64,000 nt of DNA from Tricharina praecox (taxonomy: Eukaryota). The translations under genes were made by a program, and so were the position numbers. The notes under the pieces are model-generated. The model was not told the DNA's origin. It ran no database searches and saw only the letters and a list, made by a program, of their open reading frames with translations. Below, piece by piece: positions 1 to 64,000 of the stretch (positions within the stretch are counted from its first letter, which is position 1; the number at the start of each line of letters is the position of its first letter). Location of the stretch: NCBI RefSeq assembly GCF_024521635.1, contig NW_026250406.1, positions 930,001 to 994,000 of the forward strand, in the 5' to 3' direction.

Positions 1-1176
1 AACAAATGCTGAGAGTTTCTGCTTTCTACTTGTGAATGCCGAGAAGAGCCTGCCAGGTCTCGATGGTAGCTGGTTAGAGGACACTTGAAGGTGAATGCCC
101 TGAGTGAAGCTCATTTCAGAGGTTGGCGGCCATTTATCTTCCGTGACTGGTGAGTGTGACCAATCTTCAATGGCCAGATTCCTGATGTAGGTTTCTGCAT
201 GTGACATCTCCGGCATACCAGCGTATTTGATAAACCCGAGTAATTTCTGCGGGATGTCCACAATCAGCAGGGATCCCTCAAAGCCGACAGAGTGACAGTA
301 ACTTACCATCCAAGAATCAACCGCATTCAAGGAAGTCCAACAGGTTTTCTTAGCACCTGAGCTACTCCTGAAGGTCACCCTCACCATATCCGACGGGCTG
401 ATCGTACGGAGCGGCTCTGGGTTTTCTGGCACTGTCTCCTCACTGATGCCTTTCGAAGTCGACGTTGTCAGGAGGTCCTCGCTCTGGGTGCTACCAGATA
501 AGTTCGTTGTACGGATCGAGCCTCTCCTCGCCCAGGACATGACGAATCCTCCGGCGCGTCTATAGCCTCTCGAGCGCAGCCTACTGGAGCTGCCGCGGGC
601 GGGGGAATCATCGATTTCAATCCGCTCCTTCTCTTTGCCTTTCGTTTTCGCCCGTTTGTCGTCCCTGAGCGCGCATGCCGCGATTATTGTGGAGAGCAAG
701 CCATGGGGGTTGTGTTTTTCGGCAGCAGCAGCGGCTGACGATTGCGGTGGTGACAATCCGATCAGGCTTGGTGGGCCGCCGGTTACCATTTTGCCAGCAT
801 CTTCTGTGAGTTCGCGGACGCAAAGGTGGAACTCTGAGGCCGTGTGTCGAGGTTTCGGACTGGGAGGAGGAGGAGTAGTAGCCGCGGACGAAGGAGGCGG
901 CTCTTCGATGGTTGGGATCTCAGTGGCTGTGGTAGACGGGTCTGATCTCTGCTGCTCAACAATTTGGATCGAACTCATTTGAGTCGAACTCCTGCGGGTT
1001 TGGGGATCGGTTTGCTCCCGGTTGTAAATGGTGACTGTTCCGACGATGTCTCTCAGCGAGTCTTCAATGCTGTATGAAGAGGAAGAACCGATCGACCTGA
1101 TGGATGTTGCAGCATGAACGCTCGCTGAGAATAGACACTCCGAAGAGGCAGACGGTGGGATAAGGCATGTCGACAT
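1..1176 (-). CDS. Hypothetical Ser/Thr/Pro-rich protein, 3' end truncated by the window edge; exon 1176-307, intron 306-247, exon 246-<1
   Basis: Minus-strand frame open from ATG at 1176 (MSTCLIPPSASSECLFS..., second Met at 978) to position 1 with no stop, which is why it is absent from the ORF track. It contains a 60-nt intron with GTAAGT donor, GCTGAT branch site and CAG acceptor. No recognisable domain, and the start codon is uncertain. Confidence 0.6.
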   Translation of the reverse strand, partial: MSTCLIPPSASSECLFSASVHAATSIRSIGSSSSYSIEDSLRDIVGTVTIYNREQTDPQTRRSSTQMSSIQIVEQQRSDPSTTATEIPTIEEPPPSSAATTPPPPSPKPRHTASEFHLCVRELTEDAGKMVTGGPPSLIGLSPPQSSAAAAAEKHNPHGLLSTIIAACALRDDKRAKTKGKEKERIEIDDSPARGSSSRLRSRGYRRAGGFVMSWARRGSIRTTNLSGSTQSEDLLTTSTSKGISEETVPENPEPLRTISPSDMVRVTFRSSSGAKKTCWTSLNAVDSWMVSYCHSVGFEGSLLIVDIPQKLLGFIKYAGMPEMSHAETYIRNLAIEDWSHSPVTEDKWPPTSEMSFTQGIHLQVSSNQLPSRPGRLFSAFTSRKQKLSAFV

Positions 1177-4100
1177 TCTCGACACGGGACAGTAAACGCC
1201 AAAAAGAACACCGGTTGTGAGGATGTGGGTGAGTGGTGAGGAGGAGCTGCGAAGAGTTAGAGGGGCAATGGATGATCACTCGGTAACAGTGGGTCTACTG
1301 ACTAGTGCCTTCTCAACTTGGCCATTTGCAGGAACCTCACTATTCCAGCCATGATCTACCTGTTGTAATATCTCACTCGTTGCTTGGTCGCTTACGCGGT
1401 GATGACGGCACGAAGCACTGGCCGCCTACCACCCCTTTTTTCTGTCTTCTCTCGAGGCTTTCAGACTCTCTCAACACAATACTGTAAACAAGAAACAAAA
1501 CGAACCTCACTACCACCTATCGATATTTTCTTCCATCTTCGCCTCACTCCGCAAACATACGGGAGCTCTCGGGCAACCGTCCTACTGTCTACACACTCCA
1601 CAATTTCATATCCCGTTTGTTTAGCACGAAGAAGCAACATCTCAAGTGCAGAAGACTTTGCCGTTGACGGTTGAACATGACCCAGAACATTCGACCAAGT
1701 TCCAAGTTCCAACAATGTCAAGCGCCCACTTTGAACTCTTTGCACTCTTTTCCGCTCCGGTACCTAATAACTATGGCCATTGGCCAATCGTATATGTACT
1801 AAGATGGTATGTATGTACACCATCCGAAGCAAGCAAAGAAGAGCTCCCCCCAACGATTCAAGTCCCCGGTCCCAGTCTCAGTCTCAGTCTCAGTCCCAGT
1901 CCCCAGTCTCAGGCAGCAGCAAGTTGCAACAGTCATGCGGGTCCTCTCAGTCTGGAACTCTGGAGGGAAGTGTTTCGTCACGTCTGCTGTCTGCAGCCAG
2001 TTAGTCAGTTAGACGAGCTCGGAGCGAGCAGCATCGTCGATCGCGAAAACAAACGACCACCCAGCTACATACATTAACATACAACAGGAATTCTCGGTTC
2101 CGGCCATGCCCCCTTCCCCCTCCCCCCCTCTCGTCACGGTTGGTTGGGCTTATTCTCAGGCAACAGTTGCCGAGCTCGACTTCTTTTTCTTCTCGAGAGA
2201 GAGGGATAGTGTGTGGGGTTTTGCATCATTGCATGCAGAAGCAACTAAGACGGACGGGTGTAAGGCGGGTGACTGTTCACACGAACCAGGCGTCCGCCCG
2301 CTTCTGTGGACGAGCTGTGGGTCTAGACCGCTCGGAGGTCCGCTTGTTGGTGTATCCCCTATCCCCACAGAGGAGAAGAGAGTTTCACGGTGTCGAAGGA
2401 AGGACAAAAAAACAACGTGGTGGTGTAAAAGTTCAACATTTACCAGGGTGGGTATCAGGTACACTGCAGCGTTGTAAACGCAAACATTACGCACGCTGGA
2501 GCCTGGGGTGGGGGGAAGCTGTGGTCCGGGCTGGCATCCCCAGCTCGCAGCCCGCAGCCAAAAGGATGTGAAATGCCCTCCGTCCAACCAGGATCACGGC
2601 CATGGCGGATGGATGGATGGATGGATGGATGGATGGACGGAGCAGGACGGAGCAGGACCCGCCGTGCGTGCGTGCACAGTGCACACTGTACATATCATAC
2701 GTATCATACGTATCATACGTTGTGGTTCGCCAGCAAAGCAAAGTAAAGCAAAAGCCGCGGCAAACATCGATGACTGACTGGGCTTTGTTCCATGTGTTCG
2801 GATAGCAACATCTGCGTAACAGGCCAGCTCCCTAGCTTCAGGTACGGTGTACCTAGGCAGTCGTCTACCGTATTCTCTGAGCTGGTTGAATCCGCCAAGA
2901 ATGGGCGGAAGGTCGAGTGATCCTCCCCTTCCCTCGAGCCCTTGGCCACCTCCTGAATCTTCCTCCTCTTCCCGTACACTGTACACAAAAGGGCTGCAAC
3001 GGTCCGCGCTGCAGTGGCAGAACTCAAAAGTCCTGGATCTTCCGGTGCTCCTGGGAGGACATGCTTGGGAGGGGTGTGGAGGGTGGTACACCAGAGGGCA
3101 AATTGCGTGCAGGATTATGCAGGTAACCGATTCCTACGCGTACGTTATCAGATTATGAACGAGGCCAACATGTTAGGTATGTATGTAGGAGGGGAGGAGA
3201 ACTTAGAAGACGATAACAGTTCAGCTCCCAGAACACTCAGCTGGACCTTTGCGACGTCGCACTCGCACTCTCAAAGCAGCCGCCGCCGCAATTGGCGGTG
3301 GTGGTGGTGGTGACCTTCCAGAGGTATGTAACAGATATACATATGAGCGGCGGCGGTAGTGTCGGACGTTATATTTATGCCTGGTACAACATGATCAGGC
3401 GGCATCATTTCGCGTATCTGCATCGATAGTGGTGCTATATTACATACCGTATGTACACGTTTTCCTCGACGGAGTACCGTACGGCGTACATACCGGTAGT
3501 ATGTATGCCCCAAAAATATATTGTGCACATCCATCCGCTAGGGCAATATCCGTAAGTCCGTTCAGATAGTCAACTCCTACGATCATCGGTGTTGCCCGTT
3601 CGAGGTTCGTACTTCGTTTCTTTGCTGTGGGATCCGCCAAACGGATGGGTTGATCATTGATGTTCGTAGCGGCATCTATGGTACCGTAAGTACCTACTCC
3701 GTCTCTGGCCGTGGCAAAATCATGTTGACCTCTCCTCTCCTCTCCTGAACACCTGCACCCACCCCCTCCCTCGACGGAGGGGGCTTGCAATTGCTCAGTA
3801 CTCACGGATGGCACGGATGTTAAAGCCCCAACGTCGATGCGGATACCTGCCTACTTACTTACCCACAGCTAGTGAACCGCCAAGTACTGAGGGGAACACA
3901 CGGCAACGTGACCGGGTGGTGTCGAGGCAGACCTTGGTGATGGGCTCGGTCACAGTTCGGTTTCCCCCTTTCAGTGGCAGACCTCAGGAGCTGAGCTGTT
4001 TCAATTCAACAAAGGGGGACACCCGACGACGACATCTGCCGTGCTCAGACGGCCGGCCAGCTACGGTACATACATACGCTCTTGCTCTAGAGTGCTGTAG

Positions 4101-5986
4101 GTACTGTACTGTACTCTCCATGTCGGCAAAAAGTATTAGCTCGGTATACATACCATCCCACGGATGAAAACAGCAAAGTGCAAGTTTTAAGTGGGGTTTC
4201 CTTCTTTTTTGTTTTTTTTGCTTTGCTTTTTGCTTTTTGGAACTTGGAGGACTCCACCACCAACTCAAGCACTCGTACATGCATGGGAAGGGACATTTCA
4301 CGTGCCAACATGCAGTTTCCGTACCGGACTGTTGGGTTAATTATGTACCGTATGTATGAGTTGGGTAGAAATATATCGGGAGGGGGGGGGAAGTTGTTGA
4401 ATGATCCGTTTGCGAGCACATGAGGAGTGTGAGTGTGCATGGTGCACGGTCGTAGATGGTTCGCAAGTGATTGGACCGCATCCGGTGCCCATGGCCAAAA
4501 CTGCAAGCCATAGATACTACATAATAGTATGTACTGTACTGCGGGCAATGTTCTGTACAGAGTAGGTAGGTAGAGCAGAGTTACCAGGCGAGTACCCGTA
4601 ACTGCGTGCTGTGTCCTGCCCGGTTTTCTCGTAGCCAGAGTAGGTATGTAGAGAAGGCAGCTTTGCATGCGTGCCGACATTCAGCAATCACTCGGCAGCC
4701 CCGGACACACGGCCCCCGCCATCCCCCTCCCCCCACGCGCAGCCACTCCGGCGAGTCGACTTGGGGACGGGGTTGGATCTGCTCCAGAGTATCCTAGTTG
4801 GAGTAGTTAGCGAGAGGGAAAAAGCCCGCAAAAAAAAGCCACCGGACATAGCGTCGTATTCGGGCGTTTCTGATCCCCAACCGATCGAACCGGATACAAC
4901 CATGAATTAGGTAGGTCTGAGTGCGATCTATGTAGATATGCAAGGGGAGGAAATTTATCCTGCCAGGAAATTCCCATGCTCCCCTCCCCCCCGCTCGGCA
5001 CGGCAAGTGGTTGGCGGCTTACAATTGTTGTCGGGTGAGTGTGATTGTGAGTGTGAGTCTGTGAGTGAGTCTGAGTGGGAGTGTGTGTGTGAGTGTGTGT
5101 GTGATGGTGGGTGTGTGTGTGAGAGAGAGACAGAGAGACAGAGAGACAGAGTAAGGCTTGCCATGGCTGGGTGGGCATCCCATCGCGATCGCAGTTCCCC
5201 GGGCTCGAGTCGAGCTCCCCAGGCCGCACTCTGGGGCGGGCACCTCATGCAAGGGACGAGCCCGTATGAGTGTGTGGGCCCGGAGCCACCGTGGAAAGGC
5301 GCACAGCCAGTTTGTTACCGGCAGGCGTAACAGCCCGGGCCGTCCGCGACCGAGTCCACGGTCAGTCCCAAATCTCAGACGGCGCCTGCAAGGGTTGATT
5401 CGATGGTTTCAAAGGGGGGGGGACTTCCCGTGACGTCGGAGGATTTCTGCGGCAGGAGTGAGAGCGCCGTCATGTACCAGTACGCTACAGACTCGTCTAA
5501 AGTGTCGATCGGTTCCGACGCCGGCCAGCGATCGGGATCGTGATTGGCCCGGATCGTCTCGAAGCCACAGAGCCGCATCGCATCTCCCACAACGCGCACG
5601 CTAAGCCCCGATCACTCTACTGGAAACTCGCCGTTACACAAAATACGTCAATAGACGTCAACCTTATCTAACGCAGCAAAAACCTAGCATGCCCGATTGA
5701 TTTCCCCCACCCCCCCCCTCCCCCCCGCCATGCCGCCTTGAAATGGCGTAGCAGAATCCACAGCTAAAGTCAGTAAAGTAGGGAGGGACATAACCAACTC
5801 ACCCATCCAGCGCGCAGCACATCGAGTTCACAACCAGAAACCAGGTTTTCTCCGACGGGGGCAGAGCGAGTCACAGTCTCCTCCACTCTCGTCGGGACAT
5901 GCATAGCCGTGACTTGGTTCCTCCGCCTCGAAACGAAACGAAGCGGAGCACCCCCTTTCCCCCCCTCCCCCCTTCCCCATTCCCTT

Positions 5987-6360
5987 TCCTTCCCCTTCCC
6001 TTCCCTTCCCTTCCCTTCCCTTCCCTTCCCTTTCCCCACGCATGCAACCAACCCCAACCCCAACCCCAACCCAACCCCAACCCCAACCCTGGCCCATCAC
6101 ATCTTCTTGATTTTGTTTTTCGGGTTGGGTTGGGTTGGGTTGGGTTGGGTTGGATTGGATTGGGGTTGGGGTTGGTTGCTGACGACGACGCCATGCATCC
6201 CCACCCATCCCCACCCACCCGCGTTGTGCAAGGATCATGACGATGACGATGCTGATTATGATGATGATGAATGATTATGATTACGATTATGATGATGATG
6301 ATGAATATGATGATTCTGCTGCTGCTGCCGCTGCTGTGGATAATGATGATGCTGATGATA
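5987..6360. repeat. Compound microsatellite: (TTCCC)n, (CCAACC)n, inverted (GGGTT)n, then (GAT)n
   Basis: Directly visible tandem units; the C-rich and G-rich blocks are complementary to each other. Confidence 0.9.
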
Positions 6361-9300
6361 AACCGACGCGACGACCTGTGTCTGCGTTTATGTCTGCGTC
6401 TGCGTGTTGCTGCCGTATTGCTGCCGTCCTCCTACATACATTAGATTACCTGCAGAGCCTTTGACGGGGGAAACACTTGCTCTGTTTGCTTGCTTCGCCC
6501 TCTTCCGACTGCGGCGCCGGAACAGCGGAGTGCTCACTGGGCTGGCCAGAATAGCACTCTGTGCATCCAGACAGCCGGGCATTCCGAGGAATGCTGGTAA
6601 CTAATGTTCCTCCGCTGCGCACTGCAACTGCAAGAGTGCGACCGCGAAGACCGGCTTCAGCCCACTGCCTACCTACGAGTCCATTTGAGTCACGAATGCC
6701 TACATACCCACTGCACCGCATCCCCCGTCTGCAGGACGAAGAGAGAATGGAAGGCCGGCTCCGGAAATAAGTACTGTGCATACATAAAGTCCTTATGCAC
6801 GTACATACTGCCTACTACCTACATACACGGCATCTTCCTTCATCCGTATCTACATGCATCACAACATGCAGCCGGCAACTCCGCCGAGTGCCTGCCAAAG
6901 TATCTATTTACGATTGCCATAGCACGATAGCAGACGTAAGGGTGCAGATTCCAGAAACCCCATCCCAAACCCACGCATCCCTATGGATGCAACAATGCAA
7001 CACCACCACCACCACCACCACCACCACCACCACCCCCTGGGAGAGAGCCGTCAAAGGCCTTCCAAGGAAGGGGTAGAGTACCTATGATAAGTACCCGGCA
7101 TCTACCAGTAGAGTACTCTATGTACTCCACATCGATAGACTTCCCGCAAAAAGCGTGACGTAGATACCTACGGCCGGTACCTGGAATTCGCGTAGTGTCG
7201 GAAAGCGGCTGCCGTCACGTCAACCCAAACCGAAACCCAAACCCTAACGCGGCGCCGTGCAACCCCCCACTGGATGGCTGTTCGCACCGACGGAGAGGGA
7301 GGGAAGGACGGGCGCTGTCCGACGACTCGAAACCCCGGGGGGCGCTACGCAAACGCAACATGTCTCTCCGGTGAATATGTAGGTCAGGTAGATACTACTT
7401 TACAGTGCTGCGATGGCCATGTATAGATATTTAGTACATACTAGATGGATATGTAACTCCACACCGGCTCCATGGCATCCCATCCCATCCCATCCCATCG
7501 CACCCCATTCCGTCCGATGCGGAGCTCAAGCCAAGCGATACCTAGGTGCAAGCCATCGCGATCCGCACCGGAATAATCGCCTCGGAACTCCCGGAACTCC
7601 CGGAACTCCCGAGTCCCAGCGTTCCGGCTCTGGCGCTAATTCGACCGGCTCGCTGGACAGTGGAGCCTGGAGCCTAGCCCGGTGGTCCCAGTGGCGCGTC
7701 AAGCGAGTTGCGATCCGCCAGTTATACCCAGACATGGCCGTCCAGGGTCCCTTATCTACCTACATGCCTACTGCTGCAGACGCGTCAGTGACACCGTGCG
7801 ACGGTATGTATGTAGAGTGGTGGTGGTGGTGGTGGTGGTGCTGACTGGCGTTCTCGGCGACGTTGATGTGTCTTGTCTTGTCTTGACTTGACCGGCTGGC
7901 TGGATCGGTGGATGGATGGATGGATCATGGATGGCTGGATGGGGGCCGGAGCAGGAGCAGGAGAAGGGTCCGGGTCCCGTATCTGCTCTGTCCCGGCGTC
8001 CCGCGCTGCTGGATCTGGATCTGGATCTGTTTCAGGCTTTCAGGCTTTCAGGCCCGAGGGAAAGTTCCAGTGGCGTGCTTGGGTATGTACGGTGGAGATG
8101 TCGATGTCTGAGGTCAGTCTGAGGTAAGGGGCTATGTATCATATGTACCTATACTATCTACCGTCGAGAGTCGTGGTGGAGGTACGCCCATCTCACCGGA
8201 AACCTTCTTCACCCAAAGCTCCCATTTTACATACTCTGGCGGCCATCCTCCATGAGACGCATCACTGTGGGCGGTCCACCGCCTCCACCTCCACCTCCAG
8301 GCCTGTACAACCTTCGGTCGGTCCGGTATGGACCAGTACCAGGTGCTCGGCACGTATTTCCTAGGTGGTAGACATTTGCTTGCCCGCACCGCCTAGTAAC
8401 CTACGAGTTGCACCGCGAAAAAACAGGGCTCTTCGAACGTCCCCTGGGCCATCGGTGCTCACACCGGTATATACCAAGTGTAGTGTACGTACCTCGTCCA
8501 GAGCCCATAGCTACATAGCATCACCGCAAGCCATCCAGGAAGCCCCAATCACAGGGGGGAAGGGGAGGATCGTGATGTCGGTTCCCCTGTCTTGTCTTGT
8601 CTTGTCTTGTCCCACCGAGTGATATCCAATGAACATGTGTATGTACCCGTATGTGTGGACCTTGGTGCCAGCCTCCAGGTCCGCGGCGCCGCCCCATCCT
8701 ACAATGTGAAGGGATAAATCGGGGCAGGCGGGCCTGGGACGTGAGCCCTCACATACGGTACTTCCTAGTACTTTCCTGGCCACGGGCCACGGGGTGGGTC
8801 CCCGACTCCTGACTCTTGCAAACAGTCGAGGTCATACCTCCCCGCCCCATACACACACGCAGCTGGCTGGCTGGCTGGCTCACAACAACAACCACCACAC
8901 TCACTCACACTTCACACTTCATCTCCTCCCGAGTCCCGGTCCCTCGCTCGGAGCTGAGGAGCCGACGATCAATTCCCCAGTTCGGGATGGTGATGAGGAT
9001 GGTGGGAAGGGGTAAGTTAGTGAGTGGGTGGGCGGGTGGGCGAGGGAGGGACGAGGGGAGGGACGGGGTGAGAACCCTTGCAAAATCAAGATTCACCAAG
9101 CAGTCTGACTTCTGATACCCGAGAGGAAAAAACAAAACTCGTGAGGAAGAAAGAAAGAAAGAACGAAAGAAAGCAAAAAAAAAACCCCAGGAAAAAAAAG
9201 CAGTTTAAGGAAAGCAACTGAACCGAGTATGATGCCTAGAGTGGTAAGCGTAGTCTTTGCGATCACCGTCTATGTAAGAGCTCTACAGGAAAGATGGGCG

Positions 9301-11316
9301 GACACTGGTGACTGGCCAGACAGACAGACAGACAGATGGGTGAATACCTCTTACCTAGGGAGCTGTGGAGAAACCCAAACGATATGGTGGTTGGATGGCT
9401 TCTTCCGCTGGCTCTCTACTGATCGACGACACCACAGACACGGACCCACACACACACAGCGATCATGCAGCATCCAACTCGTTCGTTCGTTCGTTCGTTC
9501 TTTAGTTCGTGAGGGTCGTCGTCGAACGCACAACACCACGGGATACCTTTACGTATCTTTGGCCCCCGCCGCCGCCGTCAAGTGCTATGAGGGAGACGCG
9601 TTGGGAGTGAGTGAGTGGGAACTTGACTTGACTTGTCATGTGTCGGTGTCCGTATCGGTGTCGGATGTAAAAATCTGACGCTAGTTAACCTGAGTACCGT
9701 TCTCCCTTCTCCCTCAGGCTTTCACCTCCAGCGGCTCCAGCTTTTACCTTTCCCTGACGCAATCCACTGAAGCTTGCGAAGTGCATCGTTGGTTGAGTGA
9801 GTCTACACATTGCTACGTGCAGTATCTAGTACACTTGTACCGGTAACTATGCCCATGGGAAAAGTGCCCCAACACTGCACAACACTGGTGACTGCACAGC
9901 ACTTCACAACACAGCATAGCATGGCACGGCACAAGACGGCACAAGACATTCCTCCTCCTCCTCGTCGGAGGTTTTATCGCGACAGCCGCTGCGTAATCGG
10001 CATCCCCAATTAGCAAGGTAGGTGGTTGTCGGAGAAAGAACTTCCCGATGCTTGACAACTGCTATTCATGGGTACATACTACAATGTACATAGCTAGAGT
10101 ACCTACGGACCTACGGTATCTGCTCGACGAACTGCTATTCATGGGTACAAAATACCAGGTACCTAGGTCCAAGAGCATCTACTGAGTACCGTACTCATCC
10201 CCGGGTGTATATTCTTCAAACGGGATCTACATACGGCTATCCATCGCGGGGCATGGGCATGGGCAATGGACATGGGCATGGATGGCCTTCACTATGTACT
10301 CTACCAGCCGCAAGAGGACAATCGCGTGAAGATCAGAGGCCCTCAGGAATCGAATTTGACAACTTGGATCATGCGAATCCGATGTTTTAGTCCCTCCCCC
10401 TACCACCCCTTGTATGTATGTATGTAGAGTGGATAGATACCAGATGCGCATCCATATCCATGGCCAGCTTTTCACTACTCACCCACCAATTTCCAGTTTG
10501 CGATCTCCTCCCCTCCCTCCCTCCCTCCATCCCTCCATCCCCTTTCATGGCCGGTAGGTACATAGGAAGGGAGGTAGGTAGTGTAGGTCCCAAGCAGCCG
10601 GGGCGCCCGAAAGCGACGAGGACGACGACGACGCTGGCGGCGGCGGCATGTGTCCACTGACCAGTGTCAATCAGTGATCACCGCACGCACGCGGGATCGC
10701 ATTTTGCTTCGCATATCTATCGAAATTTCGATTATGTGTCTGAGCAGGTACTCCAGGTATGTGTGTGTGTGTAGGTATTTTTCTCCAGCGCGCCCGCCTG
10801 CCCGGATGGAAGCTGCGAGCTGCGAAGCACACACTCGACTTGAAAGTTGATGGGGCGCGAGCTGTGGAAGTACGTGCCGGGCCAATCATCGTCGCGTACG
10901 GTCGAGCGCTGCTGCTGCTGCTGGGGACGGATAGACGGGGGGGGCTAGATAGTAGAGTAGTGAGAGAGTAGAAGAGTAGAAGAGTAGAGTGGTGAATCGA
11001 CCGGCAGCCACTGCCTGCGGAAATTGTGTCTCAAGATCGATATGGAGAGATCGTATAGGGTAGCCCCCCCCCCCCCCCCCCCCAAAGGGGGAGGGAGGAC
11101 GGGGGAGGGGGAAACCCCCGCCTACAGGTTACATGGGATGCGGCTACAAAAAATTGATTCCTGCATTCTCCCCCTAGGGAGGTAGTGAGTTACCGGGAAG
11201 AGCTGTTGTGTTGGTGCTGCTGTTGCTCGAAGTTAACTTTCTGTCCTCTGCCTGTCTGTCCGGTTGCTGTATCCGCGGTTGCAGGGCGGGACGAACCCCC
11301 GCAGGGCAGACACGGT

Positions 11317-11355
<39 letters not shown>

Positions 11356-14300
11356 TCGAGTCTCGAGTCTCCAGAGTCCATCCATCCACATCCATCCAGC
11401 ACCGACGAACCCTAGAACCCAGGAACCCTCCAAACTCACTCACTCACTCACTCACTCACTGTTTGGATCGGGTCATGTCATGTCGTCATTGCGACTGACT
11501 GCCTTTTGGCTTCGTGCTTCGTGCTTCGTGCTCCACATATCATACAAAAGAGAAGAAAAGAAAAGAAAACCGCAACCGAAAAAAGGAAAGAAAAAGAAAA
11601 AGAAAAAGAAACCCCTCCAGAAAAGCAATAAAAAAACAAAGCGGGAAACCCAACCGAAGGGTTTTTGATCGAGTGCGGGGGGGAAGGGGGAGGGGGGAGG
11701 GGGTGATGTGGTCAAAGCGCCGGCTTCGGCAGTCAGTCAGCGGCCATGGGTCCCGCTCACCTCACTGCTCGCTCGCTCGCTCTCCCGGTCACAGCGTGAA
11801 CTTCGGCGGCTGAAACCAGGGCGGGGAGCGGCGAGAAAACGGACTGATCCGGCGGGCTGCGGGCTAAGGACTGCCATTGACCTGCCATTGAACCCCTCGC
11901 GGAACTGATCTAGTTTGATCTAAGCTGAGCTGAGCTGGCGATGTCTCGGAGTGCCCCTCTTTCCATCACTACGGTACCTCCTCATGACGAGACGATAACT
12001 GTTGTCTCTTTTTTCTTTTTCTTCTCGCTGTGGTGCTGTGGTGCTGTCTCGCCTCGCCTTCCAGGTGACGGGTCTGTGGCCGCCAGCGGCTCAGCATAGG
12101 TAGTCGCGAAAAACGGACGTCGGAGCTAACTACGGGGAATAGATGTTGATCGAGCTGGTATCATAGGTGCAGTATCTAAGAGCGACGAAAAAGAAAAGAA
12201 ACACATAGGGCGGTCCGCTTGCTTGCTTTCTTGAGAGCTTGATTGCTTGCTTCGGTCTTCCCACTCTGCTCGAGCTCTGTGACTCCGCTGCCGCTCCCAA
12301 TAGTTGATAGTTGTTTCAACTTTCCTTTTTGTTTTCTTGGTTGGGCAGAGTGTACAATACACTGTACGGCACATACAAACTCACCCAGGCAAAGCTGCTG
12401 GAATCTCAGGCAAGTATGTAAGTCAGCATCATATCCATAGGCATATAGACATACGGTACATACCGGTATCTCCTGAGTCCTATGCTATATCGCTCGTCCG
12501 GTGCACCGTGCACAGTGCACGTGGACGGACGGTGGACCAACTCGACTCGAACGCGGCCACAGCTGAGCTGCTGTAGAGTATGTATTGTGCATACGTTCAC
12601 AAGAAATATGTAGGCAGGTTAAACTTCGCCAGAGGATAGTTGGTACATACATAGAGTGGCGGATACCATACCCTACATACATACAAGCATATCACACACA
12701 CATACACACATACACACAGGCAGGCAGACATTCAAAGGGCATGATACTTTACTCTACTATACACAAACAGACAGCAGCCCATCTACCTACCTATGAATCA
12801 TGATACCTACCACGCACCATCACGCACGTTCCGCTGTCCGCTGTAACTACGGCAGTGGGGGGAGAAAGTGCCTAATAACTTACGTCTGGATATAGGTCCC
12901 GTACATACGCCGTAGCAGCGAGCGGCGGGCGGACCAATCGATTGCGACTTCTGTGTACTGTACATACATACTCTCCCCGCGTGCGGCTGGCCGGACGAGA
13001 ATCGTCCTCACCGTTCACGCGACCCTATGTATTATGTATCCGAACGCCGCCGCCTGGCCAGGCCAGGCCAGGCTAGGCCAGTGAGGCGGACGTGCTCTAG
13101 GCGGAGTACTGTACGTTGTGGCTGGCCGCTGGCTGGCTGGCAGGTATACACACATATGCTACTGGTAGGTATCATACGCAATACTATGCATTACTATATA
13201 CCGTATGCATTGCATTTCGTTGCGTTACGTTGCGTTGCATAGCATAGCATAGCAGCGACATGAAAGTCCTCCAGCAGAATCTACTTACATAACTACCAGC
13301 AATCGGGAGGCAAGTAGTTACTGTGCGTATGTACCCCGCAATTTCATAATTCTTCACGAACGAACGAGCGGACTGCGCTGGCGGACGGCGATGGCGGACG
13401 GCGATGGCGGACGGCGATGGCGGACGGCAGAAGGCGGAAGGCGGGCGGGGCGGGCAGGTGGACATGACAGCTGAATTGAATTGAATTGACCTGAACGATC
13501 CGTTCCGTTCTCTATATTACTCCATAGTTCTGTTGTAAACTGTAACTTGTGAGTTAGAATTGGCAGTCCGAATTGAAATCCTCGTTCCCCCTCCCCTTGC
13601 CCCTCCCCCGCCTCGATCAGTCAATCTCACGCAGCGCAGCGCAAAGAAGGAAAAAGAAAAGAAAAGAAAAGAGAGAGAAAGAGAAAAGTTGTTCAGGTAC
13701 TCTGGACGGCTGTGGTCCGTTACACATCTCACCTCACCTAACTGATAGATATAGTTACCTACCACTATCGCGTTGACCGCGAACGGAACGGAATGAAATC
13801 AATTGCTGCCTGCCTGCCTGTCCTTGTCTGCCTGTCTGGCTGGCTGTGTCGGGCTATGTCTGCCTGTCTGCCAATATCCGCCTGTCTGCCAATGTCTGCC
13901 TGTCCGCCGTCGCTCCCGATTCCCGAGCATTCATTGAAGTGGTGGTGGTGGTGGTAGTGGTGGGTGGTGGTGGGTGGTGGTCTGGCCATTGAGTGCGAAA
14001 AGTCTCATGATGAGTAGTACCCATCGTGCCTACCCACTCTACTTTACATTCAGCACTGCAGCACTTCAGCAATAGCACTTCAGCACTAAATGATGATGCG
14101 CAGCCAACTAGGTACGCAGCCGTGCCCCGGCGGCGGCGGCTCAACAGTTGAGCGCCGCTCGTCCAGTGTCGGATCGACTGCTACACTGGTCTGTATGTAC
14201 GCACCGGGTGGCGTTTTTGCTTACCTCATGTCTAATGATGAACACTGACCTACCTAGCAGTGTATTGCACTACTCCGTTGACTGACTGACTGACAGACAG

Positions 14301-14500
14301 ACAGACAGGGCGTAGTTATATAACTCACCGAGGAACAACGGACATTACTGATCCCTCATCGAGTCATCCCGTCATCCCCTCAATCAGTTGTCGCGGCACG
14401 CTCCCCTCCCGGTCGGGAGGGAGGGAGGGAGGGATGGAGGGAGGGAGGGAGGGAGGGAAGGGAAGGGAGAGCGGGAAGATCTGTGTCCGCAGGACCGCCG

Positions 14501-14532
<32 letters not shown>

Positions 14533-17500
14533 CCGCAGGCAGCGAGCGAGCATTCGTTCGTCCGTTCGTCTGTTCATCCGTTCGTTCGTTCGTCGGCGAC
14601 GCGAAAACTGCCTGTGGACCCATCCATCTACCTCCTTAGACGGGACAGGATGGATGACCGGCGCGCGAGCGAGGGAGGGAGCGAGACCAGAAATCTGGGG
14701 AAACCTTGCGCCTGCCTGCCTGCTTGCCTCCCTCCCTGCCTGCCTGCTACATACGGTGCGAGGCACATACATCTCCGTACATCGAGGTATAGGAATAAAA
14801 ACAAAAACAATAAATGGGGATGGCTGGCTGGCAGCTGGCTCTGGCCTGCCGGAGAGGGCTAAATGCTGCCTCTTCTGAGAGCAGAGTGCCGTAGAGTAGA
14901 GTACTCAGGTAGGGAATTAAATTGGATTGGATTGGATTTTTCTTGTCGGCCTCTCCCCTCTCCCATCCCCCATCCCCCATCCCCCGTCCCCCGCGTCCGG
15001 CCACCCCGGACGGAACGCGAGTCCACATACATAGCAGGAGCCATAAAAATTCCAATAATTGATCTCTGTATGAAACCCAACCCAGTCTGGCCCCACACTA
15101 CCAACTGGAGTCTGGCGTACGTCAGGTTTGCGGAAAATGTGGGGTAGCGCTAGAGCTAACTAGCGCTAACTAAGCGTATGTCCGAACGGGGGAACTTGAC
15201 CGTGCCGAGAAAAAGGTCCCAGAACTACTCGACATGGGCGAGGGTGAGGTGAGGGTGAGGGTTCGGCGTTGTTGGTCCTGATGCTGATGCTGGTGCTGGT
15301 GCTCATGCTCATGCTCATGCTCATGCTCATGCTGATTGCATTGCGTGCATTAGGTATTGTCCCCCCCCTCCCCCGGCCGGACCCCGAGGAGGGTTGAGAG
15401 GGTTACATATGTGGAAGTCGACGCCGTCTCGGATCCGAGTTGAGGCCGAATCGGTATACCTACCAGAGTAGTATCGCGCTCCGCCGCCCCCAGCTACAAG
15501 CAACACTGCTGGGTAGAACGGCCCGCCCTTGTCGCCCGTCGCCCGTCGCCCCGTGGGGCCGTGCCCGGGACTTCAACCTTGGTCCTTGGGCTGACGACGA
15601 CGACAACGGCGGCGGCGGTGATTATACCCCATACATCCAGGCCCCAGGCACCAGGGAAGCACTATGTGTAGAGTAATCACTGATGCCAACACTCACAATA
15701 GACTTGTCACTTTACCGTACCGATCGCCGCGTTGCTGAGCATAGCAAGATCACCATACAGTTTACCAGGTACCGCACGCCTTGCCCTGTATGCGGGTGCG
15801 GGTGCTGGTGCTGGTGCTGGTGCTGGTGTTGGTGCTGATGCTGGTTGCTGTCTCTGTTCTGTCTCTGTTCTGTTCTGTTCTTCTGATCCGTTCGTCCCGG
15901 GTACCATGCGAGCCCGAGAATCGAGATAGATACTCTACATATCATACCTGGAACCTGAGGCTTACATACCCTCCCCTCCCTCCCCCCTTCCTCGTGGATG
16001 CTAGCCGAAACACAAGGACAGTCAGGGCAGGGCAGCCTGGCAGGGCAAGGTAAGCCCCAAAGAGCTGTGGGGGGGAGGTCCGGGGCCCGGGTTACCGCGC
16101 TTGTCTTTTGTCTCCCTCCCTTGCGAGCCCTCGCGAGCTGTGCAGGTTGTTACTATTATTGACTATTGATGTCTCCTCCTACACATCATAGAGTACTCTA
16201 CCTCCTCCTCCTTCTCTCTTCGATAGTTACCGGTATTTCTGTGCGCATCGCGTCGTGTCGGGTTGACTCAGGGACCGCGTCGTCGCCGGGGTCGGAGTAG
16301 GCGACGCGGCGGCGACGGCGACACAACCGCGCACAGCCTGGTACTACTCTACAGTGGTGGTACTTGCGGAGGAGGAGGATGCGTAGGTAGGTGGGTCACA
16401 GCAATCTACATCCCCGCCGTACGCTACTCACCTAGCCAGGTATGTAACTACGGTATATCCGTACTCTGCGGACTCCGGAGCAAACACGATCAGCCAGCTG
16501 TTTAAATCCGTCGGATGGATTGCATACGGCACGGTACGGTACTCAGTACTAGGGAAGGCGGAGGGAGGCCCAGCTGGCGGGGGGGGGGGGGGGGGGAGGG
16601 AGGGAGGTAGATCGAGAAGGGCGAGTGCACAAACAACACGCGTATCATATCACATCACATCGTGCACTTCACTTCATGTTGCTTCGCCTTCGCTTCACTT
16701 CACCTTCATTTCACCTGTGTATGTGCAACATAGAAAGGCTTCCGGACTTGCAGGTTCCGGCGGCTTCCACTCACTCACTCACTCACTCACTCACTCACAA
16801 GGTGCATTTCTAACCGTTCTGACGGTTCTGGCCGTTCCGTTGTCGCAGTCGTAGTCGTTGTCCGTTCACGGTTTGGTGGGTTGAGACCGTTGGGTGCCAG
16901 TTAGGTGGGTGGGTTGCAACGGCCCCCCCTCCAAGCCATGTGTGTCTGTGTGTGTGAGCACCGACCATGCCATGCCATGCCTGGAGCCAGCTGACCTCGA
17001 ATTGAATCCGCAGCACCATCAGCAGCAGAGCAGCAGCAGCGCGGCAGCGACAGTAAAATAACAGAGCTAAAAACACACGACACGACACGACACGACACGA
17101 CAGGACAGGACACGATGCGATATCAAAAATCAAAAAAAAAGCTGAAAGCTGCCTGTATGTACGTCTGATATGCTTCTGCTTCTGCTGCTGCTTGGGGTCC
17201 GCTTCTGCTGCTTGTGCTGCTTTGGCTTCTGCCTATGCCTATGCCTATGCTGTGCCCATCACGATCCACCATCACCATCGCCATAGACATCACCACCATC
17301 ACTCATATCTGGAGGGTCGAGACTGGCGGCGGCGGTGGACCGGTGGTGTTCTCGGGCAGGCAGCGCATAGGTAGAGTATTCTCACATGGCAATGCAGTAG
17401 GTAATGGGCGAATTGCGCTGCACAAAACCCGCAACGCAACGCAACGGCGGGAGCACGCAGATGGATGGATGGATGGATGGATAGATGAGTACGGACGGGC

Positions 17501-18266
17501 TCGCAAGTGCCAACCAACCAACCAACCAACGGTTGGGATGGCTTGATACGCGAGATTTCGCCGTGTTACGATGGGCTGCGAATGAACGGAAGGGAAGGGA
17601 TGGGAAGGGCAGAAGGGAAGGGCGGATGAGCAGGTATCCAGTCAACTGCCAACTTCTGACGGACAATTGTCTGGTGGTCTGGTGGTCTGTCAGTCAGTCA
17701 GTCTGTCCGTCTGTCTCTCCGTCTGAATGTCTGTCCGTCTCACGCCTCACTCCACACGTCTCACGTCTTTACGGGAAGAGGCAGACAGTGGACGTACTCC
17801 AACTACCATACTGTACCTAGTGTAGGTTCGCCTGTTGCTGTTGCGGACTGTTGACTGTTGGACTGTTAGCTGTTGGACTGTACGGACTGCGGACTGCGGA
17901 CTGCGGACTGCGGACTATCGGACTATGGTATGCGGACTGTCAGTCAGTCAGTCAGTCGGTCGGTGACTCGGTCGGTAGACGATCGAATCGGAATCGAATC
18001 TGATCATGGCCGAGAGAGCTCGCCCGAGGAGGTGCCAGATAGGCCGTCTCGGACTGGGGTTGTGTAGGCTTGCTTGCTGTGTGTATGTACATACACTGTA
18101 CATAGAGTCCGCCGCCCACTCGCGCACAATGTGACAGTGTCATGTAGAGTCATGTCGAGTATCCAGACTCCTGAGTATCCAGCGTATCCATCTAGAGTAC
18201 ATATCTAGAGTCAAAGCGTACTGCGGTGTACTCTACATACCGTGCACATACCGTGTACAAACCGTG

Positions 18267-18328
18267 TACCTCGAGCCCGCATACTCTACATACCTCGAGC
18301 CCGCATACTCTACATACCTCAAGCCCGC
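18267..18328. repeat. 24-bp tandem repeat (TACCTCGAGCCCGCATACTCTACA) x about 2.6
   Basis: Two perfect copies (18267-18290, 18291-18314) plus a partial degenerate third copy. Confidence 0.9.
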
Positions 18329-21300
18329 TTACCTCAAACTCCAGCCCGCTACCCCAAGTCCGCAACCTGCGGCGCGGATCCTTCCAAATACCAGTGCGCC
18401 GCAGGCCGCTACTCTACACACTCACACAGAGATTCCGGGGAGGGGGCAAGGGTGTTGCGCACAGCACAGCACATCACAGCACAGCACAGCACAGGGCAGG
18501 GCAGGCTGAGGTACCGTACCGTAGGTAGGATGTGGGTAGGTAGGGTAGAACATGCCAACTCCGGAAGTCGAAGGGAGTCGAAGGGAGTTGAGTCTCGGGT
18601 CCGGTGCAGGCCGGTGCAGGCCGGTGCTGTGCAGTGCTTTTGTACATCTGTAAGTACAGTACAAACGGCGTGTGTATGTGGAAGCAAAAGCAAAGGCAAA
18701 GCAGAGCAGAGCAAAGGGCTGTGCGCATGTACGATACATGAGAGCAAGGGCAATGGCAAGGGCGATAGCATAGGCAAGGTCTTGCTGCGCTTGCTCACGA
18801 CTTGACTACCTAGAATCCTAGATACGTGACCTGCAGCCGTAGAGGATCCGAGGATCATGGGTGAAGACGAAGAAGAAGAAGCAGAAGAAGAAGACGAAGA
18901 AGAAGTGGTGTTGTTGCCCGCCTAGCAGGCTAGCCCAGCCTCAGGTACCATACCATACACGTTTCTCTGTGTGTGTGCAGTTTGTGTGTGTGCAGCGTGT
19001 GTGCAATGCACAGCCCTCAGCCTTGTGTCTCCTGTCTTGTGCCTTGTATCAGAACAGAACACGAACAGAACACGAACCGGCATACGTGGCCAGGCCAGGC
19101 TGCCAGGCCAGGCCAACCCAACCCAACCCAACCCCCAGGGGTGCGAACCACTTCACACTTCATACTGAAACCCCAAAAACTCACCACTGACCAGACACGG
19201 TGAGGCGAACGAACGTGCGAACAAAGAATGTATGTATAGATATGGATATAGATAGATCGCCTCCAACTCGGACCCAGTGCACTGGATGGGAGGGGAAGAC
19301 TACCTACTTTGCTTACTCCACCTCTTACCTCTTACATACTCGTGGCCGGTCGTCTGTTGGCTCGCTGACTCTGACTGCGACAAGGCTCGTCCCTTTTCGT
19401 CTCGTCTCGTCTCTCGCCTCGCCTCGCCTCGCCTCACCCCACCTCACGACCGATTCCGAGCCCTGGTCGCTGGGTGCACTGCGTGGAATTCTGCTCGTAT
19501 GTATGATATGTACAATATGTAGAATCCACAATGCCAGAGTCCAGACGGGCAGACAGGCGGTCATGTGCATGTACACTATCTACACTGCATACCGTACTTG
19601 GGTATAGTTAGATACAGAGCTTCATAGCCACACACAGACACACACAGACACGCACACACCGTACCCTACATGTGGAGCACGGTGGGATCACGGCAGGAGT
19701 GCGGTATGTAGGATGGTATGTAGTGAGCGGAAGTCGTATGTATGTAGTCAGTCAGTCAGTCAGTCAGTAGGATTCGCGGCGGGAATCCCAGAATCCCAGA
19801 ATACCATAGATAGAAATCCTCCTACACGTCGCGTAGAGTAGTAGTACTCCACCTACTCTAACAAAGTAGACAGTTAGGTAGCAACAGAAGAGGTCCCAAA
19901 AGTAGATCTGCCCACTGCCCCTACATGCCTACCAGCGGGGATCACCAACCCAACCCACTTCCTGGCGACCACCATGACCACGGTCCACGATAGTGATCGG
20001 CATTGCTACCAGTTACGGTATGTACAGTACATACTAGGTTACTAGGTAGCAATCTGTGACCTTCTTTCGCACGCTCGCTCGACGCGCGCAAAAAGAAAAC
20101 ACTTGCTCGCACGCTCGTGAATCGTGCATACATACATGTAACATACATACTTCATGTATGTGTGTACTGCGTACTACCTAAGCAAGTATGCAGAGCAGAG
20201 CAGATACCCCAGGTCTAGAGTATGGGTAGTATGGGTAGTAGAGTGATTGATTGATTGATTGATGGATACATCATATCATATCCTTGAAAGCGGATCTAGA
20301 GTATGGTAAAGTAGAGTAAAGTATAATGTTTACTCGCGCCCCTCCCCCTCCCCCTCCCCCTCCCCCCCCTCCCCCTCCGCCCCCAGTTCCCAACCAGTTC
20401 CCAACCACGACCACGCCGACCCCAGCGATATTCCGGGTGCCCAGCTGCGGCGGCGTGCTCGGCGGCGTCCTAAAAGCTACCTGCCTGCCTGGCTGGATGA
20501 TGATAAATACAAGTATTACAACCGAACAATCGCGAGTGTACAATACAATGTAGGCATGGGACTGCCTACCCGAGCAATTTGACGATTGCAAACACGCCCG
20601 AGCCATTGTTCTCATACCTACATGCAGATGAAGGATCGTAGAGTAGAGTGGAGTGGAGTAGGTACGGTAGATAGCGAAGGGGGAGGGGGCGTATGTCTGT
20701 CTGTGTGTCGATGTGTTGTCGATTAAACATAGCATCCGAGCCGGCCCCCATACGCCGTCTGCACATCCATACAGTCATTATCTCAAAAATCTTTCTCGGG
20801 TTTGGGTTTGAGTTTGGTTTGCAGTGTTGTGTATCTCCCACGGCCGGAGCCGCGGGTAGGCAAGGCAAAGCAAAGTTTCGACCGGCTGGGCGCTGGCGGC
20901 GCGAGCGCGGTGTGGACCCTGCATAAGGGCTGACTGGCTGCTGGAGGAACGGATGGATGGATCGATGGATGGAGAGTGAGGGACACCACCACCATCGCCG
21001 CCACCACCACCACCACCACCACTACCACCACCACCACCACAACTAACACCGCCACCACACACCATCCGTGTGCAGACCGACGGCCATGAGCATCGCCTGC
21101 CCACAGTCTCGCTGAGGTGAGGTGATCTGGGAAGGGTGCGATGCACTTCGGCCCCATCCTAATCCGCCATCAATCCAGACGCGCGCGCACATGTGTGTCA
21201 ATGCCGACCGACCGACCGAGCGACGGACGATTCGATTGCGGTACGGGATATGTAGAAAAGACTGGACCATCACGAATCAATTAATCGGGGGTGGGAGGAG

Positions 21301-21653
21301 GGGGGGGGGGGGATGGGGTTTCGCGCGGATACTGCGGCGTTGCTAGGATGATAATAAGAGGTGTCAGTTATGTGTGCAGGGGGAAAGCAAGCAGCCGACC
21401 GACCAGCATGATAGGTATCGTGTGTCGAACCACGCCCAACCCCAAGGCCCACCAGAAACGACGGCGACAACAACGCCGCCGACAGAGACGACGACAAGCA
21501 CATCTGACGAGAGACGGACCAAGAGTTCATCCACATCCCATCACATCCCATCACATCCCATCACATCCCATCACATCCCAAGCAAGCGGAACTGCAACAT
21601 GCGCCGAAGACGGACGGACCGACAGAGCCACTGCCAGCCAGCCAGCCAGCCAG

Positions 21654-21737
21654 ACCAAACCAAACCAAACCAAACCAAACCAAACCAAACCAAACCAAAC
21701 CAAACCAAACCAAACCAAACCAAACCAAACCAAACCA
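21654..21737. repeat. (ACCAA)n pentanucleotide microsatellite, about 16 units
   Basis: Directly visible perfect tandem array. Confidence 0.95.
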
Positions 21738-24700
21738 GAGCATGCCCCTCCCCCCTCCGCACCCCAGCAAGTAGAGTGTCGCGCGGGCGCCCGCTCGCTC
21801 GCTCCGGAAAAACTTATTCGACTTTTGTGATGTGATGATGTGATGGACGGTAGTGAGAGAGAGGCAGGCAGCGGCGACAAGTAGGAGGAGGACGTGGTGT
21901 TGGTGGTGGTGGTGGAGGAAGTGGTGGAGGTGGAGTTGGAGGCAGCTGCGACACCTGCAACACCTGCAACAATCCCCAAGGGTTCGGTCCAAGGCTGCTG
22001 CACTCGGCGGTCGTCTCGATCTCAGGACTCGACGCGGATCGATGGAAAAGCCACCTTATAATAAGTAAATACAGGTGCACGCAACGAACCCCTCGCACTC
22101 TCGCTCCCTGCTAACATACCACCCAAGTAAGTACAAACCCTTCCTACCCGCTCTCCGTGCGAAGCTTGCGCGAAATGTACCCGTATCAGTCAATCATGTA
22201 CTCTATCGAGACTGCCACGTTGTTTGCAATCACCGGAGGAAGCAAGATACGTTATCAGAGTCCTTGTCGACATACATCGCGTACATATGATAATCTGCAC
22301 GCACCGAGATCTCTCTCTCTCTCTCTGCCGCCGCCGCTGCTGCTTCTGCTGCTTCTGCTGCTGCCCCCTTCTCTATTCTTCAACCCGACAGCGCCAGGCC
22401 ATGCGCGTTTCGGATTACCCGTCCCAGTCATCCCGTAGCCAAGTAAGGACTCGGGTTCAAGTAAGTAAGTGTGTGCTTACGTACCCAAGTACCTATAGCC
22501 TTGTGTGTATGGTAGTTTCGTACTGGCCTCGGCGGCGGCGTGCGCGGCGTTTTGTCGGGCGGTTGGCGACATCTGTTCGGCCTCCGCTGGCCACACACGT
22601 GTGGTGTTGTTTACGGACGAGCTTGCAGGCAGCAGTAGTTGATGGGTGCAGCAAGGCGGTTCCGGCGTGGTGATATTTTTGCCTATTTCGGAATATGGAG
22701 CTGTTGTAGAGCAACGTGCTCTGCAACTCTGCTCTGCTTTGCTTTGCGCTTCTCCGTTCGTACCTTTACTCTATGCGACATGTGCCATTGTATGTGGAGC
22801 TGGGTATCGTCGGTGTGCGGTTGTAACCAGTGGTCGTGGTGGCCGTGATGGTCTGGTGGTGTTGATATTGGTGTTGGTAATCGTGGTGGTCGTGGTGGTC
22901 GTGGTGGGCGTCGTGGTGGTGGTATTGTGGTGTCGGTGCCGGTAGTGGTGCTGCTGCTGCTGATGTTAGGTTTGCGTGTCAGCACGGCTGGCTAGAATGA
23001 CATGAAAGAAGAAGAAGAGGGCGCGAACCGCAGCGTCGGAAATGTCCTGGGTCTGGGGTTTGGGGCCAATCAGATCTAGGGAACGAGGGGTTGGTTTGGC
23101 TGGACGGTCTCCCAGCGCTCGATTCTCTTTCCACCCCACCACACCCCCTCCACCCCTCCACCACCACCACCACGAAACCTCCCCTCCCCCCTCCCACGCC
23201 CAGCCCGTTTTGTTTCTGGTGGCCTTGCCTTACCTTGCCTTACCTTGCTCATGGCGAGACAACTGTATCGAATCTTCGATGAATCTTCCACCGGCTGGCT
23301 GCCAGATCCTTGCCGTCTCCAGTCCCATGCCCCCAAATTTCGTATCCCCGGTCGTGAGAGGGTTATGTAGGAAACGAGTGTTTGGGTAGGAACGGTAGAT
23401 ACGGCAGGGTCTGGTACGGTGAGGTAAGGTGAGGTGAGGGACCTTACTAGCAGGCCCAACGTCCGTCTGTTCGGCGGATGGCTTCGATTTTTTTCTCTTC
23501 TTCTTAGAAGCACACACTGGCGGGCTGGGCTGTGACCCACTGGACAAGGCGGGGCGGGGCGGGGGCGCAAATAGAGCGTTGGAGAGATAGAGACGGAGAA
23601 GACGGAGAAGACGGAGAAAAGAGGACCTACCTGGCGACGATGCTCGGCGTTGTTGCGGGTGAGTGCATTTAGCAAGTCCAGACGGACCGATCCGGAACCA
23701 CGAACGTAAAAGAAATGTTGATGGACAGATAGCTCTTGACCGGGACATGCGGAGTCCAGGCTCACGATGCCAGAGGGGGGAAGCGGAAGAAGGAAAAAAA
23801 GGTTCACCTTGCTGCTTGTTGCTTGTTGTTCGCTGCTTGCTTCTGCTGTGGAAGGTGGAGAGTTGTGGATATCGTGGCCAGACCAGCCAGCCAGCCGGCC
23901 GCAAACTCAATGATAGCGATGCGGGGAAATGACAGAAGCTTAAGCCGAGGAGTAGGGAGGAGGGGAGAGCACGGACGTCGACGTCGACGTCGGCCACGAC
24001 CACGACTACCACCACAACACAACACAACCACCACGGCCACGATACCATGGCCAGCTGGAGGAACGTGAGAGGTCAACCGTAATATTTCGCTCTCTCGCTG
24101 CATTTCCCTCAGCCGCCGCTCCGTACCGCGCGTGATCATGTGCATTGCATTCGATGGATCCCGCAACACTGTGGTCGTAGGTATGTACGGTAGAGTAATA
24201 GAATGAATACGAGAGTACATCATACGTACAACACATGGCTGGATGGCTCGTCGGAACGCCCATCTTGTTGCCTATCCAATGCGAAGCCGCCATTTTCTGT
24301 TGCTGCTGCTGGGTGGCACGATGTATACGTAAGGCCTGCCTACATACCAGGTATCACCGCCTCCTTCTTCCCCTCCCTCCGCCACATTCTCTATCATACA
24401 AACACCGCGCACGCACATTTCACCCTACTGCTTGCCGCGGTGGAAAGTTCGTCGGTGATCCGGCCAGCCGGATAGCGAGAAAACCCAGAACCGAGCGAAG
24501 GAACGTGGTCTCCGCTCGGAAAGAAGATCTCATAAGTGAAGGAAAGCAGAGGAACGGACGGCGCTTAGCCCAGGTATGTATGGTATGAAGAAGGGACGAG
24601 ACGGCATGGCAAGGGAGGGGAGGTAACCTCCCTAGCGGCGGGCCATTTCTGTCCGAATGCCAGTCGAAAAAAGCCCGGTCCAGACTTCTCCGTCTCCCAG

Positions 24701-27700
24701 ACGTGAGGGAAAAGAAGGCAGCAAAAAGATCTGTCCCCCCGACCCCCGACCCCCTTCGAGAGTCGAAACCTCGCCTGCCTTGTGTTCCGGCGGGCTTGTC
24801 CTTGCCCTATGACGGCCCCTCATATGGATAGAGCAGGTACTCGCAGCCGAGAAGAAGCCAGCCATGCTACTCTACTTCCTACCCATCGCGAGACCAATAA
24901 CTACCGGCGTACGGCCAGCCCGGTATCGCAACAACGGAAGGAAGGGAAGGGGGAGGAAGGAAAGAGTGAAGAAAGAAGGAGGAAGGAAAGTAGCAGGAAA
25001 GAAAGAAGTATGATAGGAAAGAAAGAAGCCGGAAAGAAAGAAGGAAGGGAACCGACATCCCACAAAGCCCAGGTTTAATCAAACCCCGAGCATTTCCATC
25101 ATCATCGTCGTCGTCCTCGTACGATATGTACACAACTATGCCCTGCCTTACACACATACCCCCCTTCCCCTCGGAACATATCGTCAAATGCCGGCATCTT
25201 GTCCGTAGTAAACTAGTGCCAATGATTGGCAGTTCAAATCAACCGCGGACTGTGCTTTGGATCTGCGACAACTGACATCGACGAGAGACATCTGCATACA
25301 TAGTTTTACTTATCGATTATGTACGCACAGACACGGGGCTAGGAGGTGAGGTAAAGTGAGGTAAAGTGAGGTAGAGGGTTGTCACATTTCGCGCGCGCAC
25401 ACCACATGAGGCGACAACGACAACGCCGACGCCGACGCCAACGCCGCCACGAACACGATGTGGGATACGCGAGGGTAAGGAGTGGATACAGGTACCGTAT
25501 CCGGATCGCCGTCGAGGCGAGCAGGAGAGGCGAGCAGGAGAGGCGGGGCGGACAGACAGCAGAGTAAATGACGGAGAGGGCGGACAGCAGAGCAACGGAC
25601 GAAGAGGGCGGACGGACAGACAGGACGAGAAAAGACCAGCAAATTTCAATGTCGTGTGCGGGGAGCCGACGTGATGTACGTGATGTTAACGTTCGTTCAT
25701 GCAAACGAATTATTGGATAGGGAGAGAGAGAGTTCTTTCCGGCCGTACCTGGGCCTGGGATGTCCGTGCTTTTCATAGGTCGTATCGTGTCCCCGAAACC
25801 CCTCTCTCTCCCCTCCCCGCGGTGTCTCGCCCCTCCTCCCCCCCGCCGCTTGGCCGAGCAAGACCAGATGGGAAGAAGTTTGGATAGCAGCTTATGATGA
25901 TGTTACCCAGCAGTAGCGTTTTGGAGAGTACAGTAGTGCCTGGTGAGTTGCAGGAGATAGGTAGACTGCCAGCTGCACGTCCTCTGAAAGGCTGCAAGGC
26001 TGCGTCATTCATCATGTAGAGTAGCGTACGTGCCCTGCCGCCGCTTGCTTGCCCTGCCTCCGTCGAAAAAAAAGGAAACAGCTATGGAGTATGTAATAAT
26101 AGAAGCATCATAGGTCCTAAGGTAGAGATGCAGAACATCTATGTACCTGGGCAAGCAGGAAGCTATGCTTCCACCTATCCTCCAAGCGTAGGAAGGAAGC
26201 ATGGCAATTCTGACATGTGGAGTGTTACCCGTTGTGGCGGACGATTCTCCAACTCTGCTGGAGCCCGAAGGCCTAGGTAGAGTAGCTCGAGCTCGAGCAG
26301 GTACCCGTGAGGACTGCGTGTTGGCTTGGATTGGGTGCGCCGAAGGGGACCAGATGATCCGCTCTCTGAAGGGAACGGGCATCGGTATTGCTGTCACAGC
26401 TTGATAACTCGCGCTGCCTGGTGTTCAAGCTGTTGTGATAGCCAAGGCAGCTTTACCTCACGTTGACGGAGATTCGAAAGACGCAGGTCCTGTTTTTTTT
26501 TGTTGATGTTTCGCGCAGGTTATGTACGACACGACTGGCCAACACTCCATTTCGAAGGGGTAATGATGGAGGTGAAATGATTCAAATGACTGTACCTATC
26601 GTCTCATTCTGTCCGCCTTCTCCGAAGTCCAAGAATTCGGGAGTCTGCCTCGATCCGGAGTTGGGCGCACTGTTGGTCGCTTGCTGTGTCGTATGCGCCT
26701 GCAAATTCGAGGTGGGGTGTGCACGATGTGGGGAAACAACCTGATCCTGATCCGACGTAGTTATAGTATGGGGATTTCGCGACGTCGACATTTACAGAGT
26801 GGGACAGGAGAGTTGGACAGCCTGCCGTGGAGAATGGTGGGACGCCGAGGGCGAGGACCCGATCGGTTTGATTTCATCGCGCGAACAAGAAATATTTAGA
26901 GCATTTCCGTGGGATCCGACCGACATCGCTCAGCTCTCCCTCTTCCGCTCTCAGCTCTGCGTCTTGGCCCCGGAGGTGTCGAGGCCCGTGTCCAGTCTTT
27001 GTCCCGGAACAGAGGACCGCGAAACGAACGACATGAAACGGAGTGACAAGAGGGAGCGGGAACGAACTGACCATAGTGCCAGCCCAAACACGGCATCATC
27101 TTGCGCTACCAGCGCAGAAAAATGCTTGGATCAGAGGGTTTAGTGCCTTTCGTTTCGCTGCTGGGGTGGCGTCGCGCGGCGACTAACGAATTGAGTCGCA
27201 GGTTTGAGGCAGGCAAGCAAGTAACTACGGGAGGTAGGCACATGTCGTCGTCGAGATTGGGGAGGGGATAGAGGATAGGGCGACAGATGAGTGGATCCGC
27301 AATGCTGGACGCAACGGAATGACTTGGACATGTCTCGAGTCCCGACTCCGCGCCGTTCGTTCGTCTGTTTCTTTCATTCGTCCGTCCGTCCATCCGCTTA
27401 AGGGGTGAGGGGGAGCAGTCAAGAGCGACGGGGATCCCGGCCGGCACGGCCATGGCCGCTGCCTTGATGGGACACGGAACCGACTGCTGGCCGCCGGGGC
27501 CACACACGGACGGAGCAGCCAGCCAGAGTGCCTCAGGGTTGTGCTCTGCCCAGACGGCTCGGACGGTCGAAGTTCTCCTTACAGAAATGCTTTCTTCTTC
27601 TGCTTCTTCTTCTTCGTCTTCCTCAGCCAGCCCCACAACCACCACCACACAAATGAGTGCGCAGAATCTGCAAGGGTGCACGATGAAGCTGTTCACGCCG

Positions 27701-28225
27701 TCCACCGACCGTCCCCTCTCTCCGTGTGTCTTTGTCTGTGTGTGTGTGTGTGTGTGTGTGTCTCGCTCTCCTCGCGCGCGCGCCAGCTCCTGGCCGTGAG
27801 CAAGTTAACCGTATCGCGAGCATGCTGTACATGCGCAAGTAGTCAGCCAGTCAGTCAGTCCGTCCTCGAGACGTACGAAGGTCGCTGCATGTACGTACTT
27901 GTGCCTGGTGGGCACGCAAGCATCTGGGCCTGTAGGTCGAGCAACTCTAGGGTTCGTGAGCGTAGTGTGTGGGTGGGTGTGTGGGTGAGCACCTCGCACA
28001 ATGATGGTGGTTGGGCTAGGTGGTCCCTCCAAGTGACCCGGGACCTTCGACTGTCCTTTCAGTCACAGCGGTTCCGTGAACCACGCTAGCCACCCCTGCG
28101 AACCAAGTTCCGCGACAATCTCATCACCACCTACACCACCACCACTACCCCCCCTCCCATCCAGACCCCGGCTCACCACCGAAAGGCTGTACGAGAGACA
28201 GGTCTCCGTTTAGCTTCGCCCGTCC

Positions 28226-28234
28226 ATATATATT
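28226..28234 (+). promoter_or_regulatory. TATA-like box upstream of the microprotein gene
   Basis: ATATATATT, followed by an A/C-rich, ATG-free stretch of about 340 nt that ends at CAAAAATG (28578). Confidence 0.55.
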
Positions 28235-28577
28235 ACTCACGAACTCCCCCCTCCTCAAACATAAATACCAACCCATTGAACCTTCCAGTGAAAGGCGTCT
28301 CCATCATCCAGCACACGAACAACACGATAACTTCACGCATCCAACCCGAAAGCACAATCACCCACCCACAACTGCCAGTCGAACTTCACCTACAAAACCA
28401 TCATCAGCACCCATTCGCACGAACACCAGCAGTAGCAACATCTCCAGAAAGCCCAAAGCACAAGGCAGAAAGCAAAAACACCTTCAGCAGCTCCACCCAG
28501 CGACTGTCCATCCGCAACAGCCAGCAGTCAACCTGCCCAGCTCCATCCGGAACGAACAACCAACAACCACTCCAAAA

Positions 28578-28840
28578 ATGTACTCTTGTGTAAACCAGCC
28601 ACGAGGATGCCGCGGACGAGTAAACATTCCCGGAGGTCGTTGCGACAGTTGTCGGGTACGTTTGTCTTTGGTTTCCGTCCATCTGTGGAGGTGGGGAGAG
28701 GACGTCAGTCTAACAGCGTGTGCGTTCTCCAGCAACTCAACCTGCGGAAATCAGTCTTCGCGCTCGGCAGTCCCGTAGCCTACAGGCGGCCATCGATAGA
28801 CTTCTCGTCACTTGCCATTTCCGCGCAGGACCCCCGATAG
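28578..28840 (+). CDS. 61-aa cysteine-motif microprotein (C-x6-C-x10-C-x2-C), function unknown; exon 1 28578-28655, intron 28656-28732, exon 2 28733-28840
   Basis: Spliced translation MYSCVNQPRGCRGRVNIPGGRCDSCR/QLNLRKSVFALGSPVAYRRPSIDFSSLAISAQDPR*. Canonical 77-nt intron with GTACGT donor, CTAAC branch site at 28710-28714 and CAG acceptor. Good start context (AAAATG, A at -3), upstream TATA, and microsatellite-free local sequence. Confidence 0.8.
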
Positions 28841-31800
28841 AGCTGCGCCTGCCCTAGCAATCCCCGACACACCAGCGGTCAAGCGAGTGGTCTCTCGCTT
28901 CATCCGCCGCCCTACTCCCCTCGATCATCTCCCCCGCCTTCCTCTCTCGCTCATGGCGATCGACAAAATCGGCAAACGACCAATAAAACCACCACAGCTC
29001 GTTCGATCCACTCCGCACACCCGTCCGCCCTCCGCCCAAAAGGATATCCGTTTCATTTCTCCCGTGTGTTTATATCTGAATATTTCCTTTTTCCCCCTCT
29101 TATTCGGGTATGGGCCATTTGCGGGATAACGGGTGTTTGGGTTTCTGTCATTGTATTTCCTTTTCCTGGGGGTTTTCGGGGTTTATGGGCTCGGTGTCCT
29201 GTTGAGTATTTTTGCATTTTCTGGAGAGCGATCCGCATCCGCAGTGGACGCCCGCTGGGTCCCCGCCTGTATTGCTTTGCTTGCCTCGGTTCGGGTTGGT
29301 GTTCAAGTCATTTTCGGCGTTACGTCATGCTTGCTTCTTAACCCATCCCCCCGGCTCGTCTCTCCCCCCTACCCGCCCGCTGTCTCCGTCTCTCGAAACA
29401 TCATCATCATCATCATTTTTCCCGACTCTTCGGTCCACGACAAGGGAGCCCTTCCTCCTCGTCAGACGCCCAGCTACTTCATGTAGTCCGTCACCACTAC
29501 TGCCGTTGCACCGTCGCTGGCGTCCTTTCTTATCCTTACCTGCGACGAGACGCCAGCTTTTGCCGGTCCGGTTGGGCATCACGAAGAGCTGCGATTGGTC
29601 TGAATGCAATGGCGCCGGCCGGGGGACGAGGGAGAGGGAGGGGTAACCCACCCACCACCACCACCACGCAACACCACACCAGCGCAATCAACCCCCCGAA
29701 TCGCATCGAATGGGCAGCCCCAAAATCTCACGATATCTACCCCCCACTACAAAAAAAATCGAGCCCCCCCCCAATTCCAATACGGCAGTTCGAATACGAC
29801 CTATCGCATCGTCTGTCGCATGCAGGCTCATTTCACAGTACCTGTCCTCCACCGCACACCTCGGCAATAATATTGCTCTCGCGTCGTCGGTCGCCCGGCC
29901 TCGCCCTTCGAAGATGGACCCATGCATCGCTTGCCGGAACAGCGATTGCATTACCTCATCCGCCTGCATTGCCTATCGGTGCATTGTCGGTTTCTAGCCC
30001 GGACGTCTGCTGAGCCGAATTCGAGCAAAGGCTACTGCTGCGTACGTGATACCGGATGGAGTGAGTCTCGCGGAGATCGAGGGAGAGAGTGGGGAAGGAA
30101 TGAAGGGGTGGGGCTGGGAAGCAGAATGAGGGGTTGCGATCCTGCGTGCCTGCACCGCTTGCTGCGTCTCGCTCCTGCCTACTGTCGGCACCGTCGTCGT
30201 CGCCATCCGATCGTGTGGCCATCAGCTCCGACTACCTCCACGATTGCGGGGGAGAGGGGGGGGGGTGGACTGTGTCTCATGATTGCTGTGTTGTCGCTGT
30301 TCGTTCATTCATTCGTTCGGCCAGGGTGGCTTTATCATCTATCTCTTCAATCTGTATGTACTTTGGGCGGAATTGGTTTTCTCCTTAGTGAGAGCGGACG
30401 ACACCAATCCCACAGGCTTTCAGGATCTTATTCATTATCATTGTTATCATTTTTCCTTCCTTTCCTAACGCGGGGTTTCAACGGGGTTCTTTCTCTTTTT
30501 ATTTCCTCAATAGTCATGTGTACCATCATACATCTAGATACCGGAGCGGCGTTGCAATCATCATCATCTTGGGAGGCGGAAGGCGGGGGCGGGTTTGTTT
30601 TTGTTTTTTTATTTTTTCTGGCTTTTCTGTTTTTCTGCGTTTTGTTTTTCCTCATTTTTTTATCTGGAGCACTGGGTGGGTTTTTCGTTTTTTTTTTACG
30701 TTTTGGGGATTTTTTTTTTCCACTATTATTTTTTTACGATTGCGAATGAACGAACGAGAAGAACAAGAACAAGAACAAATGATAATAATCACTATTACTC
30801 CTCTTAATTCGTGTTCACTCTACATACTCTATTCTATTCGAAAGGCGCAGGGTGCATTCATTTCATCTTCATCGCTGGCGGATGATGGACGGCGGCGGGC
30901 CAGGCCAGGCGCAATTCACTTTCGTCGTCGACTCCCGTTGGCGTTGCAAACAGAAAGCAAACGTTCTGTGAAACCAAGAATTGAGCCAAGGAGAGGAGGA
31001 GGAAGGAGGAGAAGGAGCAGGAGGAGGGTGAATAGGAGAGGAGGAGGAATGCGTGCGTCTACCTAGCGGTGCAGGCAGGCAGGCAAGGAGGGGAGAAGTT
31101 CGCACGATCGTGGTTTGGGGAAACAGGGAGGAGCTGGAGGAGGAGCACTCTCGGAGGAGGAGGAGCGAGAGGGAAATTGTTCTTTCCCATCCAGCAGCCA
31201 CCACCACTTGGTCTGGTCCACATACCGCACTCTACGATTGCCAGTGCGGGAACAGTCCGGGCATCGCCGTCCGGGGGGGAGGGGGGGTAGGCTGCACGAA
31301 GCCGCGGGTTTTTTTTCTCTCTCTTCCTTTTCTTTCCTTGCTCGATCGACCGACTCGACTCTGAGTGAGTGACCAGTCGCTTTTTCCGTCCTTTTTTCCG
31401 CTTTTTCCATTTTCCCGGCTTTTTTGTTATTTTTTATTTCACACTTGTGATTTATTTTTATTTCTCGCTCCAGGCGATTACGAGAAAAGTGCACTTTTTT
31501 ACTTCTCCTCTTCCAGCTTCAGCTCCAGAGTCCAACTCCTCGTTCTCTTCTAGGTACTCTAGAGTATCGACGCCCAACGCCTCCCCCTTCCCCTTCCCGG
31601 TGCTGCGGCGGTGCACTCGATGCAGATTCCTGGGACTTCCAGCGACGGCGGAAAGGACGACGGAAAGGACTGGACTGCGATGGGAAACGGACGCCGGACG
31701 GGGCCAAGGATATGGCGCTGGCTCAGTGGCCGCGGCGCTTTTGGTGGCTTTCGACTTGAGAGCGAGCGAGCGTTGCCATTGCCGTTGCGGCCGCGACGAT

Positions 31801-34800
31801 GCGCACTGCCTGCCTGCTTCCTACCTGCTGGATGTGTGTGTGTGTGGTTGTTGAGGATTTTTTTTTTCTTGGGGGGGGGGGCTACTGCGTGTGGGTTGGG
31901 TTCGATTGGGCATGTGTGGGTTAGGGATCGTCGGTCGTGTCGTGGTAGAGGTGGTGGAGGCGGAGCTCACTCGTGCTTCGACTTCCTGTGGATGGATGGA
32001 GCGGTTTGGAACAACGCAGCAGCAGTCTCGCTATGTGGTTCTGTGTGGATGGGGCCGCTACCTGCTTGCCTGCTTGGGGGAGGGGGTGGGGGAGGATTCG
32101 GGTCTTCCGTGGATAGGTACGTTACATACGACCTCTCGAGCGGCCATAGGGTAGGTACCGTAGATACATGCTTCATAGTTGGCACCTCCCACTCCCCCCC
32201 TCCAGTGTTCACCCGGTTGAATAAGACATTACTTCAGCACATGGAACAACGCGAGCGATTCAGATCTCCTCCCTAACTACGAGTAGAGTAGAGTACCTGT
32301 GTCTTACGCGCCAAACATTGTCAACATCGCCATACAATTTTCCCCAATAGCCCATACAATTTTCCCTATACATATTCCCGCTTTTTCGCAAAACGACTTC
32401 TCGATCCCCGGACCCCGATCCCCATAGCCTTCCCAAAAGCAATATAGAGTGGTATATACATTCATGATTCGACCCAGGCCCCAGAAGAAAAAAGGAAGGA
32501 AAAAAGCAAACGCCAATCGGACCCCACCCCACTCTGGTCCTCCGTCCGGCAGGAGCATGAGCAGCAGCAGGAGGAGGACGAGGACAAGGAGGACGAGATT
32601 CGCCACCCAACAATCCCATTGAGAATTCCCCACATCCACGAAACTCACACGAATCCACACACACACACACACACACAAATGCACACATGCACGCACACTC
32701 CACTCGTATTTATGTACAATACTCGAGCAGAGATCTTATTCCTAGGTATATATCCGTGGCGCTTTTGTGCGGAAAAAGCTGGCTGGCTGGCCGCTGGCTT
32801 GCATGCGTGGAGGCGAGCGAGCGAGGTTTTGTGGAGCGACGGGGTGTCCATACATGTTACTCTAAGCACTTAAGTTTGATATGTAGAATAAAAATAAAAT
32901 ACATAGAAAGCCACATCAAGCCACAAGCCACATAGCAATACTCCAGTAACTAGCAGCAACCGAGTGCGTATGTAGAGTATGTAGTCGGCTAAGCCATAGG
33001 ATGTGTGAGATCTGCCCACGCCTACCTACGCCCAAGCCCACTATGATCTATGTATCACGACGAATCACAAGTGCGCCACAGGGTTGAAGGGTTGAAGGAA
33101 GGGTTCTGGACTGTTTTTGCTGACAGGACGACGACGGCGAAACGACGGCCGCGGATGCATACGGACGGGCTCTGCTCTAGATACTCTGCTATGCTATGCT
33201 ATGCTATGCTCTAGAGACCTTATGCATGTCTGGAGCCGCGCGGCCCCACGAAAGAGTCTCTACCGCTGAGGACCCAAGTACCAGTACCCAAGTCTACCCA
33301 AGTACTAGTAGCTCATGTATGTAGGAAAAGCAACCCGCAGCAAAGCTCGGACCGATCGAGGGCTCCGTCGCCACCAACAACACCGCCGACGCCGACGCCG
33401 ACGCCGACAAGACACGACACGACACAGTGTTCCAACGCAAAAAAGCCGCCGGTACCGCCGCGCGCGGTGCAGTGCGCCCCCCTTCCCCATCCCCATCCCC
33501 GCCCCCCTCTCCGGACACGGATACGCGAGTGAGACACCACCACCACCAGTGCCCCACCGTGTCTCACTCTCTCACTCTTTCTCTCTCAGACTCTCACTGC
33601 TATAGGTACTCTACACACTCTAGAATCTGGATCAGGGTTTCCGAGAATAGAATGCAACGCAGTGGGCAATGGACCGTGGACCGTGGACCGTGGACGAGGC
33701 GAGGCGAGGCGAGGCGATGGACTTTCGGTGATCGTGACTTTGAACTGGAACCTGAACCTGAACTTGAACCTGCGCCGAACGGATCCGGACATGGACATGG
33801 TCCATGCGGACATGCGGTCCACGACTCCACGCAGGGTGGACTCTGGAGTAGGAGGGGGTAGGTACCGGCGCTATACTTAACTATACTTACTATTTACGGT
33901 ACAGACATACGGTACAGACAATGGACATACCTCGAACGAGGCTTCCGTATCGTACCTACCGTGCTCTACCGTATGATCTGCCAGAGTAGAAGCACAGCGA
34001 GTTCACGACAAGGGGCTACGAAATTACGATGGTAGGTGTGTCGGTACTGCGCCGAAGCCCTGCCAGGCTCCAGCCATGCGCTGTACTCTCCATAGGTACG
34101 GTGCTCATTCACTCACTCACTCAACACCCGGATTCGAATATCCGAAGCGGAATTGACACCCCCCATTCTCTTCTCTCGTTCGTTCGTTCAGTCGGCGAGG
34201 AATGGATCATGGCTGGCTGGCTGGCTGGCTGGATGGCCAGATGGTAGATCTAGATCCGCCATCCGGATGAGACGGGATTGAGTAGTCATCCGTAGGGCTT
34301 CGCCACAGGCCACAGGCAGGTAGGCCATCGCATTGCATCGCATCGTCCCGCTGTCCTTAGAGCAACTACCATAACTACCGGTGTGTATGTAACGGCAACC
34401 ATGTTCACGCTTCTAGAACTCTCGTCCCGTCTGGCCGGTCTCGTCTGGCCGGTCTCGTCTCGTCTCTTCTCGCTCGTGTCTTCTCGCTAGAGATAACCTA
34501 GATACCTTCGTACCTGAAGACCTTCCCGTTCGTTTCGTTTCGGCTCGGGAAAGAGAGAGAGAGGGAAAAAAAAGAAAGAAAAAAACTAGCGAAAGAAAAA
34601 GGTCGGTCTCGCGCGGTCTCGTCTCGTCTCTCATCTCAATCCAACGCAACCCAAGGGCCAACCCACCCCGTGGCGGCAATACCGGTACTATGATTGCAAG
34701 CGGGGTCACAGACAAAAGCCAAAAGTCAAAAGCCTTCGACAAACACCGTTCCCGCCCGCCCGCCCGCCAGCCAGCCACGACTAGGTATCACATCTTGGTA

Positions 34801-36849
34801 CTGGGACTCTAGAACCTTCGAGAGAGGCATGCGCATGTAGATAGGAGACGGTCGTCCGGCCAGGGTCGGGGTCGGGGGGTTGAGAAATTCCTCGCGGTGG
34901 TGACCTGACCCGGACGAGGCGAGGCGAGGCGCGGGCCCACGTCCCCACGTCCCAACCACGACCACAACCACGACCACGACGAACGACGCCAGTGGTGCCG
35001 CCGCCGCCATCGCCATCATATGTATCCAGACCCTAACTACCACATCCACATGCCTACATACCCTACATACCCTACATCCACGGAAAAGGAAAAGGAAAAG
35101 GAAAAAAAAGTGCTGTTCTGTTCGGTTCGGTTCTGTTGCAGTTATGCATACATCTGCACTCGCGCGTACGTGCACGCGATATATTCCTGCTGGAAATCGC
35201 GGCTGTCCTGTCTCCTGTATCCTGTGCTGTCCTGTGCTGTCAGCCCGCTTAGATACGAGCCGGCTTGCTTGCTAAGGTGCTAAGTGCTTCACTTTGTCTC
35301 GCCCTGTAACGACAACAAACATTGAACCGGCGGGCTTGGCATTGCTGATTGACTGACTTGACTGACTTGACTGGGTGGCAGGCAGGCAGGTGCGGGCGGC
35401 GGCGCCGGCGAAGGGGGCGGCAAGGTAAGGTAAGGACCTGAACTTCTGTTTGAAGTTTGATCGGATCCGCTATAGAGTACTCTACTCTACCTAATGTAAT
35501 GTACACGTGTTTAAACTGTTTTTATTGTTTTCCTTTCTTTTTCTCCCCTTCCCTTCCCAGTGCAACCGTGGTCCGTCAACGCAACAGCGGGAGAGCTGCA
35601 GATTCCCTTAGTCCCCCCTAACCCTCGATCCCTCGATTCCTCCCTCCCGTGCGGTAAAGATCGGACGGCGTGGGCTTGAACAGGAAGGGAAGGGAAGGGA
35701 AGGGGAGGGAAGGAAAAACAAAAACAAAAACAACCTCCTCCCCCTGCCCCCGAAACGTTGAGCCGGTCCGATCGTACCTGTTGCCTGTTGCCTGTTACTT
35801 GTCGAGTGACTGCTACTGTCACGGACAGACAGACAAGCAGGCAAATAGGCAATCAGAAGCCGCGGGACCACGGCACAGCATGGCACGGCACAGCAGGAGA
35901 AGTTGAGAACACGTCAAACATAGGTGTAACTACACTGTACCTGCAGTGGGTACAGTAGGTACAGTGGTTACTTTGGAGCACGAAATACGATTCGAAACGC
36001 AGCATGCCGCAGACCGTCGACCGCAGACCGCAGCCCGTCCGTAGCCCGCATCCCATATCCCGCAGCCCGTCAATGCGAACCAGTCGTTCCGGTCCTCTGT
36101 TCCAACTTCCGGCGGGCGGGTGGGTGAGGAGTGAGTGAGTGAGTGAGACATGTGTCTGGCGAAAGCGAAAGTTGAAACCGCACGTCTTGCCTTCCTCCTC
36201 CTAACCCCCCCGACCCCCGACCCCCGACCCCCGACCACCGGCCACCGACTCTCCGACCCCCCGACAACAGACCGACCCGTACCCGTACCCATGCCCGTAC
36301 ATACCCGCACGTTGGTGGACGTTGGTGGGCGATCGCATCACATCGTATCGCTGCACGGCACTGCACTGTACTGTACTGCAATACACACATGCATGAAGGA
36401 AGTGAAGGAAACGTGAAGGAAACGTGCATGGGGCTCTACTCTATAGAGCAGAGTACATAAGCCGAGCGAAGTTGGCGGTTGGGGGATACGAGCACTACAT
36501 ACACAGGTACCTAGATGGAGAATACTCTCAGTCTCTCACCACCTGGGTCCTGAAATGCACGGAGGTTTATGCAGCTCGATAATTGATGATCGATGGTGTC
36601 CGGCCACACTGAACAGAAGTTACAGGATACACCTTCTCCTTCTTCTTCTTCTTCTCCTGAACGCTGGAGCCTGGCGGAGCGGCTACGGCCTTGGCCCCAG
36701 GGGCCAGGGAAGGGAAGCTTCCATTGGGCGTTCGACGAGCGAGGCGAGGCGAGGCGGAAGCGAGTGGATGGTTGGATGGAGTGGATGGCTAGGTACGGTA
36801 GTAGATTAGCGAGAGTCGAGCCGTCGGCCGGCAGACAGGCAGGCAAATA

Positions 36850-36934
36850 CAATCCCCAATCCCCAATCCCCAATCCCCAATCCCCAATCTCCAATCCCCA
36901 ATCCCCAATCCCCAATCCCCAATCCCCAATCCCC
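36850..36934. repeat. (CAATCCC)n heptanucleotide repeat, about 12 units (GGGGATT on the minus strand, G4-competent)
   Basis: Directly visible array with one variant unit. Confidence 0.95.
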
Positions 36935-39900
36935 CTCGCCCCGCCCAATCGGCATCAAGAGTTTCGTTTCAGACCAGGTAACTACACGCACCGGATTGTC
37001 TCGTTTCGTGTGCCCGGCCGGCTGGCTAATACCTCCCCCCGGGATATCCAACCGACTCTGTGGGTTGGATGGGATATCTGCAGTATAAAACGCTTCAAAT
37101 CTCTCGTGCCGGCTGGAAACATTCAACTTTCAAGCCGGCCAATAGGTACAAAGTCCTCGCGGAAATCAGTGAATGATTGTCAGAATACCTCTGTCAGAGG
37201 CCAGAGCGGCGGCGGCGTGTGTAGACGCCCAGTCCATCCCAGCTCAGCTCAGCAGCCTTCCTTCCGCATCGATTCGAAACGTGATAGTCGGAGTATGTAA
37301 AGTCATACCCACCCTAGTTACAAACTCTACATACTCGTAACGGAACTCGCAGGATCTACATACTACTAGTTATAACTAACCCTAACCGCGACAAGACATC
37401 AACAAACAACAAACACATGTCGTCCGCCGCCTCACAGGTCCCACCGTCCCAGTCAGTTTCCAAGCCCGAGCTTGACTAATCTCCGCTCCCTCCCTCCCGT
37501 GAATCGGTACCAGCGATCGGGGGTCAGGAACACAGAGTACATACTCTACTTGGTCCTGTTCCGCCCCCGCCGCGGATCGGACCGAGACCTTGGTGCTGGC
37601 AGATGGCTGCGACTGCGACTGTGGCTGCGTACATAGACACCCAGGACCACCTGGTTGCTGGACTCTGACCCGGGGACCGACCGACCGAACATACCAGCCT
37701 GCCTGACCTCTGCAGTCTGCAGCCCACCCGGCGTATGTACGTACATACGTATCGATGATGTGTTCCTACACCCAACACCAAACACTAAACACGGTGGTGC
37801 ACACGCGGGGGGGTGGGAGAGTGAGTGCGCTGCTGGGCGGGGATGGGGATGGAGGGGCCATGGATTGGAAAGTAGGTATAGTAACTAGAGCAGACAGCGC
37901 CGTCCACATGGGGGAAAATCGACTTGTGCCATATGCGAATCCGATCGAGATTTGGGAGGGCGATCTGGGAAACGAAACTAAACTGTGCGTGCGTGAGGCC
38001 GTCGGGGTAGAGTACATATATATCCCGGCGGGGATGGGTTCCTGCTGGCTGACAATTGGCTGGTCCGCTGGAGGATGGGTGCTGGGTGCTGGGTGATGGG
38101 TGGTGGGTCAGTGGTCACCTTCTTCCGCCCCCATGGCTGGAATGCGGGTGTTAACTCCTTATCCTCATCCTCCTGCTCCTGCTCCTGCTGCCCCCTCCGA
38201 GCTGGAGTCCCTCGCTGGAGTCCCTCACTAGTCACCGCCGTGTCGTTTGCGCACTCTCGCCAGCGGGGAGGGGGAGCAGATCCTCCGTGCGTGCGTGTGA
38301 GCGATCCAATGACCTACGGTCATCATCACTCGGTGGGGAAACGAATCTGTCGTTCCGAAGTCAGAAAAATGACGTGTTTACTTGGATATATGAAGAAATT
38401 GGATGTTCACTCACCCAGCTCAGCTCACCCACCCACCCACCCACCCACCCACCTACCTACCCACGGCCGTGCGGATGCCATATGCTAAATGCCAAATGCC
38501 AAATGAATGCCAACCTCGAGCTCGGGAGCATCTGTAGATCCTCTCCAGCAGGGAGCAGGCAGGAGCAGCAGGGAGGAGGAGCGGCGCCACATCACTTACC
38601 GCGTAGGCTGTCCCCGTCTGCCTGCCTGTCTGCTGCTTGTCGTTTGGTGACTAGGTGCAGTGCAGTGCAGTGTGCGAGATCTCAAGATCTCTTGCAGTCC
38701 GTCACCCCTCCACTCCACTCGCATTCCTATTCCCTACATCTTCTAGCATTACTGCCACCCCCCCCCCCCCCCCCCCTCCCTCCCTCCCTCCCTCTCCTAG
38801 GTATGGGTATGGCCCACCAAAACCCGACACATACACGGCAGTCAAGTCGAGCTCCCCCCTCCCCCCGCAAGTCCGTGTATGGTGTATGCTGTTTCCGATC
38901 GTCAGATAAATATTCGATTCCCTCCGATCGTATGTGTGTATAATGTATGTACATACTGTACTTGCCGTCGATAGATAGATAGATAGATAGCAGCAGCAGC
39001 CGGCGCAGAGATAAACACCTAACACCTACACAACACACACAACACCTACGGAAGTGGAACGCAAAGACAGTAGAGTACTGGTACCAGTACCAGTACAGTC
39101 ACTTCCGTGACCAGGCAGGCGGGCTCCACTTACCACCATAGGTACATGTTCTCTCATCCCCAGGCCCATCCATCCCACCTCCCCCGCCTCCTCCCGTCGG
39201 GGTCGTGGGGTAGGAGAAGGGGGCATATTTTGTCTTGCCTGGCTAATTATTATTATTTATCGCTGTGAAGGATCGCTGCATCGGTGTATCGGTGGGTTGG
39301 TGTGCGCCGAGAACCGTGTCCTGTCCTGTGCTGTCCAGGCTGTCCGATATCTACATAACGGAGTGGGTGGGTTGGGTGCACACGAACGAACGAGCGAACG
39401 GACGCCGGGACACGGGGAGGGAGGAATTAATACTCTACACATGGTTTGATTCCCCGTCGCACACACAGATAGGTACATACACGGTGCACCCCCACGAACG
39501 GAACGGACGATTCACGGCGAGACCAGCCCAGCCCAGCCCGGTGTGGGCTGGAGGACGCCTCTGCTACATACTCTATACGCCGAGGACTTCACGAATCACG
39601 AATCACCGGTGCGAAGAAAAAGCTCGCGGCGATGGTATGTGCAGTGGCTAGGTAGAGTGGTTACGGTACACCAACATCCGCGGTTGGCGATGCATAAGCA
39701 CTCAGGCAGCTAACTGGCAAGCAGGCAAGCAGGCCGTTGCGAGCAGGGAGCCGATGGGTACATGTTGCCGGCGAGAGTAATAGCGAAGGCAGCGCATGTA
39801 TCATATACCGTATACCGTATGCTTGCTACATATCATACATACGTTGCGGATTTCATCCCCGGCCGAATCAGCGGGCGAGCAGAACCACACACGTTATGTA

Positions 39901-39995
39901 CGGCGAGAGGGAAGAGAGAGAGAGACACCCGGCATACGCAGGACCACACGTTACAGCGAGAGACACACATACACGCACATACACGCACATACACG

Positions 39996-40088
39996 CACAT
40001 CCACATCCACATCCACATCCACATCCACATCCACATCCACATCCACATCCACATCCACATCCACATCCACATCCACATCCACATCCAC
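39996..40088. repeat. (CACATC)n hexanucleotide microsatellite, about 15 units, preceded by (ACACGCACAT)x3
   Basis: Directly visible array; it is the source of the spurious poly-HP/HI/ST/WM/VD ORFs. Confidence 0.95.
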
Positions 40089-41839
40089 ACGCAGGCGTTG
40101 GCCGGCGGAACGTGCAACGGCTGGGTGTGAGGGGGTGGGATGTGGAATCCGAATCTGCGAAGCCGTTCGAGAGTAGAGTACCATACAGACATCGGAGCTC
40201 TCCTTCCTATCATAGGGGGCTACTGCTGCTACTGCTGCAGGCACAGAACTCAATGGCCGATCGCATCCCCGAGTGTAGCGTTCGTATGTAGGCGGCAAGG
40301 GCACCAGTCGATGCTCGGGCGCGAGTGCAAGCAAATGCCCCCCCCCTCCTCCCGGATGGTACCTATCCAAGCCGCAACGATTGCGTGTTATAATAGGAAA
40401 CATCGATGGCAGTGGATCGGGCAATGAGGGGCACATCCACACAGCAGAGTGCATAGTAGTTAGATGCACTTCCTCTTCTGTGGCCGTACATAGCTGTCCA
40501 TCCATCAAATGGGTTTCTCAACCGTCCCGGCATTTCCCTCTCCGTTACTTACCTTACTTACCTCTTACTTACTTTGCTAGAATAGAGTACAGTTATTGGA
40601 TTTAAACCGCAGCCGCATATACCGCACACTCGACTCAACTCGACCCGACTCGACTGTGCATTGGCGCTACGCTCGTTGGAGTCGACAATGCATACCCACC
40701 TAGGTATCCCATCTGCGTATGATATCTGCGTTGCTCTGTCGTGTGTGCTGCGCTCGTCTCTGTCCGTCTGTCCGTGTGGTGTGTGCCTGTACTGTGTGCG
40801 CCGCCAGGGAGATTTTTGGTGGTGGTGGCGGTGGTAGTGGTGGTGCTGCTGCTGAAAGTGGCCGCCAGTGGTGTGGCATCTCGCTGTCGTTGGCTGGCTG
40901 GCTGGCTGTCGTAAGACATGGGAACGACATGCAGGCAGGCATGTACGGCATGTACAGGAAACCGAAAGAAAAAAACAACCCCACCACTACCACCACCGTC
41001 GCCGCCGACTCCGCCTCGAGTGGGGTGGAGTGGAAGATTGGAATGGAATGTGATAATCAGTTGCCACTCGCGCCGCCGCTGCTGCCCGGGACGCAGCAGC
41101 CGGTCGGTCTTGGGTCTTGGGTCTTGCAGTCGCCCCTAGTTATTCCCGGTATGTAGCATGGGCATCTACCGGCAACTAGCTCGGTGAGCAGCGGCGGCGA
41201 GTGATCCCTCGTTCCTCGTCGATCCCTCCAGCCGATTCCCGATCCACCGCAATCGCGGTTGCTGACAGTTCCTGACGGCCGAGTGAGGAAAAGAGTTCGA
41301 AGAGAACGGTGAGTTGTGAGTTGCGGTTGCATCGTCCAGGGTGCATCCGGCAGGGGTTGCTCCCACTCTCTCCCTCTTCCTGTCCCTCTCTCTATCTAGA
41401 GTATCTCGGATCAACTGCTGCGCGGGTACTCTATTGGGGGTCCATCCGCATCCACGTTGCAGCGACTGCGAGCGAGCTGCAAGCGATCTTCCTGAGCGCA
41501 TATGTACCATCCATCCATACCATCCATACATACCATCCATCCATCTATACCTACCATCTATACCACATCCATACTACATCCATACCACATCCATACTACA
41601 TCCATACCACATCCACAGGGCGCTCTGCAGGCTGCAGCAGTGCAGCGTTGAAGTGCAGCGTTGATCCGATTCCTGCGCACGATCCGCTGTTTCGTGGACG
41701 ATTGAGTGCATCTGTCTGCTCGGCCATGTATGTACGGTATGTAAGAAGTACAGGTGTACTCTAGGTCTCCAGCGAAAATATCGCAGATTTGCTTCGCAGC
41801 GCGCTCTCGGTAGGGGGAGGGTGGGAAGGGGAATAGGGG

Positions 41840-41842
<3 letters not shown>

Positions 41843-41909
<67 letters not shown>
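41843..41909. repeat. (GA)n dinucleotide microsatellite, about 33 units
   Basis: Directly visible array. Confidence 0.95.
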
Positions 41910-41912
<3 letters not shown>

Positions 41913-43523
41913 GTGCACAGAGGCGAGACGAGGCGCGCAGGCGCAGGCGCGAGGGCGACGACACGTGATGTTTTCGCTGGCGGAGACGCGCGATAACTAG
42001 ACTAGGCAAGTGCTCAGGGATCCTGGGATCCGTGGATGGATGGAGCGCGGAGGGCGATATACTCCCCCACCACCACCACCACCCACCATGCAGAACGGTG
42101 CGAACAGCGAATGGGAAACGCCTCGCGGTCCCGGGGGACCAGGCGGGCCAGGAGGACGAGTTGCTGCCACCACTCACTGCCACTCACTGGTGGCTAGCCG
42201 CGCTGCACTAACATGTAACTACATGTGCATGATTATTACTCTACTTACGTGCTCATCTACTGTGTATACTCACTTACCTAATTACCACATTGTTACCACC
42301 TAGTAGAAGTAGTAACTCTAGATCTCATGCTTCCACTCTACCATACTTCACATAATACATTAGATACCGGCAGTTCATTTACGCCACTAATCACGAAGAG
42401 GTACTCTATCGATCCAACTCCGCTGCCTCTGTTTGCACTCCTCTGCACTCTTTCCTTTGCACATTGCACTCCGAGAAGCCAGAGCCGAGAATCGAGATGT
42501 CCCATCCCCCGGCCATGTGTCAGTGCGGTGCGTGCGCTGCGTGCGCCCAAATGTTCATCCGTCCCCCTCCCCCCAAAACCGATGTTCGTACACACATCCA
42601 GATCCAGGGCGAGCTCGAGGGCGGCGTGTGTGCACAGTACGGTACCTACTTGGTTACCGGTACCGTGGTCGAGACGTCCATCTCCCTGTCTGCCGAAGGG
42701 CAATACCGAAGTACTTACCGAAGTACCTGTCAGTTGTCAGTCCGATCACGACCACGACCACGACCACGACGCCAGGGAAAACATCCCGGAGCTACCAGAG
42801 TGTTTGTGCAGATTTGCTGCTGGTGGTGCTGCTGTTGGTGATAATGCTGCTGGTGATCGTGCTGTATTGTAAGTAGGTGTGTACACGCACCACCACCCTA
42901 GGGATAGTGGGATAGTGAGATAGTGAGACCCTCCTGCCGGAGATACCTGGGTATGAAGTTCTGGGACTATGGCGGCGGTGGTGGCGGCGATGAATGAGGT
43001 TTGCCCATGTAGCCCTCTCTCCAGCGTGCAGTTCCAACACGCCGAGTGACAGGGCATGAGGCGGGGCCATGCCACGCAACACAATCTCCGTGAGCTCTCC
43101 AACATCCGAAGACCGCCGACCCCCAACTTCCTCGATAGGATCCCGATGGGCTTTGGGGTTCGGGTTTTTCGGGGGTTTGCTGAATGTGTAGAGTATGTGC
43201 CTCTCCTCCTCTCCTCCCCTCCGACACCTTGGTACATACCCCCCCGCGCCGATCAGCGGATCAGCGGATTGTCCCACCCCGTGCCCCGTTCCGTCCGGTC
43301 CTGGGCCGGGCCGGGCCGGGCCGTCCATCTTTTATGTATGTATGTAGGTAATTATCCTCGCAAATTAAAATGGGATCGGCCCAATATGTACATAATGTCT
43401 GTATAGTACGGGCGGAACTTTGAGTGTGGAGGTCTGGAATGTCTTCGTATGTAAGTGCATAAGTCAGTATGTATGAGTGTAAGCCCACATCATCGTTAGT
43501 TCAAACTTTAAAGATACATGACC

Positions 43524-44610
43524 TAGACCCTCCAACAGTTAGTCAGTCGAAATGGGAACAACACTGGTGTAAACAGTTCAGTTTTGGTTGATTTTGTTCC
43601 CGGTTCAGTTGGGAACAGAGGCTAGGTAGGTATTAGTTCCTAGTTGGTTTAGGTATGTATGTCTGGCAGTTGTTCCCGGGAAAACCGGCAGAACTGTCAG
43701 TTTAGTGAATCAACTGCCAGTTCAGCCAGTTCAGCCAGTCCAGCCAGGGCAGCCAAAGTGGGCAGGATAGGTACCTAGGTACATACCCATGGTCACGGAA
43801 AAAGCGGTAGAAAATGAGTTCAATACATACAAGTTTTGAATTGTCACGGAAAAAGCGATCGAAGATGTATGTACAGTACTAGATTTGAATTACTACTTTG
43901 ATGCTACCCTGTATAGTGCCCATGGGAGCACGGCGATTGAACCTCTTGAAAGTTGATGGTGCAGTGTCAATTAAGGTTACTGACTAAACATGCACCTGAG
44001 TCAATCCGAGTCAATCTGCGTCAATCAAGATTGTTGACTCGAGATGGCACCCCGCCAACCACGCGCACGGAGATCAATGCCTTTGGCTTGGATATGTACT
44101 CTCCAGAGCTTCAACACTCTCGGTACCTGGGTCCTGGGGGATGGCGATGATCAGTCAGAACCATCTTGCACTCGGAGAAGAGCCGTTCAACCTCAGCCGC
44201 CATGGCTGGAATACATAGATAGAATGTCAATGGCCATTCGGCTGAGTTTGGGAAAATGACGTTGCTGCCGCGGTTCTACTCTAGCCACCATTCGATCGAC
44301 GCAGGACTGTTTCGAACATTACTCTCGACAGGCAATGAACAATATTCTCGAAGCTCGTCAACCGTTGGCGTCCTACTGGGCGCTGGGTTGATAGTACGTA
44401 GCGGCTCGGTGGTGGGTTGTACTAGGCGGTTGGCCGGTGGGTTTGTGGTGCAACGGGTTTGGCCCAAACTTTTAAGCCTCACTGAACTGATGGGACAAGC
44501 AGTTTTCCCAGTTCAAAACCTGGCAGTTGGTTCAGTTCACTACCCCCCAACAGTTGGTTGGTTCGGGAATAACCCCACTTTATTCCCAGTTCGAACTGTT
44601 GGAGGGTCTG
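43524..44610 (-). mobile_element. Internally deleted, non-autonomous hAT-superfamily DNA transposon (about 1.09 kb)
   Basis: Perfect 16-bp TIR: AGACCCTCCAACAGTT (43525-43540) and AACTGTTGGAGGGTCT (44594-44609), with YAG termini. Further inverted subterminal matches (TCGAAATGGGAACAA / TTATTCCCAGTTCGA; TGAATCAACTGCCAG / CTGGCAGTTGGTTCA). Many CAGTT/AACTG subterminal motifs, and an internal transposase remnant. No intact 8-bp target site duplication. Confidence 0.85.
44095..44360 (-). pseudogene. Remnant of a hAT transposase C-terminal dimerisation domain
   Basis: Minus-strand translation across a stop and frameshifts gives DELREYCSLP...IEWWLE*...HFPKLSRMAIDILS/IPAMAAEVERLFSECKMVLTDHRH...SVEALE. 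This matches the hAT dimerisation consensus WW..FP.L..MA.D.LSIPA.SA..ER.FS. Confidence 0.85.
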
Positions 44611-44786
44611 ACTTAGATATGTACCTACAGGCAGAGGATGAGATGCACGGCCATGCTTCATCGCATGTATTAGGTATATAAGCAACGTTTCGTGATTATC
44701 GTACCTATTTCATATCTACATGTGGAAAATAAAAAGAAACAAAGAAACAAGCCGCGAAAGAGCAACCACCGACTTCACTCAAAACT

Positions 44787-47292
44787 TCAAAACGCCAGTT
44801 TCCTCTGCCCCTTCTCCAGCTTCTTCGGGTCCTTCCTGCCCCTCTTCCCTTTCCCACCAGCACCAGCACCAGCACCAGCACCAGCACCGCCGCTGCTGCT
44901 GCTGCCACTGGCCTTTCCCTTAGGCACCGGCGGCGCAACCTGCGTCACTCGTTCCCTAGCGGTTGCAGCTCGGTCTTCGAGCATCAGGCTGCGCGCGAAA
45001 TGCCAGTCTTTGTGTTCGTCCTCGTCGCCGGCGGGAATCTCCGCGCCGCAGTCCGGACATCGGAATGTAGGCTGTGCATCCGCGGCGGTGGCCTCGAGTG
45101 CTTGTGCATGCCCACCACCGCCGCCGCCATCCTCGTGCACCGGTGCCGGCGCAGCAAAAAACCGTCCCGCAATATCGACCTTCCTCCGCTTTTCCTCTGT
45201 AGGCAGCCTTTCCGCCGCGCCCTCGCCGAGTCGTTTATTCGCCTCCCTCGCCTTATCGCCCTTGATCAGAAACGCGCCAATACCCCTATTCCCCTCCTCG
45301 CGATCCTGAATCCCGGCGACCTGCAGACTCAATCCGGTGCACGGCCAAACACCGGGTTCACCAGCAACCTGTCGCAACAGGCCCTCCGCCAGCCTCGCCA
45401 GCATCTCCGCTCCGATCTTCCCCGCGGGCGGGATGGAGACCTGCTTGTTCCGCGACCCCGAGTGCTTGTTCGTGAACGATATGGTCATGGTCTTGGGTCG
45501 TCGCCGGCCATCCATCACCCCCTCGTCCTCGAGCCGTGAGCAAATGTCGGCGATAAACACTTTTATCCATAGTTGGGCCGCGGCGATCGACGATGGCAAA
45601 GGGTCCCGGAAGGATTTGGCTGATAGCATGGATTTGATACCTGATTTGGGCTCCACGGCGGAGCGGTCGTGGCCCCGGATAGTGTTGTATACCCAGGTGG
45701 CGGTGTCGTCGGAGAGAAGGCTCTGGAAGGAGGCGAGTGAGACGGAGAGGAGCTCTGTGAGCGATTCGGTCTTGAAGTGCTCGGCGATCTGTGTGCCGAG
45801 TTTGCCGCCGAGATTGCGGACTGTAGGTGGTGCCGGTCCGTCAGTTGCTAAGAGGGGAATCGGTGGTGTGCCGACTTACTCTTCGTGAACTTGAATGTGG
45901 CCAGAAACGGTTCAACCGCGGATGGGCGTACTACGCTCTGCTCGCCATTCACCACATCAGCTCAGCTCGGGCTTCTTGCTCGCAACTCGTAACTCATGCC
46001 CGTCTACATACTTGTTGATTCGGCTTCTTGAACCCCGCCCCCAGTTTCGCAATCATCTTATTCCCCGCCACGCCCGCAGAACACGTATACCCCAGCTGCG
46101 TGAACACCTCATCCCTGAGGCCCCTCGTGATCTCCGCCCCAATCGCCATAGCAACATCATCCCAATCCACCTCCTCCATGAGCATCTCCCTCGTCTCTTC
46201 ATCCTCCCCCACATTCGTGACTAGATGACTCTCACTCCAGTTCAGCACCACCCCTTTCGGCGGTGCCGGCAGGAGCGCGGCATAATCGCCGTCCGGCGGC
46301 GCCCCCCGCAGCACGGGATACCGCAGCAGCAGCTGGTCGTGGATGTCGCGCGACAGGTCGAGAAACGATTCATCGATGGACGCGCGCTCGGTCCGCGCGT
46401 TCGGGCACACGGATTGGAAGATCGACAGGATCTTTTTGGACTCGGCACGGTACGGGTCGAGGCACGCTTTGCTGGTCGCCATGTCCGGCTCGCTGGATCC
46501 GTCGCCGTAGGACCAGGTGGTCTTGCCGGCTTTCCACGTTGCTACCTGGGGCGGGATGCATCGTCAGAAGTGTGTAAAGGCAAAGGGTGCAAGACGCAGC
46601 TTGGAATCGGGTGCTTACGTGCACGAGCTGGATGTCCGGACATAGTTTCCGCGCCTCGGCCGAGGTGATCTGTCGTGACTTCATCAGCCTTCATCGCTCT
46701 TTCACCCTCACCCTCCCTCCCTCCCTCCCTCCCTCCCGAATCCTCGACGACCTACATGTCTCGAAACGCCCTTCTCCCTGCTCGGGTAGTTGACCGCAAT
46801 AAGGTCTGTAGACATCCCGCGCGTAAGCCAAGTACCTACGTAGACCTACAAAAACACCCCATGATCCACGCACTCTGCCATTGCTGCACAGCGAGCGGCT
46901 GCTCGGGCGACACGCCTAGCCGTTTCATTTCACATTGCGCCTTGCACCCATATCCTATCAGCGTCGAGTCGAGCCGTGGTGGGCCGTGATGGCAGAACGG
47001 AACGGGACGCACGTACGTAGAAAGCATCGAGATCCCTATATGTAGCAGCGTTCGGATTCTAGGTATCAATCACCGCCCTCTCACTAGGTATCTCTCTCCC
47101 TCGTTCTAGGCAGGCAATAAAACAAGGAACTCACACAAGCGCGACAACGCGAAACGGCGAGTCGACGGAGTACCGCGCGAGCTGCTGCAGGTGGCGGTAG
47201 TTAAACTTTGATCTTCCCTGTGCGTCTTCGGCTTCGACTACTGTTGTTGCTGTTGCTGTTGTTACTGTTGCTGTTGCTGTCGGTGGCGACAT
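44787..47292 (-). CDS. RAD30: DNA polymerase eta (Y-family translesion polymerase), about 656 aa, 8 exons: 47292-47135, 47035-47017, 46940-46874, 46805-46756, 46669-46619, 46545-46012, 45937-45880, 45820-44787
   Basis: Spliced product has SKFNYRHL..SPFRVVALVDLDAFYAQCE, PLAVQQWQNLIAVNY, ACLDPYRAES, ERASIDESFLD, YTCSAGVAGNKMIAKLGAGFKKPNQQ and RNLGGKLG, a UBZ finger (CPDC..HKDWH) and a C-terminal PIP-like KGQRKLAF. All 7 introns are GT-AG, and exon lengths sum to 1971 nt, in frame. Confidence 0.95.
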
Positions 47293-50200
47293 TTTGTGTT
47301 GTGTTGTAAACTTGTGGTGGGTATGGTATGGTATAGTTTGTGGGTGGGTGGGGCGACGCGACGGAATGCAACTATACGCGTCGCGGGCCGGAGATATATG
47401 CGCTTTGAGATATATATGGGATTACGGGAAATGTGGGAGTATGGACTGTTAGAGAATGGGTAGGGACGGGGACGGGGAATGGCGCCAGTTTGTGCATGTG
47501 GCACTACTGCTCATGGAACAGTGCATAGACGGTCACTCGTGAAGCTCGCAGTACGGTTTTGGGGCGGTCGGTGAGTCTTCCCCTGGCAGCAATTTATGGA
47601 CTTTACTCGGTGGATTGAAGGGAGATGGTACAAAGTGGACGATTTGTTGACGCCACTGCTGGCTGTGAACGCGCATTTGAATCTTGCGGGTGTTTGATTT
47701 TCGTCGTAGCTCTAGTGTTGATTAACACCCGCCTACTTCAGACAAATGGTACACGGAGCTGGCCTGAAATGACACTTGTGTGGCCATTGTAGTCTGTAAA
47801 GGAGTAAACTGACATCCTCCCCCTCCCCCTCCCCCCCTCCGATCTCCGCCGCAACGCGATCACAACCGGCCCTTACCGCCACCCTAGGTCCACCGAGGTG
47901 CAACTTCTGGTACTTCAAATCACACATGATGGACCTGCTATGATGTGCAATTTTGCCCTGGGTTGCAGATTCAGCCTTGGCGGAACGGTGGTGCCAGTAG
48001 TCTAGTATTGTACGGTGATGGTGATGGTGGCGTCCTTTCTGCACCGAGTCGTCGTCGCTGTTGTCGATGATCTGATGATCCGATGTAGGCGGGCTGAGTG
48101 TTATCACGGGCAGAAGTGGGGTTATCAAATGGGTATGGAAGTGGAGCGGGAATGGAGGGTGCGAGAGAGAAAAAAAACCGAATGTGAAGGCTTGGAGCTT
48201 TGTAAAGTTATCCACAGTGTATCACTCGGGATTTTGTGGTCTTGGCGGAGGGGTCTGGTGATTCCAAGAGTTGATTGTGGTCGCCATACCTATTGTAGTC
48301 TGGTAAGACCGTATGCGACAATAGGTAAGCTGATTCTCTCTCACCGATCCGATTGTTTCACTTGGTGGTTTCCAAGCTTGGTAAGCTCGATCTCCATTCG
48401 GTTTCTGTTCTCTTTTTATATTCCTCCACTCCCATCTAGATCTAGACCGACTTCCAAGTGCCCTAACTCCAGTCTTGGAATGTTTTCACCGCGCTTCGCG
48501 GGGCGTGGAGAGGGTTAATGAAGGTCAGGAGTTGTAGACATCGGATATCAAGCGTTTACGGTAGTCTGCATCGAGAGTGTGCAAAGTCCAGCGAAGCACG
48601 GGGATCGACTCAAATCCGCTCGTTGCGGACCCACTGAGACCCTACTATGGTCCGAGACCCTAGAATTGGGCCTAAACAACGCGAAGAGGGGATTGGAAGT
48701 GGGTTCTTAGTGCGAATCGGTGCCTCCCCTCTAGGTGCTCTACATATTCAACGCCGCTGGGTCATGGCTGCTCACTCACTCACTGCGCGGTACCCACTCA
48801 TCACCTAACCAAGGTAAGTGTGTAAACCGCCGGGGTTCCGTTGGGCTGTGTAGAGTACCGTAGATTTTTGCAAATTGCTTTGTCCAGAACCATGCCACAT
48901 AACCACCCACATATTTCCCCTCACCCGCGTTTCGCGTCGAGGCAAGGCAAGGTGCCTCTGATCACGTAGATCACGCGTCGTCGTCGACGGCGGCGGCGCT
49001 GGACTCACCTTTCTTTTCCGGCTCCCTGTTGAGGCTGGCTGGGCAGTGGGCTGGCGGCTACGTCGTGCTCCTTGCGTCAAACGAAACGAGCACAATAATA
49101 ATGCAATAACTGCGCGTTTGGTTGCACAGCGGATCGTTGAGTCAAGGACTCAAGGGATCTCGCTCTGACTCAGGCTAATTCGGGAGGGAGTGCTCTCACT
49201 CTATGTACGGATAGTGACAGTTGCCAGCTGGCCTTCCGCCGACGCGTATCGACGATACCTAGCAATATAGGCACATAGTAGAGAATGCTTCATTTCATAG
49301 GGATCACTCGAGCTCGTCGGTAGCGCGATGTGGGGGGCCAGAGGATGGATGGGTTGTTGACACTTCGGAATCTGCACTCCCACTCTATATCTGACACCGG
49401 ATCGGACAGAAGCGGCAAGACGCGATTGAGTCTTGAGTCTTGAGGGCGTGGTTGCAAGGATCGCGAGGGGGAGAGGGAGGTGAGTTCGATGGGGAGGATT
49501 CCGCTCTGGAATGAACTCTGCAAGCACGCATATCCATAGCACGTGTAAGCTGGAAGGGAAGTGTGCGTGATTGAGCCAGGGTGATGTGCAGCAGCGCAGT
49601 TGTCACCAGCTACCTGCCCGCCATGGCAAGTGGGAATGATGTGCATGTCGATATCGTGCGTGTATCGGTCTGGGGACGGTCGGGAATAATAAATATATCC
49701 CTGGGGATGTCTCTCCCTCCACATCGCGTGTGCTGTGTTGTTGTTTTGTTGTGTGCGCTGTGTTGTGTTGTTGTTGTTGTCGTCGATTGTTGATGTTTTG
49801 TTTGTTGTCATCATCGTCACCGCCACCACCAGTGCCATCATAAGCCACCAGCCGCCCGCGCGCATCGCCTCGAACAGATCGATCTCCGAACACACCCAAC
49901 GACTGGTCGCTGGCCCTTTAATCCAATCCGAGACTGTCGCATCTCACACTACTCATCTCTCAGCCCTCACATTCATTCATTTTCGTTTTTTCCCCCTCCC
50001 TTCCTTTCTTCCTTCGCCCTCCCTTCGTCCTCCCTTCCCTCCCCTCACTCTTGATCATCTCTATTCATCCCCTCCTGTGGTGCCCTTGTGTGCGAGCGTG
50101 AATGATTTGACGCTTTCCTCTTCCCACTCTATGCGCGACTCAGGAACTAGGTGGACCTTAAGCCCAATCTGACGTTCTTTCTCCTAGCAACCGAAGCCCT

Positions 50201-50951
50201 ACCCCCATCTAGTTACGCGTGGCGTTGTCAGCGCCGTCCGTCGTTGCTGTCGTCACGATCTGGGATTGATCTCTCTTGCCCGTAGTGCGTCTTACTTGGA
50301 GATTCGACTCCGTTGGGCTTGGGCCAGCAAAGACGCACTTGCAATTAGGGAATTAGCAACCCACTACCTTCCCTCCACCACCACCGCTACCTCCCACTAC
50401 CTTCCCGCTACACCACCATACCCACCAAACCCTCGCGTCAGATACCTAGGCCTCCTCCTCCTCTCCTCCTCCTCCTTTCCCACTCCCTCCGACCTCCGAC
50501 TCTCCGACTCCCGCCGCCGTTCCCCGCCAATACTCAAACATCTCGACGTTTCCGCCTGGGCTCAGCGGGACGATTCGTCGCTTCAACAGCATCCTCTCTC
50601 ACGCTTCGTTTTTCATCTACTACTTGTCTCGTTATTGTAATACACACCAGTTGCCTTGTCCGACTACTCCATTGGAATCCCTTCTCTTTCTCTCTCGGGA
50701 GTAACGAGGGACGAGAGCAGCAGTACAGAGTTTATCTCGGGGCCGCGCGCTATCGGATCTCTCACGAAACACCACACCAACATACCGTCATTTAATCACC
50801 CTTTCTTTTTTCTTCTTGAATTTCTCAGTCGCCCGCGGTGTTCTTTACGACTTCAGTTTTGTTTTCGGCTGGGGTCTAATCGCTCGCTCCACATCGCCAA
50901 TAGGTTCTTTTAACATTCATTTTTAACGACACAAATCCTCCCGGCACCTCC

Positions 50952-53900
50952 ATGCCGCCGCCTGCAGACATGGACGATCCTTTTACGACCCCAAGGATGG
51001 TGCGCGAATCCACACCACTAGACCTCTCCCCGCCGATTCTCACCCGCCCCACCACTTCCCCAGAACAGCTCAAGCGCACGTTACAGGCACATCTTGCCGA
51101 GACGCGGAAACGGAAGGATGGCGCCGAACGACTAGGCGAGGATCTGGTAAAGCAGGAGGAGGAGATCGAAGCGCGATTAAGGGAGCTGGAGGCGAGCGGC
51201 GGCAAGATCGACCCAGAACTTAAGAGGAAACTGGCCGAGCTTGAGAAAGAGTACAATGAGGTCGGACGTGAGACGTCGAGAGCCTTGTTGACGAACAAGA
51301 TCATGAGCACGGGTAGTGCGTCGCCGCTGAATAGATCTAATGTGGGTACTTCGATCGATGGATACGGAATGGGCGTCGGTGATGCGGCATGTGGGTTTGG
51401 AAAGGAGTGGATGGCTGATGAGAAATAGCATAATTCGAACCCCTCGACCCTACAGTCTCAGGGGGCTGCGTCGCCATCCAAACCATCGCGACGACAACGG
51501 AATCAGGCTCCTTCGCGAACACATGATCTCGAGTTCGCGGCCGAACTGGGCCAAGGTCTTATCGCCGAGGTGCGCAAACTGCAGGCTCTTCTGTCCGAAC
51601 GGGAGGAGGCGCTCAAGATTGTGCAACTGGAGAAATCGAGGCTGGAGGAACATGCAGAGTCGATCGAAGCCAGGCTGAGGTCGCTAGACGAGAGCGAGCA
51701 ACGGTTCAAGGAGGAAAACTGGAACCTTGAGCTCATGATCCAGGATCTCCGATCGCAACAAGCCGAACAGAAGGAGGTCGAGACCCGCATGCAAGTCAAC
51801 ATCGCACAGCTCGAACATGAAAAGACAATGGTCATCAAAGAGCTGGACGATATGAAGCACCAGTTTGCGCGGATCAGCGACGATCTCGAGACAAGGACCA
51901 AGCACACCGAGACGGAAATCGGGTCGCTGCGCAGGGCTTTGGCTACACACGAAACCGAGAAAACCGGACTGCGGAGCAAGGTCGAGGAGCTCAAGGCGGA
52001 ACTGGAGGAGAGTTACAAGACCACCATGCGCCTACGGAGTTTGCAGGAACGACAGGAGGCCGACGACAGGGACGACCCATTCGGCATCGACGCTCCGGAT
52101 GACGATAATGAAGATGGTTCTCCTCCCCCGTCGCCGACAAAGCACACTCCACGACACGGACAACTGGAAGCCGAAACCCTAAAATCCAGTCTCCACCATG
52201 CCCATAGAATGATCCAGAACCTGCGATCGAATATGCACCGCGAGAAGACCGAAAAGAATGAACTCAAGCGGATGCTACAGGAGACCAGGGACGAACTAGA
52301 GTCCGCACGCAGTGGCTTTTCCAGTCCACCACAAAAGGAAAAGAGGCGTCGGCCGGATGGCACGTTCAAGAAGCTGCCACGGAGCAGTATCAACCTGCTG
52401 GGAATCGCTAGGAAGAGCCGCGATGAAATCGTCACCGAGTCGCCAATCGCAAGGCACGATGACGACTGGGAAGAGGCAGATCTGGACGACGAGGATGCTC
52501 GCTTCGGGAAAACCCCTGGCGCGTACATCTCGAGTGTTCCTCCCACTGATGTTGAGGGCGACTCTTCGTTTGAGACGGCCAATGAAAAGGATAGCAGCGA
52601 CGTTTTCGACACTGCCACAGAAAACGAAGCCTACCTCAATAGGGGCGAGAGCCCTGTCTACGACGATCCCACATCCGGCGATGAGCTGACCGAGACCGAG
52701 GGAACACCTTCCCGATCTTTGAAACCAAAGGCTTCCCACCTCTCGTCGCGAAGCTTGCGACCATTGCGTCTGACCAAGCTGCGCCATCAACGAAGCAGCA
52801 TTGTGTCTACTGCATCTACCGAAGATGAGGACGACCAATATGACGATTCTTTCTACCGCTACCAGCAGGAGCAGGAGGATATGTATTCCCCCGACGCCGA
52901 GTACGACGAAGAAGTCCTGAAGACACCATCGCACGTCAATAATCCTAGGATGAAGCTGCGTCTCAACAGGGCCCGAGGCAAAACAACCCAAAGGATCACT
53001 TCTTCTGACAGCAGCATGTTCAATTCCAACGTCTTTGGCAACATCGGTTCCAGCCCTGCTTCTGGACTCGGAAGCCCTGCGTCTTTCAACGATTCTCCTC
53101 GCGGCTTCAATTTCCGCACTTCCGCCGTCCCGCACGGACTTCACAAGAGTCTATTTGCCGAGCTTGGTAACAACAGCCCTGGCATGATGTCTGCGGACGG
53201 AGACGAGTATGGAGAGAGGAATACGCCCGGCAGGTTGCTGTCGCCCTCCCTGATGCCTCGTGAGATGGTTGAAATGGTGGATTCCGGCGTCATGACGGAA
53301 GAACCTTACCCAGAGATTCCGATTCTACTTGACGATTCCGCAAGTGACGCTGCAAGCGATCGTCCCTCAACCGCCGTCACCGTTGTCAATGACTCTGGTA
53401 TGCTGGGTGTGGGATCCTTCGACCGCAAGCCAACTCTGGAAACTTTCAGAGAGTTGCCGCCACTCCCTGTCATGTACGATGTAGGAGTTCAGAGTGAGGA
53501 GGAAGTCAAGCCATCTATCGCCGAGACTGGAGTGCAGTCCGATGCGCCGTCAACTACTGAATACGGCACACAGTCCGATGAGATTGTTCTGCCGGAGACT
53601 TTGGAGATCGGTACACAATCCGACACGGCATCAACTACAGAGTTCGGTACCCAATCCGAGCCGCCGTCGACTGCAGAGTCCGGTAATCAGTCTGAGCCAC
53701 CGTCGACTTCGGAATTTGGCATGCAATCAGACGAAGTCCCCGTGCCGGAAACTTCGGAATTCGGTACACAGTCGGACGAGATTATCCTACCGGAAACCTT
53801 GGAGATTGGCGTGCAGTCTGACGAGATTCTCGTACCGGCGACCATTGAGTTCGGTACACAATCCGACGCGGAGCCCGTCCTGATGACATCAGAGTCCGGA

Positions 53901-56649
53901 ACCCAGTTCGATCCCGAGCTAGAGAAGTCCGAAGAGGAGGAACGGGAAACCGTATTCGTACCCATCGTCGCGCCGATCCCTCTCCCGAGCAAGGATGTGT
54001 CCGATAGGGGAACGCAGTTCGATCCGGAACCCGAGGAGGAAGCTAAGGTTCTCCCTATGCTGGAATTATCGCCGGTTTTCATACTCGTGGAGACGCTGCC
54101 TGTGGAGGAACCCCTGCCCGAACCAGTCATCATCATGGTACCTCGGGAAGAGGAGAAGAAGGTTGATCAGATCTTGGCCTTGGTCAAGGGGCCGTCTATC
54201 GATACTACACCGGTCGAGGAGGTTGCTCCAGAGTTTGTCCTGGTAAAGGGAGAGTCTGTGGATATTGCGCCCGTGGAGGAGGTTGCCCAGGAATTTGCCC
54301 TGGTCAAGGGAGACTTCGTGGAGACCGTTCCTGTGGACGAGGTTCCACCGACCTTTGTCCTGGTGAAAGGAGATTCCGTGGATGTTGCGCCCGTGGAGGA
54401 GGCCACTCAAACCTTTGTTATGGTACAAGGCGATTCTATCGAGATTGCGCCTGTGGAGGAGCCCATGCAGAAATTTGCTCTGGTACAGGGAGGCTCACTA
54501 GAGACGGTGCCTGTAGAGGAACCGCTGCCGGAGCCAGTTATCATCATGGTGCCTCGAAAAGAGGAGCCGAAGGAGATCCAAACCTTTACCTTGGTGAAGG
54601 GGGAATCTCTGGATACTGCGCCTATCGAGGAGCCTGTTGTGGAAAAACCGGCCCTTGTGCTCGATTTCTCCAAGATCATGGCGGTGTCAACCGAACCTAT
54701 CAGTCCTGTTCGCGAAACTGCACCACCAATAACAGCGATGCCTATTATCACAACTGTCGATACATCGTTTTCTTCGGACGAGGTTACGCCAAAGAAGGTA
54801 TCCGAGACTACCGACGGGGACTCGTCGCCGTCGCCGCCGCCTAGGTCAACTACGCCAACTTCTAACATCGGGCGTGGAGGCCTAGGGTTTTTCAGCTCGT
54901 TGTTCGGCCCGCGCAAACTGCCAGTTACACCCGAACGTGCCGAGCGCGCCGCATCACCTAGCGCAAAGAGCTTTTCTATGGAATCAGACGATGAGTATGG
55001 TATGGAAGAGGGCACGGTCCGACAGAAGAACACCCCCCGCCGGCCCGCGCTCAACATGTCTGTATCGACAGCTGATCAAGGCATCCAAACCGAACTTTCG
55101 CCGGATGCTTTCATCAATATCGTGAAAGAACCGCCGCAGGTGCAGACACCTAGGAAAATTCTTTTCGGTAGCACGTCAGAGCGAGCCTCGGTCAGGGAAG
55201 TGGCGCCCACTCCAAGTCTGCGATCGCTGGCATCCACGGAGAGCATCGCACTGCCTCTGCCTAACAGGCTGAACGGTGAAGTTGGTGGTGTTCGGATTGT
55301 TTCAGCGTCGTCGTCGGTGATTCGCCCAGACAGCTCATCGAGTATGCGCGAACAGCGAATGGGGTTCCCCCCGCTGCCAGAACACCATCAGGAACACATC
55401 GCTGCAGCCCAACAGAAGATGGGGTCGTCAGCCGACCACTCGATGGCCCCTCCACCAGTACCAACACAGAGGGCCAACGTGTCTTTCCGACCACGCACAC
55501 CTGGTCAATCGGACCAATCACGTCGACCAATAACACCGGCGTCAACGTCGCATGCAGGCACCACACCAAAGCAATCGGCGAAATATTCTGCTACAAGAAG
55601 CGAGATTTCCTCACCAGAGTCGCGTCGCTCATCGCTTTCATCGTTCGTAACCGAAATGGACGATCGCTTCAACATTCAGAACGATGGATATCCCGCCCGG
55701 GGTGCCGGCAGCGAGTCACCATCCACCGATCCCAGAGTCATTCAGGCTATCACTCAGACGATGATTGGCGAATACCTATGGAAGTACACGCGCAACACCG
55801 GACGAGGCACAATATCGCACACCCGCCACAAGAGATTCTTCTGGATCCATCCGTATACTAGGACGTTGTACTGGAGCGACCGGGATCCACAGTCAGCGGG
55901 TCGAGCAGAGCTGCGCGCGAAGAGTGTTGCCATTGAGGCTGTCAGGGTCGTGACGGACGATAACCCAATGCCCCCCGGACTGCATAGGAAGAGTCTGGTC
56001 ATCATCACCCCCGGTCGCACGCTCAAGTTCACAGCACCTACCAGCCAACGGCACGAGACGTGGTTCAGTGCGCTGTCGTACCTGTTGCTTCGTGACGGAC
56101 AAGATGGAGCTATCGACGACACTGCGGCTCTCAACGACGATGATATGCGGGACTACAACCCTCAAGGTGGATACAGCACCGAGAGCTCGCTGCGACCTAC
56201 CGTGCGTGGCGCTGCTTCATATTCGTCATTCCGGTCGCGCGTGACTCGGGAACCATCACCCACACGGAACGCATCTTCGCTGTCGAACCGACGACCTACC
56301 GAACGGGAGCGCATGCAGGGGAGTTTATCGCGATTGAGTAATATCTTCCGACCAGCGTCTGCTTTTGGCAGCCATAGCTCGAGGAACGACAATAGCGTGT
56401 ACGGTATCAGCGAGGATGATAATTCGACGGAAGATCTTCAGCAGATGGAGCGTCAGGAAGTTGAGTTGGAACGGATGGAGAATGTTAGGGCGTGCTGCGA
56501 TGGTTTGTTACTCCCATCACCGATTGTGATTCAATATTCTAACATGTGCATTAGGCAAACATGATGTCGGAACACTCCCCCGGAAAGGCGGAAAGGCTGG
56601 CGTCTTCCGACGAGGACAGGCCCACAACCACTCGCACTCGCACGGTTAA
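50952..56649 (+). CDS. apsA: Nuclear migration protein / dynein cortical anchor ApsA/Num1, about 1852 aa; exons 50952-51341, 51429-56502, 56555-56649
   Basis: N-terminal coiled coil with SRRQRNQ..RTHDLEFA, LEAETLKSSLHHAHRMIQNL, a C-terminal PH domain (IQAITQTMIGEYLWKYTR...RFFWIHPYTRTLYWS...FTAPTSQRHETWFSALSYL) and, after splicing, the terminal motif MENVRACCDG/KHDVGTL. Confidence 0.93.
53470..54640 (+). repeat. Coding tandem repeats within ApsA/Num1: about 12 (E/D)xG(T/V)Q(S/F)(D/E) units, then about 7 20-aa LVKGxSxDxxPVEE units
   Basis: Visible in the translation, and as a period of about 60 nt in the DNA (TGGT.AAGGG...GTGGAGGA) from about 54175 to 54540. Confidence 0.85.
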
Positions 56650-58322
56650 GCTTGCATCGTGTCATCGAGTGATTTTTTTTGTTTAATTTTTCCTTTTTTC
56701 CTTTTTGGGTTTTGGTAGTGGGGGGGTTTTACTGAACGGGTCATTTTCTCTATCCTTTCCGCAACACTTTTTTCTTTTCGTTCTGTGTGCGCATCTGTGT
56801 AGGCTATACACATTTGCATTTTCCTTTTGTATGAAACTGGGTTGGGTTGTCTGTCTGCAAGAGTGTGTGAGCGAAGGAGTCTTGGGAATGCTGACAATAC
56901 TTGCTACTACAGCGAGGAGCCTCAATGGAAAGGTAGGAAAGGAAAGAAAGGGTGCAGAGAGTCGATACGATACGCTTGGGGGGGGAAGATTGTGGGATTG
57001 GATTGGATTGGATTGGCTTGGATTGGGAAAGCGGAGCTTTATGGTGTTTTAATCTCATTCACCAATCACTTGATTGGGTTGATTCCGAAGCACGGCGTTT
57101 TGTTTTGTCAACTTTCTATAGTTTTTGTTTTTTTTGCACCCTGTACAACTTTTCTTCTCCAGAGACTGACTGACTGGACTTGCCATATTTCTTTTTCCTT
57201 TTCGGTATTTTTCCTTTGTCATTGTTTGAGTCGAGTCTGTACTCCTACTGTCTTGTGGATTTTGGAGGAGGAGGACGGGGGGATACATCGGAGGAGCCGG
57301 AAGAGAAAGGAGAGGACAGACTGGGAGAGCTGTGTGTATTTTACGCCATTATGACCAGAAATCAACTTTCCCATCTCGTGATACATCTTCTTGTCTTTCC
57401 CACAGCTATCTTTTGCTAAGTTATTATATATTCTGCTACATACTATGGACATACACGAATCCCATCAGACATATAGCTCTCCATTTGTTTCTATTCATCA
57501 TCGACCACCTGCAGCTCTTCCACGGTCGCATCCCCGCCCTCCCACCGAGACAGGAGGTTTGGTCGGGGAGTATAGCAAGCACGGAGAGAGCCGCCGGGTC
57601 GATGGAGAAGTCGTATTTGGCTTTTGGAATGGTCATCATCTGGGGGTATATTTCACATCCATACTTCTCCTCTCCCACTTCCACCACCAACCACCACCAA
57701 CCGTCCCCCCGATCCCGACCCGGACCCGACCCGGACCCGACCCGAGGACTAGATCCGATTGAAAACTATATATTTGCTTTCCCATCATCGACTGCTTCTT
57801 GCTCGCTCGCTGGGAGGAGGAGGTGCTGGTCTAGGAGTGCGGAGTTTTGTCGTCATTTCTGCGGAAAGGGATGAGGGGGGGGGGGGGGGCGAGGGACGAC
57901 GGCGGCGGCGGCGGAGATAGGAAGCGGAAGCGGAAGAGGAATCGACCTCTACGATTTCTGTTCGGTGTCATCCATGCCTCGAGCCCTCGTGGAAGAGGGG
58001 AAGCGGTGTGGGCTCTCTTTTGTCGTCATCAAGGTCTGTTCGTTTTAGTGGGAGTTGATCGAAAATGGAGGGGGAACGGGGGGCGAACCGTGGTGGATGT
58101 TGTGTGAAGAAGGAAAGAGGGAGGGAGAGGGGGCGCGGTAATATGGTACGCGTACGCCGGGTAACTACGTGTCTCTAATTCAGAAAATAGAGTGCGCCCC
58201 ACGCTAGTCTGACTAGCTTCAGCTGCTACCCATGCAGCTGTCGCAAAAAAAGTTCGAATTGAGTCCTTCGTCCACTCTCCTTTTCCCCATTCTCCACGCA
58301 ACCAGCAAGCAACACACGAACG

Positions 58323-61300
58323 ATGTCGCTCAGTCTCTACAAACCTCTGGGCGATAATAACGAGGCGGTGCGACTGCAGGCTGCGCAGCAGCTCGCTGGC
58401 GAACTCTCGGAACTCCTGGCTGGCGAACACACAGAAAAGTCGAAGGCCGACGTCGACTATGCGTTGAAGCGGTTGACGAGGGGAATTGGCAGTGGAAGGG
58501 ATAGCGCACGGCCGGGATTTGCCGTGGTGTTGACGGAGGTGAGTTCATGCGCTGGGAGGGTGGGCGGGGGAGTTTGGGCAGGGAGTTTTTTAAGGCTGAT
58601 CACGGCGCAAGCCACACAGTTCCTGACGAACCTTGCCGCCGGCGGGAATGCCGAGAAGTGGGGGATCTCTCTGGACGATGCGGTAACAGCGGTGGTGAAG
58701 AATACGACGCCGCAGGGCCACTCGAGCGGACAGGAGGAGCGCGATGCGTGGCTGGGCCGGCTGTTTGGGCTGCAGAGTCTCGTGCAGAGCAATATCCTCT
58801 TCTCGACGGAGGATGCGGTGACCGAGAAGTATCCGGCCGTCCTGGACCTGCTGTTTGAGGTCGCGAATAAGAAGCCCTGGCTTATGGAGTCCTCCGCTTG
58901 GACTATTGCCGCCAGTGTTCCGAGGTGGCCGCAGGAGACGAGCGCGAAGGCTGCCGAGATCACCTACGCGAAGTTGATATCGAGCGGAATGGCGAAGACT
59001 GGCGAGGGCGTCGGGATTTGGTTGGCGCTGAGAGCGCACTTGCCCGAGGTCACCCCGCCAAAGGATGTGTGGAGCAAGGGATCGCCACTGGTCACCGGGA
59101 ATCTAGCGACGCTTGCCAGAGTGCTGAAGGAGAGTGGGGCGAAGGAGGAAGGAATCAAGACCAAGGGCAGCTGGAATCCGAAACTTGGGTTCGTCTGGGA
59201 GTCGATACTCAATGTCTATTTTTCGGAGGAGGCGCAATGGAAGGCGGTCAGGGAAGGGAAACCGGCTGCGGCGGAGTGGGCCGAGTTTTGGAGGGCGGTT
59301 GTTGATGGTGAGTTCTTGCCTTTTCCCGTGTGTTTTTGACCCACATTCCTTTGCCTATGGATAAGCTGGCCGTTGTGAATCCTCTTCGGAGGGTTATCCT
59401 GCGGTCATCTATGGTTTGGACGTATACCGGAATACGTGGGAGAGCAATATTCGTTCGTTCTGTGCCATCTCCACCCTGACCTCTCCGAACTGAGAGACTC
59501 GGGACTTTGTGACTGGCATACATCTGGGTTTTCCCATAATCATTATTTATGAGGACCATAGCTAACTCATAACCCGCCCAGAAAGCCTGTTTTCGAGCTC
59601 ATCAAGCGAAGAGCGCAAATTCTGGGGCTTCCTCTTCTTCCTCAAGGCCCTGGACCGCATCACTACACCCCCGGACCTCACCGCCATGTTCTCCAAGAAC
59701 TTCATGCGCTGCATGACCAACCAGCTTGCTGATGTAGAACGGTACCTCAACAAGGCCGCGGCGAAGGTCTCGCGTGCCCTGATTGCAAAGTCAGAATCTG
59801 CAGCGTGGACAGCGCCAGTTATCTTCAAGCAGCTGGTGGCAAACAATGGATCGCCGAACTTTGATCAGCTCACCCGGACCAAGACCGTGGATAAGGTGTT
59901 GTGTTCCGCCGATGAAGCCGGGTTGGTCGAGGTCGTCAAGGTGCTCGGAGATGTCATTTCGAATCCCCTCGGATCGTTGTCGGACGTGGAGGACGGAACG
60001 AAGGTTGCGGAGGTCCGGAGGCAATGGGCAGCGGATCAAATCCTTTCAGCTATAAGAAGCGGGAAGACTGTCAAATCCGAGAGCTGGCTCAAGAAGGTCA
60101 TCGAGCTGTTTGCTACCTATGGCTACTTTGATGTGGTGGACAAGAAAAAGAAGCCGGTTGTCCCCGTGACGACAATCAGCCAAGGAATGTTCAGAGCACG
60201 ACTGATGAGTTCGCTCACGCACTTGATCACGTTGACAGCAGGTGTCGACAACAGCGAAAGCTGGCCGTACTTGGCGGTGAAGACCCTCGCCGAGCTGGAG
60301 GAGAAGAAGAACAGCTACAAATTTGTGGTCGAATTCGACGAAAAGATCGCCGAGGCTCTGGAAAAAGCTACCACAACGGTCGAGAAGCTGCGGAAAAAGC
60401 GGGCATCGGATCCTGCCGATATCCAGCTCCTCTCGTTCGAGCTCCTCTACTCGCTCATCATCCTGCAAGTGTACAACGGAGAATCGGATGCGCTCAGTGT
60501 ACTCGAGGATCTGCAGTCCATTCAGAAGAAGATTTTGAAGCTGGAAGCGAAGGCGAAGAAATCGAAGAAGGGAAAGACTGCTGTGATTGAGGACGAGGAG
60601 ATGAACATGGACATGGATCCGTCTGCGGTGCTAGTGGACATCCTGCTCTCTTTCTTGTCCAAGCCCTCTATGCTCCTCAAGCGTCTTGCACAGACCGTTT
60701 TTACCTCCTTTTGTGGATCCATCACCAGGGAGGGACTAGAGCGTTGCTTTGAGGTGCTGGAGACTAAAGAGGGCCTTGACGGCCAAGCTACGCTGTTCGA
60801 TAACGAAAACGACGACGAGGAGGAGGAGGATGACGATGATATGGAAGATCTCGACTCAGATGTAGAAATGCTATCGAATCCCGAAGGCGACGACGACGGC
60901 GAAGACTCCGACGTTGAGTTCCTCTCCGCGAGCGAGTCCGAGTCGGAGTCCGAGTCCGTCGCCGACCGCAACGAAGAAGAAGCCCGCAAACTCGAAGCCG
61001 CCCTCCAAACCGTCCTTTCCGCACCCGCCGGCGAAGATTCCGATTCCGACGCGGACCTTGACGACGAAGCGATGCTCGCGCTCGACGCGCAGATCTCTAA
61101 CATCTTCGCGAAGCGAAAGGAAGCCTCAAGCAAGAAGTCGCAGAAGAAGGAAGCAAAAGAATTGATCGTCCACTTCAAGGCGAAGATCCTAGAGCTTCTC
61201 GAGATCTTTGCAAAGACGGCGCCCCGGAGCCCACTGGCGCTCGAGATGTTGCTGCCATGCTTGGTCCTGTCAAGGTCTACGAGAGATCAGAAGCTCCAGG

Positions 61301-61809
61301 AGAAGGCGTTCGGCGTGGTCCGTACTTTCGCGCATAACTCTAAGCGCGAAGGACTCCCGGTGTTGAGCGGTGAGGATGTCGACCGCGCCTGGGAACTGTT
61401 GGAGGCTGTGCACGTCGAGGCTGGCAAGGGCGGCGCGAAAGGAAGACGGGCGACATGCTCCTCGGCTAGCATATTGGTCGTTAGGACACTCGCCGCTGCT
61501 GACGGTGATACGGTGGACACGTTGACGAGAGTCACGGCGGTCTACGGGGCTACGATGGCGCGCTGGGTGGCGGATCCGAAGTTAGGCATTGACAATGGGT
61601 TCTTTTCGGATTTGGTGGGATGGGCGGGAAGTGTTAGGGGGAAGTTTGGGAAAGAGGAAGTCCTGGCGCCCACGGTCGAGGTGGCTGTTGGGAAAGGGAA
61701 GGAGAAGCGGAAACGTGGTGAGAATGAGGATGAGGTGGTGGAGGTGAAAACTAATGGCGGCGGGAAGAATAAGAAGAGGAAGAAGGGTGGAAAGAAGGGG
61801 CGGAATTAG
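58323..61809 (+). CDS. POL5: Pol5 / DNA polymerase phi (MYBBP1A-like rRNA biogenesis factor), about 1043 aa; exons 58323-58538, 58620-59307, 59582-61809
   Basis: YALKRLTRGIGSGRDSARPGFAVVLTE, GQEERDAWLGRLFGL, FWRAVVDESLFSSSSSEERKFWGF, FSKNFMRCMTNQL, NFDQLTRTKTV, an acidic tract, DDEAMLALD, HFKAKILELLEIF and a basic C-terminal NLS/NoLS. Both introns are GTGAGT...CAG with branch sites. Confidence 0.92.
59340..59525 (+). ncRNA. Candidate intronic box H/ACA snoRNA
   Basis: Lies in the unusually long (274 nt) Pol5 intron 2. Hairpin 1 is closed by CCCAC-ATTCC / GGAAT-AC-GTGGG and followed directly by H box AGAGCA (59441-59446). Hairpin 2 is closed by TGTGCCA / TGGCATA with upper stem CTCTC/GAGAG, followed by ACA (59520-59522) plus 3 nt. 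Confidence 0.72.
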
Positions 61810-61966
61810 TTGGACCATGTGAAGGTCCTATGTACCATATATACCTGTCGCGGCATAATGGGTGTCGGACAATAAAAGCTGCCTTTTCCCGTTACAAGTA
61901 GAGATTGACCATTCCACTTCGCTCATCTAGAGTACACATCTACAACGCAAAGCTCCACACCTGTGT

Positions 61967-63397
<1,431 letters not shown>

Positions 63398-64000
63398 TCA
63401 TTGGTTGGATGACGTTGATAGCAGGAGGACGGTTTCGAAGCGGGGAGACAGGGGTTGGTTGCGATTGAAGACAAGAGCCGTGTCTTAGAAGTAGATTATG
63501 TAGACACACGGAGAGATGGAGCAAATTCTTCAGGCCAAATTTCATCCAATTCTGTTCAATTTACTCTTCATCTCCATCCTCTCTCTCTCGTCAGCTTCAG
63601 TCACTCACGGGACCCGAGAGCACGTGCTCAAGTGATCATATTCGGTAAATTCCACACCATGCGGCTCAACTTCCGCTTCAGTCTCATTTAGCGGTCTTTT
63701 AATAACAAGCCACCTCTCGACCTTCCAACCCACCGACCATCCCGCCAACCATCCTCCATCCAATTCATCTCAACCCCGCCGACCCAGCAGCAAGCAGCAA
63801 GCATCTAACCGGCTGGAAATTTTGCTGTTTTCATCACAGCTCTTTCAAGCTAAAACCACAGGAAGCAGCAAGACGATCTTCATCGACAGACGGGAACTTA
63901 CACACATCAAACTTGTCACACTCAAAACAGCGGTTGTAGTTTTGCACTTACCACACTTGACTACATCACGACCCAGCAGCTGAAGAGGCCTGATCATCAC

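Follow-up and report, generated by a model that had tools for sequence, protein, structure and literature searches.

A 64,000-nt stretch of Tricharina praecox DNA (positions 930,001 to 994,000 of contig NW_026250406.1, hereafter the window) almost certainly carries a real, translated and constrained gene, as judged by comparing its sequence with that of relatives. The gene codes for a small protein with four invariant cysteines, and comparative and splice evidence establish it beyond reasonable doubt. New is a spliced, conserved gene without a described function, whereas its orthologues, annotated as hypothetical in related fungi, were already known. The following features were located in the window:

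28227..28234, + strand: TATA element TATATATT, read from the sequence, about 55-65 nt upstream of the contig starts
28254..28270, + strand: 17-nt block with ATAAATA, identical in the window and in the relatives L011 and L012, about 25-30 nt upstream of the contig starts
28290..28577, + strand: 5' leader of about 290 nt, 75% A+C, ATG count 0, from contig starts (a weak hint) and sequence
28578..28655, + strand: coding exon 1, 26 codons, with the invariant Cys4 Arg/Gly-rich core (Cys at 4, 11, 22 and 25)
28656..28732, + strand: intron of 77 nt, phase 0, GTACGT..CTAAC..CAG, spliced out exactly in X1 and X2 contigs
28733..28840, + strand: coding exon 2, 35 codons and TAG, starting with the QLNLRK segment and including the RRPSIDF motif and a C-terminal Arg
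28841..30700, + strand: 3' UTR of about 1.86 kb, from the X1 contig, end approximate
29315..29343, + strand: longest 3' UTR block identical in the window, L011 and L012 (29 nt; three-way comparison)
29885..29909, + strand: second-longest identical 3' UTR block (25 nt; three-way comparison)

The start codon (28578-28580) stands in the context AAAATG, with the nearest upstream ATG 574 nt away. The spliced product has 61 residues and a calculated mass of roughly 6.7 kDa; the ORF takes up 186 of about 2340 nt of the transcript. Identity to L011 and L012 is 91-95% in exon 1 and 84-85% in exon 2, and falls to only 51-52% in the intron, which has its CTAAC 23 nt before the 3' end. The region upstream of the leader (28226-28289) is 87% identical to L011 and 69% identical to L012. 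The invariant block at 28254-28270 may be an alternative TATA-like element with a putative promoter role. The TATA element, the ATG-free A/C-rich leader, AAAATG, both exons and the intron all lie where the initial annotation had placed them, and the two unspliced ORFs which it quoted (28578..28778 and 28586..28840) are present in the ORF list. The leader is indeed ATG-free and A/C-rich; its proposed length of about 340 nt did not hold, as the contig starts hint weakly at about 290 nt.

Splicing at the predicted site is visible in contigs from public runs X1 and X2, which belong to two studies and are taken as RNA-derived on the basis of the spliced contig. One contig in each run has the exact 28655 to 28733 junction, with 77 nt skipped between GT..AG ends, which is the outcome that the initial annotation had named as a check of its gene model. 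The X1 contig (2328 nt) covers 28293-28654 plus 28732-30697 without a break; therefore the transcription unit spans about 28290-30700 and its RNA is about 2.3 kb long. The limits first given to the unit, 28226-28840, were thus too narrow: according to the X1 contig, the transcript runs on to about 30700 with a 1.9-kb 3' UTR. Contigs start at 28293 (X1, X2) and 28286 (X4), and those of X2, X3 and X4 fall within the span of the X1 contig; contigs cannot show transcript ends, strand or level, and these starts are a weak hint at initiation near 28290. The 3' end near 30700 is approximate because no poly(A) end is seen in the contigs.

The word depth of the spliced contigs is 1613 in X1 and 2439 in X2 compared to 13.6 and 50.9 for the neighbouring contigs at 27000-27866, contig depth being a poor measure of expression. 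Bins lacking contig cover, namely 27938-28071 in X1 and X2 and the majority of those in X3 and X4, were not counted as absence. Two soil metatranscriptome runs from a third study contain 99+% identical pieces of the leader, of exon 2 with the 3' UTR and of the distal 3' UTR. A loose end at 30719 was rejected as a poly(A) tail, its T-run being genomic, and the loose ends at 28125 and 28460 come from a 5557-nt contig that is unrelated and shares 18 nt of low-complexity sequence. For an ORF of 186 nt, a 3' UTR of 1.9 kb is unusual and would allow for a function of the RNA itself.

Homologues of the protein are "hypothetical proteins" of 60-74 aa from at least three classes, Pezizomycetes, Eurotiomycetes and Dothideomycetes (confirmed for representative members). 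All 13 candidates were matched by the unspliced exon-1 ORF used as a query (E 1e-10 to 7e-5), and a profile search among 681 candidates gave 33 matches at E<=0.01 (best E 9e-31), all of them "hypothetical" and with no Pfam domain. These 13/13 and 33 matches bear out the resemblance to ascomycete hypothetical proteins that the initial annotation had proposed. The closest homologue is FN846DRAFT_699468 of Sphaerosporella brunnea (P0006), with 53 of 61 residues identical; other members come from Trichophaea hybrida (P0007), Tuber magnatum (P0013), Morchella conica (P0016), Penicillium capsulatum (P0019) and Corynespora cassiicola (P0030). Fungi with the gene include plant-associated, soil, and dermatophyte or dimorphic ones. 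The gene had been described as hidden, which is so only for the ORF track of the window, since at least 27 named NCBI genomes have an annotated orthologue.

The conserved core begins at residue 1 and reads M-[YF]-S-C-x-N-x2-R-G-C-R-G-R-[VC]-[ND]-x5-C-x2-C in all 47 distinct proteins, that of the window included; conservation of the four cysteines (4, 11, 22 and 25), one of the tests originally proposed, is accordingly complete. In alignment A3 (36 sequences) the invariant residues are M1, S3, C4, N6, R9, G10, C11, R12, G13, R14, C22 and C25. A fifth Cys is present at position 15 in the Dothideomycete members and in loci L007 and L008. The window protein is one residue short after RK, with RK-S in place of the RKPS of most Pezizomycete members. 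It shares the Met1 core, the Cys positions and the length class with the rest of this unnamed Pezizomycotina family, and metagenome relatives with readable DNA also have the intron site and the ATG-free leader of the window.

No member carries a name or a Pfam domain. Searches by locus tags and peptide strings, with supplementary files and about 1.7 million PMC articles lying outside their reach, found no paper on any of them, and a word search of the microprotein literature returned nothing on fungi of this group. In the ESM Atlas, a Pezizomycete and a Dothideomycete member both led to one unnamed 82-member Ascomycota cluster (0.95 and 0.93) and there was a second unnamed cluster of 285 members (0.89-0.90), which we treat as leads only. 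The 84-aa ORF in the exon-2 frame had a single match among 1.84 billion representatives, P0017, a 691-aa low-complexity repeat protein (E 4e-4), which was rejected as a chance match. None of 17 matches to longer forms had a Pfam domain, and no true fusion was found among the four inspected, which turned out to be ORF calls extended by read-through or at the upstream end, or else doubtful gene models.

Selection on the coding sequence was evaluated with 16 distinct sequences. In exon 1, pN/pS is 0.11 (mean pS 0.73, near-saturated; mean pN 0.08), and it is 0.16 for codons 1-36. Variable sites in exon 1 number 9, 7 and 23 of 26 at codon positions 1, 2 and 3. A dN/dS ratio below 1 was among the expectations of the initial annotation, and the ratio of 0.11 in exon 1 indicates purifying selection, so the peptide itself is under selection. 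The substitution pattern shows that the target of selection is the peptide and not the ORF as an RNA sequence. An unbroken frame of 60-65 aa is kept in the window and in 20 of 21 metagenome loci; the exception, L007, continues to 124 aa.

Directly after codon 26 comes the intron, not only in the window but also in 14/14 genomic loci of relatives, where it is 60-103 nt long. All 15 genomic copies thus have it at one site, the result called for by another of the tests originally proposed; this test covered Pezizomycete-type members with DNA. Six of the seven cDNA-like contigs have exon 1 joined directly to QL, L013 being divergent. Leaders without ATG (88-440 nt) precede the ORF in all seven cDNA-like relatives, and nine genomic copies examined, including the window, have at least 300 nt upstream with no ATG. 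The joint shuffle probability of the ATG-free leaders is about 1.6e-9 (window and six of the seven cDNA-like relatives). Conserved core, intron, a pN/pS of 0.11 and the first-AUG start therefore argue for a translated, strongly constrained gene and against a chance ORF. Codon usage gives no such signal: the score is -0.165 per codon vs 0.14-0.27 for the recognisable ORFs of the window, 44% of random 61-codon windows of the surrounding desert score as high, and GC3 is 0.57 vs 0.61-0.77.

The cysteine module is most readily read as a basic binding module that would hold one metal (Zn) through its four Cys and be followed by a disordered tail, an interpretation suggested by its sequence. Residues 1-32 have a pI of 10.2, the four invariant Cys and no hydrophobic segment; for the protein the maximum Kyte-Doolittle hydropathy over 15 residues is 0.71 and the pI 10.3, in line with the basic peptide lacking a signal peptide that had been predicted. 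Searches at E<=10 matched no described zinc-finger family (Pfam, 13 members; no Zn_clus) and no solved structure (PDB profile search, 0 matches), and two Pfam hits, EGF_laminin and NAD_synthase (each in one of 13 members, E about 0.02), were discarded as noise. To our knowledge, classical zinc ribbons and knuckles do not have the C-x6-C ... C-x2-C spacing. AlphaFold2 models from 19 and 36 sequences show no confident fold (mean pLDDT 59.9 and 58.8; pTM 0.21 and 0.20); the Cys module may fold only with a metal or a partner, or not at all. Whether the four Cys serve as ligands of a metal ion, for instance zinc, is in our estimate an evenly balanced question.

The Zn2Cys6 (Zn_clus) pattern of fungi is C-x2-C-x6-C-x5-12-C-x2-C-x6-8-C. 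The window spacing, C-x6-C-x10-C-x2-C, corresponds to Cys2 to Cys5 of this pattern and, like it, belongs to a basic fungal sequence, the resemblance being numerical only. In the places of Cys1 and Cys6, however, stand Met1 and Lys/Arg32, which leaves room for one metal at most. With four Cys (five in Dothideomycetes, the additional one at the non-equivalent position 15) and no Pfam match at E<=10 in 13/13 members, membership in Zn_clus was rejected.

The cysteines could instead hold an Fe-S cluster or Cu(I), form a redox-active dithiol pair, or make two disulfides if the peptide is exported or processed, a group of roles that we regard as unlikely. They would be in keeping with a spacing that fits no zinc-finger model in Pfam or PDB, with the fifth Cys of Dothideomycetes and L007/L008, and with a conserved N-terminus followed by a variable remainder. 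A C-terminal Arg, found in 33/47 proteins (the window protein ends in ...DPR), could likewise mark processing. Export, however, is hard to reconcile with the lack of any signal-peptide-like hydrophobic stretch (maximum hydropathy 0.71), and the family sequences contain no CaaX box or repeated dibasic sites. An Arg/Gly-rich context is also more typical of nucleic-acid-binding knuckles, which counts against these roles. A secreted Cys-rich peptide or lipopeptide pheromone precursor was rejected on the grounds of the same hydropathy and of the ...DPR end without CaaX.

The tail of the window protein contains RRPSI at residue 44. At least one copy of this motif, R[RK]x[ST]-hydrophobic, occurs in 22/47 proteins, all of them Pezizomycete records or Pezizomycete-type metagenome loci. 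The R-[RK]-x-S-hydrophobic form fits what we take to be the consensus of basophilic (PKA/AGC-type) kinases, so phosphorylation might act as a switch, a suggestion drawn from the motif that we offer tentatively. The motif is absent from all Eurotiomycete and Dothideomycete members, and from 25/47 proteins overall, and therefore cannot be the core mechanism of the family.

The long 3' UTR raises the alternative of a bifunctional or mainly RNA-level element, in which the 3' part would act as a scaffold, as a sponge or in localisation, with the microprotein as a secondary cargo. We consider this improbable, although several observations favour it, beginning with the small share of the ORF (186 of about 2340 nt). 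The first 1.26 kb of the 3' UTR (28841-30100) is 71-74% identical to L011 and L012, compared to 51-52% for the intron and 45-49% for the downstream sequence, and includes identical blocks of up to 29 nt; by this measure it is constrained among close relatives and more conserved than neutral DNA. Extensions beyond the stop codon of 389-2608 nt are found in cDNA-like contigs of relatives as well, the longest in L001. However, the 3' UTR aligns by blastn only to L011, L012, L014 and L015, exon 1 alone aligns to distant lineages, and the peptide is kept across three classes. Rfam yielded no match at the gathering score in the whole window or at E<=1 in 28200-30800, and the pN/pS of 0.11 again shows that the peptide is selected. 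A purely long non-coding RNA was rejected, as the ORF is under strong purifying selection.

A cis-acting role, with the peptide as a conserved-peptide upstream ORF which stalls ribosomes and so acts on an ORF further 3' or on how stable its own mRNA is, is very improbable in our view. The fungal arginine attenuator peptide of arg-2/CPA1 is such an upstream ORF. It resembles the present case in that a long RNA encodes, at its first AUG, a short peptide of very high conservation, and the long ATG-free leader, the extreme conservation of the peptide and the length of RNA 3' of the stop would all suit this role. Here, however, no conserved main ORF follows, the ORF has 60-74 codons, and it is the N-terminus rather than the stop-proximal part that is conserved. 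An all-vs-all blastp of the frames 3' of the stop in the window and 21 loci found no downstream ORF common to different lineages, so membership in the conserved-peptide class was rejected. The sole cross-group matches (L006 with L010 and L016) look like nucleotide-level relatives, ATG-initiated ORFs 3' of the stop vary in location and size between loci, and the ORFs of at least 130 aa in 28841-31063 of the window gave no Pfam match. The conserved N-terminus sits 30-45 residues from the stop, and we know of no stalling peptide that is conserved so far from it.

A chance ORF in a non-coding RNA, for which the random-like codon usage and the small part of the RNA occupied by the ORF could be cited, has a negligible probability and is already refuted by the comparative data (ORF intact in the window and 20/21 loci, with L007 at 124 aa; third-position variation of 23/26 against 9 and 7; pN/pS 0.11; intron phase and position kept; homologues in three classes), unless the loci of the relatives prove to be artefacts.

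The tiny conserved ORF on a much longer transcript, missed by ORF-length filters, is reminiscent of the Drosophila Pri smORF peptides (PMC10635573). In contrast to these, the RNA of the window has one ORF and not several, and its peptide is Cys-rich with a probable metal site; the two would not be expected to be related in sequence.

The gene was initially described as standing in a desert of about 43 kb, and this is borne out as far as the tests reach: when the 128 stop-to-stop ORFs of the window with 130 aa or more were scanned, every Pfam match lay at 44790 or to its right. Between 1300 and 44700 there are 182 ORFs with 100 aa or more, and their maximum codon-usage score is 0.049 vs 0.14-0.27 for the six recognisable ORFs of the window; short or intron-rich genes would escape both tests. 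In the 3-kb flanks of relatives, none of 118 ORFs of at least 110 aa has a Pfam match at E<=1e-5, a count that leaves out 29 of 147 ORFs, all from the part of L014 duplicating L012, and gene-free flanks in relatives fit this weakly. The reading of such large flanks as the mark of a heavily regulated developmental gene may be taken as an analogy.

Overall, the best explanation combines a genuine gene, a metal module, a kinase switch and control through the 3' UTR, and on balance we hold this whole to be somewhat probable. The gene itself is shown: an RNA of about 2.3 kb starts near 28290 and loses one 77-nt intron, and its first AUG, in a good A(-3) context, opens the 61-codon frame. The rest is a proposed mechanism. 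The first 30 or so residues would fold round one metal, most likely Zn(II), via Cys4, Cys11, Cys22 and Cys25. This small, strongly basic knuckle would work inside the cell and in trans, through contact with a conserved partner (nucleic acid or protein), with the variable Ser/Pro-rich remainder as a disordered tail. The R-[RK]-x-S-hydrophobic motifs of the Pezizomycete tail could switch the binding, and the long 3' UTR, constrained in part, probably determines what becomes of the mRNA.

A bolder and more doubtful proposal is that the family represents an undescribed ancient class of fungal microproteins, whose core of about 30 residues was fixed, from residue 1 on, before Pezizomycetes diverged from the remaining filamentous ascomycetes and acts as a metal-dependent switch on a core machine, while the long 3' UTR and flanks that are gene-free over tens of kilobases govern expression. 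The machine might be the ribosome or RNA, or a basophilic-kinase pathway. If so, a member of an ancient microprotein class has an RNA abundant enough in these runs to surface in bulk soil metatranscriptomes.

Microproteins with deep conservation are rare, and most are overlooked or stay "hypothetical". This one is a strong functional candidate, with about 30 near-invariant residues over three classes, a conserved intron and a first-AUG architecture; high contig depth in two runs, presence in soil metatranscriptomes and the lack of a link to any described family add to this status. It also illustrates how a gene can be invisible to methods relying on codon usage and ORF length, and the constrained 3' UTR and the 43-kb gene-poor setting raise the question of how so small a gene is controlled. 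As the family has plant-associated, soil and dermatophyte or dimorphic members, what is learnt about function in one tractable species would probably hold for many others.

The stretch has a G+C content of about 55% and the character of filamentous-ascomycete DNA. The initial annotation placed in it a spliced gene for a 61-aa four-cysteine microprotein, with coordinates that proved accurate to the base on re-reading the sequence; both unspliced halves that it named (P0001 for exon 1, P0002 for exon 2) are present in the ORF list.

Features of the microprotein gene
28227-28234, plus strand: putative TATA element TATATATT, read in the sequence
between TATATATT and 28578, plus strand: A+C-rich, ATG-free stretch; the closest upstream ATG lies 574 nt 5' of the start
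28578, plus strand: start codon ATG in the context AAAATG, read in the sequence
28578-28655, plus strand: exon 1, 26 codons, cysteines at 4, 11, 22 and 25 (sequence, P0001)
28656-28732, plus strand: intron of 77 nt, 5' GTACGT, CTAAC 23 nt from the 3' end, 3' CAG
to 28840, plus strand: exon 2, 35 codons and TAG (28838-28840) (sequence, P0002)

Six public sequencing runs had matches, and the contigs of four were compared with the window. The predicted splice junction was confirmed by one contig each in X1 and X2, runs from two studies with two organism labels whose RNA nature is the tool's guess: both contigs join 28654/5 to 28732/3, leaving out exactly 77 nt bounded by GT..AG. At 2328 nt, the contig from X1 spans 28293-28654 and 28732-30697 with zero letters differing from the window. 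The strand of the transcript follows from the GT..AG orientation and the ORF. Spliced contigs reach a word depth of 1613 in X1 and 2439 in X2, compared with 13.6 and 50.9 for adjoining contigs over 27000-27866. In both of these runs contigs start at 28293 and depth falls past about 30700; in a further run, X4, the contig start is at 28286. Because contig depth is a poor gauge of level and contigs show neither ends nor strand, these values are taken as supported hints only that the RNA is abundant, with its 5' end near 28290 and its 3' end near 30700. A third study contributes two soil metatranscriptome libraries, which contain 99+% identical pieces at 28286-28603, 28374-28524, 28776-28972, 29474-29620 and 30402-30561, so both the leader and the distal 3' part occur in RNA libraries. 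The ORF accounts for only 186 nt of the roughly 2340 nt that remain after splicing, and the transcript as initially annotated was incomplete, since the 1.86 kb downstream of the stop had been overlooked.

Among the 86 X2 contigs on 27000-31000, 17 are 95-99% and 15 are 90-95% alike to the window; the divergent ones might be alleles, paralogues or variants produced by errors at very high depth. Separate lower-depth contigs (93 in X1, 74 in X2) cover 30668-31200 and extend past the main contig; they could represent read-through or another transcript. A purine-rich GGAGGA-type stretch lies at 30990-31170.

Homologues were searched for with the unspliced 66-aa exon-1 ORF rather than with the spliced peptide. 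All 13 candidates matched it, one being a JGI protein and the other 12 Pezizomycete entries of 60-68 aa that NCBI labels "hypothetical proteins"; the sequences agree with the spliced model, not with read-through. A profile search built on 19 sequences screened 681 candidates, of which 33 scored E<=0.01: by their names, 13 Pezizomycete and four Eurotiomycete records (two Penicillium, Trichophyton rubrum and Blastomyces dermatitidis), 10 Dothideomycete genera, four JGI and two Logan proteins. The taxonomic class was checked for four representative members and is presumed for the rest. None of the 33 carries a name or a Pfam domain, and two look-ups in the ESM Atlas assign the family to an 82-member Ascomycota cluster that likewise has no name. 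Together with the proteins derived from the window and from 21 metagenome loci of relatives, the database members make up 47 distinct proteins, all of which share the core M-[YF]-S-C-x-N-x2-R-G-C-R-G-R-[VC]-[ND]-x5-C-x2-C with cysteines at 4, 11, 22 and 25. Conservation across the whole family covers roughly the first 30 residues, fixed from Met1 onwards, where four Cys, three Arg and two Gly never vary; the C-terminal residue is Arg in 33/47, though the tail before it varies. Residues identical to the window peptide number 53/61 in Sphaerosporella brunnea, 57 and 55 in the close relatives L011 and L012, both metagenome loci, and 29-35 in Eurotiomycete and Dothideomycete members. A fifth cysteine replaces Val at position 15 in the Dothideomycete members and two metagenome forms (P0023-P0036, L007, L008). 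The gene is thus a clear member of an unnamed family known from databases only.

The intron lies directly after codon 26 in 14/14 genomic metagenome loci (60-103 nt, GT..AG, sequences otherwise dissimilar), and in six of the seven cDNA-like loci exon 1 runs without break into the QL... of exon 2, the remaining one (L013) being a divergent form. An intact ORF of 60-65 aa is found in the window and 20/21 metagenome loci; the exception, L007, has a frame of 124 aa (204-578), either because its stop was lost or because the contig contains an error. In some lineages the intron has no in-frame stop, which yields read-through products (P0041, P0052, P0054) from ORF callers and in a single NCBI model, that of Pyronema omphalodes at 187 aa. 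Across 16 distinct exon-1 sequences, 9, 7 and 23 of 26 sites vary at codon positions 1, 2 and 3, and mean pS is 0.73 and mean pN 0.08 (ratio 0.11). Synonymous sites near saturation alongside an unchanging peptide exclude both a chance ORF and RNA-sequence constraint as the cause of exon-1 conservation. On sequence, splicing and conservation, the initial claim of a genuine gene was right.

All seven cDNA-like leaders (88-440 nt) are devoid of ATG, as are at least 300 nt upstream in the nine genomic copies examined, window included; position -3 is A in all copies but one, which has G. The window leader alone is unremarkable (17-18% of shuffles are ATG-free); for the window and six of the seven cDNA-like leaders, L007 left out and independence assumed, shuffling gives a joint probability of about 1.6e-9. 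With ATG-free leaders across copies, a scanning ribosome would initiate at this first AUG (28578 in the window) in every lineage.

Identity to L011 and L012 is 91-95% in exon 1, 84-85% in exon 2 and 71-74% over 28841-30100, against 51-52% in the intron and 45-49% in the DNA past 30700. Nine blocks of 14-29 nt within 28841-30700 are identical in all three (e.g., 29315-29343, 29885-29909). The 3' UTR is therefore constrained among close relatives, and it is unalignable at larger distance. Its 1.86 kb hold no ORF common to several lineages, and nothing in them matches Pfam, or Rfam at E<=1. In relatives, too, cDNA-like contigs extend 389-2608 nt beyond the stop; long 3' UTRs seem to characterise the family. 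A (CAT)6 run lies within it at 29396-29416.

Genes that Pfam recognises are confined to the right end of the window.

Pfam-recognised genes
44790-46563, minus strand: DNA polymerase eta-like gene
51429-56561: Mcp5/ApsA-type PH-domain protein
58263-61806, plus strand: DNA polymerase phi, in two ORFs, 58263-59336 (profile 1-246) and 59566-61806 (profile 244-765), hence an intron or frame change between 59336 and 59566
62003-63397, minus strand: ferrochelatase

Between 1300 and 44700 there are 182 ORFs of 100 aa or more, and none comes near these genes in codon-usage score. About 43 kb around the microprotein gene are thus free of conventional genes by both scans, in line with the gene desert first described, a setting that might reflect heavy regulation. 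Among relatives, 0/118 ORFs in the flanks of 12 loci (3 kb each side) matched Pfam. A 425-aa minus-strand frame at 1-1275, open to the window edge, has no Pfam match and a borderline codon-usage score (0.036); it might belong to a gene that lacks known domains, or to none. ORFs 50904-51425 and 62928-63281, both on the plus strand, have gene-like scores (0.189 and 0.186) and no Pfam match; the former, abutting the Mcp5/ApsA-type ORF, is probably its upstream exon, and the latter, opposite the overlapping ferrochelatase ORF, probably an antisense artefact. A (GT)n run flanks the microprotein gene at 27726-27790 and is read as CVCVCVCV in ORF translations.

The gene fits none of the following: Zn2Cys6 protein, conserved-peptide uORF, secreted peptide or pheromone precursor, lncRNA, or any Rfam family. 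A simple zinc finger is disfavoured by two low-confidence AlphaFold2 models and by the cysteine spacing, which resembles only Cys2 to Cys5 of a Zn2Cys6 cluster, the first and last being missing; neither Pfam nor PDB gave a match. The invariant N-terminal Cys/Arg/Gly core, with a pI of 10.2 and no hydrophobic segment, suggests a putative single-metal Cys4 knuckle, the metal probably being zinc, which may bind a conserved partner inside the cell. R-[RK]-x-S-hydrophobic motifs, which agree with the consensus of PKA/AGC-type kinases, occur in the variable tail of 22/47 proteins, in Pezizomycetes, and are missing in Eurotiomycetes and Dothideomycetes, so they would provide lineage-specific control at most; the window tail retains RRPSI at residue 44, but in its first RKPS motif the Pro has been lost. 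The product is a small, probably metal-binding Cys4 protein, and the zinc-binding and regulatory role first suggested is plausible.

Neither locus tags nor peptide strings led to a paper naming the family in a search of article texts, with about 1.7 million PMC articles and the supplementary files outside its scope. The existence of the gene had already been predicted in relatives; its conservation, architecture and RNA evidence, established here, are what this analysis adds, and the function of the family is offered as a proposal.
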